Assembly (NCBI GenBank): GCA_041687115.1
Contig: JAWLCP010000006.1
Span: 1 to 62,701 of the forward strand
Reading direction: 5' to 3'
Source of the DNA: Anaerolineae bacterium
GTDB lineage: Bacteria; Chloroflexota; Anaerolineae; B4-G1
Length of the DNA stretch: 62,701 nt
The position numbers and the translations under genes are program-made. Each line of letters begins with the position of its first letter. Position 1 is the first letter of the stretch. The notes under the pieces were generated by a model, which saw only the letters and a list, made by a program, of their open reading frames with translations, was not told where the DNA came from and ran no database searches. Below are positions 1 to 62,701 of the stretch, piece after piece.

Positions 1-2
1 AG

Positions 3-76
3 CGGGGCCGACGGGACTTGAACCCGCGATCTTCGGCTTGACAGGCCGATATGTTCAACCTCTACACCACGGCCCC
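3..76 (-). tRNA. tRNA-Asp (anticodon GTC)
   Basis: The reverse complement folds as a 74-nt cloverleaf. Acceptor stem GGGGCCG/CGGCCCC, D stem GTGT/ACAT, anticodon stem TCGGC/GCCGA with loop CTGTCAA (GTC), T arm GCGGG-TTCAAGT-CCCGT, discriminator G. The 3' CCA is not encoded. Confidence 0.9.
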
Positions 77-87
77 GAATGGACGAT

Positions 88-116
88 ATCTTACCACACA
101 GTCCCCCGGAAGTCAA
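88..116 (-). promoter_or_regulatory. sigma-70-like promoter of tRNA-Asp
   Basis: On the minus strand: TTGACT (111-116), 17-nt spacer, TAAGAT (88-93). It lies about 11 nt upstream of the mature tRNA 5' end. Confidence 0.55.
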
Positions 117-350
117 GTTGACGGGACACAGATGGCGCGGCTGTGCGCGCTGGATTGATCAACGCTGATTCTTTCTGTTCTTCTTTCGGCGAGAGGCAGG
201 AGGCGTGAGGGAGAGCGGGAACAAGAGGCGACGGAGACCAGGGACGACGTAGGTTATGGAAGGCCGACCTACATATGGCGAGAGTACAGGCAGGGACAGG
301 TGATCGAGGCTGGGCTCTTGGAGGCGAGAGGGCCCTCACCCCTCCCCCTG

Positions 351-387
351 CCCCTCCCCTCTCCAGGTTTCCGGGAGAGGGGAGGGG
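351..387. repeat. perfect 14-bp inverted repeat (polypyrimidine/polypurine hairpin) abutting the alaS -35 element
   Basis: CCCCTCCCCTCTCC (351-364), 9-nt loop, GGAGAGGGGAGGGG (374-387). No U tract follows on either strand. Confidence 0.6.
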
Positions 388-392
388 GGTGG

Positions 393-421
393 TTGACATG
401 GGGGCGGCTTCAAAGTAGAAT
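393..421 (+). promoter_or_regulatory. sigma-70-like promoter of alaS
   Basis: TTGACA (393-398), 17-nt spacer, TAGAAT (416-421). Confidence 0.6.
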
Positions 422-514
422 ACGACGGCCTCAGGTAGCGGATTCAGGGTCGGCAGACGAGGGCTTTTGCCTGCGGGCCTTTAGCGTGTTCAGGGAAGGG
501 GAGTGCGGAAGCGA

Positions 515-3262
<2,748 letters not shown>

Positions 3263-3356
3263 GCGAGCCGCTGCAGAGGTCAATGTCCAGGGCAAGACGT
3301 CAGAGACGACCTACTGTTCCGGCGGCGCTGCGTGCGTGCGCAGGGGGGAGGGGATT

Positions 3357-4955
3357 GTGAGCGGCGGCGAGATGGGCTCCGGCAGGAGGGGCTCGGAGCG
3401 GCCGGCGGTCGTGCCGCTGGAGCGCCAGGACGATCGGGCCTCGCTCCGCTACCGCCTGGACGCGGTCAGCGACGGCCGGGTGGCGCTGCTCCTCCCCTGG
3501 GACATCCCCTTTCTCTCTCGCGAGCTGGACTTCGATCTGCTTCGCCGTGAGGCGCGGCGGCGCCACCTGGAGGTGGCCATCGTCTCTCCCGATCCGGAGC
3601 GGCGCGCGCTGGCGCGCGGATGTGGGTTCCCGGCGTTCCCCAGCGTGGAGGAGGCGTGCGCGGCGGGGCGCTGGAATGGACACGCGCCCCGGGAGGTGGC
3701 GCCCCCGCCGCAGCACTGGTGGGAGCAGCCCGTCGATCTGCAGCGGAAACGGACCGGGACGCGGCCCGCGTGGCTGGGGTGGATCCGGCAGAGCGTCCGC
3801 GGGGTGGCGTTCGTGGCGGCGATCGTGGTGCTCGCGGCGAGCGCGTACGCGATCGTCCCGCGCGCGGAGGTGACGCTGGTTCCCTCGGGGACGACGCTCA
3901 GCGTGACGGTGCCGGTGTCCGTGGATCCTGCGCTGGATGCGGAAGAGGAGGCCGGTGTGGGGACGGGCAGCGTGGTCCCGGCACGGCGGGTGGGGATGGA
4001 GGTGGAGGGGACCGCGGAGGTGGGGACGAGCGGTACGGCGAGCGTGACCGCCGGGCGGGCCACGGGACAGGTGCTGTTCACCGCCCTGCTGTCGCAGGAC
4101 TACGTGGTGCCATCGGGGACGATCGTGCGCACCTCCTCGACCAGCTACCCGATTCGGTTCCGCACCACAGCGGACGTGGTGGTGCCGGCGGACGGGCAGG
4201 CCACGGCGCCGATTGAGGCGCTGGACGAGCGGACGGGAAACGTGGGCGCCCTCCAGATCAACCGGGTGGAGGGCGTGGTGGGCTCCGCGGTGCGGGTGAT
4301 CAATCCGGAGCCGACCACCGGGGCGGAGCCGAAGGAGGTGGCGGTGGTGAGCCAGGCGGACTACGACCGGGTGCGGGAACGCCTGACTCAGGAGCTGCTG
4401 AACGAGGCCCACTACGAGCTTCACGGCCTGTTGGAGGAGAATGAATTTCTTCCCCGACAGTCGCTGCGGGTGGAGTCGGTGCCCAAGAAGTCGTACTCCC
4501 ACTTCATCGGCGAGGAGGCGGACACGCTAAGTCTCAACATGCGCTTGCTTGTCAGCGGGCAGGCGGTGGACGGCGGCGACGTCCAGGCGGTGGCATATCA
4601 GGCGCTGGTCCAGAAGCTGCCGCCCGGTCACCAGTTGATCGACGCCGAGTTTGAGCTGGGGAGCGTGACGGAGGAGGAGGAAGGCCCGGCCTGGTTCTCG
4701 GTCTCCGCCACCGCCCAGGGGTACGCAGCTGCGCGGGTGAACGTGGACGAGGCGGTGGAGTTGATCCGCGGGCGGCCGGTCGCGGAGGCGCGGGAGGCGC
4801 TGACCGCCGAGCTCCCCCTGGCCGAGCCGCCGCAGTTCGCGCTGTGGCCTGAGTGGCCCGATCAGCTGAATTGGCTGGAGCGGGTGCCGTTCCTTACGCT
4901 GCGCATCGACGTGAACGTGACGCCGAAGTCGTCGCTGACCGCGGACGAGTCGTGA
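3357..4955 (+). CDS. membrane-anchored protein with baseplate J (gp47)-like domain
   Basis: ORF 3336-4955. GGAGGGG RBS lies before GTG 3357. One TM helix (VAFVAAIVVLAASAYAIV). The segment AGRATGQVLFTALLSQDYVVPSGTIVRTSS...APIEALDERTGNVGALQINRVEG resembles the Baseplate_J signature. The stop overlaps the ruvX ATG. Confidence 0.5.
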   Translation: MSGGEMGSGRRGSERPAVVPLERQDDRASLRYRLDAVSDGRVALLLPWDIPFLSRELDFDLLRREARRRHLEVAIVSPDPERRALARGCGFPAFPSVEEACAAGRWNGHAPREVAPPPQHWWEQPVDLQRKRTGTRPAWLGWIRQSVRGVAFVAAIVVLAASAYAIVPRAEVTLVPSGTTLSVTVPVSVDPALDAEEEAGVGTGSVVPARRVGMEVEGTAEVGTSGTASVTAGRATGQVLFTALLSQDYVVPSGTIVRTSSTSYPIRFRTTADVVVPADGQATAPIEALDERTGNVGALQINRVEGVVGSAVRVINPEPTTGAEPKEVAVVSQADYDRVRERLTQELLNEAHYELHGLLEENEFLPRQSLRVESVPKKSYSHFIGEEADTLSLNMRLLVSGQAVDGGDVQAVAYQALVQKLPPGHQLIDAEFELGSVTEEEEGPAWFSVSATAQGYAAARVNVDEAVELIRGRPVAEAREALTAELPLAEPPQFALWPEWPDQLNWLERVPFLTLRIDVNVTPKSSLTADES

Positions 4956-5416
4956 TGCGCCTTCTGGGTCTCGACCTCGGCGAGCGGCGCATCGGCGTCG
5001 CCATCAGCGATGCGACAGGGACCATCGCGCGGCCTCTGGAGACGCTCGAGCACGTGTCCCGGAAGGCCGACTTCGCCGCCATCGCCGCGCTGGTGGAGGA
5101 GCACGACGTGGAGGCGGTGGTGGTGGGCCGGCCCCTGAGCCTGGATGGGACGGTCGGGCCCCAAGCGGCGTGCGTCGACCGCACCACAGAGGCGCTGGCC
5201 GAGCATCTGGAGGTGCCGGTGATCCCCTGGGACGAGCGGTTCTCCACAGCTGCTGCGGACGAGATCCTGCGGATGACGCGGAAGGAGAAGGCGAAGCGGC
5301 GGGCGCGGGCAGACGGAGAGATCGACGCTATCGCCGCGGCCGTGATTTTGCAGAGCTACCTGGACAGTCAGGCCGACGCGACGTTCCTGGGCCCGCGTGA
5401 ACGAAAGGAAGCGTGA
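4955..5416 (+). CDS. ruvX: Holliday junction resolvase-like protein RuvX/YqgF
   Basis: MRLLGLDLGERRIGVAISD is the typical YqgF N-terminus. ATG 4955 overlaps the upstream TGA (4953-4955). Confidence 0.9.
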   Translation: MRLLGLDLGERRIGVAISDATGTIARPLETLEHVSRKADFAAIAALVEEHDVEAVVVGRPLSLDGTVGPQAACVDRTTEALAEHLEVPVIPWDERFSTAAADEILRMTRKEKAKRRARADGEIDAIAAAVILQSYLDSQADATFLGPRERKEA

Positions 5417-6567
5417 ATTTGGACAGAATTGGCCGCGCTCTTGCGCTCTCCGTCGCCTTCGTGGCCATCTTCGGGGCGTTCGGGGGTCTGGTGTGGAACG
5501 TGGGGCACGCCACGCTGGGCGTGGGGGGCCTGTCGATCAGTCTGTGCGGATCGTCGTCGCCCGACGACGTGGTGCTGCGCGCCTATCTGGAGGCCCGCGC
5601 GGAGCAGCTGCGGAGTCCGGCGGGCAGCGACGACACGCCGTTGCCGTTCGTGGTGCAGCAGGGGGAGACGGCGGGCGGCATCGCCGAGCGGCTGGAGCGG
5701 AAGAGGCTGATCTCGGACGCGGAGCTGTTCCGGCGCTACGTGCAGTACCACCACCTCGATGCCGGGATCGAGGCCGGGGCGTTCACCCTCCGCCAGACGA
5801 TGACCATCCCCGAGATCGCGGAGGCGCTGCAGGACGGGCAGCGTCCGGAGCAGATGGTGGCGATCCCGGAGGGGCTGCGGCTGGAGCAGGTGGCCGCCGA
5901 GGTGGCGGAGCAGACCACCATCCCGGAGGACGCGCTATTGGAGCTGGTGACGACGGGCTGGCGGCAGGAGGGGTACGGGTACTCCTTCCTGGCCGAGCTG
6001 CCTCCCGCGGCCACGCTAGAGGGGTTCCTGTTCCCGGACACGTACCGCCTGCCGGAGGATCCCACCCCGTCCGACCTGGTGGAGCGCATGTTGTCCACGT
6101 TCGAGGAGCGGGTCACGACGGAGGTGCGGGGGGACGCCGCCGCGCGAGATCTCAGCCTCTACGAGCTGGTGACGCTGGCCTCGATTGTGGAGCGGGAGGC
6201 GGTGGTGGCGGAGGAACGGTCGGTCATCGCCGGCGTCTTCTGGAACCGGCTGCAGGCCGGGTGGACGCTGGAGGCGTGCCCGACGGTGCAGTACGGCATG
6301 GGGGAGCCCGGCGCGTGGTGGCCGGGGTTGTCGACCACGGATCTGGGGTTCGACTCGCTGTACAACACCTACCAGCACGGAGGACTCCCGCCCGGGCCGA
6401 TCTGCAGCCCCGGCCTGGCCTCGATCAAGGCCGCGGCGCAGCCCGCGGACACCGACTATTACTTCTTCCTCGTCGATTGCACGAAGGACGACGGCAGCCA
6501 CCTGTTCGCCGAGACCGACGCGGAGCACTACGCCAACTACGAACGGTGTGGTGGTCAGATCCCGTAG
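5413..6567 (+). CDS. mltG: endolytic murein transglycosylase MltG (YceG family)
   Basis: N-terminal TM helix. YceG motifs EAGAFTLRQTMTIPEIAEAL and YNTYQHGGLPPGPICSPG. GTGA overlap with the ruvX stop. Confidence 0.9.
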   Translation: MNLDRIGRALALSVAFVAIFGAFGGLVWNVGHATLGVGGLSISLCGSSSPDDVVLRAYLEARAEQLRSPAGSDDTPLPFVVQQGETAGGIAERLERKRLISDAELFRRYVQYHHLDAGIEAGAFTLRQTMTIPEIAEALQDGQRPEQMVAIPEGLRLEQVAAEVAEQTTIPEDALLELVTTGWRQEGYGYSFLAELPPAATLEGFLFPDTYRLPEDPTPSDLVERMLSTFEERVTTEVRGDAAARDLSLYELVTLASIVEREAVVAEERSVIAGVFWNRLQAGWTLEACPTVQYGMGEPGAWWPGLSTTDLGFDSLYNTYQHGGLPPGPICSPGLASIKAAAQPADTDYYFFLVDCTKDDGSHLFAETDAEHYANYERCGGQIP

Positions 6568-6580
6568 CCATCTGGGACGG

Positions 6581-7726
6581 ATGGGGCAGCACGTCCGCCG
6601 CGGTATGCATCGGGGGCTCCGCGCGGCGTCTCTCATCCTGTTCGTCCTTCTTCCCCTTCCTCTTCTGCGCGGTTGTAGGTTCCCCGGGTCGGTGCGCCCC
6701 ACGGTGAAGATCGGGCTGGTGGCGCCCTTTGAGGGGCAGTACCGGTACGTGGGGTACGACGTGATCTACGCGGTCAGGCTGGCGCTGGTCGAGGCGAACC
6801 AGGACGGCGGCGTGGGCGGATACGGCGTCGAGCTGGTCGCCTACGACGACGGGGGGGACCCGGCCGTAGCGCCGGAGCAGGTGGGGAAGCTGGACGTGGA
6901 CCCGGAGGTGGTGGGCGCGATCGGCCACTTCCGCGAGGCGACGACGGCGGCGGCCGTGGACGCGTACGTCGAGGCGGGGATCCCCTTCGTCGCCCCCGCC
7001 GTCTTCCTCCCGGATGCGCCGGGGGGAGAGGCGGGGATCTATCGCCTCGGTCCCACGGCGGAGCGAGTGGCTGAGGCGCTGGTGGAGCGGGCGTGGCAGC
7101 TGGCGCCGGCGGGGGAGGTTGTTCTGGTGACCCAGGGGGGGCCGCTGGGCGAGGCGGTGGAGCGGGCCGCGCGGGATCGGACGGATGGGGCGCTGCCGGT
7201 GGTGTCGCCGGAGCGGGAGGGATGGGAGGCGGACGTCCTAGAGCGGCAGCCGGCGGTGGTGATCTGCGACCTGGAGCCCGTTCGCGCCGGCGAGGCGGTG
7301 GGGGCGCTGCGGCATGCCGGGTGGTCCGGCGCTGTGCTGGGCGGCACGGCGCTGGCGGCGCCCGACTTCGCTGCGGTGGCGGGCGAGGCTGCCGTGGGGG
7401 TGGGCTTCGTGACGCCGTGGCCGCTGCCGGGGGACGTTGCGGGCGGCGAGGAGTTCGCGGCCGCCTATGGCGACGAGTCGGGGGGCACGGCGCCAGGGCC
7501 GCTGGCGCTCCCCGCTTACGAGTCGACGTGGACTCTGCTTCAGGCGCTGGAGGAGGCGGCGGTCGGCGGCGAACCGACGCGGAGCGGCGTGGGCGCGGCG
7601 CTGGCCGGGGTGGAGCGGCAGGGCGTGCTCGGCAGGCTCTCGTTCGGGGCGGGCGGGGCAGGGGCAGACGTGCGGCTCCACCGGTACCGCATCGGGCCGC
7701 AGGGGCTGCCGGTCCGGGAGGGGTAG
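6581..7726 (+). CDS. periplasmic-binding-protein type 1 (Leu/Ile/Val-binding-like) lipoprotein, no cognate transporter adjacent
   Basis: Internal ATG 6581 of ORF 6185-7726. Signal plus lipobox-like LLRGC. VKIGLVAPFEGQYRYVGYDVIYAVRLALVEANQDGGVGGYGVELVAYDDGGDP is typical of the LivJ-like family. Confidence 0.7.
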   Translation: MGQHVRRGMHRGLRAASLILFVLLPLPLLRGCRFPGSVRPTVKIGLVAPFEGQYRYVGYDVIYAVRLALVEANQDGGVGGYGVELVAYDDGGDPAVAPEQVGKLDVDPEVVGAIGHFREATTAAAVDAYVEAGIPFVAPAVFLPDAPGGEAGIYRLGPTAERVAEALVERAWQLAPAGEVVLVTQGGPLGEAVERAARDRTDGALPVVSPEREGWEADVLERQPAVVICDLEPVRAGEAVGALRHAGWSGAVLGGTALAAPDFAAVAGEAAVGVGFVTPWPLPGDVAGGEEFAAAYGDESGGTAPGPLALPAYESTWTLLQALEEAAVGGEPTRSGVGAALAGVERQGVLGRLSFGAGGAGADVRLHRYRIGPQGLPVREG

Positions 7727-7733
7727 GCCCGCG

Positions 7734-8831
7734 ATGCGGATCCTCGTGCTGGCGCCCTACTGCGGTGGCAGCCACCGGGCGTGGGCGGAGGGGTACGCGG
7801 CCCACAGCGACCACCAGGTGACGCTTCTGTCGCTGCCGGCCCGCTTCTGGAAATGGCGCATGCAGGGCGGGGCGCTCACGCTGGCGGACGAGGCGCGCGG
7901 GCTCGACGACGTGCCGGACCTGATCCTCGCCTCGGACATGGTGAATTTACCCGCCTTCCTCGGGCTCACGCGGGACTTCCTCTCTGACGTTCCCACCGCC
8001 TTCTACTGCCACGAGAATCAGCTGACGTATCCTGTGGCGCCGGGGGAGACCCGGGATCTGACGTATGGGATGATCAACTGGCTCTCGATGGTGGCTGCCA
8101 ACCGGGTCTTTTTCAACTCGCGGTACCACGTGGCGGACTGGTTTGAGGCGCTGCCGAACATGCTGAAGCACTTCCCCGACTATACGCACCTCCACCGGGT
8201 GGACGAGGTGCAGGCCAAGTCGGCGGTGCTGCCGGTAGGGGTCGATCTGCTCCGCCTCGACCGCGGGCCGCGGCACGAGCGTGGGGGCGAGCCGCCAGTG
8301 ATCGTGTGGAACCAGCGCTGGGAGTACGACAAGGACCCGGAGACGTTCTTCCGCGCTCTGTACGCGCTGATGGAGCAGGGGGTGGGCTTCCGCGTCGTCC
8401 TGTCGGGGCGCAGCTACCGGCAGACCGCGCCGGAGTTCGAGGCCGCACGGGCGCGGCTGGGCGAGCGGGTGGTCCACTTTGGCTACGCCGAGGATGAGGC
8501 GTACCGGAGGCTGCTCCGGCGCTCGGACGTGGTGGTCAGCACCGCCATCCACGAGTTCTTCGGCGTGGCCGTGGTGGAGGCGATCTACAGCGGTTGTTTT
8601 CCGGTCCTTCCGGATCGGCTCTCGTATCCGGAGCTGATTCTACAGAGGCATCACGGCACCTGTTTGTACCGCGATTTCGAGGGACTGGTGGGTCTGCTGC
8701 GCCGGGCGCTCGAAAACCGGGAGGGTGCCCGGCGGGTGGCGGCGGAGCTCCGATCGACCGTGGCGCGTTTCGACTGGACGGCCATGGCTCCGCAGTACGA
8801 TCGGCTGTTCTGCCGGATGGCAGACCGGTAG
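7734..8831 (+). CDS. DUF3524-type GT4 glycosyltransferase (GTDC1/QTMAN homolog family)
   Basis: Internal ATG 7734 of ORF 7437-8831. MRILVLAPYCGGSHRAWAEGY...LPARFWKWRMQGGAL matches the DUF3524 N-terminal pattern. The C-terminal half is GT1-like (EFFGVAVVEAIYSGCFPVLPDRLSYPE). Confidence 0.65.
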   Translation: MRILVLAPYCGGSHRAWAEGYAAHSDHQVTLLSLPARFWKWRMQGGALTLADEARGLDDVPDLILASDMVNLPAFLGLTRDFLSDVPTAFYCHENQLTYPVAPGETRDLTYGMINWLSMVAANRVFFNSRYHVADWFEALPNMLKHFPDYTHLHRVDEVQAKSAVLPVGVDLLRLDRGPRHERGGEPPVIVWNQRWEYDKDPETFFRALYALMEQGVGFRVVLSGRSYRQTAPEFEAARARLGERVVHFGYAEDEAYRRLLRRSDVVVSTAIHEFFGVAVVEAIYSGCFPVLPDRLSYPELILQRHHGTCLYRDFEGLVGLLRRALENREGARRVAAELRSTVARFDWTAMAPQYDRLFCRMADR

Positions 8832-8897
8832 GGCCGGGCGAGGGTGCGCCTGGGCCGGGTGGCGGAGGCGGCGGACGACGGGGCGGGAGAGCGTCGG

Positions 8898-10493
8898 CTA
8901 GTAGGCGGTGACGAAGAAGGTCTGGACGGTGAGGGTGGAGTGGCTGTTGACGACGATGACGTCGATGACGATCCTCTCCTTGGGATTGGCGGGGCGGACC
9001 TGGAAGCTCAGCTGGGAGAACCCGTGGGGGTCCGTGAGAGACATCATGAGCACGTCCTGGCGGTCCGGGTAGCGGATGACAGCGGTGGGGGCTGCCCCCT
9101 CGACTGGCCTTTCCCGCTGGTCCTGGACGTAGAGGTAGAGGGTCTGGGTCGTGAGGCTCTCGGCGACCGGGTGGCGAACCGACGCCGTGGCTTTGAGCTG
9201 GGTCAACGATGGCGGGGGCGTGACGTCGTCCTCCGAGCCGGCGCCAGGCTTGTGTCTGCTGGGGGGGAGTGGCCGGTCGTAGTCGCCCGGGATCCCGATC
9301 CGTTCGACGTAGATCTCGCCCAGGTTGGCCAACTTGATGCCGTAATGGGACTGCTCGGCGGGGTCCCAGACCAGCCGGGCCCGCTGGAAGTACTGGACAA
9401 TCTCCCCGTCCTCGAAGGTCATCTCGGAACGAGGGTAGCCGAGCATGGTCACGCCACCGTTCTCGCGGAAGAACTGGAGGAACTGGTGTTCAACCGTGTG
9501 GCCGGTCTCCGGGAAGTAGCGTCGGGTCTCATCGTCTGAGGACGGAATGCGGTCCGGTCGGATGGGCGGGAAGGTGTATCCCAGCTCGTCGGCGAGGAGT
9601 CCGAGCTGAACTTCGCCGTCGGTGCCCGCCTCCGGATGCCACTCCATTCTGGCGCGCTGGAAGTACTGGACCCGCATGTGCCCGCGGGTGGGGTCAGCAA
9701 ACGCCTCGGTGAGGGGGTAGCCGAAGACCCTGAGGCCGTCGTGAGCCTCGAAGAAGTCGAGGAAGTCATCGCAGACGTAGTGCTGAGTCTCCTCGAAGTA
9801 GCGGCAATGAGACGAGGCGGCGACGGTGGCCAGAGCGTCAGCGCTTTCCCGCGAAGGGACAGCTTCCTGATCGCAGCCCGGGGGAGGGCCGAAACGGTCG
9901 AGGTACTCCTCACCCAGGTTGGTCAGCTCGATGAGAGAATCTCGCGGGCTCTCGGGGTGCCACTCCATCTTCGCACGCTGGAAGTACTGAACGACGCGCC
10001 CAGCCTCGTGCATGAACTCGGAGCGGGGATAGCCGAAGATGTCGATGCCTCCGTGCTCGCGGAAGTAGTCGAGAAAGGCGTAGGAGACGGTGTGCCGGGT
10101 CTCCGGGAAGTAGTGGTGAAGGGGGGTGTTGGAACGGGGGACCTTCTCCTCAGGAACGGGCGGGAATATGTAGTCGAGCTCGTCGGCGAGGAGTCCCAGC
10201 TGCACGCGATAGGCGGGAGGGGCGTCGGGGTGCAGCTCGAACCGGGCGCGCTGGAAGTACTGGATCCTCAGGTTCCCATGGGTGGGGTCCTGGCACGACG
10301 GGCTCAACGGGTAGCCGAAGATCTCCAGGCCACCACGGCTCTCGAAGAACTCGAGAAAAGAGCCACAGACGTACTGCTCCGTCTCCGGGAAGTACCGGCA
10401 CGCCTCATCCGAGCCCTGGGCCCATCCAGCGGGTCCAGTGACGAAGATGAGGCTAAGGACCAGGAGCAGCAGAGGTAACCGATGTGTCATCAT
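8898..10493 (-). CDS. secreted protein with four ~100-aa internal repeats arranged (A-B)x2 plus a C-terminal beta-rich domain
   Basis: Signal peptide MMTHRLPLLLLVLSLIFVTGPAGWAQG. Four copies of YF[PE]ET..[HY][TV]...F[LD].[FY]F....G....[FL]GYP ... QYFQRA[RK].E[WL][HD]P. I recognise no named family with confidence. Confidence 0.75.
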   Translation of the reverse strand: MMTHRLPLLLLVLSLIFVTGPAGWAQGSDEACRYFPETEQYVCGSFLEFFESRGGLEIFGYPLSPSCQDPTHGNLRIQYFQRARFELHPDAPPAYRVQLGLLADELDYIFPPVPEEKVPRSNTPLHHYFPETRHTVSYAFLDYFREHGGIDIFGYPRSEFMHEAGRVVQYFQRAKMEWHPESPRDSLIELTNLGEEYLDRFGPPPGCDQEAVPSRESADALATVAASSHCRYFEETQHYVCDDFLDFFEAHDGLRVFGYPLTEAFADPTRGHMRVQYFQRARMEWHPEAGTDGEVQLGLLADELGYTFPPIRPDRIPSSDDETRRYFPETGHTVEHQFLQFFRENGGVTMLGYPRSEMTFEDGEIVQYFQRARLVWDPAEQSHYGIKLANLGEIYVERIGIPGDYDRPLPPSRHKPGAGSEDDVTPPPSLTQLKATASVRHPVAESLTTQTLYLYVQDQRERPVEGAAPTAVIRYPDRQDVLMMSLTDPHGFSQLSFQVRPANPKERIVIDVIVVNSHSTLTVQTFFVTAY

Positions 10494-10894
10494 TGTCCCT
10501 CAAACTAGCCAAGGACGGGGTCCAGTGTGCCAGGTTACCCACCAGACCAAAGCCTGGGTGAAGAGCCATCCCGTTTCCAGCGGTGCGGACGAAGGGAGGA
10601 CCTCGTCCGCAGGACTTTGTCTACCACCTATTGTACAACAAGTCGCGACAGATCACAAGAGGCAAAATGGCCGTTTCAGGCGTTTCGATGGAGATTCGTC
10701 CACTACTGGCGGCCTGGGCAATGACACGGCGGCAGACTTGCCGGAGTGCGCAGGTTGAGTACAATTAGTGAGTGGCGACAGGGGCCGCACCTCGTCACGT
10801 CGAATGCTCAACGGTTTCTTCTCAGCGCTGTGGCTGACTGCTCTAGCGAACCGCAGGTCGGGTGAGGATGGAGAGAGGGCAAGGGTAGGCTGCT

Positions 10895-12799
10895 GTGAGT
10901 GTCATCGACGAGGTAAAGGACCGTCTGGACGTCGTCGAGGTGGTCTCTTCCTACGTTCAACTCAACAAGTCGGGGCGGAACTATAAAGCCCTGTGTCCCT
11001 TCCATTCGGAGAAGACCCCGTCGTTTGTGGTCTTCCCGGAGAGCCAGCGCTGGTACTGCTTCGGGGCGTGCAACGAGGGCGGCGACATCTTCAACTTCGT
11101 GATGAAGATGGAGGGGTGGGATTTCCGGACGGCGCTGGAGGAGCTGGCGAGGCGGGCCGGGGTGGAGATCCGGCCCCCGACCCCGGCGCAGGAGGAGGCG
11201 GCCGAGGAGGCCGAGCGGATCCGAGACGTGCTGGCGACGGCGGCCCGCTACTATCACCACGTCCTCTTGAATGCGCCCGAGGCGGAAAAGGCGCGCCGGT
11301 ACGTCGACGACCGCGGCCTGACGGATGCCACCGTAGAGGCGTTTCAGCTGGGCTACAGCCTACCCGAGTGGGATTCGACGCGCGACTACCTCACGAAGCA
11401 GGGGTACAGCGTGGACGATCTGCTGCAGGCGGGATTGGTCATCGAGCGGGAGACCGGTGGGACGTACGATCGATTCCGGGATCGACTCATCATCCCGATT
11501 CGGGACCGCCGTGGCCGGGCGATCGGTTTCGGCGCCCGGACGCTGGATCCGGACGGTGTCCCTAAGTACCTGAACTCGCCCAAGACCTCGGTTTTCGACA
11601 AGAGCAAGACGCTGTTCGGGCTTCATATGGCCCGGCGCGCCATCCGCGACGAGGAGTGCGTGGTCATCGCCGAGGGGTACATGGATGTGATGCAGGCCCA
11701 TCAAGCGGGGTACAAGAACGTGGTGGCTCAGATGGGCACGGCTCTGACGGAGGCCCAGCTGAGGCAGATTCAGCGATACACCAAGCGCATTCTGCTGGCC
11801 CTGGATCCAGACGCGGCGGGCGTGCAGGCGACGCTGCACGGCGTCGAGGTGGCGCGAGAAACACTGGACAAGGAATGGGAGCCGGTCTTCGATCCCCGCG
11901 GGCTGCTGGGGTACGAGGGCCGCCTGGGGGCCGAGATGCGGGTGCTGGAGCTGCCGGCGGGGAAGGACCCGGATGACGTGATCCGCGAGGATGCGGAGGC
12001 GTGGTCGAGGCTGGTAGCGGAGGCATTGCCGGTGGTCGACTTCTACCTGGAGCTCCTGGTGGACGACCTCGACCTGAACGATACGAAGGCGAAAGCGCGG
12101 GCGGTGGACGAGCTGCTGCCGGTTCTTCGGGCGGTGGCGAATCCGGTGGAGCGGGAGGACTACGTCCAGAAGGTCGCCAGGGCGTTGAGGGTGGACGAGC
12201 GGGCGGTGGTAGCGCGTCTGCGGAGCACGGAGCGGGGGGCGGTCAGACGGTACCGCGGCAGGGGGAGGCAGGGGCGACAGGATGGGGATGGGGAGGAAGG
12301 GGGCGACGAGAGGCCGGAGCTCCTTCTGGAGCGCTACTGTCTGTCGATGCTGCTTCGACGCCCGAGCCTGTTGCCGCGGGTCGACACGCTGCTGGACGAG
12401 AGAGGGCTCGATCCCGTGACGCCTGAGGACTTCACGCAGGTGAGCCTGCGAGCGATTTTCGAGGCGTGGGATGCACTCCTCGAGAGCAGGCCGTCTGTCT
12501 CGACGGCAATGCTGCGCGAGGAGCTGCCGGAGGGCGTGCGGGACGAGCTGGACGGGCTGGACGGTGAGGACGACGTGCATCTGGCCGACGAGCAGTTGGT
12601 GCGGGATGTGGTGGTGACGCTGCTGCGCCTGCGGCAGTGGCGTCTCAAGCAGCTGGTCCAGGATCTCAAGCTGCTGATGGTTGAGGCTCACGAGGAGGGG
12701 GATCCACGGGGAAAGCAGTACGACCAGGCTCACCTGGCGCACACGCAGATGCTGTTGAAGACGCAGCGCGCGCTGGCCCAGTCGCGGGAGATTGCGTAG
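10895..12799 (+). CDS. dnaG: DNA primase
   Basis: GTG start. CHC2 zinc finger [25 protein letters not shown]-like, and TOPRIM EGYMDVM...LDPDAAG. Confidence 0.95.
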
Positions 12800-12831
12800 C
12801 TCGCTCTAAGGATGCTTCAGTTGGTGGGGGG

Positions 12832-14436
12832 ATGATGACTGAGGAACAGAAGTCCGCGCCGATCCAGGAAGACGAGATCGTTCAACAACTCCGCGAGGTG
12901 TACGAGACGATCGGGGAGTCGTCGGAGGAGGATTCTCCCTCGGTGTTGGTGGAGCTGCCGGCGGAGGGAGGTCAGGAGGACATCCTGGACGACGAGGAAG
13001 AGCCAACCTCGGAGGAGTTGGAGGAGATCGAGCAGCAGACGGACGAGATCGTGACCGAGCCGCTGATCAAGCCCTCCGACGATCCGGTGCGGATGTACCT
13101 GCTGGAGATCGGCCAGGTACCTCTACTGGAGCACCACGAGGAAGTGTGGCTCTCGTCCCAGCGGGTGGCGGGTACCTACCTGGAGGAGTTGAGAGCGGGT
13201 CTGGCGGAGGGCGACGGCGAGGTGACGGGCCAGCAGGTGCTGGATGCGCTGCTGGATGAGTTGGGGGAGGCGTGGAGCAGCGTCGAGACCCACTGCGGCG
13301 AGCTGGGCATCCCGACGCCCGACTTGAGCGCTCTGACGAAGGAGGCGGCCATCCTCCACGACACCGTATTGCCAGACCAGTCCTCGTACGTCTACTCCTT
13401 CCTGGAGCAGCACGGGTGGACGAGCTCGAAGGACGCGATCCGAACGGCGTTGGCCGACGGGATGTTGAGCGTCTTCAGGGCGCTCTACGTTCTTCCCAGA
13501 GAGGTCATCGACGTGATCGATGAGGTATGGCAGGAGCGCCACGCGTTCCCAGGGCTCGATGAGCTCCGAGACGAGCTCTCGGAGGGGGACCTCGTGGCCC
13601 GCTGGACTGCGGTGACGGACCGCGCGCTGGAGGCTCAGCAATTGATGGCGCAGGCGAATCTGCGCTTGGTGGTGAGCGTGGCGAAGAACTACACGGGGCG
13701 CGGAATATCCTTCCTGGATCTGATCCAGGAGGGGAACATCGGGTTGATGCGTGCGATCCGGAAGTTCGATCACACCAAGGGGTTTAAGTTCTCCACGTAC
13801 GCGACGTGGTGGATCCGCCAGGCGATCAGCCGCGCGATTGCAGATCAGGCCCGCACCATTCGTATCCCGGTCCATATGGTGGAAAAGATCAACCGCCTGA
13901 TTCGCCTCAAGCGACGCCTGGTACAGGAGTTCGGTCGGGAGGCTACGTCGAAGGAGCTGGCTCTGGAGTCGGAAATGCTGACCGCGGACGAGAGAGCCGC
14001 CATCCGCGAGGCGCTGGGCGAGGACCAGCCGCTGACGCCCGCGCTCAAGCACAAGCTGAACGCTGCCTCGGAGGAGGTGCGCCGTATCCTGCGCATCGCG
14101 CTGGAGCCGATGTCGCTGGAGATGCCGGTGGGGACGGAGGAGGATGGCGTCCTGGGTGAGTTCATCGAGGACGAAAGCATCCAGGGACCGGCGGACGCGG
14201 CGTACGATCAGTTGTTGAAGGAGCGCGTACGATCCTCTTTGGAGGTGCTCAGTGAGCGGGAACGAGCCGTGCTGGAGATGCGCTTCGGCCTGAAGGACGG
14301 GAAGACGCACACGCTGGAGGAGGTCGGACAGGCCTTCGACGTCACGCGGGAGCGGGTCCGGCAGATCGAGTCGAAGGCGCTGCGGAAGCTGCGCTATCCC
14401 GGCCGGGGGCAGAAGCTGCGCGACTTCCTGGTGTAG
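12832..14436 (+). CDS. rpoD: primary RNA polymerase sigma factor (sigma-70/SigA)
   Basis: Acidic N-terminus. Region 2 [56 protein letters not shown]. Region 4 [28 protein letters not shown]. Confidence 0.95.
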
Positions 14437-14475
14437 GCCGGACCACGGACGAACCATCGGCGGAGGCAGCCGGAT

Positions 14476-15414
14476 ATGAGACCCTTTCGCGAACACGTGG
14501 CGGTCGCCATAGACGGCGGGGGGATCCGCGGCGTGATCCCCGCTCGGGCGCTGGCCATTCTAGAGGACCACCTGGGCCGGCCGAGTCGGGAGATCTTCCA
14601 CATGGCGGCGGGCACGTCGACCGGGTCGATCATCGCGGCCGGGATCGGGATGGGCCTGAGCGGGGCGGCGATGCACCGGCTGTACACGATGTTCGGTCCC
14701 CTGGTATTCCACCGGTCGTGGCGCGCGTGGCTGTGGCCCCTGGTCCGGTATCGGTATCCTCTGGAGCCGCTGCGGGCTGCGCTGCGGCGGTACATCGGCG
14801 ACCGGACGATGGGGGACTTCTGGACAAACGATCCGCCGATCGACGTGGTCATCACCACGTTCGACGTGGTGGAGAATCGCACCCGGTTCGTCAAGCCGTG
14901 GAAGGAGGAGTACGCCGACTGGCCGGTGGTCAAGGCAGTGCTCGCTTCGTCCTCGGTGCCCACGTATTTCCCCCCCGTCGAGGCGCGGTTCGTAGACGGC
15001 GGGGTCGGGGCGTACTCGAACCCGTGTTACCTGGCTGCGTATGAGGGGCAATTCGTCCTCGACTGGGACCCCGCTCGGACCACGTTGATCAGCCTGGGCA
15101 CGGGCCGCGATCCGCACAGCCTCCGGCCCAAGGACGTGATGCGGTTCTGGGCGTGGCAGTGGATTGGGCCGGTGCTGGGGGCTTTCCTGCGGTCGGCCGA
15201 CGATCAGCAAGTTCACTTGGTGGATACGTTCTTCGAAGCGCTCGACTTCCGCCGCTTCCAGGTCGATCTGCGCGAAAACGTCGCGATGGACGATTTCACC
15301 CAGATGGCCGAGCTGACTGTGTACGGCACGGAGCTGGGGCAGAAGATTCTGAACGACCAGACGGATCGGGCGCTGGAGATCAAGGCCAGAAGGCCCGAGC
15401 CCCGCTGCAAATGA
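14476..15414 (+). CDS. patatin-like phospholipase
   Basis: Oxyanion GGGIRG, nucleophile elbow GTSTG, and a DGG catalytic Asp motif (FVDGGVGAYSNP). The stop overlaps the murE ATG (ATGA at 15411-15414). Confidence 0.85.
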   Translation: MRPFREHVAVAIDGGGIRGVIPARALAILEDHLGRPSREIFHMAAGTSTGSIIAAGIGMGLSGAAMHRLYTMFGPLVFHRSWRAWLWPLVRYRYPLEPLRAALRRYIGDRTMGDFWTNDPPIDVVITTFDVVENRTRFVKPWKEEYADWPVVKAVLASSSVPTYFPPVEARFVDGGVGAYSNPCYLAAYEGQFVLDWDPARTTLISLGTGRDPHSLRPKDVMRFWAWQWIGPVLGAFLRSADDQQVHLVDTFFEALDFRRFQVDLRENVAMDDFTQMAELTVYGTELGQKILNDQTDRALEIKARRPEPRCK

Positions 15415-17021
15415 GGCTGTCCGATCTCCTGGATCACCTCCCGGCGGTGCTGAACTGCCTGGGCGAGGACGTCGAAATCGAGGGCATCGCGGCTGACTCC
15501 CGCCGCGTGGAGCCGGGCGATCTGTTCGTCGCCATCCCGGGTGGGCAAGTGGACGGGCACCGCTTCGTGGGCGAGGCGGTGGACAGCGGCGCGGTCGCCG
15601 TGATTGGGGAGCTTCCTCCTGACGAGGTGGACGGGGGCGCGGGAGGGGATTTCACGTACGTGCGTGTGCGGAACGCGCGGGAGGCGTGGGGGTGGTCGTG
15701 CGCTGCTTGGGAGGGGTTGCCGTCGCGGAAGATGACGCTGGTGGGCGTCACGGGCACGGACGGAAAGACGACCACGGTGACGCTCCTGCACGGGATCCTG
15801 CGGGCGGCCGGCGTGAAGGCGGGGATGATCAGCACGGTGAAGGCGATCATTCCCTCGGGCGACTCAGGGGAGGGGAGTGAGACGGAGGCGATGACGGGCC
15901 TCCATACCACGACGCCGGATCCGCCCGCGGTCCAGCAGTACCTGGACGGGATGGTGGAGGCGGGCGCGACCCACGCGGTCCTGGAAGTGACCTCGCACGG
16001 GCTGGCCCAGGATCGGGTGGCGGGCTGTGACTTCGACGTGGCGGTGGTGACGAACATCACCCACGAGCACCTCGATTATCACGGGTCTCTGGATGCCTAT
16101 CGGAGGGCAAAGGCCAAGTTGTTCGAGGGATTGGACGGCTCTTTTCGCAAGCCGGGCGTCCCAAAGGTCTCGGTCTTGAACGGAGATGACGATTCGCTCT
16201 GCCTCTTGCGATCGCTGCGTGCCGATCGTCAGATCGTCTACTCGCTGGACGGGGACGCCGACGTGACCGCCCGTGGCGTGGCGTATGACGTAGACCGAAC
16301 CCGACTGCGCCTTCATACGCCCATGGGTCAGGTTCCGATTGAGACCGCGCTGGTTGGGCGGTACAATGTCCGGAACATCCTGGCCGCTGCCGCGGCAGGG
16401 GTGGCCCTCGGTGTTCCGCTGGAGGCGATAGCCGAGGGAATCGCGTCGTTCTGGGGTGTGCCGGGGCGGATGGAGCGCATTGAGGCGGGGCAGGCGCATC
16501 TGGCCATCGTCGACTTCGCCCATACGCCGAACGCGCTGAAGCAAGCCCTCATGGCGGCCCGGGGGATGGCGGAGGGGAGCGGCCGAGTCGTGGTCGTGTT
16601 CGGGTGCGCCGGTCTGCGGGATCGCGAGAAGCGAACGCTGATGGGGCGGATCGCCGGGCAGCTGGCGGACGTCGTCATCGTGACCGCAGAGGATCCGCGC
16701 ACCGAGAGCCTGGAGGCGATCATGGCGGAGAGCGTCAGAGCCGCGGCCGCTGAAGGGAAGCGGGAAGGTGTGGATCTGTTTCCGGTGTCGGATCGAGGCG
16801 AGGCGATCCTGCGAGCCTGTGAGATGGCACGGGCGGGCGACGTGGTGATCGCCTGCGGGAAAGGGCACGAGCAGAGCATGTGCTTCGGGACCACGGAGTA
16901 CCCCTGGGACGATCGCCGGGCGATGCGGCTGGCGCTGCGGGGAGAGACTCTGAGCACGCTGCCGACGGCACGGTCGGACGGCGGGGCTCAACGGGGGGAG
17001 GACCGGGCGTGCCTGGGATAG
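15411..17021 (+). CDS. murE: UDP-N-acetylmuramoyl-L-alanyl-D-glutamate--2,6-diaminopimelate ligase
   Basis: Internal ATG 15411 of ORF 15153-17021. DSRRVEPGDLFVAIPGGQVDGHRF, P-loop GVTGTDGKTTT, and a DNPR-like region (AEDPRTE) typical of Mur ligases. Confidence 0.9.
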   Translation: MRLSDLLDHLPAVLNCLGEDVEIEGIAADSRRVEPGDLFVAIPGGQVDGHRFVGEAVDSGAVAVIGELPPDEVDGGAGGDFTYVRVRNAREAWGWSCAAWEGLPSRKMTLVGVTGTDGKTTTVTLLHGILRAAGVKAGMISTVKAIIPSGDSGEGSETEAMTGLHTTTPDPPAVQQYLDGMVEAGATHAVLEVTSHGLAQDRVAGCDFDVAVVTNITHEHLDYHGSLDAYRRAKAKLFEGLDGSFRKPGVPKVSVLNGDDDSLCLLRSLRADRQIVYSLDGDADVTARGVAYDVDRTRLRLHTPMGQVPIETALVGRYNVRNILAAAAAGVALGVPLEAIAEGIASFWGVPGRMERIEAGQAHLAIVDFAHTPNALKQALMAARGMAEGSGRVVVVFGCAGLRDREKRTLMGRIAGQLADVVIVTAEDPRTESLEAIMAESVRAAAAEGKREGVDLFPVSDRGEAILRACEMARAGDVVIACGKGHEQSMCFGTTEYPWDDRRAMRLALRGETLSTLPTARSDGGAQRGEDRACLG

Positions 17022-17773
17022 AGACCGGTGCAGGGGAGCTGTTCTACACCGTGGGGCGAGGGCCGACGAGCGGGCCCACGCTGGTCCTGGTGCACGGGGC
17101 GGGGGGATCGCGGATTCACTGGCCTCCAGAGCTGCGGCGTATGGACCAAGCGACCGTATACACGCTGGACCTGCCCGGTCACGGCCGGTCGGGGGGACCG
17201 GGACGTGAGACGATCGAGGGGTATGCAGACGCCGTCGCCGCGTTCCTGGAGGCGGTCGACGTCGGTCGGGCCGTCGTCGTGGGGCACTCCATGGGCGGCG
17301 CGATCGCTCAGACGCTTGCTCTGTATCATCCCGTCCCGGTGAGAGCGCTTGGATTGATCGCAACGGGTGCGCGGCTTCGTGTCGCACCGGCGATTCTGGA
17401 GACCATCCAGGACGATTTCAAGGGTGCGGTCGAGCTTATTACCCGTTACGCGTGGTCCGCGGACGCAGACCAATCGTGGGTGGAGCTGGGTCGCGAGGCC
17501 CTCAAGGACACCGGACCGGAGGTGTTATTGGGCGACTTCCTGGCGTGTGATCAATTCGACCTCATAGATCGCCTGGGAGAGATCGAGGTCCCCGCCCTAG
17601 TGGTGAGCGGGACGGCGGACAAGCTGACCCCGACGAAGTACGCACGGTTTCTGGCTGAGCACATTCCGGCTGCACGGCTCGTCACCCTGGAAGGGGCGGG
17701 CCACATGGTGATGTTGGAGCAACCGCAGGAGGTTGCGAAGGCGGTCCGGGGATTCGTGACGGCGCTACGGTAG
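17009..17773 (+). CDS. alpha/beta hydrolase
   Basis: GTG 17009 lies 6 nt after GGGGGGAGG. HGAGGS oxyanion region and nucleophile elbow GHSMGG. Overlaps the murE 3' end by 13 nt. Confidence 0.8.
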   Translation: MPGIETGAGELFYTVGRGPTSGPTLVLVHGAGGSRIHWPPELRRMDQATVYTLDLPGHGRSGGPGRETIEGYADAVAAFLEAVDVGRAVVVGHSMGGAIAQTLALYHPVPVRALGLIATGARLRVAPAILETIQDDFKGAVELITRYAWSADADQSWVELGREALKDTGPEVLLGDFLACDQFDLIDRLGEIEVPALVVSGTADKLTPTKYARFLAEHIPAARLVTLEGAGHMVMLEQPQEVAKAVRGFVTALR

Positions 17774-17804
17774 CGCCAGGCTGGAATCACAGCGTCGCCG
17801 CGCG

Positions 17805-17834
17805 GCGCCAGCGTCTGGGCTGGCGCTTCTTCTT
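17805..17834 (+). terminator. intrinsic terminator after the hydrolase gene
   Basis: GCGCCAGC (17805-17812) / GCTGGCGC (17819-17826) stem followed by TTCTTCTT. Confidence 0.5.
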
Positions 17835-17839
17835 ACCCG

Positions 17840-19108
17840 TTACTCGACGAACAAGTTCAGGAACTCCTCGTTGCTCTTGGTGCTTCGGAGGACCTGAAGC
17901 AGCTCCTCCATGGCCTGGGCTTGCGTGTAGCCGGAGGACAGTGAGTCGATAAATCGCTGTCGCATGAGCCAGACCTTCCGCCGCGTCTCCTCATCCAGAA
18001 GCAACTCCTCCCGCCGCGTGCCCGAGCGTTCGATGTCGAAGGCGGGGAAGATGCGCCTCTCCTCTAGCCTGCGGCTGAGGTGAAGCTCCATGTTGCCCGT
18101 GCCCTTGAACTCCTCGTAGATCATGTCGTCCATGCGGCTGCCCGTATCCACGAGGCAGGTGGCAATAACCGTCAGGCTGCCGCCGTCCTCGATGTTGCGT
18201 GCGGCCCCGAAGAAGTGCTTCGGAGGGTAGAGGGCGGCGGGGTCGAGGCCGCCGGATAGGGTGCGGCCGCTGGGTTGCACGACCAGGTTGTACGCGCGGG
18301 AGAGGCGGGTGATGCTGTCGAGGAGGATGGCGATGTCCTCACCCTCCTCAACCAGACGCTTGGCACGCGCCAGAACCATCTCTGCGACCTGGGTATGGCT
18401 GCGGGCGTGCTCGTCGAAGGTTGAGCTGATGACCTCGGCGTCCACCGAACGGTCCATGTCCGTGACCTCCTCCGGGCGCTCGCCGATGAGGACGACCATC
18501 AGACGGACCTCCGGATGGCTGCTGGTGATGCCATTCGCGATGTGCTTGAGGACCGTGGTCTTACCGGCCTTCGGCGGAGACACGATGAGCCCGCGCTGCC
18601 CTTTGCCGACGGGCGAGATCATGCTGAGGAGACGGGTCGTCTTATTGCCCCGAGGTCGCTCCAGGTAGAAGCGCTCCAGGGGGAAGATGGGCGTCAGTGA
18701 CTCGAAGCGGGGGCGCCGCTTCGCCGCCTCCGGGTCGCGGGCGTTCACCGCCTCTACGCGCAGGAGGCTGTAGTACCTCTCGTTCTCCTTGGGTGGCCTT
18801 ATCTGGCCCAGCACCAGGTCGCCGGTTCGCAAGCCGAAGCGATGGATCTGAGACGACGACACATAGATGTCGTTTGAGCTCGGCTTGTAATCGTCGGGAC
18901 GCAGGTACCCTTTGTTCTCGTCGATGATGTCGAGCACGCCCCCGCCGAAGATCAAGCCCTCGCGCTCTGTCTTGGCCTGGAGCAGGCGCATGATGAGCTC
19001 TTCCTTCTTCAGCGAGCTGTAGCCGGAAACGTCCCATTCTCTGGCTAACTCGCGCAGCTCGTCCATCGTCTTTTCCCGCAAGCTGGTTATGTCTATCTGC
19101 TCGTTCAC
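17840..19108 (-). CDS. rho: transcription termination factor Rho
   Basis: N-terminal Rho_N ([17 protein letters not shown]-like), RNA-binding [16 protein letters not shown], and Walker A SPPKAGKT. Confidence 0.95.
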
Positions 19109-19153
19109 TCTGTCTTACTCCTATCTGTGCGACTGTCTGTCTGCGAAACGCTT

Positions 19154-20164
19154 CTACGAGTCGTATCTGGCGATGAAGTCTTCCGCCTTCTCCACCAGGT
19201 GTCGGTTTCCAATGAACAGGGGGGTGCGCTGATGCAACTCCTCTGGTTCGATGTCCAGGATGCTCTGGTGCCCGTCCGATGCATATCCACCGGCTTCCTC
19301 CACGATGAAGCCCAGAGGATTCGCTTCGTAGATCAAGCGCAGTTTGCCGTCGGGGTATCTGGAGTCTGCCGGGTAGTAGAAGACCCCCCCTTTCAACAGG
19401 TTGCGGTGAACATCGGCCACCAGGGCGCCGATGTACCGCTCTGAGAGCGGATTGCGCTGATCCTCTTCGTCCATGCCCTGGAGCCAGCGGGTGTATCGCT
19501 GGATTCCGGGTGAGCGGAACTTCTCGTGCGCGTGATTGGCGCTGTGGTACTTCGGTTTGTCCGGAATGCGCAGATCGGGGTGGGACAGGAGGAACTCCCC
19601 CAGGGTGGGATCGAGGGTGAAGCCGTGCACCCCCCGTCCTGTCGTGTAGACCATCATGGTGCTCGAGCCATAGATGATGTAGCCTGCCGCTGCGATGTCG
19701 CGCCCTGGCTGGAGGCAGTCGTCCACAGTCCCGGGGCCCTCCTCGCTTCGACGCCCGTAGATGGCGAAGATGGTGCCGATGGTGGCGGCGATGTCGATGT
19801 TCGACGAGCCATCGAGGGGGTCGAAGACGAGGACGTACTTTCCAGTCCCGTATCCCGCGGGGACGTGAATGATGCCCTCTCTCTCCTCGGACGCCATCAC
19901 GGCAAGCCGTCCGGTGAAGGAGTTCATGCGGATGATTACCTGGTTGGCGAAGACATCGAGCTTCATCTGCTCTTCGCCCTGGACGTTCATCTCGCCTGCC
20001 GAGCCCAGGATGTTCACCAGGCCAGCGCGAGTGGTCTCGCGGGCAATGATCTTGCCTGCCAGCGCCATGTCGTACAACAGGCTTGAGAACACGCCTGTTG
20101 CCTCAGGGAACTCACGCTCCTGCTCTACGATGTGTCTCTCTATGGTGATGATTCGTTCGACCAT
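19154..20164 (-). CDS. fbp: class 1 fructose-1,6-bisphosphatase
   Basis: [37 protein letters not shown], and GGVFYYPAD...[11 protein letters not shown]. Confidence 0.9.
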
Positions 20165-20200
20165 GCCTGTCCCCCGGAGACTGGAGTGGGTGGTATCTGC

Positions 20201-20605
20201 TCAGTCCAGATACCAGACCCAGCGGGCGCCGCGCATCTCGCGGATGATGTCCGTGGTCGAGAGAATGCCCAGAGGTTTGTCGTCGTCGACCACGAGCAGG
20301 CGGTGAATGTCACTGTCCAGAAGCCTCTTGGCTGCGTCTTTCACCGTCGCGTTCTGCGCAATGCTGACCACCTCGGGGGTCATGACGTCGCGAGCCTGGA
20401 TAGCTGTCAGATCTTCGCTGTAGTGAGCGATGGTATCCATGTGAGAGACCACCCCCACCGGCGGGTTGCCTTCGCGCTCGGCGACCATGATCGCGTGGAT
20501 CTCGGTGTCCGCCATCACCCGAACCACCTCCTGGAGAGGGGTCTCCGGCTTGCAGAAGATGACACCTTTGTGGTAGATGTCGCGGACCAATCGTTCTCTT
20601 TCCAT
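20201..20605 (-). CDS. CBS domain pair protein
   Basis: ATG 20605 is preceded by AGGAGG. The longer ORF start at 20680 would overlap cdsA. Two CBS-like repeats (DVMTPEVVSIAQNATVKDAAKRLLDSDIHRLLVVDD). Confidence 0.75.
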   Translation of the reverse strand: MERERLVRDIYHKGVIFCKPETPLQEVVRVMADTEIHAIMVAEREGNPPVGVVSHMDTIAHYSEDLTAIQARDVMTPEVVSIAQNATVKDAAKRLLDSDIHRLLVVDDDKPLGILSTTDIIREMRGARWVWYLD

Positions 20606-20631
20606 TGGACTTCCTCCTTCTCTTTCAGGGG

Positions 20632-21441
20632 TTACTTCACCAGCCAGACGACGTAGTAGTAGCCGATCGCAGCAGCCCACAGGACGCTGTCCAGCCTATC
20701 GAGCACGCCGCCGTGGCCAGGCAGCAGCTTGCCGCTGTTGTCCACACCCGCCTCTCGCTTGATGATCGAGACGGTCAGGTCTCCGATGGGGGCAAGTCCA
20801 CTGATGAGTGCCCCGAGGAGAAGCCCCTGGTGCGCGGTAATGGCGCTTCCCGGGTCGGTCCTGAATCCCCAAAGCCAGGCCAAGACGGCCGCCGCCAGGC
20901 TGCCCACCAGGATGCCACCTCCGTATCCTTCCCAGGTCTTGCCAGGGCTGAGGGACGGTGCGAGTTTGTGCTGCCCCCACGCCGATCCAACGAAATAGGC
21001 GCCCGAATCGGCGAACAGGATCGCCGGTATGGCGATGAGGGTCCACCAGAGGCCGTCTCCGGGCAACTGGCGCAGCTTGATCAGGCACGACCCGTACGCC
21101 CCCAGGTACAAGCCGCTGGCGATCACACCGGTCCAATCTGTCGTCTTCAGGTGACGGTGGCGAACGATCTGCCAGATGAGCGAAATACACAGCACTGCGA
21201 CCAGCCCGGGTCGGAGCACGCCCCCCTCCGTGAGTCGTGCGTCCAGCAGGAAGAGCCACACCAGGGCGACCCCAAACAGGTGACTCGGCTGGAAGCGGCG
21301 TGCAATCAGCAGACAGAACTCGATCTCAGCGAGCGCCGTGAGGCCTGCTACCAGAGCCACGAACGGGAGGCCGCCCAGGTAGACGAGCCAGATGACGATC
21401 GGAATCAAGACGATGGCAGTAAGCAGACGGGTACGTAGCAC
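20632..21441 (-). CDS. cdsA: phosphatidate cytidylyltransferase
   Basis: Multi-TM protein with the CDS signature SIIKREAGVDNSGKLLPGHGGVLDRLDS. Confidence 0.9.
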   Translation of the reverse strand: MLRTRLLTAIVLIPIVIWLVYLGGLPFVALVAGLTALAEIEFCLLIARRFQPSHLFGVALVWLFLLDARLTEGGVLRPGLVAVLCISLIWQIVRHRHLKTTDWTGVIASGLYLGAYGSCLIKLRQLPGDGLWWTLIAIPAILFADSGAYFVGSAWGQHKLAPSLSPGKTWEGYGGGILVGSLAAAVLAWLWGFRTDPGSAITAHQGLLLGALISGLAPIGDLTVSIIKREAGVDNSGKLLPGHGGVLDRLDSVLWAAAIGYYYVVWLVK

Positions 21442-21504
21442 AGGTCAGCAGTGTTCGGGAGCGATCCACCGGCACAAGAAGCACCGGTGCTGGAGTTTTC
21501 GGTA

Positions 21505-22254
21505 CTACTCGGTCGCGGCTTTCCCGGGGACCAGACCAAAGCGACGTTCGCGCTGGTCGAAATCCTGGAGGGCTTCGTAGAGCTCTTCCTTGTCGAAATC
21601 GGGCCACAGGGTGGGAGTAGTATAGAACTCCGCATAGGCCGCCTGCCAGACGAGGAAGTTGCTGAGACGCATCTCCCCGCTGGTGCGGATGATCAAGTCC
21701 GGGTCGGGTTGTCCCGCTGTGTAGAGGTACTCGTCGATGAGATCTGCGTCGACATCTCCAGCCGGTATCGCATCCGCGATGATCTGACGCACGGCGTCCA
21801 CAATCTCGGCTCGGCCTCCGTAGTTGAAGGCAACGTTAAGAACCAGACGATCGTTGTCCTTCGTCAACTCAATGGCTTCCCGAACCCGCTTCTCGAGTTT
21901 CGCGGGGATGCGCTCCATGCGCCCCAGGTGGCACAACCGCACCCCTTGCTCGTGCAACTTGGGGACTTCCCGATCGATCACGCGTTCGAGGATCGACAGG
22001 AGGCCCTGCACCTCGCTCTCCGGGCGGCCCCAGTTCTCGGTGGAGAAAGCGTATATGGTCAGATACTGTATGCCGAATTCCACTGCGGCGCGCAGCACCC
22101 GGCGCAGGTTTTCCGTTCCGGCGCGATGACCGGCAATCCTCGGCAGCCCTCGACGACGGGCCCAGCGTCCGTTCCCGTCCATGATGACGCCAACGTGGCG
22201 CGGTACGCGCTGCAGAGGGGGATATTGACTGGCGGTCTCAGATTCAGGGGGCAT
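21505..22254 (-). CDS. uppS: isoprenyl transferase (undecaprenyl-diphosphate synthase family)
   Basis: [26 protein letters not shown], and [22 protein letters not shown]. Confidence 0.93.
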
Positions 22255-22283
22255 GGGATGAAACCACTCGAGCGAGCGACGAG

Positions 22284-22841
22284 TCAGCTCTCGATGATCT
22301 CTCGCTGCTTGCGGGTGCTAATCTCTTCCATCTTCTCCGTGTACCGGTCGATGAGGTCCTGAAGATCGTCCTTTGCTCGGTAGAACTCGTCCTCCGAGAT
22401 CAGCTTCTCCTTCTCGAACTCGCGTAGGTCCTCAAGGGCATCACGGCGGATGTTGCGCAGTGCGACTTTGCCTTCCTCGACTCGCTGCCGCACCATCTTG
22501 GCCAGCTCTTTCCTTCGTTCTTCGGTGAGGCGCGGGATGGGAAGACGGATGAGCCTGCCGTCATTCGACGGCGTCAGGCCGACATCGGACTTCAGGATCG
22601 CCCGTTCGATCTCCTCCAGGGACTTCGGGTCGTATGGCCGGACGACAAGCAGGGTGGGCTCCGGCGCGGATATGACCGCCAGCTGGTTGAGGGGCGTTGG
22701 CTGCCCGTAGTAGTCAACCATCACGCGCTCCAACAAGGCTGGAGAGGCACGTCCTGTGCGAATGGTGCGCAGGTCTGACTGCAGTACCTCCAGAGCTCTG
22801 TGGGCCCGTTTCTCTGTCTCGCGAAGTAGTTCTTGATACAT
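22284..22841 (-). CDS. frr: ribosome recycling factor
   Basis: [27 protein letters not shown] and [18 protein letters not shown]. Confidence 0.95.
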
Positions 22842-22843
22842 AG

Positions 22844-23560
22844 TTACCGTGAAATCAGTGTCCCGATCGCTTCGCCCAGCACTGCTTTCTCAAGGCTGTG
22901 GGGTTGCCACATATTGAGCACCATGATGGGGAGATCGTTCTCCATGCAGAGCGAGATGGCCGTGGCATCCATGACTCCCACGCGCATCTCCAGAGCCTCC
23001 ATGTAGGTGAGTGCCTCAAAACGCTCTGCATCCGGGTTCTCCAGCGGATCTTCGGCGTAGACCCCATCCACCTTCGTGGCCTTGATCAGCAGATCGGCGT
23101 TGATCTCCATGGCTCGGAGCGCTGCTGCCGTGTCGGTGGTGAAGTACGGGTTGCCCGTGCCGCCGCCGACGATGACAATCCGTCCCTTCTCCAGGTGGCG
23201 AATGGCTCGGAGCCGGATGTACGGCTCGGCAATGGCTCGCATCTCAATGGCGGTCTGAACCCGGATCGTGGTCCCCATTCGCTCGAGAGCGTCGGCCAGC
23301 GCAAGGGTGTTCATCACGGTGGCCAGCATACCCATGTGGTCGGCGGTGGCCCGGTCCATGCCGTGCGCCAAGCCATCACGACCGCGCCAGATGTTGCCAG
23401 CGCCGAGGACGATCGCCACCTCCGTCTCCAGAGCGTGGACTGCCTGCACTTTGGCGGCGACCTCCTCTGCCATGTGAGGACTGATGCCAAAGCCGCCGGG
23501 CTCGGCAAGAGATTCGCCGCCCAGCTTGAGCAAGACTCGTTTGTACGTAGCTACAGCCAT
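22844..23560 (-). CDS. pyrH: UMP kinase
   Basis: ATG 23560 (AAGGAA RBS). [24 protein letters not shown], and [11 protein letters not shown]. Confidence 0.93.
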
Positions 23561-23646
23561 CGTTCCTTGCCTCGCGCGACGCCCCGGCGGCAATCCCGCG
23601 GCTTGGCTACAGGCCGAGGTTCACCGCCGGGCGTCCAGGACACAGG

Positions 23647-24240
23647 CTACTCCCCGACCTCGTACCTCTCAAAACGGCTCAAGACAACGAGCTCGCCGAA
23701 CGCCATGGTGGCCTCGTTGAGCAGGTCCTCGATCGTCTTGTCTTCGTTCTTGACAAATGGCTGTTCCAGCAGACAGACCTGCTGGTAGAACTTCTGCATC
23801 CGCCCCTCGACGATGCGCTCCACGATGTCTTCTGGCTTCCCCTCTTCCAGAGCTTGCTTGCGGTAGATCCGCTTCTCCTCCTCGATCACGTCCTCCGGTA
23901 CCGTCTCACGGGTGAAGTAGCGCGGCGCGGCAAAGGCGATGTGGAGGGCAAGGTTATGGGCCAGGTTCGCGAAGTCGTCCGTGCGAGCGACGAAGTCGGT
24001 CTCGCAATTGAGCTCCAACATCACGCCCACCTGGCTGCCGTGGTGCACATAGGCTTCTACTCGTCCCTCTGAGGCTGCGGCCTCACTCTTCTTCGCCGCT
24101 TCGGAGTGGCCCTTCTCGCGCAGATAGGCGATGGCCTTCTCAAAATCTCCGCCGGTCTCGTCCAGCGCCTCTCGGCAGTCCAGAACGCCAGCGCTCGTCG
24201 CATCTCGCAGTTCTTTGATCATCGACGTCGTGATTTCCAA
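23647..24240 (-). CDS. tsf: elongation factor Ts (short form)
   Basis: MIKELRDATSAGVLDCREALDETGGDFEKAIAYLREKG is a UBA-like N-terminus. The protein is 197 aa. Confidence 0.93.
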   Translation of the reverse strand: MEITTSMIKELRDATSAGVLDCREALDETGGDFEKAIAYLREKGHSEAAKKSEAAASEGRVEAYVHHGSQVGVMLELNCETDFVARTDDFANLAHNLALHIAFAAPRYFTRETVPEDVIEEEKRIYRKQALEEGKPEDIVERIVEGRMQKFYQQVCLLEQPFVKNEDKTIEDLLNEATMAFGELVVLSRFERYEVGE

Positions 24241-24314
24241 GTGGTCTTCTCCTCGTTCAGTCCACGGTGGTGTCTAACAGGGTCGCAGCCCCACGGATTG
24301 CGGGGGGCTGTGTC

Positions 24315-25217
24315 CTACTCGTCCGACTCCTCGGCGAGAGAGACTTCTTCCTCTCCTGCTTCTTCTTCCTCTTCTCCCTCGTCTTCTGCCTCAACTTCCA
24401 ACTCCTCCGTCTCGCCCTTGCCCTTGGCGGACAGCTCTTTCAGTCGGGCCAGCGTGGCAGCGCTGAGGTACTTCTCGTCCTCCAGATCGAGTTCCTCGAC
24501 CTCCGGCATCTCCTCTTCCGCTTCGTATGCTTTCCTGCGTGCAAGTCCTTCCAGAACCGCATCCGCCAGCTGGTGGGTGATCAGTCTGATAGCGCGGATC
24601 GCGTCATCGTTGGCGGGAATGACGTAGTCGATGGGATCCGGATCGCAGTTGGTGTCCACCATGGCGATGATGGGGATGCCCAGCTTGTCTGCCTCGGCAA
24701 CCGCCGTAGCTTCGCGCTTTATGTCGACCACGAACAACAAGTCCGGGAGCTCGCGCATCTCCTTGATGCCGCCCAGCCGCTGATTGAGCTTCTCGATCTC
24801 CCGCTCTCTCTCCAGGGCCTCCTTCTTCGGAAGGAGCTCGAAGTCTCCTCGCTCCCGACGGGCCTCCAGGTTGTGAAGGTAGTCGATTCGCTGCCGGATC
24901 GTCTGCCAGTTCGTCAATGTGCCACCTAGCCAGCGCAAAGTGACATACGGCATACCGCAGCGTTCCGCCTCTCGGGCGATCGTCGCCTGCGCCTGCCGCT
25001 TCGTGCCCACGAAGAGGGTCGTTCCTCCAGCGGCGACGGTATCCTCGACCAGGTCACAGGCATCACCCAGCGCCTCGAGCGTTTGCTGTACGTCGATGAT
25101 ATGCACCCCTTTGCGCTCGGTGAAGATGTAGGGAGCCATCTTGGGATGCCAACGGCGGGTGCGATGTCCGAAGTGCACGCCCGTTTCCAGGAGTGCTTTC
25201 ATAGAAATGTCAGCCAT
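24315..25217 (-). CDS. rpsB: 30S ribosomal protein S2 with long acidic C-terminal tail
   Basis: [19 protein letters not shown] and [32 protein letters not shown]. About 65 C-terminal residues are rich in E/D. Confidence 0.95.
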
Positions 25218-25342
25218 TACAGGGGAAACCTCCTTATAACCGTTATTCCTCCGCCTCCATCGTCCCTTTGAGAGACCAGGGTGGCCGATCCCCTGGCACG
25301 GTCTCGCCGGTCAAGAGGCGTGTGTTATCGTCTACTGCAGGA

Positions 25343-25370
25343 ATTTTACCACAAGGCGGGATTTCGGCAA
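25343..25370 (-). promoter_or_regulatory. sigma-70-like promoter of the rpsB operon
   Basis: On the minus strand: TTGCCG (25365-25370), 16-nt spacer ending in TGG, TAAAAT (25343-25348). This leaves a leader of about 120 nt before rpsB. Confidence 0.5.
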
Positions 25371-25372
25371 GT

Positions 25373-26053
25373 TTAGTGGGCTTTTCCCGATTTCTTCGGG
25401 ACGGCGAAGCGATAGCCCACCCCGCGCACTGTGTGCAGGTAATCAGGCGACCCGGTGTTCTTCTCGATCGCCTCACGCACCCAATGAATATGCACGTCAA
25501 GGGTACGGGTATCGTCGGTGAAATCCGTCTCCCAGACTCGCTTCATGAGGAACTCGCGAGTCAGGATCTCGCCCGGATGGCGCATGAAGAGCTCCAACAG
25601 CTGGGCCTGCTTGGGGGTGAGATGGGACTCTCGGTCTCCCCGAGTGACCGAGCGACGTTTGACATTGAGGGTCAACTCACCTCTCTTCAGCAACTCGCCG
25701 TCGCCGGCCGGGAGCAGCCACGAGATCCGATTGATGAGCTTCTGCGAGGAGAAGGGGTGACGCAGATAGGCCCGGGCTCCGATCTCCTTTGGTGCCTCGC
25801 TGCCCTTGTACAGAAGAAGCACCGGGATGCAAATCCCATCATCGTCCAACGTATCGCAGAAGCGCCGGCGGCTGAAACGGAGAGACGGAGAATCCAGCAC
25901 GATTACCGCTGGCTGCGCTTCACCGATCTTGGTCAAGGCTTCCCTTCGAGTTCTCGCTGTGACCAGGTCGTATTCCTCGTCGAGTATCGGAGCTAGGCGC
26001 TCGCCCGCGGGCTTCCTTCCCTCCACGAGCAGCACTGTGTGTGATGAGGCCAC
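25373..26053 (-). CDS. OmpR/PhoB-family response regulator with degenerate receiver domain, no kinase adjacent
   Basis: GTG start with AGGAGG upstream. C-terminal winged helix LTPKQAQLLELFMRHPGEILTREFLMKRVW...VHIHWVREAIEKN...LHTVRGVGYRF. The receiver domain has LLVEGR instead of the DD pair, and HPF instead of KPF. Confidence 0.85.
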   Translation of the reverse strand: MASSHTVLLVEGRKPAGERLAPILDEEYDLVTARTRREALTKIGEAQPAVIVLDSPSLRFSRRRFCDTLDDDGICIPVLLLYKGSEAPKEIGARAYLRHPFSSQKLINRISWLLPAGDGELLKRGELTLNVKRRSVTRGDRESHLTPKQAQLLELFMRHPGEILTREFLMKRVWETDFTDDTRTLDVHIHWVREAIEKNTGSPDYLHTVRGVGYRFAVPKKSGKAH

Positions 26054-26394
26054 CTACCTGTTGCTCCTCCTTCTACGAGATGTTTTGCACGTACAGCTGT
26101 CCACTGACCGCATCTTGTCCATGCGTTCGCTGGGACAGTCTAAACATTGGTATTGAGCCGGTCAGAAAGACGTATCGGGAAGCCACGCCTTCCGACACAC
26201 GGTGACGTTCAATCTACGCTCTCCCGCCGCGAGAAGCCCACCCATTATACTCCATCCTCATAGGACTGCAAACCCAGGTGGGAGGGTGTCCCGGACTCAG
26301 GGGAGCCTGACGTTCGCGGCAATCATCGCTTTGAGGAGAAGGAGAGATCTGAGAAGGTCCGCGGCAGGCGAGGGGTTGCCCGACTGCTCGGGCC

Positions 26395-26423
26395 TTGCCC
26401 GGATTCGCGAGCCATGATACGAT
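26395..26423 (+). promoter_or_regulatory. candidate promoter of the flavin reductase gene
   Basis: TTGCCC (26395-26400), 17-nt spacer, TACGAT (26418-26423). Confidence 0.35.
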
Positions 26424-26499
26424 ACGTCCAGCTGGGACGACATCAGGGCGTGAAGACCCGCTGGTCCGGCTGCCACTTACTGAACAGGAGGATTCCACG

Positions 26500-27057
26500 A
26501 TGGCGAAGGTTGCTCGAGATCCCACGACGGCCCTTTACCCGCTGCCGGCGGTGCTGGTTAGTTGTGGCATCGGCCCGCGGGCCAATATCATCACTCTGGC
26601 CTGGGTTGGCACGCTCTGTTCGGATCCGCCGACGATTGGGATTGGAGTGCGGCCGAGTCGATATTCGCACGGGCTGATCGAGGAGGTCGGTGAGTTCGTG
26701 GTCAACCTGCCCACTGCCGATCAGGTTGAGTGGGTTGATACCTGTGGGGTGGTCTCAGGACGGGACGAGGATAAGTGGGCTGCGTGCGGATTCACGCGTG
26801 GTGCTGGGGTAGAGGTGGACGTGCCCCTCATCGCTGAATGTCCCATCAACATCGAGTGCCGTCTGGACCGAACGCTGTCGCTGGGCAGTCACGATCTTTT
26901 CATCGGGCGGATCGTGGCCGTGCACGCAGACGAGGGCCTGCTGGATGACCGGGGAAGGTTACACGTCGCGAAAGCAGACCTTTTCGCCTATGTGGGTGGC
27001 GACTACCGTCGAGTGGGGGAGTTGCTGGGTAAACACGGCTTCTCGCGGCCGGGCTGA
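26500..27057 (+). CDS. flavin reductase-like (split-barrel FMN-binding) protein
   Basis: ATG 26500 lies 8 nt after AGGAGG. ALYPLPAVLVSCG...NIITLAWVGTLCSDPPTIGIGVRPSRYSHGLIEEVGEFVVNL is typical of the flavoredoxin/Flavin_Reduct family. Confidence 0.8.
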   Translation: MAKVARDPTTALYPLPAVLVSCGIGPRANIITLAWVGTLCSDPPTIGIGVRPSRYSHGLIEEVGEFVVNLPTADQVEWVDTCGVVSGRDEDKWAACGFTRGAGVEVDVPLIAECPINIECRLDRTLSLGSHDLFIGRIVAVHADEGLLDDRGRLHVAKADLFAYVGGDYRRVGELLGKHGFSRPG

Positions 27058-27063
27058 AGCGCG

Positions 27064-27912
27064 TCAGGGGGCCTTGTTGCCGGGCCTGATGTAGCGCACT
27101 TCCCTGTACTCCTCGATCCGCTCCTTTACCTCGCGCTTCAGGATGTTTCCGGACACGTGCATGATGGTATCGTCGAAATCGTCGTCGATCCCCATGCTGG
27201 CCAGGCACGGGTAATGGTGATGGAGCAGCCCGGCCAGGCGCTCCGCGTCGTCGGCGGGCACACCGACCAACTCCTGGGCCACGTAGCGAGCGCAGCCGCA
27301 CACCGCATCCCGGAGGACCTCGATCTCGAGGATGTCCCGCGTCTCGGGGTCGGCGCTTATGCGGAACTGGGGACGGCCGAAGTGACGCGCAAACTGGGCG
27401 ATCAGGGGGTCGTCGTATTCCGTACGGTGCCGCCTCACGTTGTAGTGCGTCTCGGTCAGTGAGCAGAGGGGCTTGGGCGTGACGCAAGTGACGTCCACCT
27501 CGGCCAGCCACGCCCGCAGCTGGCGGGCCAGCCCGCGGGGCAGCCATTCCTCACGATCGACCGGCGCGATGACAGCCTGCGCCCCTGTCCTGCCGACAAT
27601 CTCGGGGAGCAACTCGACGACCCCCTTGTGCTCGCCGAAGGCGAGGACAAGATCGATGTCCTCTCCCTCGCCAGGCAAAGCGTCGGGCAGATGGTCCTCC
27701 GGATAGTCGATGATGGGCGGGTAGAAGGCCGGTGCCCGCCACACATCGATCTCCCATCCGTCTGGCGCGTGGCGGCGGATGTTGTCCACGTGTCGCTGCC
27801 CGTATCCGCCCGTGATAATGGCCAGGATTCGCATATCAGGGTGTCTGAGCCTCATGCTCCGAGTCTGTCGTCCTTCAGTTTCTGGACGACAGGCCTGTAC
27901 TTCATCACTCAC
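27064..27912 (-). CDS. hypothetical protein, possibly DUF166-like
   Basis: The coding frame overlaps the hcp stop by 8 nt (ATGAGTGA). [24 protein letters not shown]...[20 protein letters not shown] recalls DUF166. The family call is from memory only. Alternative starts are at 27855 and 27834. Confidence 0.4.
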
Positions 27913-29584
27913 CCATCATCATGGCGGCGATGTCGTCTTGGACGGTTCCGATACGTTTGATGTCAAACTTGTCCACCAGGACCCTGGCCACGTTGGGAGA
28001 GAAGAAGGCTGGCAGGGTAGGTCCGAGGCGGATACCCTTGACGCCGAGGGACAGAAGGGCCAGCAAGACGGCTACGGCCTTCTGCTCGTACCAGGCGATG
28101 TTGTAGGAGATGGGGAGCCCGTTGATGTCTTCGAGCTCGAATGCCTCTCTGAGCTTGAGCGCAATCACTGCCAGAGAGTACGAATCGTTACACTGCCCCG
28201 CATCCAGCACGCGGGGAATGCCGCCGATGTCGCCCAGGTCCAGCTTGTTGTACCGATACTTGGCGCATCCGGCCGTGAGGATCACCGTGTCCTCGGGGAG
28301 GTTCTGGGCCACCTCGGTGTAGTAGCTGCGCGTCTTGTGCCGCCCGTCGCAGCCGCCCATGACGACGAAGCGCTTGATGGCTCCTGACTTCACCGCGTCG
28401 ATCACCTTGTCCGCCAGGGCCAGAACCTGATCGTGGGCGAATCCACCCACGATCTTGCCAGATTCGATCTCTTCCGGCGGCGCACTTGCCCTGGCCAGCG
28501 AGACCACCTCGGAGAAATCCTTTGCCCTGCCTTCCAGTCTCTCAGCAATGTGCCTGGCCCCAGGATAGCTCACCACGCCGGTGGTGAACAGCCTATCCAG
28601 GTACGTGTTCTGCTTTCTTACAGGAATCAGGCAGTTGGTAGTCAGGATGATCGGGCCGTTGAACGATTCGAATTCCTGGTTCTGACGCCACCACGACCCG
28701 CCGTAGTTGCCCGCGAAGTGATCGTACTTCTTGAATGCCGGGTAGTAGTTGGCGGGCAGCATCTCCCCGTGCGTGTAGACATCCACCCCCGTGCCCTCGG
28801 TCTGCTTTAGCAGCTCTTCCATGTCCTTCAAGTCGTGACCGGAGATCAGGATGCCAGGGTTGTCTCTGACCCCGATGTTGACCTCCGTGATCTCGGGATG
28901 GCCATACGTGGTTGTATGGGCTTCGTCCAGCAGGGCCATGGTGTTGACTGCCATCTCGCCAGCCCTCATGACCATGGCGACCATCTCGTCGGTAGAGAGA
29001 TCCCGGGTGGTCGACGCCAGGGCCTCCATGAGGAAAGCGTCGATATCATCCTTGTCATAGCCCAGAATGGCGGCGTGGTCGGCATAGGCGGCGATTCCCT
29101 TGCAGCCGATAATTAGCAGCTCTCTGAGGGAGCGCACGTCCTCATCCTGGGTGGATGTTATGCGAACGTCGTCGGACATGGCCTTGGCCATGATCTCCTC
29201 ATCGTCCTCCGGAGTCCATGTGGCGCAGTCTGGTGGCGGGCCGGAGACGGAGGCTCCAACCTTCTCCCTGACGGCGGCCCGGACCTCGAGGCCTTCCTTG
29301 ATCCAGTCGGTGATCACATCATCGTCCCAGGCCACGTTCGTAACGGTGACGAAAAGGGCCTTGCTAATGAACCGGGCGGCGTCCTTGTCCACCGTGCCCT
29401 GTTTGCGTAGCTTCTCGCCGTAGACGGCGATGCCCTTACATACGAAGATGAGCAGATCCTGAAGATCCGCCGTCTCCTCGGGTTTCCCACAGACACCCTT
29501 CACCGTGCAGGCTTCATTCTTGGCCGTCTCCTGACATTGAAAGCAGAACAACTGAGTCCTCCCTTGGTCTTGTGTCAGCCTCAC
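27905..29584 (-). CDS. hcp: hybrid-cluster protein / hydroxylamine reductase
   Basis: N-terminal Cys cluster [22 protein letters not shown]. Prismane family blocks [28 protein letters not shown] and [11 protein letters not shown]. Confidence 0.95.
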
Positions 29585-29623
29585 ATACGGGGTTGCACCA
29601 GGATTCTGACCGTGAAAAACCTG

Positions 29624-29998
29624 TTACCCGTGAATGAGTTGCGGGAGGCAGCGCGTGCAGACCCAGAGGCTCTGACCTCCCGTTCGGCAGGGGAGCAGCA
29701 CGCGGCTGGCCTCCCCCGCACTGCAGACGTGGCACCTCTGCTCGATGTATGTCTGGTCACGTTCCGCCACCTTCTTCTCGGCAGCGTGCTCGTCGAATGC
29801 CGGGGCCTCCCGCGTCTCGATGGTCAACGCGGCGGTGGGGCACACGCCGATGCAGAAGCCTGCGCCGTCGCACAGTTCCTCCCGCACGACGCGCGCCTTC
29901 CCGTTCACCATCTCGATGGCGCCCTCCGCACAGGGGGCGACACACGCACCGCATCCGTTGCACAGCTCCTCGTCGATGTGCACGATCTGTCGTTTCAT
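29624..29998 (-). CDS. 2x[4Fe-4S] ferredoxin-domain protein with C-terminal Cys-rich (CxxC...CxxC) tail
   Basis: CNGCGACVAPCAEGAI and CDGAGFCIGVCPTAAL, then CHVCS...CTRC. Confidence 0.85.
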   Translation of the reverse strand: MKRQIVHIDEELCNGCGACVAPCAEGAIEMVNGKARVVREELCDGAGFCIGVCPTAALTIETREAPAFDEHAAEKKVAERDQTYIEQRCHVCSAGEASRVLLPCRTGGQSLWVCTRCLPQLIHG

Positions 29999-30012
29999 TC
30001 TTGCTGCTCTCG

Positions 30013-30291
30013 TTAGACGGCTTCCACGCGCGTGACTTCGGGCACTTGCTTCTGCAGTGTGCGCTCAATGCCCATCTTGAGGGTCATCGTCGACATCGGA
30101 CAGCCCCGGCAGGCGCCGGTTAGACGCAGCGATACCACGCCCTCATCGCTCACCTCGACCAACTCGACGTCTCCCCCATCCGCCTGGAGCGCTGGCCTGA
30201 CCGTCGCCAGCGACTTCTCCACCTTCTCCCGTAGGGTCACTTCACCCGTGTTCATAAGTCGTTTCACTCCTTTGGTTGTTTGCTTGCTCAT
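30013..30291 (-). CDS. NifU C-terminal domain (Nfu-type) Fe-S assembly protein
   Basis: VRPALQADGGDVELVEVSDEGVVSLRLTGACRGCPMSTMTLKMGIE. ATG 30291 overlaps the upstream ferredoxin TGA. An alternative ATG at 30255 has a GGAG RBS. Confidence 0.8.
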   Translation of the reverse strand: MSKQTTKGVKRLMNTGEVTLREKVEKSLATVRPALQADGGDVELVEVSDEGVVSLRLTGACRGCPMSTMTLKMGIERTLQKQVPEVTRVEAV

Positions 30292-30500
30292 TCGCCTACC
30301 CAGACAATCTCGAACGGACACGCGATCGCACCTTGTGGACACATGGCCTCGCAATCGGTGCAGTACGTGCAGTCCCGGGGTCGGAGGATGAACGGCCCAT
30401 CCGGCCCCATCTCCACCGCATCCGTGGGACAATGCTCGACGCACAATCCACACTGATCGCAGCGCTCAAGATCGATCTCCGGCAGTACCCAATTGCTCAT
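30288..30500 (-). CDS. small 2x[4Fe-4S] ferredoxin
   Basis: CDQCGLCVEHCPTDAV and CTYCTDCEAMCPQGAI. I prefer ATG 30500 (70 aa) over GTG 30572, because a TATACT -10 element lies inside the longer ORF. Confidence 0.7.
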   Translation of the reverse strand: MSNWVLPEIDLERCDQCGLCVEHCPTDAVEMGPDGPFILRPRDCTYCTDCEAMCPQGAIACPFEIVWVGE

Positions 30501-30510
30501 ATCACGCTTT

Positions 30511-30555
30511 AGTATACCATAAAGGAGGACATCTGTCTGTGACAAAGGTCGCACA
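30511..30555 (-). promoter_or_regulatory. candidate promoter plus Crp/Fnr-type site of the ferredoxin-nfu-hcp operon
   Basis: On the minus strand, TATACT (30511-30516) ends 10 nt before ATG 30500, so the mRNA would be leaderless or nearly so. An imperfect palindrome TGTGCGACCTTTGTCACA (30538-30555) is centred about 42 nt upstream of the inferred TSS. Confidence 0.35.
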
Positions 30556-30603
30556 GCGTTCCGGCTCTGCACAGCAATCGCCTGATGGTCGCCGTGTCCG
30601 GCT

Positions 30604-31530
30604 CTACAACAGGGCTCCTAGTGTGATGAGGATCATCGAGCCAAGCATGTGCAGCGAGGCAGACTTGAACAGCACGTCATTCAGCCTGGAAGAGGGCCTC
30701 CCGATCGACCACATTGAAAGGCCCAGCATCACCGTGCCCAAGAGGCCCAACAGGGCCAGGCTGGATGGGCAGATGCGCAGCAGCCAGCCTGCCCACACCA
30801 GCGCGACGATGCGCAGCCCGTTGGCGACCGCGATGAAGCGGCGCGCCGAGTCGAAACCGTGGACCGTCGGCCACGTCGGCACGCCGGCCCGGCGGTAGTC
30901 GTCGGCGTACTTCATCGAAAGCGGCATGATGTGCGCCGGGATCCACGTCAAGACGGACAGCGCCAGGAGCAGTCCCAGCCCGTCCACCTTTCCGGTCCCC
31001 AGGGCCCGTCCCGCGAGGATCGGCATCCCGCCCGCGATGCCACCGAAGACGATGGACCATGGAGAGCGACGTTTGAGCCACAGCGTGTAGACGAGCAGGT
31101 CGAAGAGCACGCCGGCCGCGAACACCGCGCCGAAAACCACGTCTGCCCAGAAGGCGGTTGCCAGACCGAAGCTGATGAGCGCAGCGCCGAAGAGAGTTGC
31201 CTCGGTGGGGGACAAGACGCCTGCCGGGATCGGTCGCCCGGCAGTGCGTTCCATGCGGGCATCGATGTCGCAGTCCAGCACCATGTTGAGCGCCGTCGTT
31301 CCGCTGATGGCGGCAAACAAGCTGAGCGACAGCGACAGAACATCCGTCCAGGATGCGCTCTGGGGCCTGGCACTGAGGTACCCGGCCATGCCCGTGGCGA
31401 GCAGAAGCAGCGTCTGACGGCTCTTGATCAGGGCCCGGTAGGCGTGCAGCTTATCTGCTGGGTCAGTCTTGGAGGCGTTCACCCCGTTCTCGCGCATTCC
31501 AACCCTCTCCAATCCCGTGCGCGTGGTCAC
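30604..31530 (-). CDS. UbiA-family prenyltransferase, heme O synthase (CtaB/CyoE)-like
   Basis: Multi-TM protein. YRALIKSRQTLLLLATGMAGYL and NMVLDCDIDARMERTAGRPIPAG match the protoheme IX farnesyltransferase pattern. No cytochrome oxidase genes are nearby. Confidence 0.65.
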   Translation of the reverse strand: MTTRTGLERVGMRENGVNASKTDPADKLHAYRALIKSRQTLLLLATGMAGYLSARPQSASWTDVLSLSLSLFAAISGTTALNMVLDCDIDARMERTAGRPIPAGVLSPTEATLFGAALISFGLATAFWADVVFGAVFAAGVLFDLLVYTLWLKRRSPWSIVFGGIAGGMPILAGRALGTGKVDGLGLLLALSVLTWIPAHIMPLSMKYADDYRRAGVPTWPTVHGFDSARRFIAVANGLRIVALVWAGWLLRICPSSLALLGLLGTVMLGLSMWSIGRPSSRLNDVLFKSASLHMLGSMILITLGALL

Positions 31531-31632
31531 GCCTCACTCTCCTCCCCTGTCCACCGACCCGGTGGCGAGGTCAGGTCGATCAATCGTCGACCCAGGAATA
31601 GGGCCAGCCTACTGCGATAACGGGAGCCCTGA

Positions 31633-32457
31633 CTAGGCCTTGGCTCGCCACTTCAACGTGCCCTCCTGCGGACAGGCCTCGATGCAGGCACCGCACGCGA
31701 AACAGTCGGCGTGAAGCGGAGCATCGGCGTAGAAGTCGCCCATAGCTCCCGAAGGGCAGGCTTTGACGCAGAGTCTGCATTCCTTGCAAAGGTCCCGGTC
31801 GATGCGTGGGCGCATCAAGCTTACCTGCTCCACCAGCCAGCCGGTTAATCCAAACGGGCAAAGGAACCGACACCAGGGTCGGTATACGAACAGGCTGGCG
31901 AGGAGAAGCGCTCCGGAGAACAGACCAATCGCCCAGGTGACGTCGAAAGAGAAGATCAGGAACGGGTCAATGACGCCGATCCAATCCATCCCCGCCACGA
32001 TTAGCCCTCCCAGCAGTGCCACGAAGGCCAGGATGCGCACGCTGTTCGAAAGCCAGAACGGTGGTTCCCATTTTGGCAGTTCCACACGATGGAGCAGGTC
32101 CTGCAGCAGTCCCAGCTGGCAGGCCCACCCACAGATCGACTTGTTGGAAACCCACACGGCCACCAGCAGGATCGCCAGCATCGCGGCCACCGGGAGCACA
32201 AGCTGGCCACGCACCAGGATGCTGGTGACCAGCGTCCGGAGCGAAGCGACCGGATTCGGGTTCAACCCGCCGGGGATGAGAAGGCCGAAGAGAAATCCAA
32301 AGACCAGAACCCCGCCGACGAGAAACACCAGGCGGACCTTCGATGTCGCCTTGCGCCGGCGCAAGAGCACGGTGACCGCGGCGACCGTCGCGATCCACAG
32401 AACGAACTTCACCAGAATGAGAGGGTTCAACCCTGCAGATCCGGGCATGGGAAGCAC
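31633..32457 (-). CDS. membrane-bound 4Fe-4S protein (NapH/MauN/YccM-like)
   Basis: TM helices with CGWACQLG and YRPWCRFLCPFG motifs. C-terminal ferredoxin motifs CKECRLCVKACP and CFACGACIEACP. Confidence 0.75.
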   Translation of the reverse strand: MLPMPGSAGLNPLILVKFVLWIATVAAVTVLLRRRKATSKVRLVFLVGGVLVFGFLFGLLIPGGLNPNPVASLRTLVTSILVRGQLVLPVAAMLAILLVAVWVSNKSICGWACQLGLLQDLLHRVELPKWEPPFWLSNSVRILAFVALLGGLIVAGMDWIGVIDPFLIFSFDVTWAIGLFSGALLLASLFVYRPWCRFLCPFGLTGWLVEQVSLMRPRIDRDLCKECRLCVKACPSGAMGDFYADAPLHADCFACGACIEACPQEGTLKWRAKA

Positions 32458-32463
32458 CTCCTC

Positions 32464-32802
32464 CTACAGAACCCGGGTCGACTCGGTTGGACGTGGCGTC
32501 TTCACCACCAGGAACCGAAACACATCGCCGCTCTCGTTAAGGAGACGGTGCGGGATGCGGGCCGGGCTGTCGATCAACTGGTCGGCCGATACTTGCTCTC
32601 GCTCTTCGCCGATCTCGACGATGCCCTCCCCTTCCAGGATGTAGAAGAAGACATCCACCGGCGTCACGTGTCGCTTAAGTGCCTCGCCTGGCTTCAGCGT
32701 CACCATCGATACTTGGACGTGCTCTGTGGCGTGCAGGGCTCGCGCGCTGACGCCGTGTGGATTGGGGGCCTCGGGGGCCGCCAGTGCGTTCACAGTCTTC
32801 AT
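32464..32802 (-). CDS. cupin domain protein
   Basis: 112 aa. HATEHVQVSMVTLKPGEALKRHVTPVDVFFYILEGEGIV...PARIPHRLLN is a typical cupin_2 two-motif pattern. Confidence 0.75.
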   Translation of the reverse strand: MKTVNALAAPEAPNPHGVSARALHATEHVQVSMVTLKPGEALKRHVTPVDVFFYILEGEGIVEIGEEREQVSADQLIDSPARIPHRLLNESGDVFRFLVVKTPRPTESTRVL

Positions 32803-32905
32803 CTCATGTCCTCCTTCTGTTGTACAGGCCTAGTTTCCACTCCCGCAATGATACCTCATTCTGTCGGAGGTGTCTTCGACTTTTGTCAAACGCGGCCGGG
32901 GTTGC

Positions 32906-33595
32906 TCACTCGATCATAGCCTTCGCCCTCAATCCCTTCCGGTCCAGGATTCGGATCTGATGCCGCTCTACCTCGATGAGCCCCTCGTCCACCAGGCGGT
33001 GCAGCGCTCGATTGAGTACCTCCAGGACGGTGCCGAGCCGTGCGGCCATTTCCGCCTGCGTCGCCCAGCGTCTGCGGTTCAGCGCTGCCTCGTCTGCCCT
33101 CTCAAGCAGGAGCCGCGCCAGCCGAGCCTCTACCGTCCTCAACGAGAGGTCCTCTACCAGGGACGCCAGATGGAGCACCCTTCGGGCCAGGTCCTCGACG
33201 ACGCTGCGAACCAGGCGGGGATGGCCGTCGAGCAATTGGAGCATGGTGTCCTCATGGATGAGCCAGACCGACCCTCGTTCCAGGGCCACGACGGTCGCCG
33301 GATTAGAGGTTCCGGCAAAGACTCCGACCTCGTTGAATACCTCCCCTGGCCCCACGAAGCGAAGGGCTTGCTCACGGCCCTCCGGTGAGATCCGGACGGC
33401 TTTGAACCACCCTTTCTCGACGACGTAGAGCCCGGAGCACGGCTCTCCTCTCAGGGACACCACCTCGTCCTTCTTGTACTCTCGCCGCACGGCAGCTTGA
33501 GCGACGGCTTCCAGGCTGGTCGCGTCGAGACCAGAGAAATAGGGTACTGACGGGAGCGCATTGCGCGCCTGTCCGGTGACATCTGCATTGGACAC
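32906..33595 (-). CDS. Crp/Fnr-family transcriptional regulator (HcpR-like by context)
   Basis: GTG 33595 lies 6 nt after AGGAGG, which gives a 229-aa protein. cNMP-binding fold (GEPCSGLYVVEKGWFKAVRISPEGREQALRFVGPGEVFNE). C-terminal HTH ATQAEMAARLGTVLEVLNRALHRLVDEGLI. Confidence 0.85.
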   Translation of the reverse strand: MSNADVTGQARNALPSVPYFSGLDATSLEAVAQAAVRREYKKDEVVSLRGEPCSGLYVVEKGWFKAVRISPEGREQALRFVGPGEVFNEVGVFAGTSNPATVVALERGSVWLIHEDTMLQLLDGHPRLVRSVVEDLARRVLHLASLVEDLSLRTVEARLARLLLERADEAALNRRRWATQAEMAARLGTVLEVLNRALHRLVDEGLIEVERHQIRILDRKGLRAKAMIE

Positions 33596-33660
33596 TGCGG
33601 ACCTCCTGATGTTTCGAGTCAGTCTTGAGTCCTGTTCCAATACGCTCGAGGATGGCCCCA

Positions 33661-33688
33661 ATAGTATCACATTTCGCCATATCCTCAA
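33661..33688 (-). promoter_or_regulatory. candidate promoter of the Crp/Fnr regulator gene
   Basis: On the minus strand: TTGAGG (33683-33688), 16-nt spacer, TACTAT (33661-33666). A TGTGA half-site abuts the -10 element. Confidence 0.4.
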
Positions 33689-33960
33689 CGGGCTCGAGCC
33701 CAGATCAGCGGGTGGGGGTCATCGGGCGGGGGAGCAGGCAATGGATCCCAGGTGCCATGGTGGGAGGCAGATGTTCCGGACGACCGTCGTGAGCGACGTC
33801 GGCATGGGCCTATACCAAATCGGCCGGTTTGCGAGAGGGCTCTTCGTGCCGCTCGCGGAAGAGGGGACGACTCGTCGTGGTGTTTGCGGTCGCCTGCCGG
33901 GCGGGCTCTCAAAGGAGTGCGCGGCGCCTCTGTCCTCCGCGGCACCACGCGTGGGAAGTC

Positions 33961-35220
33961 TCAAGCTGGGTCGGTTGACCACTCGCGCTTGGGTTTTCTT
34001 CTTCGCCGTTGTCCTGGGCACAGCGAGGGCCGCTGGTTGCACCACCAGTGCCGAGCCCGCATCCACACGCCTCCCGCGCGCCGCCTCAGGGAATCCGCAT
34101 CCAGCCCTGCCTGCAGCCGCAGCCAGGCGGCGGCCATGGTGACGGAAGAAATCCCGACCAGGGCCAGTGCGGGTAACCAGATCAGGCTCAAACCAGCACC
34201 CCGGAGCATCACCCCCCGCAAGATCATCAGGTAGTGCTGGACCGACGATACGTACGAGACCGTCCGCATGAACCCGGGCATAGCGCTGGCCGGGACGAGG
34301 AGTCCTGAGAACGCCACCTCCAACATCGCCAGCGCGAAGACGAGGAGCATGGCCTGCTGCTGTGTGCGGGACACGAGGGAGATGAGTGTGCCCCAGCCGA
34401 TCTGTGCCAGCAGGAAGGGGATGGTGAGGACGCAGAGGAGGGGCAGCGACCCTCGGAGGGGGATGTCGAACCAGACAATCGCGAGGCCCAACATCATCAG
34501 GAAATCCACCAGCCCGATCAGCAGGGTGGGGATGGCCTTGCCCACCATCAGATCGATCCGTCTCAGCGGAGTGACGCGGAGTTGCTCCATGGTGCCCAAC
34601 TCCCGCTCACGCGCGAAGCTCTGGGCAGCCACCACCAAAGCGACCTCGAAAACAATCATAGCTAGCATCAGAGTGATCGCGTGAGGCTGATCCCTTAGAG
34701 CGGCGTTGAATCGCGCCATGAAGCGAAGGTCCACCGGCCCGCCCGTCATTTTGGGTCCCACAGCGGAGATATTTCTGCTGATCTCGGCGGCGACGTCCTC
34801 TGCTGTGGCCAGGGCGACCGTGGAGACGACGTAGTTCGAGCCATCGGCGATGACCTGGACGCTGGCGCTCTGCCCGGGATCGGTCAGGGCCGCGCTGTAG
34901 CCTGGGGGGATTACGGCGATGACGGCCATTTGCCCGTTCTGCATCCAGCCTCGGGCCTCTTCCAGGTTCGCTGCCTGGGCTGTCAGGAGGAGCTCATCGG
35001 TCCGCCCAAGTCTGGCGGCCAGGTCACGGCTGGCTCGACTTCGATCATGATCCACTATCGCCAAGGGAAGGTTGTGCACGCCACCACCGCTGAGACCGCC
35101 CATAAGGAGCAGCTCCAGAAGCGGTGCCAGGATGAGGAAGACGAGCAACAGCCTGTCCCGGGCAAGCTGAAGGAGTTCCTTGACCGCCAGCCCCCAGATG
35201 CGACCCAGGTCAGTTCTCAT
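33961..35220 (-). CDS. ABC-2 type transporter permease (YbhR/YhhJ-like)
   Basis: N-terminal TM helix, a large extracytoplasmic loop, then 5 C-terminal TM helices. KELLQLARDRLLLVFLILAPLL is a typical ABC2_membrane_3 start. Confidence 0.8.
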   Translation of the reverse strand: MRTDLGRIWGLAVKELLQLARDRLLLVFLILAPLLELLLMGGLSGGGVHNLPLAIVDHDRSRASRDLAARLGRTDELLLTAQAANLEEARGWMQNGQMAVIAVIPPGYSAALTDPGQSASVQVIADGSNYVVSTVALATAEDVAAEISRNISAVGPKMTGGPVDLRFMARFNAALRDQPHAITLMLAMIVFEVALVVAAQSFARERELGTMEQLRVTPLRRIDLMVGKAIPTLLIGLVDFLMMLGLAIVWFDIPLRGSLPLLCVLTIPFLLAQIGWGTLISLVSRTQQQAMLLVFALAMLEVAFSGLLVPASAMPGFMRTVSYVSSVQHYLMILRGVMLRGAGLSLIWLPALALVGISSVTMAAAWLRLQAGLDADSLRRRAGGVWMRARHWWCNQRPSLCPGQRRRRKPKREWSTDPA

Positions 35221-35295
35221 GTGGGTCGATGTCTCCCCGCTGGCGAGTTGATGATGTCGGGACCGGTGCTGTCATCAGTCGCCTTCCATATGCGG

Positions 35296-36408
35296 TCACG
35301 CAATACGTTTCTTGAACGTCAGCGCGCCCAGCGCCATCCACACTGCAGAGAGCCCCAACAGCATCAGGGAAGGACGCCAGAGTTCTGCCAGCGAGGCCCC
35401 TTTCAGGAAGAGGCCCCGGCATATGGTGACGAAATGGGTGCTGGGCATGACGTAGGAGACGATAATGCTGGCTACATCGGTCACGTCGATGGGATCGGTC
35501 AAGCCGGATAGAAAGAAGGCCGGCACAAAGAAGATGAACAGCGAGAGCACGGTAGCAGCCTGCTGGCTATGCACCAGGTTGCCGACGACGGTGGCCAGAC
35601 CCACGCTAGCCAGCAGGAAGTCCGCGGTCAGGACGACGAGGAGGAGCGGGCTCCCACGAAAGGGAACCCCAAACAGCAATGAGGCCGTCAGCCATACCGG
35701 TAGAAGACCCGTGAGTGAGGCGGTGACGTAGGCGAAGAGCTTCCCTCCCAAGTACTCCAGGCCCCGCACGGGAGAGGCCACCAGTGTCTCGAGTGTGCCC
35801 TTCTCCCGTTCCCGCGCCAGCGCTAGCGCCGCGGCGATCACCGGCAACGAGAACACGATGGGGATCAGGCCGGATACCATACTGTCTCGATCAGCCGTCG
35901 TGGGGAGGTAGGCTGACTGCGGCCTGATCTCCACTGGTGAGGCTGCCGCGACAGTTTGCTCGCTCAATCGCGCGCCAAAGGCAGCCGCGCTTGCCCTGAG
36001 GCTGCCAGTCGCATTTCCGGCCACGACTGTATCCACGCCGTCCAGAATCACCTGGACGGAGGCAGTGTTCCCATCTTGGACTGTGTCCGCGAAGCCCGGC
36101 GGGATGATTACCGCGGCGTGGATGCGCTGGCTCATCAGTCGCGACTCGATCTCCTTATCGTCGGAGACGTACGAGATGATGAAGTCAGGATCGCTGCTCA
36201 GGGTGCCAATAAACCGGCGTGAGACCACGGTCAAGTCTTGGTCCCAGATGCCCAGGTTGATGCGCGTGCTGCCGCTAGTGAAGACTAACGATAGGGCGAT
36301 AAGAACAAAGGCCGGAGAGAGGAACACCATCCAGAGGGTGCGGGGCTCGCGGATGATGTGTCGGTACTCTTTGGCGAGTATGCTTGTTAAGCGCTTGATA
36401 GACATCAA
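35296..36408 (-). CDS. ABC-2 type transporter permease (YbhS/YhhJ-like), paralog of the downstream gene
   Basis: Same architecture. AKEYRHIIREPRTLWMVFLSPAF. No ATPase gene is adjacent. Confidence 0.8.
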   Translation of the reverse strand: MMSIKRLTSILAKEYRHIIREPRTLWMVFLSPAFVLIALSLVFTSGSTRINLGIWDQDLTVVSRRFIGTLSSDPDFIISYVSDDKEIESRLMSQRIHAAVIIPPGFADTVQDGNTASVQVILDGVDTVVAGNATGSLRASAAAFGARLSEQTVAAASPVEIRPQSAYLPTTADRDSMVSGLIPIVFSLPVIAAALALAREREKGTLETLVASPVRGLEYLGGKLFAYVTASLTGLLPVWLTASLLFGVPFRGSPLLLVVLTADFLLASVGLATVVGNLVHSQQAATVLSLFIFFVPAFFLSGLTDPIDVTDVASIIVSYVMPSTHFVTICRGLFLKGASLAELWRPSLMLLGLSAVWMALGALTFKKRIA

Positions 36409-36439
36409 GCGCGCATTATAACGCGAAGGTCACAGGTCG

Positions 36440-37117
36440 TCAATGGCGCACCAAGATGCTCGCTTCATCGCTCCCTATGACGTGTGCCTCAAGCTGCCCG
36501 CGCGAGAGCTCTGCTAAGCCATCTTGAAACCCGGCGAGGCGATCCTGCGGCAGGCGAACCGTGAGAGTGACGTGGCCGGCGAAGGCCTCATCGGTCACTT
36601 CTCCTTCACTTGCCCGCACCAGGCGGCGGACCGGTTCGAAGAGCCTGTAGGGCACTTCGATGAGGAGGGTGTGGGTGCGTACCTTCACGGCACGCGGGAG
36701 CACGGACAGGACCTCCCGCACGGCATCCCCGTACGCGCGCACCAGCCCTCCCGTTCCGAGCTTGGTGCCGCCGAAGTAACGAGTCACCACCACGACGACG
36801 TCGCCTAGGCCGCTGCCCTGCAGTACGGCCAGAGCCGGGGGGCCAGCCGTCCCTGAAGGCTCGCCAGCGTCGCTGCAATGGGCAACTGTCGAAGCGCCGT
36901 GGCCGATCACATACGCGGGAACGTTGTGCGTTGCGTCGTCGAACTCGCGCTCAATCCGGTCGATGAATTGCCGTGCTTCCTCCACGCTGAAGGCTGGCGC
37001 CGCGGTGGCGATGAAATGTGAGTTGAGCACACGGAGCTCGACTCGCGCCTCTTCAGCGGGAACTAGCTGCTGTTCCCTGGCAGGCTCCCTGTTCGTCTCC
37101 GGCTCCAAATGCACCAT
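36440..37117 (-). CDS. yigZ: IMPACT/YigZ family protein (UPF0029)
   Basis: SHFIATAAPAFSVEEARQFIDRIEREFDDATHNVPAYVIG...DAGEPSGTAGPPALAVLQGSGLGDVVVVVTRYFGGTKLGTGGLVRAYG. I chose ATG 37117 because the longer ORF (to 37291) would run into rnpB. Confidence 0.85.
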   Translation of the reverse strand: MVHLEPETNREPAREQQLVPAEEARVELRVLNSHFIATAAPAFSVEEARQFIDRIEREFDDATHNVPAYVIGHGASTVAHCSDAGEPSGTAGPPALAVLQGSGLGDVVVVVTRYFGGTKLGTGGLVRAYGDAVREVLSVLPRAVKVRTHTLLIEVPYRLFEPVRRLVRASEGEVTDEAFAGHVTLTVRLPQDRLAGFQDGLAELSRGQLEAHVIGSDEASILVRH

Positions 37118-37239
37118 CTGTTGATGAGGTGACGGATTTCGACTATCAAGGTATTCAGGCTTCGAGAAAGCGGTGGTACTGCACCCCGCCTGTGGCAAGA
37201 GAGGCAATGAGGCTGTCGGATGCGTGTTTGAAGAACGGA

Positions 37240-37685
37240 GCTGGCCCAAGTCAGCCGATAAGCCGGGTTCTGTTCCCCGTACCGTTTCCACGGTGCAGGG
37301 CGGCGATCATCTATCTGGGGTGATGATTACCCATCACCTCTAGCAGCCTACCCGGGGCTCGAGCGGAACGGGTCATCCCGCGCCCTCGATACCAGATCGA
37401 GGGACTCGCCCTCATTGCTTGGCCTTGCTCCGAGTGGGGGTTGCCTGGCCGCCCGTGTCACCACGGGCGCCGGTGGTCTCTTACACCACCTTTTCACCAT
37501 CACCGCGGCGCCTCATTCCCGGACAATTCGTCGGCAAGAGATCGCCGCGGCTGTCTGCTTTTCTGTGGCCCTTTTCCGTCAGGTCACCCCGACCTGGGAT
37601 TACCCAGCACCACACCCTATGGAGCCCGGACTTTCCTCGCCCCGTTTCTGGGACGCGATCGCCTGGCCGACTTGGGCACTTGGGA
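37240..37685 (-). ncRNA. rnpB: RNase P RNA, bacterial type A
   Basis: On the minus strand: GAGGAAAGTCCGGGCTCC (rc of 37621-37638) and ACAGAACCCGGCTTAT (rc of 37258-37273). The P1 helix pairs GCCCAAGTCGGCC (rc of 37665-37677) with GGCTGACTTGGGC (rc of 37245-37257). Also GGTAATC...CCCAGATAGATGATCGCC. The ends are approximate. Confidence 0.92.
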
Positions 37686-37687
37686 TT

Positions 37688-37715
37688 ATGATAACACGTT
37701 ACCCGTCGCTGTCAA
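37688..37715 (-). promoter_or_regulatory. sigma-70-like promoter of rnpB
   Basis: On the minus strand: TTGACA (37710-37715), 16-nt spacer ending in TGT, TATCAT (37688-37693). Confidence 0.6.
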
Positions 37716-37818
37716 GGAGACCTGAACCGGAGTTCAGGGAAAGCCACCTGAAGGCACCATTAGTCCGAACGCCTGAGGTGGGTTGCATACCCGCACGCTT
37801 GTGGTAGACTGACTCACG

Positions 37819-39756
37819 ATGAGATCTCGCTCTTGTTTCCTACTTCATCCCGTCGTCGTTTCGGCGGTCGTGGCCCTTCTCGTCGTCGGTGTCTTGTATG
37901 TGGATACCCTTGCGCTTCCCCTGTTCTCCGACGATCTGGTTCAGATTCCGTGGTTGGAGTCGATTTCCTGGCGTCAGCTCTGGACGAGCCCTAGCCCGTA
38001 CGGCTACTACCGTCCGCTCTGGTATTCGATCTGGCGCGTATGGGGCGGCCTTGTGGGAGGGCTGCATCCACCCGGTCTGCACCTTCTCAACCTGATCGCT
38101 CACGGAGTGGCCACGTCGCTCACCGGCCTTCTGATCGCCGGCTGGTTGCCGGGTTCCGTCACCCGCGAGGAGCGGGCTGTCGCTGCGGCGCTGGCGGCGG
38201 CATTCTTTGCCGTGTTCCCTTTTTCACGCCAGGCCGTGGCGTGGCCTGGGGCCGTCTACAATCCCCTGGTCAGCGCGATGGCCACCGCGGCAGTGCTTGC
38301 CTACGATCGGGGCCGGGCCGGAGGGAGCGGGCTGTGGATTGGCATCGCGCTTCTGATGGGCGCCGTCGCGCCGTTCACGTACGAGAGCGGGATCGTGGTC
38401 GCCCCGCTGCTGGTCGGAGTGGAGGTGATCGGATGGTCGCGCGGTCGGTGGCGGAACGGCTCGTGGTGGGCCATGGCGTTCATCGCCCTCTTCGTCCTCA
38501 CCTCGTTGCTCTGGAGATCGATGCGGGGGGTGGGGGTCGTCGCCTCCGGTCTGACCCCGATCGACCTCTGGCATAACACGGCCTACCTGATTCAGGGGCT
38601 GATCTATCCCGTCGCCCCGTTGGTGCAGTGGTTCGCAGGGTGGGTGGGTCTGGACCCGGTCCTTGCTCTCTGGCTCGGTGCACTGCCAACCGCGGCGCTC
38701 TTGGGTTGGTGGGCGGTGCGGCACAGCGTGGATGTGCTGTTGCTGGGCGCCGCGTGGTTCGTGGTGTTTGCCTTGCCGCCGCTGGTCTCCATGAAGGCCG
38801 ACTGGTTTGCCCTGGCTCCACGCTTCCTCTACATGACGGCGGCCGGTGTCTCCCTGATCTGGGCGGGGGCCCTGGGCCCGTGGATCGCTCGGGGAGTAGG
38901 CGTGCGCCGGGTCGCCGTGGCCGCCCTTGTGCTCGCAGCGCTCCTGATCCCGGCGGCGTGCTTCGTGCGCCAGGGGATAAGGCTCTACCACATGGCGGGG
39001 GAGAGTATCTGGGATGCAGCTCGCGTCGCGGCTGCGGGCGGGCGTGTGTTGCTGGTCAATCTGCCGCGGCGCATCACCCCGGTTGGACGTGTCTACCCGC
39101 TTGGTTTTGAGGGCGTGACGCCGTTGCCTATGCGGGTCACGGCAGATGGGCTCGTGTACGTGCACACCGGGGTTCGAAATGCGGCGAATGCGGTGGCCTT
39201 CGGGGTCGTCGCCACGGAGGATCCCGAAGGCTACTCCTACGAGCTCTTCGGGCGACCCGCGGGGTGGCAGGATATGGCAGATGCCGTGCGCGATGGGGGC
39301 ATCGTGTATCTCACGCGCTATGAGTCAGAGCGCATCCGTCTGGTTGAGGCTGGAAACGTGGAGCGGACCCCGATCAACGCCGGCTCATCTGTCCAGTTCG
39401 GCAATCGTGTCGACCTGCTTGATACGTCGTGCTCGTGCGACCAGGCGGGTCGCGTCCGTCTCACAGCCTGGTGGCGGGCTCCGTCCGGGGTCGAACCCGA
39501 CGTGAGCGTCTTCGCCCACCTGCTGAGTTCTGAGGAGACGCTGGTCGCTCAGGCCGACGGTCGGCCGTTGTTGGGGATGTTTCCCTTCTGGATGTGGAGC
39601 CCCGGCGAGGTTGTGCGTGACGTCCGGCAGTTTGCCCCTGTTGAGAGCGGCACGTACCGGATCCGGCTGGGGATATGGGAACCGGCAAAGGGAGAGCGGT
39701 GGCAGGCCACCAACGGGCTTGGTGACGCGGCGTCGTTCTCTGTTCGGTGCCCTTGA
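37819..39756 (+). CDS. polytopic membrane protein with C-terminal soluble domain (possible GT-C-type glycosyltransferase)
   Basis: 645 aa with more than 10 predicted TM helices. An acidic DD pair sits in the first loop (LPLFSDDLVQIPW), and about 200 C-terminal residues are soluble. The family assignment is inference only. Confidence 0.6.
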   Translation: MRSRSCFLLHPVVVSAVVALLVVGVLYVDTLALPLFSDDLVQIPWLESISWRQLWTSPSPYGYYRPLWYSIWRVWGGLVGGLHPPGLHLLNLIAHGVATSLTGLLIAGWLPGSVTREERAVAAALAAAFFAVFPFSRQAVAWPGAVYNPLVSAMATAAVLAYDRGRAGGSGLWIGIALLMGAVAPFTYESGIVVAPLLVGVEVIGWSRGRWRNGSWWAMAFIALFVLTSLLWRSMRGVGVVASGLTPIDLWHNTAYLIQGLIYPVAPLVQWFAGWVGLDPVLALWLGALPTAALLGWWAVRHSVDVLLLGAAWFVVFALPPLVSMKADWFALAPRFLYMTAAGVSLIWAGALGPWIARGVGVRRVAVAALVLAALLIPAACFVRQGIRLYHMAGESIWDAARVAAAGGRVLLVNLPRRITPVGRVYPLGFEGVTPLPMRVTADGLVYVHTGVRNAANAVAFGVVATEDPEGYSYELFGRPAGWQDMADAVRDGGIVYLTRYESERIRLVEAGNVERTPINAGSSVQFGNRVDLLDTSCSCDQAGRVRLTAWWRAPSGVEPDVSVFAHLLSSEETLVAQADGRPLLGMFPFWMWSPGEVVRDVRQFAPVESGTYRIRLGIWEPAKGERWQATNGLGDAASFSVRCP

Positions 39757-39816
39757 GCAGCCGCGCGGAGACGGTCAGGGTCCTGTAGCTGACAGCGAGT
39801 CGTGGCTGGCGGCGCG

Positions 39817-40410
39817 CTAGGGCCGAAATAGGAGAATCCCCACCCCCATCTTCTCCAGCGCTTCCTCCGCGTAGTTGGTCACCACGGCGCTCCGATCGTC
39901 GAGGGCTTCGTATAGCACAGAAATGGCCTCGTAGGGCTGGATGGTGCTCAGAGCGCGAGCAGCTCCTGCCCGGGTGGCGGTGTCCCCCTCCTTCAGGGCC
40001 TGGATCAGGGCCTCGACGGCTGGCCGGCCGAACTGGGATAGCGCATCGGCGGCCAATCGACTCACATAGGCTGAGGGATCCGAGAGGTGCGCCACGAGGG
40101 GTTGGATTGCTTCCGGCGGCTTCAGCTTCGACAGCGCCACTGCCGCGCAGGCTCGCACGTCAGGGTCAGGGTCCTCGAGGGCGGTGAGGATCAATTCGAT
40201 GGCGCGATCAGTGCCCACGACGGTCAGTGCCCGTGGAGCCCACCATCGGCGGTGAGGATCGCGATCCTCCAGGATGCGGCGCAGCGCAGGTAATGCTTCG
40301 TCACCGACCGCCGTCAGCGCAGCGGCAGCCTGCTCCGCCCGGGCGTCGTCTCCAGCGTCCAGGGCATCCATGAGTGTCTGAAGGGGGTTAGGCATCGACC
40401 AGTTCCTCAC
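39817..40410 (-). CDS. HEAT-repeat (PBS-lyase-like) protein
   Basis: Repeated DP.VR..AA.AL motifs (DRDPHRRWWAPRAL, DPDPDVRACAAVALSKL, DPSAYVSRLAADALSQ, GDTATRAGAARALSTI). The start is ATG 40410 or ATG 40395, and both overlap the upstream gene's end. Confidence 0.8.
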   Translation of the reverse strand: MRNWSMPNPLQTLMDALDAGDDARAEQAAAALTAVGDEALPALRRILEDRDPHRRWWAPRALTVVGTDRAIELILTALEDPDPDVRACAAVALSKLKPPEAIQPLVAHLSDPSAYVSRLAADALSQFGRPAVEALIQALKEGDTATRAGAARALSTIQPYEAISVLYEALDDRSAVVTNYAEEALEKMGVGILLFRP

Positions 40411-40828
40411 AGACGGGACGGCCTATGGCAGCGGCGAAGTGCGACCTGTCCGGCGCCGTCGGGAAGTGAACGAGGTGCGTTGGGCACCGGCAATCGGAAG
40501 CGCCGAGACCGTAGGCGGGGATCGAGGCGTCTGGGATTTCGCATAGTGCCTCAGCCCACACACACTCCTGTCTCCGCCGTCCGACAGTGTACCAGACAGC
40601 GACCGCGTCGGCCTGGGCGCGCACGTAATCGATGTGCCAGTGGAGGCTCTTCGATCCGCGGCGATGGCGACCCACTCGGGCTGCTAGTCCGCCTGGCCCC
40701 AGTGCGCTTCCGGCGTAAGCATACCAACCGGCAGAAAACTGGAATCGGCCCAGTTGCCCGACATCGACAGTCGCAGGATGGGGCAACCGCATAAGGAGCA
40801 CGTAGGTTCCGGGTTTCTCAGGAATCAT
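40388..40828 (-). CDS. DUF123 (GIY-YIG/Uri superfamily) protein
   Basis: PGTYVLLMRL...GWYAYAGSALGPGGLAARVGRHRRGSKSLHWHIDYV. The GxYxYxGSA ... RxxRH ... HWHIDY pattern is characteristic of DUF123. Confidence 0.75.
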   Translation of the reverse strand: MIPEKPGTYVLLMRLPHPATVDVGQLGRFQFSAGWYAYAGSALGPGGLAARVGRHRRGSKSLHWHIDYVRAQADAVAVWYTVGRRRQECVWAEALCEIPDASIPAYGLGASDCRCPTHLVHFPTAPDRSHFAAAIGRPVCEELVDA

Positions 40829-41048
40829 ACGTGGTTCGCTGCCAGATCAGGCCAGCCAGCCAGGCCACGGCGCACCCTGCCAAGAGCAATGCTGCTCCCA
40901 CCACGTCGAGGGAGCGAATCACGTACGTCCCGTCGATCCGGTAGATCTCTGGCCCTTCGTGCTCCTCTGGGACGATCAGAGCCGCCAGTCCGGCCAACAG
41001 CAGGAGCACCGCCAGTGCTGCCAGGGCGATCACGCGCCACTTGTGCAT
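40818..41048 (-). CDS. small two-TM membrane protein
   Basis: 76 aa with two hydrophobic helices (VIALAALAVLLLLAGLAALIV and VVGAALLLAGCAVAWLAGLIW). Overlaps the DUF123 start by 11 nt. Confidence 0.55.
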   Translation of the reverse strand: MHKWRVIALAALAVLLLLAGLAALIVPEEHEGPEIYRIDGTYVIRSLDVVGAALLLAGCAVAWLAGLIWQRTTYDS

Positions 41049-41052
41049 GGCG

Positions 41053-41298
41053 CTATTCGGGCGGCGGTGGTACGGGCAGGTCGTCGACGTCCGTCTCCAT
41101 CCACTTCTCGCCCTCCTCGATGAGCATCACCGGGATATCGTCGCGGATGGGGTACTTACGGCCACAATCTGGCTCCTGACACACCAGCCAGGTGTCGTGG
41201 ACTAACTCTAGCTGACCGGGGTCGTCGCCTGGCTTGCGGGTTTCGCCACTGACGCAGTAGGGACAGCGCAGGATCTCCAGCAGGTCATCGCTTACCAT
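41053..41298 (-). CDS. Trm112/YcaR-like zinc-ribbon protein (UPF0434)
   Basis: Internal ATG 41298. LLEILRCPYC...LVCQEPDCGRKYPIRDDIPVMLIEE is the Trm112p-like signature. Confidence 0.75.
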   Translation of the reverse strand: MVSDDLLEILRCPYCVSGETRKPGDDPGQLELVHDTWLVCQEPDCGRKYPIRDDIPVMLIEEGEKWMETDVDDLPVPPPPE

Positions 41299-41373
41299 TG
41301 TGTTGATCTCCTTCGGTCGCCTTATACGATGAGTCTTCAGTCCGTCTGCTATTGACTGCAACTCGGTGGCGGT

Positions 41374-41402
41374 ACTATAGCACAACCGATTGGCTGCGTC
41401 AA
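41374..41402 (-). promoter_or_regulatory. sigma-70-like promoter of the Trm112-2TM-DUF123-HEAT operon
   Basis: On the minus strand: TTGACG (41397-41402), 17-nt spacer, TATAGT (41374-41379). Confidence 0.55.
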
Positions 41403-41456
41403 TCGGGGTGTGTGTCGCGGAGTTATGTGGGCGGCCGACATCCCCCGGCGGAGCGC

Positions 41457-41485
41457 TGGACAAATCACTTGATATCGTGTATCAT
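41457..41485 (+). promoter_or_regulatory. sigma-70-like promoter of mreB
   Basis: TGGACA (41457-41462), 17-nt spacer, TATCAT (41480-41485). Confidence 0.5.
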
Positions 41486-41553
41486 CTTCACCGTTGAGGT
41501 AGACGTCAAGGCTGCCCGCAGGTAGGGCAGAGTGGATCAGCTAGGAAGGCGGT

Positions 41554-42558
41554 ATGTTTCAGAAGCAGCTTGGAATTGACCTCGGTACGGTCAACGTCTT
41601 AGTGAACGTCGTCGGACGCGGCATCGTCCTCCAGGAACCATCGATCGTCGCCATCTCCCCGGACGAGTATCGCATCATGGCTGTGGGGGAGGAGGCAAGC
41701 TCGATGATGGGACGGGCGCCGGAGTCTATTGAGGTACTGCGCCCTATGCGTGACGGCGTCATCGCGGACTATCGCGTCACCTACCGCATGCTCCAGTATT
41801 TCATCCGCAAGGCGTGCGGCCAGTTCAATGTCCTGAAGCCGAAGGTGATGGTCAGCGTACCCCATGGGGTCACGAGTGTTGAGAGGCGGGCCGTGCGCGA
41901 GGCGGCGCTTGATGCGGGTGCCGGCGAGGCACGCCTGATACCGGAGCCCCTGGCCGGCGCGATAGGTGCCGGGTTACCGGTCGATACGCCCGCCGGCAGC
42001 ATGGTAGTGAATATGGGTGGGGGGACCAGCCAGGCTGCCGTGGTGTCGCTGAATGGTATCGTGCGCGCGAACTCGATCCGGATCGGCGGGGTGCGCATGA
42101 ACGAGGCGATCATATCGTACGTCCGCCGTAAGTACAACCTGATGATCGGGGAGATGACGGCCGAGAAGGTGAAGATCCGCATTGGTGCCGCGCTCCCCTT
42201 GGACGACGAGAAGACCATACAGGTCCAGGGACGCGATCAGGTGGCAGGCCTTCCTCACCGCATCACCCTCAGCTCCGAGGAGGTTGCCGAGGCGCTGTCT
42301 GAGCCGTTGTCCGCTGTGATCTCCATGATCAAGGCTATGCTGGAGCGGACGCCACCGGAGCTTTCGTCCGATATCATCGATCGCGGCATGGCGCTGATTG
42401 GGGGCGGTGCGCTGCTGCGAAGAATCGACGAGTTGATCACGAAGGAGACCGGTGTGGCGACGTACGTGGCCGATGCGCCGATGGCCTGCGTGGCGCTGGG
42501 AGCAGGGAAGGCGCTCGAGCAGTACGATATCCTCAGACGCACGGTGCCCGATATGTAG
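41554..42558 (+). CDS. mreB: rod shape-determining protein MreB
   Basis: [12 protein letters not shown], the actin-fold phosphate motifs, and [21 protein letters not shown]. Confidence 0.95.
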
Positions 42559-42569
42559 GGCATCCGTTC

Positions 42570-43544
42570 TCAGGCGATCACCGATCCATCCACCACTTGC
42601 TGTGCCTTGACCGACGCGCCGCGCAGGACAACGGCTCGTCGGACGACTGCCCCTCGCTGGACACTACATCCCGTCTCCAGGTAGACCTCCGGGCCGATTC
42701 GGCACCTCGCCCCGACTTGAGCCCCGGCCTCGATGCGCACCGGAGGGACGACGGTGGCGTCCGGTGGGATCTGTGGCCTGATCACGGCGGCCTCCGGGGC
42801 TGCGCGCAGGAAATGACGGTTGATGTCCAGGAGATCCCTGGGGTGGGTAAGCGTCATCCTGTCCTTCACAAGCTGCCCGCCCACCCTGCCGCCGTCCGCA
42901 ATCAGAAGACGAAGCGCGTGGGGGAACTCGCGCTCGTTGCGCCGTGACAGCGGCACTCTCGGCACGTAGTCGAGAATCAGCGGCGTCAGGGCGTACAGCG
43001 ACGGTGCGCTCAATGCCCGTAGGTGCCCGCCGTACGAGGGGATCTGGTTGGCCGCCGGCTTCTCCGCGATGTCCGTCACCAGTCCGTCCTCCACGACCAC
43101 ACCCGCGCTCGAGGCGACCTCCTGCTGCGATGTCCACATCAGGGTGAGCGCGGCGTCCAGCCTCTCCTCGCGGCGGCGAACGATCAGGTTGCTCGGGTGG
43201 CGCGGCGGGTAGAGGTTGTCGCAGGAGGCAAGCAGGAACTCGGCAGCACCTGTCCGTTGCACCAGTGGCGCAGCACATCCGACGGCATCCGCCATACCCC
43301 GCCGCTCGGCCTGATAGGCCTGCCAGATCCGGGTTTTCCGTGAGGATCGCGTCAGTTCTTCGAGGAGCTCCTTGTCTTCCGGATGGACAACGACGATGAA
43401 ACGGTCGACCCCCTCCGCCTCCAGCATGTCCAGCACCCGCGCGATCATCGGCTTCCCCGCGATCGGCATCAAGGCCTTGGGCCGATCGTCAGTGAGACGC
43501 CCCAGCCTCATCCCGCGTCCAGCGGCCAATACGACGGCAAGCAT
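42570..43544 (-). CDS. sugar-phosphate nucleotidyltransferase with C-terminal left-handed beta-helix (GlmU/GMPP-like)
   Basis: Internal ATG 43544. MLAVVLAAGRGMRLGRLTDDRPKALMPIAGKPMI is the NTP_transferase signature. C-terminal hexapeptide-like repeats (VRIEAGAQVGARCRIGPEVYLETGCSVQRGAVV). Confidence 0.8.
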   Translation of the reverse strand: MLAVVLAAGRGMRLGRLTDDRPKALMPIAGKPMIARVLDMLEAEGVDRFIVVVHPEDKELLEELTRSSRKTRIWQAYQAERRGMADAVGCAAPLVQRTGAAEFLLASCDNLYPPRHPSNLIVRRREERLDAALTLMWTSQQEVASSAGVVVEDGLVTDIAEKPAANQIPSYGGHLRALSAPSLYALTPLILDYVPRVPLSRRNEREFPHALRLLIADGGRVGGQLVKDRMTLTHPRDLLDINRHFLRAAPEAAVIRPQIPPDATVVPPVRIEAGAQVGARCRIGPEVYLETGCSVQRGAVVRRAVVLRGASVKAQQVVDGSVIA

Positions 43545-43596
43545 ACTACCTCTCGTCCGCCCTGGATTCAGCTTCGTATCGTCGCGGCGGTCTGAC

Positions 43597-44073
43597 TCAA
43601 GGTTCCACCTCGTCTGACGCCGTCCAGTAGGGCCTCTCCTCCTCCCAGCCGTCCTTGAATTGCTCGGGCGGCTCGGCCAAGAGAGAATTGCAGTCGGCCG
43701 TGACGGTGCCATCTGGCAGTCTGATCTCACCGGCCACCTTCGCACCGACACCCCCCAGCTGGTTCACCCAGCCGACAGCGGTCAGACGGGTCCCCGTCGG
43801 GGTCGGGCGTCGGAACCGCACGGTCATGCGCAGTGTGGCCATGAGTCTCTCATCGCCCTCCTGCAGCATCACCGCCCTTCCGGAGACCTCATCCAGAATG
43901 GCGGAGACGATTCCCCCGTGGACAACGCCGGGATACCCCTGGTACTGATCGGAAATCGTGACCTCGGCTCGAACTTGATGCGCTTCGGGGTCCTCGTAGA
44001 ACTCCAGTCTCAGGCCAGCGGGATTCTCTCGGCCACAGACGAAACACATACGAGAGGTAGGTTGTTTGCGCAC
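43597..44073 (-). CDS. PaaI/hotdog-fold thioesterase
   Basis: GTG 44073 lies 7 nt after GGAGGAGA. CFVCGRENPAGLRLEF...GYPGVVHGGIVSAILDEVSG. Confidence 0.75.
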   Translation of the reverse strand: MRKQPTSRMCFVCGRENPAGLRLEFYEDPEAHQVRAEVTISDQYQGYPGVVHGGIVSAILDEVSGRAVMLQEGDERLMATLRMTVRFRRPTPTGTRLTAVGWVNQLGGVGAKVAGEIRLPDGTVTADCNSLLAEPPEQFKDGWEEERPYWTASDEVEP

Positions 44074-44173
44074 GATGTTCTCTCCTCCTGGCAGCAGATC
44101 TATCCGTCGCGGACGAAAGGGTCCGCCCGTCTTGGTGCCAAGCCTCCGGCGACATGCTGAGCTGCAATGGATT

Positions 44174-45427
44174 CTAGGTGAAGCCCTGCAGGTACTCGTT
44201 CCAGCGGTGCACGGCCTCCGGCTCGGGCCCCTCCGCGTCGAGACGAAGCCCCAGAACGCCGGCCATCGATCGGAGGGTCTCCTGCGCCGACCGGACATCG
44301 CGTCCCGCCCGTGCAGCGCGCTGAATGGCCTTCCCGAGATGCTCCAGATGGGCGATGGCGGTCGAGGTGTCGAGGTCGTCGTCCATCGCGTCGCAGAAGC
44401 GCTCCAGCGCGAGGCGGCCCTCCAGCGATTCGCGGTCGCCACCCTCGACGATGACCGTCTCTTGCAGCGTCCGAGCGAGTTCATCCGCCCGCTTGAGCTC
44501 CTGGGGATTGTGCGTCCAGCTCTTGCGGTAGTGGTGGCCCGCCGTGTACAGCCTCAGCGTATCGGGCGACCAGGACTCCAGGAGATCGCACACCATGATC
44601 AGGTTGCCCAGGGACTTGCTCATCTTCTCGCCCTCGTGCCGTACCATCGCCGTGTGGACCCACGTGTGCACGAAGGGCTTCTGCCCTGTCGCACCCTCGG
44701 CCTGAGCGATCTCGCTCTCGTGGTGCGGGAAGGCGAGGTCTGCGCCGCCGCTGTGGACGTTGATCGTGCTGCCCAGATAGTGCACGGCCATGGTGGAGCA
44801 CTCGATGTGCCACCCCGGGCGGCCCGGTCCCCAGGGACTGTCCCAGAAGGGCTCACCGGCTGCCCTGGCCTGCCAGAGCACGAAGTCAAGGGGGTCGCGC
44901 TTGTGCGGATCGTCCGGGTCGTTGCCTCGTTCGTTGGCGATGGGAAGCATCTCTTCGCGCGAGAGGCGGCTCAGCTTCCCGTACTCAGGCCATGCATCGA
45001 TGTCGAAGTAGACGCTGCCCCCTGATTCGTAGGCGACGCCGGCGTCTATCAGCCGCTCTGCCACGTCGAGAATCTGGGGGATGAACTCGGTGGCCCGAGG
45101 GAAATGGTCCGGCGCGCGAACGTTGAGCGCCATCATGTCTCGGATGTAGCGCGCTGTCCAACGATTACCCAGCTCCCTCCAGTTCTCGCCGGTTTCTCGC
45201 GCCTTGCGTAGGATGTCGTCATCCACGTCGGTGACATTCTGGACGTACTCGACTGGCCAGTCCTGGAACTCCAGGTACCGGATCAGGATGTCGATCGTGG
45301 TGTACGTAAAGGCGTGTCCGAGGTGGGTGGTATCATAGGGCGTGATGCCGCATACGTAGACGCTGGCTGCTTCCTGTGCTGGGACAAAGGGCTCAATCTG
45401 GCGGGACAGCGTGTTGTAGAGCTGCAT
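44174..45427 (-). CDS. class I CysRS-family cysteine ligase, short MshC-like form
   Basis: 417 aa. VCGITPYDTTHLGHA (HIGH), YVQNVTDVDDDI, GRPGWHIECS, GGADLAFPHHE, and KMSKS at residues 268-272. Only about 145 residues follow KMSKS. It could still be the housekeeping cysS. Confidence 0.85.
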   Translation of the reverse strand: MQLYNTLSRQIEPFVPAQEAASVYVCGITPYDTTHLGHAFTYTTIDILIRYLEFQDWPVEYVQNVTDVDDDILRKARETGENWRELGNRWTARYIRDMMALNVRAPDHFPRATEFIPQILDVAERLIDAGVAYESGGSVYFDIDAWPEYGKLSRLSREEMLPIANERGNDPDDPHKRDPLDFVLWQARAAGEPFWDSPWGPGRPGWHIECSTMAVHYLGSTINVHSGGADLAFPHHESEIAQAEGATGQKPFVHTWVHTAMVRHEGEKMSKSLGNLIMVCDLLESWSPDTLRLYTAGHHYRKSWTHNPQELKRADELARTLQETVIVEGGDRESLEGRLALERFCDAMDDDLDTSTAIAHLEHLGKAIQRAARAGRDVRSAQETLRSMAGVLGLRLDAEGPEPEAVHRWNEYLQGFT

Positions 45428-45531
45428 ACGTCGCCCTCAGGTCAAGCGGACCGTGGGGCGGGGAGCTCTCGAGCCCCTCCGCCCCGCCCGTTGTCTCAAC
45501 CCCATATCGGCTCTCGGTGGAGATTGCCTGA

Positions 45532-46050
45532 TCAGGCCGAACCACCGCGGCGCCGCGGCCGTAACAGCGGCCGGATGAGCAACAGGATGCCGAGCAGAAT
45601 CAGCAACACCGGCCAATACTGCCCCATGAACCCCAGGGCTCCGAAGACCGACCCAAAGATGCAGAAAAGGGTCAGGCTAATCAGAATAAGCCAACCCCCT
45701 GCGCCAGCAGCCGCACGCGTGTCTCCGCCCAGCAGATCGAACAACACGATGCCGATGCCCACGAACCCGGGGATGAGGGACCAGATGTAGGCCCAGCTGT
45801 CCCAATCTCCGCTGGCGTACTGATACGCGAGTATCCCGCCGATACCTGCGACGATGCTGGCCGGGATCGAGAGTGCCGCCACGCCCGTCGCCGACCCGAT
45901 CAGCAACAGCAGGACGCCGAACCCAATGATGATCCACGGCCATGAGAAATGGATCCTGAGGCCCGGCAGCAACTGGATGACCAGGACCAGCAGGCCGAGA
46001 AGGACCAACAGCAGACCACCGACCAGGTTCGACCTCCGGGTGCGATTCAT
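45532..46050 (-). CDS. LiaI/LiaF-like (DUF5668-type) multi-TM protein
   Basis: 172 aa, almost entirely TM. The W-P-hydrophobic motif occurs twice (SWPWIIIGFGVLLLLIG and YWPVLLILLGILLLIRP). ATGA overlap with the upstream gene. Confidence 0.65.
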   Translation of the reverse strand: MNRTRRSNLVGGLLLVLLGLLVLVIQLLPGLRIHFSWPWIIIGFGVLLLLIGSATGVAALSIPASIVAGIGGILAYQYASGDWDSWAYIWSLIPGFVGIGIVLFDLLGGDTRAAAGAGGWLILISLTLFCIFGSVFGALGFMGQYWPVLLILLGILLLIRPLLRPRRRGGSA

Positions 46051-46508
46051 GGCTGCCCTCCTGTGTCGCTACCCCCGGCCTCGCCGCCTGCCCTCGGGTC
46101 ATGCTGTGAACCCTCCGCCTCCGATGTGGGCTCCTGTCTCTCCATACGCGCGATCGCCCGTTCAAGCTCCGCGTTGATCCTCGTCAGCGCCGACAACAGG
46201 TGCGGACGGGCCTCCCGCCACGTCTGCTCCCCGGCCAGCCGAGCCGACTCGGCCGCCTTATCGGCTTCGCTGCGCAGGGCCCTTGCCTCGGCCGACTCGC
46301 TGGCCTCACTGATCGCGCGATCGATCTTGTCCGCCATCTTCTGCAGGCCCCCCTGGATCGATGCCAGATGCCGTTGCGTGTCTTCCCGCTCCCACGCAGC
46401 GCGGATTGCCCGGTCCAGGCTATTGCCCAATGCCTCGAAGCGCCTGGCGACCTCCTCCCAGGCTTCTTCGGTGGTTTGCTCCTCTCCCCCGACCTGTTCC
46501 TCCTTCAT
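46047..46508 (-). CDS. all-helical A/E/R-rich hypothetical protein
   Basis: 153 aa with no TM helix and a heptad-like charged sequence (WEEVARRFEALGNSLDRAIRAAW..., AEARALRSEADKAAESARLAGEQ). Its stop overlaps the next ATG. Confidence 0.55.
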   Translation of the reverse strand: MKEEQVGGEEQTTEEAWEEVARRFEALGNSLDRAIRAAWEREDTQRHLASIQGGLQKMADKIDRAISEASESAEARALRSEADKAAESARLAGEQTWREARPHLLSALTRINAELERAIARMERQEPTSEAEGSQHDPRAGGEAGGSDTGGQP

Positions 46509-46530
46509 TGGCTACCTCTTGCTTTGTCTG

Positions 46531-47559
46531 TCACTCCAGTTCCTCTAGCTTCTCCTCCCACTTGGAGCGGAGGTTGTTGTACAGATCCTCGCTGATGTCG
46601 CCGTTCATCAGCCGTGCGTCCAGATTGTCCAGCATGTCCCGGACCTCCTTGGCGGTCTGGGGCGTGGGGACAGCTCCGCTGCCTCCTTGCTGCTGTTGCT
46701 GCTGGGCCGGCTGCTGCATGCTCTGCGTCAGCATCTGGGCCATCGCTGCGCCCATCCCGACGCCGGCGCCCAGGCCCACTCCCGCGCCCGCGGTCCCCTC
46801 AGGTTGCTGCGCCGCGTCCCGCATGCCGCGCGCTGCCTGGAACTGGAGATAGGCCTGCATGTCGCCGATGGCGCCCATCGAAGCGCGCTCGTCGATCGCT
46901 TTCGCTGTCTCCTCTGTGGGGCCAATGTACTCGGCGTAGACCGACGTCAGCATGATGCCGCGAGCGGCGAACTCCTCGGCTGCCTTGGCCCGCATGGCTG
47001 CCACCATCTCCTCCGTCTTGGCGGCAATCTCGAGGACCGACTCACCCATCTCGCCGACCAGGTCGGCCAGTTTCGTGAGGATCATCGAGCGGAAGAAGTC
47101 CTTGATGTTTGCCGTCCGGTAGAGCCCTTGCGTGCCCACGATCTTGTTGACGAAGAGCTGGGGGTCGGCGACCTGAATGCCGTACGTCCCCCGCGCCTGC
47201 ACGCGCGCCATCCCGAGCTCCGAATCCTTGATCGTGATGGGCGTGGGGGTACCCCACTTAAGGTCTGTGAACTCGCGGAGGCTCACGAAATAGACTTCGG
47301 CTTTGAACGGCGTCTCGCCGGAGAATGCCTTCCCGATCAGGTTCGTGAGCAGAGGGATGTTCGCTGTGGTGATCGTGTGCCGACCGGGCCCGAACGTATC
47401 GAGCGCCTGACCATCCCGGAAGAACACTGCGGCCTGACTATCGCGAACGATCACCTGGGAGCCGATGCGGAAGTCGCCCGATCCCCTTTCGGGAACCCGG
47501 TGGACCATCTCCGATGCGGACTCGTCCATGAACTCTACTACGTCGAAGACTCGTGCCAT
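46531..47559 (-). CDS. SPFH/Band-7 domain protein of the YdjI/COG4260 type with SHOCT-like C-terminus
   Basis: VVEFMDESASEMVHRVPERGSGDFRIGSQVIVRDSQAAVFFRDGQALDTFGPGRHTITTANIPLL...PFKAEVYFVSLREFTDLKWGT matches the COG4260 N-terminal pattern. The C-terminus EVRDMLDNLDARLMNGDISEDLYNNLRSKW is SHOCT-like. A Gln/Ala/Gly-rich linker joins them. Confidence 0.8.
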   Translation of the reverse strand: MARVFDVVEFMDESASEMVHRVPERGSGDFRIGSQVIVRDSQAAVFFRDGQALDTFGPGRHTITTANIPLLTNLIGKAFSGETPFKAEVYFVSLREFTDLKWGTPTPITIKDSELGMARVQARGTYGIQVADPQLFVNKIVGTQGLYRTANIKDFFRSMILTKLADLVGEMGESVLEIAAKTEEMVAAMRAKAAEEFAARGIMLTSVYAEYIGPTEETAKAIDERASMGAIGDMQAYLQFQAARGMRDAAQQPEGTAGAGVGLGAGVGMGAAMAQMLTQSMQQPAQQQQQQGGSGAVPTPQTAKEVRDMLDNLDARLMNGDISEDLYNNLRSKWEEKLEELE

Positions 47560-47629
47560 TTCTGTTGCCTCCTCTATCTGTGCCTATCAGTGACCGGGCC
47601 CCCGCAGGGGGGTCCGGGGCGCCTTGTCA

Positions 47630-48151
47630 TCACTCAGACTCCAGGATCAAACGGTGGCGTCGATCAAATGTCGTGTTCGCCTCGCGCGTGATCTCTTGTA
47701 TGACCTCGATGGTTTCCTCTATCGCTTCTCCCTCGGAAATCGCTTCCCGCAGGCGATCGTTTGCGACGTCCAACCGGTCAGCGTAATCGATCAGTGCGGC
47801 GTCGAAGTCGTAGAGCTGACTCAGCTCCCCCTCTCTGATCTTGACTGCGTCGAACAGCCCGGCGTAGCCGTAGCTGGCGAACCGAATCCGGTCGGCGAAC
47901 GTCTTGAGTTGAGTCACGGCGCTCTCCACGTCGTCGACCAGCTCCAACCGGCCGTGCTCCAGAAGCTTCTTCTGCGCCGAATCCAGGCGTCGGCGCTGGG
48001 CCTCCAGTTTGTCGGCAAGCATCTCGCGCAGGAGCTTGTCCGCCTGACGCCGCTTCTGGCGTTTCTGATAACCACTCCACCCTGGGATTGCGTTGATCAC
48101 CTTCTCTACAGCTGTGTACTGCTCCTCTACCTTATCGTGGATGTCTGGCAT
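47630..48151 (-). CDS. helical hypothetical protein
   Basis: 173 aa with no TM helix and a charged helical sequence (QKRQKRRQADKLLREMLADKLEAQRRRLDSAQKKLLE). I recognise no family. Confidence 0.5.
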   Translation of the reverse strand: MPDIHDKVEEQYTAVEKVINAIPGWSGYQKRQKRRQADKLLREMLADKLEAQRRRLDSAQKKLLEHGRLELVDDVESAVTQLKTFADRIRFASYGYAGLFDAVKIREGELSQLYDFDAALIDYADRLDVANDRLREAISEGEAIEETIEVIQEITREANTTFDRRHRLILESE

Positions 48152-48239
48152 CTCTCGAATTCTCCTTTTCCCCGACTCGTCAAGTTGGCCGATTGTACCC
48201 GTCTTCTATACGCAAGCGGATCCGGTCGGTTGCGCACTG

Positions 48240-48767
48240 TCACTCGGTCAGGAAGATCTCCACCCCGCAGTAGGGGCACTTGATCACCCCCTTCCCAGCC
48301 AATTCGAGCTCGCCACCGCAGTTGGGGCAGCGATTATTGCCCCGCATCTGGCTTGCGTCCCGGGAATAGAGCATCCTCTCGTCCCAGTTCACGTACCCGG
48401 CAAACAGGTCCTTATCGACCAGGTCGTAGATCCAGGTCTTGACCTGATCGCGGTTCACATCCAGTTCTATGGCTGCCTCGGGGATCGATACTTGTCCCTG
48501 GGTACGGATCATCCCCAGCAGTTTCTGCTTCCTCTCCACCTCGGCCATCGCGGCTGCCTCTCGCTTACCGCGGACCAGCAGGAAGACCCCCACGCCTACG
48601 ATGGGGGCCGCGATGATGAACACCAACACTGCTCCCAGCACGGCTCCCGTGAGCTCCAGGTTGCTTCCAGGCCCGGCAGCGCTGGCCAGAAGCCACGCGC
48701 CGGATAGGACGCAGAGGCCCATACCAGCCGCAATGAGGACAATGCCGAGCGTCTTCCCTGTGTTCAT
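48240..48767 (-). CDS. membrane-anchored wHTH-like / C-terminal zinc-ribbon protein
   Basis: Two N-terminal TM helices, then GMIRTQGQVSIPEAAIELDVNRDQVKTWIYDLVDKDLFAGYV (wHTH-like), then CPNCGGELELAGKGVIKCPYCG. AGGAGG RBS. Confidence 0.65.
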   Translation of the reverse strand: MNTGKTLGIVLIAAGMGLCVLSGAWLLASAAGPGSNLELTGAVLGAVLVFIIAAPIVGVGVFLLVRGKREAAAMAEVERKQKLLGMIRTQGQVSIPEAAIELDVNRDQVKTWIYDLVDKDLFAGYVNWDERMLYSRDASQMRGNNRCPNCGGELELAGKGVIKCPYCGVEIFLTE

Positions 48768-48816
48768 GGTCAGTTATTGCCTCCTTCGCTTCATTGTAAG
48801 CCGCAGATGCCCCACG

Positions 48817-50682
48817 CTATCCAAAGCCGCCTCCACCGCCACCACCACCGCCACCGCCTCCACCTCCACCTCCGGAGAAGCCACCACCGCCGCCGGAGCT
48901 GCTCGGCTGGCTGGAGAGCGTGCTCCCGGCCGAGTTAAGCATCGCCGTCAGGCCGTCGGACATGCTCTGGAGGCTGCCGGACAGGCCGTCGGACATGTCC
49001 TGGAGGGAGCCTGTCGGCCGTCCCATCTCCGCCGGTTTGCCCATCCCGGGCGGTCGAGACCCGCCGGCGTAGCCCGGCCGTGGCATCGGCATGTACCAGA
49101 TGGGGATCGGAACCGGTGCCTTCTCCACGCTCGAGAACTTCCGTACCCAGACCTGGTCGACCCCGAACGCGATGGCGTAGGGGAGGTACTTCTCGAACTG
49201 ACCCGTGGCTTCACTCAGGTCCGTGTACCGTTCGATGTCCTGGAGATAGCGCTTGAACGCCTTCCAGCGCGCCGCCTGCTCCGAGCCTTTGTGGGTCTTC
49301 GCCGGCATCCATTGCCCCACAATCGCCAGCCCGATGGCGGTGATGCCCATCCCCACAAAGGGGCAGATCACCGCGCCGGTATACTCGGAGAAGATGGCCG
49401 CAGCCGAGATGCCGCAGGCGAACACGCCCGCCAGCACCGCGAGTCCCAGCCCCACGTACCGCTTACGAACCTGACTGGGGTTTCCCGTGAAGTACCCTCT
49501 CTTCACAAGCTGCTTGTACAGCTGGCGGTTGATGCCGGGGATGGCCCGGTAGAACTCGTTCCGCAGGTCGGACATACGTCGCGACTCGCGTCCTTTGAAC
49601 ACGTCCCGTAGCAGTTGCTGCTCGTAGGACAGCAGGTCACCACTCTCTTTCTCGGTGCGGTGGAACGTGAAGTCGTAACCGCTTCTGATGCCGAGGAGGC
49701 CGCGCTCCTGACCTTCTTCGATGGTCAGGTACCCCCGCCGGGCGAGATCCACGAGGGTGGCGACGATGTCCTCCATGTCTGCCTTCTCGTCCACAAGCGT
49801 CCCCGCGACTCCCGGCCGGTCGTCCGATGGTGGCTCCGACAGGTACTCGGCCGGCAGGGACACCTCCGGATCGCGCCCGCGCAGATACCACAGGAGCACG
49901 AGCAAGAGTGGCCCACCCACCAGAAACACCACGCCGAGAGCGCCGAGACCGAGGCTCACGATATCTCTGTACCTCTCGTCCCAGACGGCTCTGCGGTCGT
50001 AGGCCGCCTGCCAGTCCGGCTTCGACCCTTGAACGATGCCGTGGGGAAACTGGACGCGCACCTCGAATTCCTGGCCCGGGTCAATCCTCTCTTGGGCGGT
50101 GAAGGCGACCGTGCCCGTGCTCCTTCCGCTTATCGACGCCTTCGTGTCATAGGCTGCCACTGGATCGGCCGTTGCTCCCCGTGGCAGCTCTACGGTCACC
50201 GTTGAGTTGTAGACCGGGAAGTCGCGGTCGGCGTAGACCGCCTTCCAGTACAGCTGATCGCCGCCGTCGTAGTAGCGGAGGCCGCCCGTGACGGTGTACC
50301 GCAGGATAAACGTATGGGACGTGTTCGAGGTGTAGGGAAACTCCCACCGGATCCGAAAATCCCCGTCCTCCACCGAGGTCTGATAGGTGTAGCTGCCACC
50401 CCGACCTGGCTCATACTGACGTTCCCCCTCCCACACCTCCACGTCTGTAATGCCCTCGAGCCGATCCATGGGGATGTTGCGGTACCCGAAGTGGAAGGAC
50501 CCGCTGGTGAAGGCTATCTCCTGCACCTCCTCCACTCGGAAGTCGCCGTTTTCCAAGACCTCGATGTTGACGTCGAAGCGTTCCCAATGAAGCGTCTGCG
50601 TCTGAGCCTGAGTCGTTCCGGTGAGGACGAGCCCCGCCGCCAGGGCGACCAGCAGAATCCAGTGGAGTTGTTTCACCTTCAT
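48817..50682 (-). CDS. DUF2207 family membrane protein with poly-Gly C-terminus
   Basis: ATG 50682 (AAGGAA RBS). The longer ORF start at 50826 lies inside the acpP terminator. Signal peptide, FDVNIEVLENGDFRVEEVQEIAFTSGSFHFGYRNIP, internal TM helices, and the tail SSGGGGGFSGGGGGGGGGGGGGGGGFG. Confidence 0.8.
   Translation of the reverse strand: MKVKQLHWILLVALAAGLVLTGTTQAQTQTLHWERFDVNIEVLENGDFRVEEVQEIAFTSGSFHFGYRNIPMDRLEGITDVEVWEGERQYEPGRGGSYTYQTSVEDGDFRIRWEFPYTSNTSHTFILRYTVTGGLRYYDGGDQLYWKAVYADRDFPVYNSTVTVELPRGATADPVAAYDTKASISGRSTGTVAFTAQERIDPGQEFEVRVQFPHGIVQGSKPDWQAAYDRRAVWDERYRDIVSLGLGALGVVFLVGGPLLLVLLWYLRGRDPEVSLPAEYLSEPPSDDRPGVAGTLVDEKADMEDIVATLVDLARRGYLTIEEGQERGLLGIRSGYDFTFHRTEKESGDLLSYEQQLLRDVFKGRESRRMSDLRNEFYRAIPGINRQLYKQLVKRGYFTGNPSQVRKRYVGLGLAVLAGVFACGISAAAIFSEYTGAVICPFVGMGITAIGLAIVGQWMPAKTHKGSEQAARWKAFKRYLQDIERYTDLSEATGQFEKYLPYAIAFGVDQVWVRKFSSVEKAPVPIPIWYMPMPRPGYAGGSRPPGMGKPAEMGRPTGSLQDMSDGLSGSLQSMSDGLTAMLNSAGSTLSSQPSSSGGGGGFSGGGGGGGGGGGGGGGGFG
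48820..48897 (-). repeat. low-complexity GGN codon run (coding poly-Gly tail of DUF2207)
   Basis: The plus strand reads ccaaagccgcctccaccgccaccaccaccgccaccgcctccacctccacc... Confidence 0.9.
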
Positions 50683-50820
50683 GATCTGTAGTTCCTTGCC
50701 AGGAGTGTTGCCGTTTCTACAGCTGATTGTCTTGCCATACTGTGACGGATGTGTGCATATTCCTCTCCTCCGATCGAAGATGTTCACATTATAGCCCAGA
50801 ATTGTCAAATCAGCTACCGA

Positions 50821-50852
50821 ACACAAAAGACCACCGGCGTACGCCGGCGGCC
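50821..50852 (-). terminator. intrinsic terminator downstream of acpP
   Basis: On the minus strand: CCGCCGGC-GTAC-GCCGGTGG hairpin followed by TCTTTTGTGT. Confidence 0.6.
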
Positions 50853-50927
50853 TTGCTGTCTGTCAGGAGAGGGCAGCGTCTCTTGGAGAGCTGACCCCTC
50901 TTCTGCGGTGAACCCTTCGTTCCGTGC

Positions 50928-51170
50928 CTAGCTGCCCCCCATGCGCTGCTCGACGTAGTCCACGGCCTGACCGACGGTTTCGATCTGTTGTGCCTCCTCA
51001 TCGGAGATGGTGCCGCCGAACGTGTCTTCGAACTCCATGATCAGCTCGACCAGATCCAGTGAGTCCGCTCCCAGATCCTCACGGAAACTGGCATCGCGCG
51101 TCACTTCTTCTGGTTTCACGCCCAATAGATCGACGATGATCTTCTGGATTTCCTCGAATGTGTCTGCCAT
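50928..51170 (-). CDS. acpP: acyl carrier protein
   Basis: Internal ATG 51170 after AAGGAGG. 80 aa. [20 protein letters not shown] carries the phosphopantetheine Ser. Confidence 0.92.
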
Positions 51171-51339
51171 TGCCTTGCCTCCTTTGTGATTCTCGATTCC
51201 TCTACGGTGCGCTATTCTACCCATCGCAGGGACTTTGTCAAACCTCCCCGTCAGCCGTGGTTGACAACCCAATGCGGGGCAGGTATCATATCGTTCATAA
51301 TAACACGACAGACCTCCACGGGTTACGGCGAGAGGCGGA

Positions 51340-52374
51340 ATGCACGAGCAGCGCAAGTCGGAGCACATACGGATCAACCTGGAGGAAGACGTATCCTTTG
51401 AACGCGTCGCCGCCGGTTTCGATGGTTATCGGCTGCTCCACCGCGCACTGCCGGAGGTAGACCTGAAGGATGTGGAGACGTCGGTTGATCTCCTGGGCAG
51501 GCGTCTTGCTGCACCGCTGCTGATCTCCTCGATGACCGGAGGGACTCCGCAGGCCAGAGCGATCAATGCCCGCCTGGCCGAGGCCGCGCAGGCGGCGGGC
51601 CTCGGCATGGGACTTGGTTCGCAGCGGGCAGCCATCGAGGATCCCGAGCTGGAGAACACGTACCAGGTCCGAGACGTGGCACCAGACGTCCTCCTCCTGG
51701 CGAACCTCGGTGCGGTCCAACTCAACTACGGCTACGGGCCTGATGAGTGCCGGCGCGCCGTGGACATGGTCGAGGCAGACGCCCTCATTCTCCACTGCAA
51801 CCCCCTGCAGGAAGCGTTGCAGCCACGCGGCAACACCGACTTCACGGGCCTCCTGTCGAAAATCGAGATGGTCTGCAAAGCGCTCGACGTGCCCGTGGTG
51901 GTGAAAGAAGTGGGCTGGGGGATCTCGGAGCGGGTGGCGAGCCGGCTGGCCGAAGTTGGCGTGGCAGCCATCGACGTGGCCGGCTCCGGCGGGAGCTCGT
52001 GGAGCCAGGTGGAGATGTATCGTGCCGTGACCGAACACCAGCGGGCGGTAGCCGAGGCCTTCGTCGATTGGGGGATTCCGACCGCCGAGAGCCTTCTCAT
52101 GGTCAGGCAGGGTGCGCCAGACCTGCCTGCCATCGCGAGCGGTGGGGTCCGGAACGGGATCCACATCGCCAAGGCGGTCGCCCTGGGCGCCACAGCCTGT
52201 GGGGTCGCAGGTCCGTTCTTGCGCGCCGCCGTTGAGTCGACTGCGGCCGTGGCTGGGCTCATCGATGTCCTGGTCGATCAGCTGCGCGTTGCGATGTTCG
52301 CCGCCGGAGCCCGGGATCTGGCAGAACTTGAGGGCTGTCTGCTCCGCCTGCCGGTCGTGGAGCGAGAGGAATGA
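51340..52374 (+). CDS. fni: type 2 isopentenyl-diphosphate delta-isomerase
   Basis: [10 protein letters not shown] and [14 protein letters not shown]-dependent TIM-barrel motifs VKEVGWGIS and [12 protein letters not shown]. Confidence 0.92.
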
Positions 52375-53399
52375 AGCCAGTGGGTATGGATGAACTGCAC
52401 CGTCGCTATGGACCCTCCCTCGAGGCCGAGATGCGGAGTGTTGTGCAGCATGGGGAGGACCGTCAAGGAAGCCTGTTCGGGATGATCCGCTACCACCTCG
52501 GGTGGGTGGACTCCCGGTTCGAGCGCTGCGAGGCGACCTCGGGAAAGCGTGTGCGGCCTATCCTGTGCCTGCTGTCCTGCGAGGGCTGCGGCGGAGCCTG
52601 GGAGGCTGCCCTCCCGGCGGCGGCTGCTGTCGAGCTACTGCACAACTTCACGCTGATCCACGACGACATCGAGGACCGGGACAGGACGCGCCGCGGTCGC
52701 CCGACCGTCTGGTCGATCTGGGGAGAGGAGCAGGGGATCAACGCCGGGGACACCCTGTTCGCACTCTCTCAGCTGGCCCTGCTGCGCCTTGAGGAACGGG
52801 GAGTCCCCCCGGCAGCGGTGGTAGAGGCCGCACGGTTGTTCAACGAGACGTGCGTGGCTATCACCAGCGGGCAGCATTTCGACATCCAGTTCGAGGGGCA
52901 GGACGACGTATCGGTCGAGGACTATCTGACGATGATCGACGCCAAGACGGCGGCACTGCTTTCCTGCTCGTGCCGCTTGGGGGCTCTGGTTGCGCAAGCG
53001 TCCGCCGCTCAACGCGAGCAGTTGCGCGCGTTCGGCCGACACTCGGGGCTCTCCTTTCAGATGCTTGACGACGTTCTCGGCATCTGGGGAGATTCGACGG
53101 TAACCGGGAAGCCGGTGGGTGCCGATATCGCGCGGCGGAAGAAGACTCTCCCTCTTCTGCACGGGCTGGAACGGAGCGCTGAACTGCGTGAGCTTCTGGC
53201 GCGGGAGTGTCCCTCTGAGGATCACGTTCGTCGGGCGCAGCGCTTGTTGGAGGAAGCCGGCAGTCGCCGTTACGCCGAGGAGTTGGCCCGGCGCCACCAC
53301 GACGCCGCGTTGACGGCGCTGGAGCGGGCGAACCTGCACGGACCGGCGGCCCGGGCGCTGCGGGAGTTGACAGAGAGCCTTCTCAACCGCCGACGCTGA
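52371..53399 (+). CDS. polyprenyl (geranylgeranyl-type) diphosphate synthase
   Basis: [21 protein letters not shown] and [21 protein letters not shown] overlap with fni. Confidence 0.9.
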
Positions 53400-53407
53400 T
53401 CGTTGTC

Positions 53408-54712
53408 CTACAGTGCGTCCAGGCGCGCCATAAGCAGCGGAACCAGCATCTCCTCGGGCGTCAGGCTGCCATGGTGACCGTGCAGTGAGCTTCTGTCGTC
53501 TTCTTTCCTGCGCGTCGACAGGCGCGCGTCGTTCCTTGCCACCAACACCGCGTCTCCCAGGCGCACCCGGAGCGCACCCGGGACTTCTTGAGCGGGACCC
53601 CAAAGCCCCGCCTCCAATGCATGCTCTGTGTCTACGAGGACGAAATCCTCTGCCAGGTGCTCATGGACGTAGGCCCGCAGTGGACGCTTCGCCCCCGGTC
53701 GCGCGTAGAGATAGGCGGCGCGAGACTCCCCAGCCGGTGGAAGGAGCAGCGTCTCCTGGAGGCCGGGATGGTCCGGCAGGCGCACAACCCGCTCCGGTGG
53801 TGTGGCGATCTGACCGTGGTCTGCGGCAACGATCAGGAGCGTGTTTTCCCGTGCCTCTGGGGCCAAGGTCGTCAGGAAATCCTCCTCCAGCGAGCGGGTG
53901 AAGTGTCTCAGTGCCGCAGGCATGTACGCATTCTCCGTGCCGTACACGTGTCCCACGTTATCCACGCCACCCCAGTAGACGTCGACCAAGAGTCGCTCGC
54001 CGGGACGCCTCTCGACCAGCGTTCGGCGCAGGTTGACCCACAGGTCGCCCAGGTCGAGGTAGCCGCGCAGAGCGTCTATCCCTTGAAGGAAGATCTGAGT
54101 CAGAATACTGCCGATGAAATGGCGGCGCGTGTGCGCCACTGTGCGGACTCCCCCTGCCTCCAGCTGGTGGGCCAGGCTGGGTGTACGGATGAAGTCCTCC
54201 GCGTTCCACCCCCATTTCTCCAGCCCGCCGCCGCCCGCGTAAGCCGCCGGAGCCATCTTCAGCATGTTGGCGAGCACCCCCTGCTCCGGCAACAACAGGG
54301 TAGTGCCCAGAAATCCGTGCGCTAGTGGTGTCTCACCGGTCCAGATCGAGGTTAGGGCGGTGACGGTCGTCGAGGGGAACACGGAGGTGATAGGGAACAA
54401 GCGGCCTTCGAGCGCCAGGCGGCTGAAGAGCGACGTCTCGCCGGCCATGAATCGTCTCAGCTGGAGGTAGCCTGCGGCGTCCACGAGCAGCAATATGACG
54501 CATTCGACATCTCCGGCCATGTCCAACCATAGATCCTCGGGCAGGGCCCGGGCTGACCCCTCCAGCTCGATGCCGAACACCTGGGCGATGGTCGGGGCGA
54601 TGTTAGCGATCGAGTAGCCCCCATAGTGCGGCAAGACGAAGTGATCGGGAAGCTCCGGGATGTGCCGCCTGCGGAGCCGGTGTTCGATGTCGCTCGCTAA
54701 GGTTGTATTCAT
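53408..54712 (-). CDS. alkaline-phosphatase-superfamily protein (nucleotide pyrophosphatase/phosphodiesterase-like)
   Basis: FPSTTVTALTSIWTG (nucleophile Thr region), WGGVDNVGHVYG, and IVAADHG. Confidence 0.7.
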   Translation of the reverse strand: MNTTLASDIEHRLRRRHIPELPDHFVLPHYGGYSIANIAPTIAQVFGIELEGSARALPEDLWLDMAGDVECVILLLVDAAGYLQLRRFMAGETSLFSRLALEGRLFPITSVFPSTTVTALTSIWTGETPLAHGFLGTTLLLPEQGVLANMLKMAPAAYAGGGGLEKWGWNAEDFIRTPSLAHQLEAGGVRTVAHTRRHFIGSILTQIFLQGIDALRGYLDLGDLWVNLRRTLVERRPGERLLVDVYWGGVDNVGHVYGTENAYMPAALRHFTRSLEEDFLTTLAPEARENTLLIVAADHGQIATPPERVVRLPDHPGLQETLLLPPAGESRAAYLYARPGAKRPLRAYVHEHLAEDFVLVDTEHALEAGLWGPAQEVPGALRVRLGDAVLVARNDARLSTRRKEDDRSSLHGHHGSLTPEEMLVPLLMARLDAL

Positions 54713-54762
54713 GGGCTACTCAACTGAGGTTCCATTCCCTTTGTGAAACACTAGTTGCAGGA

Positions 54763-55722
54763 CTAGCGGTGCCCCGCGGCGGAGACCGGTCGCAATCGGT
54801 GAAGGACATCCTCAAGCTCCGGAGGCAGTGGTGCCTCGAAAATCACCTCGGCCTGCGTGGTGGGGTGGGTGAGACGAAGCGAAGAGGCGTGTAGAAAATG
54901 GCGATCCTTGAGCAAGTGCCTGCGACGGCCCCCATAGTCAGCGTCTCCCACCACCGCATGACCGAGCCACGACAGATGCACTCGCACCTGGTGCGTTCGC
55001 CCCGTATAAGGTTCGGCCTCGAGCAGCGTATGCTGGCGAAAGCGACGGACGACTCGATATCGTGTCCGGGCATACCTCCCCTCCGGCAAAGGGGCCATCT
55101 TCTTCCTGTCCGCCGGATCCCGCCCAATGGGCACCTCGATGATGCCCTCTGGAGGGTCGACCCGTCCCTTCACCAGCGCGAGGTAGGTCTTCTCGACTTC
55201 GCGATTTCGGAACTGCTGCTGAAGCGCCTCGAGCACCGACAGCCGCTTGGCGACGACGAGCACACCCGATGTGTCCTTATCCAGGCGATGGGCGATTCCG
55301 GCCCGGTCCCGGGGTCCCACCTCAGCGATGGGTGGGTAATACGCGAGGAGCGCGTTGACCAACGTCCCGGACGGATGACCAGGGGCTGGGTGTACCACCA
55401 TGCCGGCGGGCTTGTTGATCGCGAGCAGGTGCTCGTCCTCGTAGATGACGTCAAGTGGGATTGGCTCGGGCTGGACACCGTCCTCCGGTTCCTGCGGCGG
55501 TAGGATGATGGTCACCTTGTCGCCCGGCTCCACGCGGTAAGCTGGCTTGCGTGGCTGACCGTCGACTGTCACCTCGCCGGCTTCGATCAACCGCTGTCCC
55601 TGGGTGCGGCTGAGCGCCGGCACGCGGTCGCGTACCACCTTATCGAGGCGCTTCCCGCGCCGCTCGACGACGAACGTGATAATGCATGAATCGGAGTTTG
55701 GGCCAGGCGGTGACTCAGTCAT
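54763..55722 (-). CDS. rluD: RluA-family 23S rRNA pseudouridine synthase
   Basis: S4 domain (RLDKVVRDRVPALSRTQGQRLI) and catalytic HRLDKDTSGVLVVAK. Confidence 0.9.
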   Translation of the reverse strand: MTESPPGPNSDSCIITFVVERRGKRLDKVVRDRVPALSRTQGQRLIEAGEVTVDGQPRKPAYRVEPGDKVTIILPPQEPEDGVQPEPIPLDVIYEDEHLLAINKPAGMVVHPAPGHPSGTLVNALLAYYPPIAEVGPRDRAGIAHRLDKDTSGVLVVAKRLSVLEALQQQFRNREVEKTYLALVKGRVDPPEGIIEVPIGRDPADRKKMAPLPEGRYARTRYRVVRRFRQHTLLEAEPYTGRTHQVRVHLSWLGHAVVGDADYGGRRRHLLKDRHFLHASSLRLTHPTTQAEVIFEAPLPPELEDVLHRLRPVSAAGHR

Positions 55723-56242
55723 CCTCTACCGTGGCCAGCTGCTTGCGCCCGCCTTCGGCTTGCCGTTCCTCCCAGAGCATCAGCAGGCTCAGCAGCGTCA
55801 CGCCCACGACGATGGAGGCATCTGCCAGGTTGAACACCGGCCAGCGATGCAGCGGCCAGAAGTTGAGGTCAATGAAGTCGACGACGGAGCCACCGTAGCG
55901 TAGACGGTCAACCAGATTCCCGCACGCCCCTCCCAGCTGCAGGCCCAGAGCTAGCTGGATCAGCCAGTAACCGTCGGAAAGCTGGAGCGTATACCAGACC
56001 AGGGCCACGATGACGAAGACGGCGATCACGACGAAGAATCGGCCCCAGCCAGGGAAAAGACCGAACGCAGCACCGGTGTTCGTCACGTAGGTAAGTCGAA
56101 AGACGGGCGCCAGCCAGGCTGTCAGATCCACAGATTGGCCCGGCCTCAGGTTCGCTCTGACCAGATACTTCGTGGCCTGGTCAGCCAGCAGCACGACAGC
56201 TGCTGCCACCAGGATCAGCGAAACGCGTTTCTGTGCTCTCAA
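55715..56242 (-). CDS. lspA: lipoprotein signal peptidase II
   Basis: LLADQATKYLV, NTGAAFG, and GGACGNLVDRLRYGGSVVDFIDL. I prefer TTG 56242, which forms a TTGA overlap with the upstream stop. ATG 56347 would overlap the dksA-like gene by 109 nt. Confidence 0.85.
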   Translation of the reverse strand: MRAQKRVSLILVAAAVVLLADQATKYLVRANLRPGQSVDLTAWLAPVFRLTYVTNTGAAFGLFPGWGRFFVVIAVFVIVALVWYTLQLSDGYWLIQLALGLQLGGACGNLVDRLRYGGSVVDFIDLNFWPLHRWPVFNLADASIVVGVTLLSLLMLWEERQAEGGRKQLATVEDD

Positions 56243-56598
56243 CGGGAACGAGGTAGGGTCCGATACTCGTGCTCCGCCTGGCAGTCTAGGCAGTACACGG
56301 CCTGGGGCAGCGCCTCGAGCCGAGCGCGGTCGATCCGTCCGCCGCAACCCTCACAGATGCCGTACGTACCATCATCGAGCTTGCCAAGAGCCTCGTTCAC
56401 CCGGTCGAGGGAGAGCTCAATACGGCGCCGGAGGCCCATGTCGACAGTCTGCTTGAACGCCTCACTGCCGTCGTCGGCCATGTGGTTGCCATAGCCGACG
56501 CCCTCATATTCCTCGTTCTCCAGTTGTGTGAGCTGCTCCTGCAGTGCCTCTTTCTCTTCCAGTAGCTCGCGTCTTGCTCTTTCATACGAGAAAGGCAT
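56239..56598 (-). CDS. DksA/TraR-family C4 zinc-finger protein (YlyA/YteA-like)
   Basis: CEGCGGRIDRARLEALPQAVYCLDCQ with an N-terminal coiled coil. Confidence 0.85.
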   Translation of the reverse strand: MPFSYERARRELLEEKEALQEQLTQLENEEYEGVGYGNHMADDGSEAFKQTVDMGLRRRIELSLDRVNEALGKLDDGTYGICEGCGGRIDRARLEALPQAVYCLDCQAEHEYRTLPRSR

Positions 56599-56710
56599 TG
56601 TTCGCCTCCTTTCGTCCTTGCCAGCGTTCGTGCGGCTTCAACAGGCTCTCTGCCAGGGCAGAGTCATCGCCGATTCCATCTTGTTCCCGATTAGTCTACT
56701 CGGACCCCAA

Positions 56711-56739
56711 ATTCTACTCCACTTCCGGTTCTTTGACAA
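56711..56739 (-). promoter_or_regulatory. sigma-70-like promoter of the dksA-like/lspA/rluD operon
   Basis: On the minus strand: TTGTCA (56734-56739), 17-nt spacer, TAGAAT (56711-56716). Confidence 0.55.
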
Positions 56740-56758
56740 GAACTGCGGCAATCTGAAT

Positions 56759-59700
56759 CTACGCTTTCCTGACACCCAGCTTGAGCCAGTACCCTTCTAC
56801 CCGATCCTCGCCTACGGCGTCGACCTCAGTGTCCTCCGGCGCACCCTCCCTCAGCTCCACGCTCAGCGTCTCGGCGGCAATGTAATCCCGCCAGGCCTCG
56901 ATCGCGTCGGTCAGACCCTCCTCCGTCTGGTAGGTGGTGATGATGCGGTCATCAAGGTCAAAGTCCGCCTCCTTGCGCAGACTCTGCACGCGCCGCACGA
57001 CGTCCCGGGCCAGGCCCTCCGCAACCAGCTCTGAGGTCAGCTCAACGTCCAAGGCCACGCTCACACCGTGGTCTGACGCCACCGCCAGCCCTTCGCGGGG
57101 CCCTTCCCGGATGACGATCTCATCCGCGGCAAGCTCGATCTGCTCCCCCTCGACCTCCACCTCGACCGGCAGATCGGCGTGCAGCCGGCGGACCACCTTC
57201 ACTGGGTCCTCCACCGACTCCAAGGCGGCCTTCACCGCTGGGAACCGATCTCTAAACCGGGGACCCAGCTTCTGGCTGTCGGGCAGTAGACGATACGTGA
57301 TCAGGTCGCTGAGCTCGTCGACGAAGACGACCTCTTTGACGTTCAACTCGTCCTGCACCAGGTCGATCAGTTCGTCCCTCAGCTCTGCCGCGCCTGTTTC
57401 CAGATAGACGAGGGCACGCGAAAGTGGCTGGCGCAGCTTGAGACCCTGGCTGTTGCGGGCCGAATGGCCCTGCGTGACCACCTCGCGAGCCAACGCCATC
57501 TGCGCCAGCAGATCCTCGTCGATCTTCTCCAGGTCGGGCTCTGGCCATCGTGCATGGTGGACGCTCTCCAGTGCGCCCTCATCGACGGAACGCACCAGAT
57601 TCTGGTACATCGCCTCCGTGACGAACGGCAGGATCGGCGCCAGCAGCCGGATCAGGGTCGTTAGGACGCGGTATAGGGTCGCGTATGCCGCCCGCTTGTC
57701 CGCATCCTGCTCGCTCTTCCAGAACCGGCGCCGGCTGCGTCGGACATACCAGTTCGACAGGTCTTCTAGGAACTCCTCGACCGCTATGGTCGTCGCGTAC
57801 GCGTCGTAGTTCTCGAGCCGCTCCCTTGCCCTGCTTGTGACCTGGTTCAAGCGGGCCAGCATCCACCGGTCCAAGAGGGTGGCTTGCTCGGGCTCGACCT
57901 CGTCCCAGCGATCTTCGGGCTCCCACTCATCGATGTTCGCATACGTGACGAAGAAGTCATACACGTTCCAGAATGGGATGAGGAACTGCCGACGGACCTC
58001 GTCGGCCCGGTTGTAGCCGAACAGCAGGTTCTTCTCCGGTTTGTGGCCGCAGTAGAGCCAGCGCATGACGTCGACCCCCATCTCGTCGGCCGCCTCGTTG
58101 AACTCAATGGCGTTTCCCCAGGACTTATGCATCTCCCGGCCATCCTCCGCCAGGAGCAGCGCATAAGAGAAGCAGGTCTTGAAAGGGGCCGAGTTGTCGA
58201 TCACCGTCGCCATCGCCAGCAGGCTGTAGAACCAGTTGCGGAACTGGCCGGGAAATGACTCGCTAATCCAGTCGGCCGGATACCACCTCCGCCAGTAATC
58301 GCGATCGGTGCGGTAATGTAGGGTGCTGAAGCTGACGATGCCGGCGTCGAGCCAGGGATTGCCGACGTCCGGGATGCGCTTGACCTCCGCGCCGCACTTC
58401 GAGCACTCGATGCGCACCTGATCGATCCACGGCTTATGGGGTGTGTGGCCCTTAAAGGTGTCCCAACCTGAGATTGCTCGCTCCTCCAGCTCGTGCTCGT
58501 CGCCGATCACCTCGAAGTGACCACACTCTTCACACTCCCAGATCGGCAACGCCAGCCCCCAGTACCGCTTCTTGCTGATCATCCAGTCGTGCATATTGCG
58601 CAGCCAGTCCAGCTCTCGGTCCAGACCAAAGGCGGGGATCCAGCGGATCTGCCGGGTCACATCCATGATGTCATAGCGGAGCTTGTCCATCGAGATGAAC
58701 CATTCGTCCACCAACCGGAACACCAGCTCGGTGCTGCACCGCCAGCACACCGGATAGCGGTGCGTGTAGTCTTCGACTTTGTAGAGCAGTCCCTTCTCTC
58801 GAAGGCTCTCAAACACGCGCTCTGGGCTCTCGGAGACGTCTGTACCTGCGAAGGGGCCAAACCCCTCCACGAACATGCCTTCCTCGTCCAGCGGCGCAAT
58901 CGCCGGCAGGCCGTGCTCTCGCGCCAACTCGAAGTCCTCCGCCCCGCATCCCGGGGCGATGTGCACGATCCCGGTGCCCTCTTCCTCGCCCACGGCCTCC
59001 CACAGGATGACGCGATGGGCCTGCGGACCGCCCATCTTCTTCTGGGCCTCAAGCTCGTCGAAGGGGCCGCGGTACGTCAGGCCTGCCAACTCCTTCCCAT
59101 CCATCTCCTCCAGTACCTCGTAGTCGCCCACCAGGGTGACCAGTGCCCCTTTCGAGAGGTAGAAGACCTGGTCTGCCTGCCGGACCTTGACGTAGGTCAG
59201 GTCCGGGCCCACGGCGGCGGCCACGTTGCTCGTGAGCGTCCACGGTGTCGTGGTCCACACGAGAAGGCTCTCGTTCTCCCTGCCGCGCAGTGGGAAGTGG
59301 ACCGTCACACTTGCGTGGGTCAGCTCCCGGTACCCCTCCGTCACGATCTCGTGCTGACTGATGCCTGTGGCGCAGCGGGGACACCAGGGCATGACGTCTG
59401 TCCCCTTGTAGAGCCATCCCTCCTCCCAGCAGCGCTTCAGCATCGTCCAGATCATGTAGTTGTTCTCGTTGGAGAACGTGAAGTAGGATCCACCCAGCTC
59501 TGGAAGCCCCAATCGGCCGACGATGTTCTCAACCGTGTCCGTCACCGGGCCCTGCGGCCCGTCGATCGTGATCGTCCCCTCCGGGTCTTCCTCCATCTGT
59601 TCCGCCAGCCAGCGCAGTCTATCTGGATCGTTCCAATCCATCCAGTAGCCCAACCGCATCGATTGCTCCGTCTGCACTGCAGCGTAGCGGAGCACGCGCT

Positions 59701-60064
59701 CCTTGCAGTCGCGTACGAACCGGTCGACCCCGTATTCCTCAATGTCCCGTTTGGACTCGAAGCCCTTCTCCTTCTCCACCTCTACCTCAACCCACAGCCC
59801 CTGGCAGTCAAAGCCGTTCTGGTAACGGGTCTTGTGTCCCCGCATAGCCCAGTAGCGGTGGTAGAGGTCCTTGTACGTACGGCCCCAGCCGTGGTGGACG
59901 CCCATGGGATTGTTCGCTGTGATCGGTCCGTCGATGAACGACCACCGCGGCCCGTCCTTACGGAGGTCGATGAGCTTCGGGAAAGCCTCTGTCTCTTCCC
60001 AGAACTCGAGGATCTTCTTCTCCTGAGCGACGAAATCGACCGGGTTGGGTACTGGTTCAAACAT
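56759..60064 (-). CDS. ileS: isoleucine--tRNA ligase (type 2, long form)
   Basis: 1101 aa. PITANNPMGVHHGWGRTYKD (HIGH-type) and KMHKSWGN (KMSKS-type). The editing domain and a long C-terminal extension are typical of type 2 IleRS. AAGGAGG RBS. Confidence 0.95.
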   Translation of the reverse strand: MFEPVPNPVDFVAQEKKILEFWEETEAFPKLIDLRKDGPRWSFIDGPITANNPMGVHHGWGRTYKDLYHRYWAMRGHKTRYQNGFDCQGLWVEVEVEKEKGFESKRDIEEYGVDRFVRDCKERVLRYAAVQTEQSMRLGYWMDWNDPDRLRWLAEQMEEDPEGTITIDGPQGPVTDTVENIVGRLGLPELGGSYFTFSNENNYMIWTMLKRCWEEGWLYKGTDVMPWCPRCATGISQHEIVTEGYRELTHASVTVHFPLRGRENESLLVWTTTPWTLTSNVAAAVGPDLTYVKVRQADQVFYLSKGALVTLVGDYEVLEEMDGKELAGLTYRGPFDELEAQKKMGGPQAHRVILWEAVGEEEGTGIVHIAPGCGAEDFELAREHGLPAIAPLDEEGMFVEGFGPFAGTDVSESPERVFESLREKGLLYKVEDYTHRYPVCWRCSTELVFRLVDEWFISMDKLRYDIMDVTRQIRWIPAFGLDRELDWLRNMHDWMISKKRYWGLALPIWECEECGHFEVIGDEHELEERAISGWDTFKGHTPHKPWIDQVRIECSKCGAEVKRIPDVGNPWLDAGIVSFSTLHYRTDRDYWRRWYPADWISESFPGQFRNWFYSLLAMATVIDNSAPFKTCFSYALLLAEDGREMHKSWGNAIEFNEAADEMGVDVMRWLYCGHKPEKNLLFGYNRADEVRRQFLIPFWNVYDFFVTYANIDEWEPEDRWDEVEPEQATLLDRWMLARLNQVTSRARERLENYDAYATTIAVEEFLEDLSNWYVRRSRRRFWKSEQDADKRAAYATLYRVLTTLIRLLAPILPFVTEAMYQNLVRSVDEGALESVHHARWPEPDLEKIDEDLLAQMALAREVVTQGHSARNSQGLKLRQPLSRALVYLETGAAELRDELIDLVQDELNVKEVVFVDELSDLITYRLLPDSQKLGPRFRDRFPAVKAALESVEDPVKVVRRLHADLPVEVEVEGEQIELAADEIVIREGPREGLAVASDHGVSVALDVELTSELVAEGLARDVVRRVQSLRKEADFDLDDRIITTYQTEEGLTDAIEAWRDYIAAETLSVELREGAPEDTEVDAVGEDRVEGYWLKLGVRKA

Positions 60065-60400
60065 CTGGCCTCCTTTGGACCATCAGTGCAGGCAAGTTAC
60101 TCATTGTCGTCCTCCAGAACGAAAAACTCTCGTCCCGTAAGGGACGAGAGTCACAACCTCCCGCGGTACCACCCTATCTTGCCCCACATGCGGGGCCCCT
60201 CCGCCGGCGACCAACATCGCCGCGTCGCAGATAACGGGGGACGAACCCGTCTGGGCTTACTGGGTCTGATGTCTGTCGATCAGCCGTTCAGCCAGCGGCT
60301 CCGGAGGGATCTTCGACGGGGTTTCCGCGCCCGGCTCTCACCAACCCGGACTCGCTTGGGCGGCCCACCGCGCCTACTCGTCTCCATCATAGCCTTTTGA
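60065..60400 (-). ncRNA. T-box leader (Ile) controlling ileS
   Basis: On the minus strand: GA/K-turn and S-turn region ATGATGGAGACGAGTAGG, GGTGAGA distal motif, candidate specifier GAAG-ATC (ATC = rc of 60308-60310), and T-box AGGGTGGTACCGCG (rc of 60161-60176). UGGU in the T-box matches discriminator A. The terminator follows. Confidence 0.85.
60115..60151 (-). terminator. T-box-controlled intrinsic terminator
   Basis: On the minus strand: ACTCTCGTCCC-TTAC-GGGACGAGAGT followed by TTTTTCGTTC. The 5' arm can alternatively pair with the T-box sequence to form the antiterminator. Confidence 0.8.
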
Positions 60401-60411
60401 ACACGTCTCAG

Positions 60412-60439
60412 ATTATGCCACAGAACCCGCCTGTGTCAA
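60412..60439 (-). promoter_or_regulatory. sigma-70-like promoter of the ileS T-box leader
   Basis: On the minus strand: TTGACA (60434-60439), 16-nt spacer ending in TGG, CATAAT (60412-60417). Confidence 0.55.
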
Positions 60440-60460
60440 GCTCGCCACAACCGTGGTTTC

Positions 60461-61021
60461 TCAATGCCCGAGCACGCGCACGCTCTCTTCTCGGTCCTGA
60501 TGCACCAGCCGGTGAGCGCCGAAACGGGACAGGAGGTTGCGAGCCCGGTTCCGCAGGGCGCGCATGCGGTCGTCTTTCGCTTTCCACCTCCCACTGACCT
60601 GGTTCAGCACCAGCTTGCTGTCCCCTCGAACTTCCAGCGAAAACTCTCCCGGAGACCGACTGGCCAGTTCAATGCGCTCTATCAGGCCCCGGAGCGCGGC
60701 GATCAGCGTCTCGTACTCCGCCTCGTTGTTCGTCATGTCGCGGCCGAAGTCAAGACGCACCATCCGCTGTTTCTCGTCCCCTCGACGGCTCAGGGCATAG
60801 CTCCCGTACCCTGGACCAGGGTTCCCTTCGCTGCCGCCGTCGAACACGATGACGTAATCGGGCTCTCCCTCCGGCTCCCTCGCTTCGAAGTCGAGCGGCA
60901 TCGCCCTCTGGGTCGGCGATGCAACCGACCACTCGCTCGCCAATCGGTTGAACAACACCTCCCGTTCCTCGTCGGCGAGCGACGCGATTGCCGAGAGAAT
61001 TCGCTCGATGCGCTCGTTCAT
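60461..61021 (-). CDS. RNase H (type 1) family protein with ~60-aa N-terminal extension
   Basis: VIVFDGGSEGNPGPGYGSY, NNEAEYETLIAALRG, and VRGDSKLVLNQVSGRWK. These give the D-E-D catalytic pattern. Confidence 0.75.
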   Translation of the reverse strand: MNERIERILSAIASLADEEREVLFNRLASEWSVASPTQRAMPLDFEAREPEGEPDYVIVFDGGSEGNPGPGYGSYALSRRGDEKQRMVRLDFGRDMTNNEAEYETLIAALRGLIERIELASRSPGEFSLEVRGDSKLVLNQVSGRWKAKDDRMRALRNRARNLLSRFGAHRLVHQDREESVRVLGH

Positions 61022-61848
61022 CCCGAGGCCCTTGTATCGTAGAGGGCCAGCAGATTCGCCACATGGATCTGCTGCACCTGTCCCTGCAGGGGAAGGCGGG
61101 ATAGACCCGTCGACTCGATGTTGTCGTTGCCCAGTACTTCTCTCCCCTCGCCACCCTCGATGGCCTCCATCACTTTCCGTTCAATCGCGTCCAGGTAGTC
61201 CAGGCTGGCGTCAACTGCCTGGTTGACCTCCCCAACCAGCACGACCTCCCCGTGCCCTTGCACCATGTTGCTGATGTCCAGAGTCTTGATCCTTCTCAGC
61301 GACCTGCGGTATGCGGACATATCGCCGTCCACGATCGAGGGCACCGGCATCATTGTGTCCGCGGCGAACAGCACCTGATCCTGTTCCACATAGACCATTA
61401 CCAGGTCTCTTGTGTGTCCTGGGGCCCAGATCAGCTGAATGACCTCTCCCGCGAGCTGGAGTGCCATGTCCTCCCCTTCGAAGGTCACGTCAGGAAGACG
61501 GAACTCCACTTCCTCAAGCAAAGGCTCCTCCGCTTGGACCTCCTCCAGCGCCGGACGACCACGCTCCCTCAGGAACTGACGGCAGAGCTTGTGAGAGACC
61601 AGGTCGGCCTCGGGAAACAGATACGTGCCGTATGAATGATCGGCGTGGTAGTGGGTGAGGATCACGTACTTGACGCCCTCTGGGGAGATCTTGGGGATGA
61701 ATGAAGCCATTTCCCTTGTCTCACTGGGGAAGGGCAGGCTATCGATGAGGATCGTGCCAGCGGGCGTCACCACAGCTCCTGCGGTTACTTGAGCGTAGAG
61801 GTCACTGGTGAAGACGTAGATGTTGTCGGAGACCCGTTCACGGAGCAT
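61018..61848 (-). CDS. MBL-fold metallo-hydrolase
   Basis: I prefer ATG 61848 (GAGG RBS and a promoter at 61901-61929). Contains the THYHADHSYG metal-binding motif. ATGA overlap with the RNase H gene. Confidence 0.8.
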   Translation of the reverse strand: MLRERVSDNIYVFTSDLYAQVTAGAVVTPAGTILIDSLPFPSETREMASFIPKISPEGVKYVILTHYHADHSYGTYLFPEADLVSHKLCRQFLRERGRPALEEVQAEEPLLEEVEFRLPDVTFEGEDMALQLAGEVIQLIWAPGHTRDLVMVYVEQDQVLFAADTMMPVPSIVDGDMSAYRRSLRRIKTLDISNMVQGHGEVVLVGEVNQAVDASLDYLDAIERKVMEAIEGGEGREVLGNDNIESTGLSRLPLQGQVQQIHVANLLALYDTRASG

Positions 61849-61900
61849 GGCGTACCTCGCATTGGATATAGATGTCAACGATGGAGACCACGTGAGGAGG

Positions 61901-61929
61901 AGGATAGCACAGAAAATTGTCTCGGTCAA
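61901..61929 (-). promoter_or_regulatory. candidate proximal promoter of the MBL hydrolase gene
   Basis: On the minus strand: TTGACC (61924-61929), 17-nt spacer, TATCCT (61901-61906). Confidence 0.45.
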
Positions 61930-62113
61930 GCACGAACGGCGAGGCGAAACAAAGTGAAACCCCGCCATGCCGTGCGCCGCTTGTGTGTTGAGCCTCTGCT
62001 CACAAGTGGGTGCCTGCTCCCCGGTCTCCCGCGGAGACTACAGCTCCCTATCTGATAGGTGTTGGCTCAAAACGCAGTCGGCTGTCACGAACACAGCAGG
62101 GTTATCTGACAAC

Positions 62114-62141
62114 ACTATACCACGTCTCAGAGAAAGCGCAA
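62114..62141 (-). promoter_or_regulatory. candidate distal promoter (possible sRNA or long leader)
   Basis: On the minus strand: TTGCGC (62136-62141), 16-nt spacer ending in TGG, TATAGT (62114-62119). Confidence 0.4.
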
Positions 62142-62326
62142 GTGGAATCAGGGGTCGTCGGGGAGTTGCACACGGGTGTCGGTCGCGGCTCAAGTGCTCT
62201 GCGCCGAGGAAGCGGTCTCGGGGATCACCCGACGTGTGTTGTCGACGTGGCGCCGCGGGCGAACTGCACAGGTGCTGCGCGGTCGAAGGCAACGCGGACC
62301 GACTGCCGGGTCGTCTGGAGCGTCCC

Positions 62327-62701
62327 TCACCCCATGCCGGGGTCTGTGATCTCCAGCGACTTCGTCATGCGGTAGCTCAGGACCTCATATCCCAGCCTTC
62401 GATAGAACCTTTTCGCTACCTGGTTGAAGGCGTATACGGTCAGCTCCATCGCAGTAGCGCCCCTCGCCACGGCCCACGCCTCCGCCCTCGCCATCAAGGC
62501 GCGGCCCACCCCGGCGCGGCGGACACTCTTTCTCACGGCCAGATTGTCGACGACCCCACAGCGACGCGGGACGAGGATCGGAATGTCAGGCACGTCCCTC
62601 ATGATGACGTGCACCAGGCCCACCAGCTGTCCCTCGCTAGCGGCGACGAAGAGGCCGATGTCCCGGGAGCGGATTGCGTTCAGGATGAAGTCCTGGCTAC
62701 G
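62327..62701 (-). CDS. GNAT-family N-acetyltransferase (5'-truncated by window edge)
   Basis: The frame stays open to the window end. VVDNLAVRKSVRRAGVGRALMARAEAWAVARGATAMELTVYAFNQVAKRFYRRLGYE is the GNAT motif A/B region. Confidence 0.8.
   Translation of the reverse strand, partial: RSQDFILNAIRSRDIGLFVAASEGQLVGLVHVIMRDVPDIPILVPRRCGVVDNLAVRKSVRRAGVGRALMARAEAWAVARGATAMELTVYAFNQVAKRFYRRLGYEVLSYRMTKSLEITDPGMG

Follow-up and report, generated by a model that had tools for sequence, protein, structure and literature searches.

An SPFH gene pair of wide distribution nested in a six-gene cluster of an Anaerolineae bacterium: a possible membrane-docked scaffold

Do six adjacent genes that run in the same direction also form one system? 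The question is raised by a stretch of DNA of 62,701 nucleotides (the window) from an Anaerolineae bacterium (assembly GCA_041687115.1, contig JAWLCP010000006.1, positions 1–62,701 of the forward strand), in which a sequence-only reading had discerned a single envelope-stress system of the Psp type, yet lacking PspA itself. All six open reading frames, here called g1 to g6 in the order of transcription, are indeed present on the minus strand at 45532–50682, and the flanking genes were correctly recognized as acpP (PP-binding domain) and cysS (tRNA-synt_1e and DALR_2 domains). The intrinsic terminator after acpP, likewise predicted, marks the upstream boundary of the cluster with a hairpin on the minus strand (50854–50827; a 12-pair stem with eight G–C pairs, a loop of four and a T-rich tail). 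No credible terminator was found within the cluster, the two internal matches lying in coding sequence and being at chance level (three found, 3.6 expected). The gaps from g1 to g5 are short (49, 88, 70 and 22 nt), a Shine–Dalgarno-like AGGAG stands upstream of each of g2–g6, and g5 is translationally coupled to g6 through the ATGA overlap already seen in the sequence-only reading.

As one six-gene system, however, the cluster fails the test of co-conservation, in which only g3–g4 is universal. Among the matches listed, g3 is followed by g4 in 218 of the 221 distinct loci with enough downstream DNA; this proportion, like those given below, is no unbiased census, since each scan contributed its top 80 matches to the 245 distinct related loci sampled. 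The g3–g4 loci span at least 10 phyla, archaea included, with bacterial hosts in Chloroflexota, Acidobacteriota, Armatimonadota, Eremiobacterota, Actinomycetota, Bacillota and Planctomycetota and archaeal hosts in Bathyarchaeia and Nitrososphaeria. The two genes are separated by a median gap of 40 nt, with junctions of 0 to −1 nt in several phyla, and many genomes carry the dyad by itself, flanked by divergent housekeeping genes. Judged from the sequences, only g3–g4 behaves as a fixed unit within the six genes, and the dyad is apparently undescribed.

An SPFH gene with a dedicated small partner, near-invariant across many phyla, is familiar from stomatin/QmcA–NfeD (YbbJ) and HflK/C–FtsH. The g3–g4 dyad resembles these operons in coupling an SPFH gene with one dedicated partner, but that partner is NfeD (an OB-fold membrane protein) or a protease there and the soluble four-helix g3 here, and g4 differs in having no membrane anchor of its own. 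SPFH and zinc-ribbon proteins are also found in some defence systems, and HEPN/MNT-type genes are inserted into the cluster in three relatives (L011, L039 and L126). A role in anti-phage defence or as mobile-element cargo is nevertheless scarcely credible, given that PADLOC matches were no better than noise, a plasmid search gave no match, the housekeeping context is stable (acpP...cysS, MreB, IleRS) and conservation looks vertical across a phylum.

The core gene g4 (46531–47559, minus strand; 342 aa) encodes an SPFH protein that scores 201.5 bits for Band_7_1 (PF13421; cut-off 24), and hydropathy gives no TM helix. The SPFH assignment of the sequence-only reading thus stands, specifically as the TM-less Band_7_1 type, whereas the SHOCT identity proposed for the C-terminus found no support in HMM searches. 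The C-terminal part consists of a Gly/Ala/Met-rich linker followed by a 35-aa helical tail (LDNLDARLMNGDISEDLYNNL...) of a type common to 96 loci; it fills the slot that in orthologues holds SHOCT, zinc ribbons, GYF_2 or, in many of them, HTH_17.

Its core partner g3 (47630–48151, minus strand) belongs to a family without a Pfam model that comprises 1597 clusters at 50% identity. The helical protein of 173 aa expected here is a helical bundle in the AF2 model (pLDDT 77, pTM 0.68), and an alignment of 327 homologues shows two invariant motifs, IPG(W/F/Y)xGY..R..RR.AD..LR and (S/T)YGY(A/S)G(L/F)FD. Over its full length g3 resembles NCBIfam NF047596 (LIMLP_15305_fam; E 1.2e-12, residues 14–169 on model positions 17–173 of 175), a Leptospira hypothetical protein with no function attached, but its 48 bits fall well short of the 210 required of an equivalog, making it a distant relative rather than a member. 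The sole paper naming the LIMLP_15305 locus tag lists it as a neighbour of a small RNA. Fusions of the kinase::g3 and g3::DUF4178 kinds occur among relatives.

The last two genes of the cluster are g5 (46047–46508, minus strand), which is acidic, Ala/Glu/Arg-rich, helical and 153 aa long, as had been described, and g6 (45532–46050, minus strand; 172 aa), with six hydrophobic TM helices carrying WPW/YWP repeats. Both occur together in seven of 196 loci among the matches listed, all near relatives, and homologues of g5 with about 50% identity (41 homologues were found in all) lie elsewhere in unrelated neighbourhoods, without adjacent g4 or g6. Both genes are lineage-specific, g5 as a passenger, and are read here as recent local additions. 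The LiaI/LiaF-type character claimed for g6 is retained as a weak likeness, LiaF-TM being matched by nine of nine family members, none of which reaches the Pfam cut-off (best E 7.5e-5).

One rival reading is that all six genes form one PspA-less envelope-stress system, in which g3 or g5 would replace PspA/IM30 and g6 would act as a LiaI-like anchor. Profile searches indeed found no PspA/IM30 among the six genes or in the whole window; the ATGA coupling of g5 to the weakly LiaF-TM-like g6 recalls the LiaI–LiaH pairing, and the g5 family has sub-threshold matches to generic amphipathic-helix proteins (apolipoprotein-, YtxH- and sll1863-type, besides spectrin-type). We consider this model quite improbable, given the distribution of g5 and g6 and the outcome of the structural comparisons. 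Foldseek returned no PspA or ESCRT-III match for either candidate; for g3 the best hit is the four-helix bundle of IncA (E 0.03, TM about 0.5) and CdvB2 comes no higher than rank 40 (TM 0.27), while g5 has no match at all, a weak negative owing to the low confidence of its three-helix AF2 model (pLDDT 68, pTM 0.30). Profiles of both proteins found no match among PDB sequences, and hhalign against a PspA alignment gave a probability of just 0.3–0.7%. Moreover, a genuine PspA (PspA_IM30, 173 bits) lies between a g3::DUF4178 fusion and g4 in locus L126, and this coexistence argues against g3 as a PspA substitute.

Locus L126 is the only one of about 310 in which PspA adjoins the dyad. In Armatimonadota and others the gene inserted into the dyad encodes DUF4178, and in L210 it encodes a ZnR-TM-Toastrack protein. 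Passages of a survey of the Psp network by Ravi et al. (2024; PMC11237479) include DUF4178, Toastrack, band-7 and SHOCT among the Psp partner domains, along with LiaI-LiaF-TM and zinc ribbons in the network's vocabulary. The presence of PspA, DUF4178 or Toastrack genes inside the dyad in relatives thus ties g3–g4 to the Psp partner network, and to this extent the Psp-type theme of the sequence-only reading finds support. Measured against those passages, the loci share Band_7_1, the SHOCT and zinc-ribbon tails of g4 orthologues, the LiaF-TM-like g6, the DUF4178 inserts and fusions and the Toastrack insert; they differ in that PspA, the anchor of the network, is missing from nearly all g3–g4 loci. 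A keyword search of the same passages gave no occurrence of DUF2207 and nothing like the g3 family or a g3–Band_7_1 dyad (PMC11237479).

The two membrane proteins, accessory to the core and paired with each other, come first in the cluster. The g1 product (48817–50682, minus strand; 621 aa counted from ATG) is the DUF2207 membrane protein with a poly-Gly tail that had been proposed, both its N-terminal domain (PF09972, 85.6 bits) and its C-terminal one (PF20990, 164.8 bits) exceeding the cut-off. By hydropathy it has an N-terminal signal/anchor segment and three TM helices, with the former domain outside the cytoplasm and the latter inside. For g2 (48240–48767, minus strand; 175 aa), the two TM helices and the zinc ribbon hold, the four Cys of CPNC...CPYC being invariant among 20 homologues, whose alignment also shows a highly conserved cytoplasmic segment. 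The wHTH-like part is less firm: zinc-ribbon, PCI and HTH matches are all near or below threshold, and the isolated segment scores 22.4 bits for PCI against a cut-off of 22, besides matching HTH_28/HTH_23. Together g1–g2 form a second dyad, separable from g3–g4, which they adjoin in 62 of 186 loci, about one third, among the matches listed. The usual order is g1-g2-g3-g4, permuted to g3-g4-g1-g2 in the Actinomycetota loci L202 and L227; in some MAGs g1–g2 are unlinked from the core and lie on a separate contig (L247/L064, L249/L051, L251/L053, L253/L062, L259/L073, L275/L105 and L300/L122). Synteny alone can hardly account for a linkage that survives permutation in another phylum, together with this co-occurrence.

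It is these observations, and the recurrence of Psp-network domains (PspA, DUF4178, Toastrack) in inserts and fusions, that make it somewhat unlikely that g3–g4 is a general SPFH scaffold with its partner, serving some other membrane client with no specific tie to PspA or envelope stress, and that g1–g2 are an independent membrane module related to it by nothing more than synteny. Such a general role would accord with the separability of the two dyads, with the housekeeping surroundings of most g3–g4 dyads, which have no Psp-type neighbour and lie near genes such as those for Lon, pyruvate dehydrogenase, PurL and succinyl-CoA ligase, and with the great diversity of g4 tails, suggestive of varied outputs.

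The closest architectural parallel that we compared is the pspA-ydjGHI (pspA-samGHI) operon of Bacillus subtilis, whose YdjI (SamI) we take to be a member of PF13421/COG4260. Passages of the published accounts call it only 'band 7' with a C-terminal zinc ribbon (PMC8581546; bioRxiv 10.64898/2026.02.06.704340; PMC11237479). In that system the soluble SPFH protein SamI is brought in by SamG and SamH and in turn brings in PspA (PMC8581546; bioRxiv 10.64898/2026.02.06.704340). Both clusters centre on a soluble TM-less band-7 protein that carries a linker of low complexity and ends in a short module; it is accompanied by a zinc-ribbon protein and a second protein of the membrane, as the sequence-only reading had it, the second being larger and having a low-complexity tail; the tie to PspA is likewise shared, directly so in L126. 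However, pspA is absent from the present operon and window, the tail of YdjI is a zinc ribbon and that of g4 a helical module, and the Bacillus operon as published contains no equivalent of g3, which is universally linked here. YdjH has a TPM domain and g1 the non-homologous DUF2207, and YdjG (double zinc ribbon, NTF2-like domain, TM helix) is not homologous to the 2TM-wHTH-single zinc ribbon protein g2, so the analogy is one of architecture only.

Loss of SamI is reported to unleash SamGH signalling (bioRxiv 10.64898/2026.02.06.704340), and by the same logic g2 might be a membrane-tethered wHTH/zinc-ribbon regulator restrained by g3–g4, with g1 sensing the envelope. The near-threshold wHTH-type matches in the highly conserved segment of g2, the kinase::g3 fusions and the HTH_17 tails of many g4 orthologues point that way; we regard this signalling device as unlikely, for the wHTH matches are marginal and PCI-like (a protein-interaction fold), and most dyads have no g2 nearby.

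With moderate confidence, we favour a nested assembly, in which an ancient g3–g4 core is joined, here and in many other lineages, by the separable g1–g2 pair, with g5 and g6 as local additions; g4 would be a membrane-docked scaffold similar to that of SamGHI, with g3 as its partner. Gene content, conservation, domain assignments and the tie to Psp partner genes are observed; the physical interactions and the role in envelope stress are what we infer by analogy with SamG, SamH and SamI. The g1 and g2 proteins would form a membrane-integral receptor or sensor, with g1 supplying the sole sizeable extracytoplasmic domain, and would dock an oligomeric g4 scaffold onto the membrane from the cytoplasmic side. 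Alternatively, g4 might attach to the membrane directly through its Gly/Ala/Met-rich linker, in which case no receptor would be needed. As the obligate stoichiometric partner, adaptor or regulator of g4, g3 may act via its N-terminal peptide motif and YGYAG loop, either controlling g4 assembly or linking it to effectors, PspA for instance, whose genes lie elsewhere. At the C-terminus of g4, the variable tail (here the 35-aa helical module) would be an exchangeable output or anchoring end. As two thirds of the sampled g3–g4 loci have no g1–g2 nearby, the dyad can evidently rely on different membrane receptors or do without any.

The six minus-strand ORFs that the sequence-only reading had joined into one PspA-less membrane-stress system are all present at 45532-50682, and our ORF map reproduced their coordinates exactly. 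In the order of transcription they encode a 621-aa DUF2207 membrane protein (g1, 48817-50682), a 175-aa membrane protein with a zinc ribbon (g2, 48240-48767), a 173-aa helical protein without a Pfam family (g3, 47630-48151), a 342-aa SPFH protein (g4, 46531-47559), a 153-aa A/E/R-rich helical protein (g5, 46047-46508) and a 172-aa protein with WPW/YWP repeats (g6, 45532-46050). The gaps from g1 through to g5 measure 49, 88, 70 and 22 nt, g5 overlaps g6 by ATGA, ribosome-binding sites of the AGGAG type stand upstream of g2 to g6, and a terminator scan found no credible terminator inside the cluster. The flanking genes are acpP, closed upstream of the cluster by a strong minus-strand terminator (50854-50827), and cysS. 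The wider window is of housekeeping character (MreB, IleRS, a type-2 IDI-like FMN enzyme, a polyprenyl synthase), and the genes checked after g6, four within about 10 kb, comprise cysS, those for an NTP transferase and MreB, and one without a Pfam match. By its homologues the stretch belongs to a MAG of Anaerolineae (Chloroflexota). Just past the acpP terminator, TTGACA and TATAAT both occur in perfect form on the minus strand (50788-50808); a sigma-70 promoter upstream of g1 was rejected, the two elements being only 9 nt apart and the promoter scan returning nothing on the minus strand. The ATG of g1 is preceded by an untranslated leader of about 105 nt, and its ribosome-binding site is weak. 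A hairpin between g3 and g4 (47590-47625), considered as an attenuator, was also rejected: its folding equals that of shuffled sequences (z = 0.02) and it is not conserved. Elsewhere, positions 1-18000 of the window have a G+C content of 0.66-0.73, compared with about 0.60-0.65 in the remainder, together with a sustained positive GC skew and many long overlapping ORFs on both strands, and a 645-aa plus-strand ORF (37819-39756) without a Pfam match at E<=1e-5 lies in a locally GC-rich, AT-skewed segment.

Conservation of the cluster was assessed by four scans of GTDB species-representative genomes, three anchored on g3 (one using a close and two using more distant alignments) and one on g2; the six proteins were mapped onto the loci by phmmer or HMMs, with our own ORF maps serving as gene calls. 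Duplicate removal left 245 distinct g3 loci, and since the loci are the top 80 matches per scan, mostly from MAGs, all percentages derived from them are descriptive. A g4 gene lies on the same strand, no more than 1.6 kb away, in 216 of the 221 g3 loci that have at least 1.3 kb of downstream sequence, two further loci (L045 and L126) have g4 on inspection, and the real exceptions to the pairing are L198, L230 and L221, where g3 is an orphan. Two of these orphans (L198:6001-6528 and L230:5953-6525) adjoin xanthine-dehydrogenase-like genes and the third (L221:5983-6519) adjoins rpoB. The median gap between g3 and g4 is 40 nt, shrinking to 0 or -1 nt in loci from Bacillota, Acidobacteriota, Actinomycetota and Xenobia. 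Within Chloroflexota the dyad occurs in Anaerolineae, Ardenticatenia, Caldilineales, Ktedonobacter and Thermoflexales; it is found also in Armatimonadota, Eremiobacterota/Xenobia, Acidobacteriota, Actinomycetota, Bacillota, Planctomycetota, Aminicenantes, Bathyarchaeia and Nitrososphaeria, and for WOR-3 a g3 homologue is recorded without genomic context.

In many genomes the dyad has no further partner beside it, its neighbours being housekeeping genes that are convergent or unrelated. Neighbours at the more distant loci (Lon, pyruvate dehydrogenase, PurL, NUDIX, NERD-like, DUF5693 and succinyl-CoA ligase genes) were dismissed as partners, being unrelated or housekeeping and inconsistently linked. 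In archaeal loci (L223, also L178, L188 and L215) the dyad is preceded by a gene for a protein of about 250 aa with an N-terminal zinc ribbon and followed by one for a multi-TM protein of about 115 aa (5161-5904 and 7523-7870 in the Bathyarchaeia locus L223), both with weak Pfam matches only; this flanking pair may be a counterpart of the membrane-receptor pair discussed below. That the cluster could be a defence system or mobile cargo is contradicted by PADLOC-DB 2.0, with noise-level matches only (PDC-S13, E 0.002; ZorA coiled coil, E 0.002) and by a tblastn search of plasmids with g3 that found nothing, and we regard a defence role as extremely improbable. Literature searches, including those combining SPFH with DUF2207 or DUF4178, found no description of the dyad. 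The pairing of g3 with Band_7_1 SPFH proteins is a deeply conserved dyad, apparently undescribed, with a recurrent accessory pair encoded by g1 and g2.

The first member of this accessory pair is indeed a DUF2207 protein, with 85.6 bits for PF09972 (cut-off 24.4) and 164.8 bits for PF20990 (cut-off 33), and in addition to a signal or anchor segment it has three TM helices and a Gly tail of 25 residues. For g2, the proposed two N-terminal TM helices and the CPNC...CPYC ribbon, whose four Cys residues are invariant in 20 homologues, stood up to scrutiny, and the winged helix-turn-helix (wHTH) found marginal backing only: the cytoplasmic segment scores 22.4 bits for PCI (cut-off 22) and also matches HTH_28 and HTH_23. 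A tethered-regulator model centred on g2 is quite unlikely in our estimation. Both genes join the dyad in 62 of the 186 loci with room upstream. The order is permuted to g3-g4-g1-g2 in two Actinomycetota loci (g1 being Pfam-confirmed as DUF2207 in L202), and inserted HEPN/MNT-type genes leave the set intact in L011, L039 and L126. These inserts, of toxin-antitoxin type, lie between members of the g1-g2-g3 series (L011:8527-9244, the same position in L039, and L126:2487-2873); the nucleotidyltransferase of L126 is Pfam-confirmed, and the L011/L039 pair was called nucleotidyltransferase/HEPN-like by eye. Where a MAG has a lone g3-g4 pair, g2 or g1-g2 turns up on a different contig of that assembly (L247/L064, L249/L051, L251/L053, L253/L062, L259/L073, L275/L105 and L300/L122). 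The permuted order, the tolerated insertions and the presence in the same assembly when unlinked argue that the link of g1-g2 to the dyad is functional rather than mere inherited synteny, and so g1-g2 and g3-g4 are two separable dyads that usually occur together in this part of the tree.

Judged by the condition that the sequence-only reading had itself set, the proposal of a six-gene system is refuted by the comparison, which establishes this two-plus-two core instead: g5 and g6 are confined to the nearest relatives, each with seven of 196 loci. They vary even there, with L001 holding g5 without g6, L006 holding g6 without g5, and L002 holding neither. Homologues of g5 in other Chloroflexota (about 50% identity) adjoin genes for kinases or peptidases or lie in other unrelated surroundings, with no g4 or g6 nearby. 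Both genes are lineage-specific additions. No family could be assigned to g5, whose relatives match only amphipathic-helix noise (apolipoprotein, YtxH, spectrin). The g6 protein consists of six hydrophobic helices without a soluble domain. When tested for LiaI/LiaF-type TM segments (PF22570 / PF18917), it scores 16.3 bits against LiaF-TM (cut-off 27); all nine members of its family match LiaF-TM (best E 7.5e-5) and three match LiaI-LiaF-like_TM1, none above the gathering score. As for other marks of a Lia system, g6 has no C-terminal Toastrack domain, the searches found no PspA in the window, and LiaRS is missing from the four genes checked (~10 kb) downstream of g6.

The assignment of g4 to the SPFH proteins holds, Band_7_1 (PF13421) being matched with 201.5 bits (cut-off 24) over positions 6-210/211. 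Bacillus subtilis YdjI (SamI), which we take to belong to the same family (PF13421/COG4260), is described as a 'band 7' protein with a C-terminal zinc ribbon. A ribbon of this kind is missing in g4, the tail of which has no Cys motifs. The protein also lacks a TM anchor (no hydrophobic 19-mer exceeds the threshold), as is likewise described for YdjI (PMC8581546). The SHOCT domain (PF09851) that had been read into the g4 tail was not reproduced: the isolated tail has no Pfam match at E<=10, and against an HMM that we trained for SHOCT on 14 canonical orthologue tails it scores 0.8 bits, a value equalled by 71 of 500 shuffles. True SHOCT domains do occur at the same tail position in the orthologues from L172, L136 and L054, and SHOCT is reported to be the commonest fusion partner of PF13421 (PMC3581485). 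Judged from these scores, the tail in the window is a different module, though it sits at the SHOCT position. Altogether, five tail types follow a Gly/Ala/Met-rich linker: a double zinc ribbon (the tail reported for YdjI), SHOCT, HTH_17, GYF_2 and the window-type tail, the first four being confirmed by Pfam on representatives. Double zinc ribbons were counted in 73 loci by CxxC motifs (Pfam-confirmed in L126 and L192) and the window-type tail, LDNLDxRLxxGEISExxYxKL, in 96. Orthologues with interchangeable tails behind the same linker are encoded at L077:6567-7616, L206:6595-7632, L059:10575-11678, L136:3086-4111 and L126:5262-6302. Thermanaerothrix daxensis GNS-1, a cultured organism (L206), has the HTH_17 (excisionase-type) variant. 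The end of g4 is a swappable slot, filled by SHOCT, a zinc ribbon, HTH_17, GYF_2 or, as in the window, a helical tail of a new kind.

An exhaustive profile search places g3 in a family of 1,597 clusters at 50% identity for E<=1e-3 (970 at 1e-10), spread over Bacteria and Archaea and without a Pfam model. Its sole match is to the NCBIfam family LIMLP_15305 (NF047596), defined in Leptospira, over the full length with E 1.2e-12 and 48 bits against an equivalog cut-off of 210; at this score g3 is a distant relative only of that family, the sole mention of which in the literature we found is in a table of sRNAs. AF2 run on the g3 alignment predicts a compact helical bundle with reasonable confidence (pLDDT 77, pTM 0.68). 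The N-terminal 25 residues are disordered in the model, yet they hold the most conserved motif, IPGWxGYQ.R..RR.AD..LR, and a second invariant motif, SYGYAGLFD, falls into a low-confidence stretch between long helices 2 and 3. The family also includes a fusion to an N-terminal Ser/Thr protein kinase (P0228, NWF70684.1, Chloroflexota) and one to an N-terminal zinc ribbon (L226:5740-6510, a Clostridia MAG), the latter with no g4 immediately downstream on its short contig.

The lack of PspA noted earlier was confirmed, as none of the six proteins matches PF04012 and phmmer and jackhmmer searches with E. coli PspA and Synechocystis Vipp1 found nothing in the window; the E. coli sequence was validated against PDB 4WHE and the Vipp1 sequence was taken from the same output. 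It had been suggested that one of the two helical proteins fills the place of PspA. For g3, Foldseek against the PDB was negative for PspA and Vipp1, the best match being the four-helix bundle of Chlamydia IncA (E 0.03, TM 0.50-0.56) and the only ESCRT-III entry being CdvB2 at rank 40 (E 1.3, TM 0.27). The AF2 model of g5, of low confidence (pTM 0.30), has no PDB match by Foldseek. Profiles of both proteins searched against all PDB sequences, PspA and Vipp1 included, returned nothing relevant, and in hhalign the probability of a match to a PspA/Vipp1 alignment was 0.3-0.7%. Neither g3 nor g5 is a detectable relative of PspA; g5 could still be a purely functional analogue of it, and we consider substitution of PspA by a helical protein very unlikely overall.

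When all ORFs of the window and of about 310 loci were searched for PspA/Vipp1, exactly one match resulted, in L126 (JBHIEC010000085.1, positions 1-8359, Anaerolineae MAG b3.sp2_bin.41); no other locus has a genuine pspA within the module. The order there is g1, g2, an MNT nucleotidyltransferase gene, g3, a g3::DUF4178 fusion, pspA (PF04012, 173 bits) and g4 with the double zinc ribbon. About 150 nt downstream follow an RNase PH-like gene (called by eye) and a gene for a double-zinc-ribbon-TM-LysM protein (Pfam). DUF4178 genes stand between g3 and g4 in L166, L172 and L174, two of which are from Armatimonadota; inserts of similar size in L192 and L199 have no Pfam match where tested. A g3::DUF4178 fusion is also represented by P0199, and a Pyrinomonadaceae locus (L210) encodes a zinc-ribbon-TM-Toastrack protein between g3 and g4. 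DUF4178, Toastrack, band-7, SHOCT and LiaI-LiaF-TM are all named as partner domains in a survey of Psp systems (PMC11237479), in which keyword searches gave zero occurrences of DUF2207, and the passages that they returned describe neither a g3-like family nor the dyad. A generic SPFH-client scaffold unrelated to Psp is a conceivable explanation of the dyad that we think unlikely.

The relative studied best is SamGHI/YdjGHI of B. subtilis, where two membrane proteins recruit a soluble SPFH protein, and this protein both places PspA and keeps the signalling of the two membrane proteins in check (PMC8581546; bioRxiv 2026.02.06.704340). By its architecture g1, large and membrane-embedded, with a low-complexity tail and a domain outside the cytoplasm, would resemble SamH, g2, a membrane protein with a cytoplasmic zinc ribbon, would resemble SamG, and g4 would resemble SamI, with g3 as an extra obligate partner. 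The products of g1 and g2 would then take the SamH and SamG roles and recruit g4 in the role of SamI, and PspA, if used, would be encoded elsewhere. Given the tight or overlapping junctions, the conserved peptide motif and the fusions to DUF4178, kinases and zinc ribbons, g3 probably serves the g4 oligomer as an adaptor or regulator in stoichiometric amounts. Our tentative reading, to which we give nearly an even chance, is that g3, from a large and ancient family, physically binds TM-less Band_7_1 SPFH proteins as their dedicated partner, comparable to NfeD for stomatins, and that the dyad is a previously unrecognised self-contained membrane-scaffold unit which the various lineages connect to differing receptors or effectors (DUF2207/TM-wHTH-zinc-ribbon proteins, DUF4178, Toastrack, PspA, Ser/Thr kinases).

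Soluble SPFH proteins of the Band_7_1 type are widespread, and to our knowledge the only one studied is Bacillus YdjI/SamI, the partners of which are PspA, YdjG and YdjH. As our analysis shows, what invariably adjoins this SPFH type, in many bacterial and archaeal phyla alike, is a 175-residue helical protein with two strictly conserved motifs and without a Pfam family. The g3 protein is thus a concrete candidate for the regulation or membrane coupling of SPFH scaffolds that lack a TM anchor, and the DUF2207 protein and the 2TM-wHTH-zinc-ribbon protein count as further membrane partners associated with SPFH proteins and Psp. For annotation, thousands of 'hypothetical protein' calls beside SPFH genes could be given consistent names.
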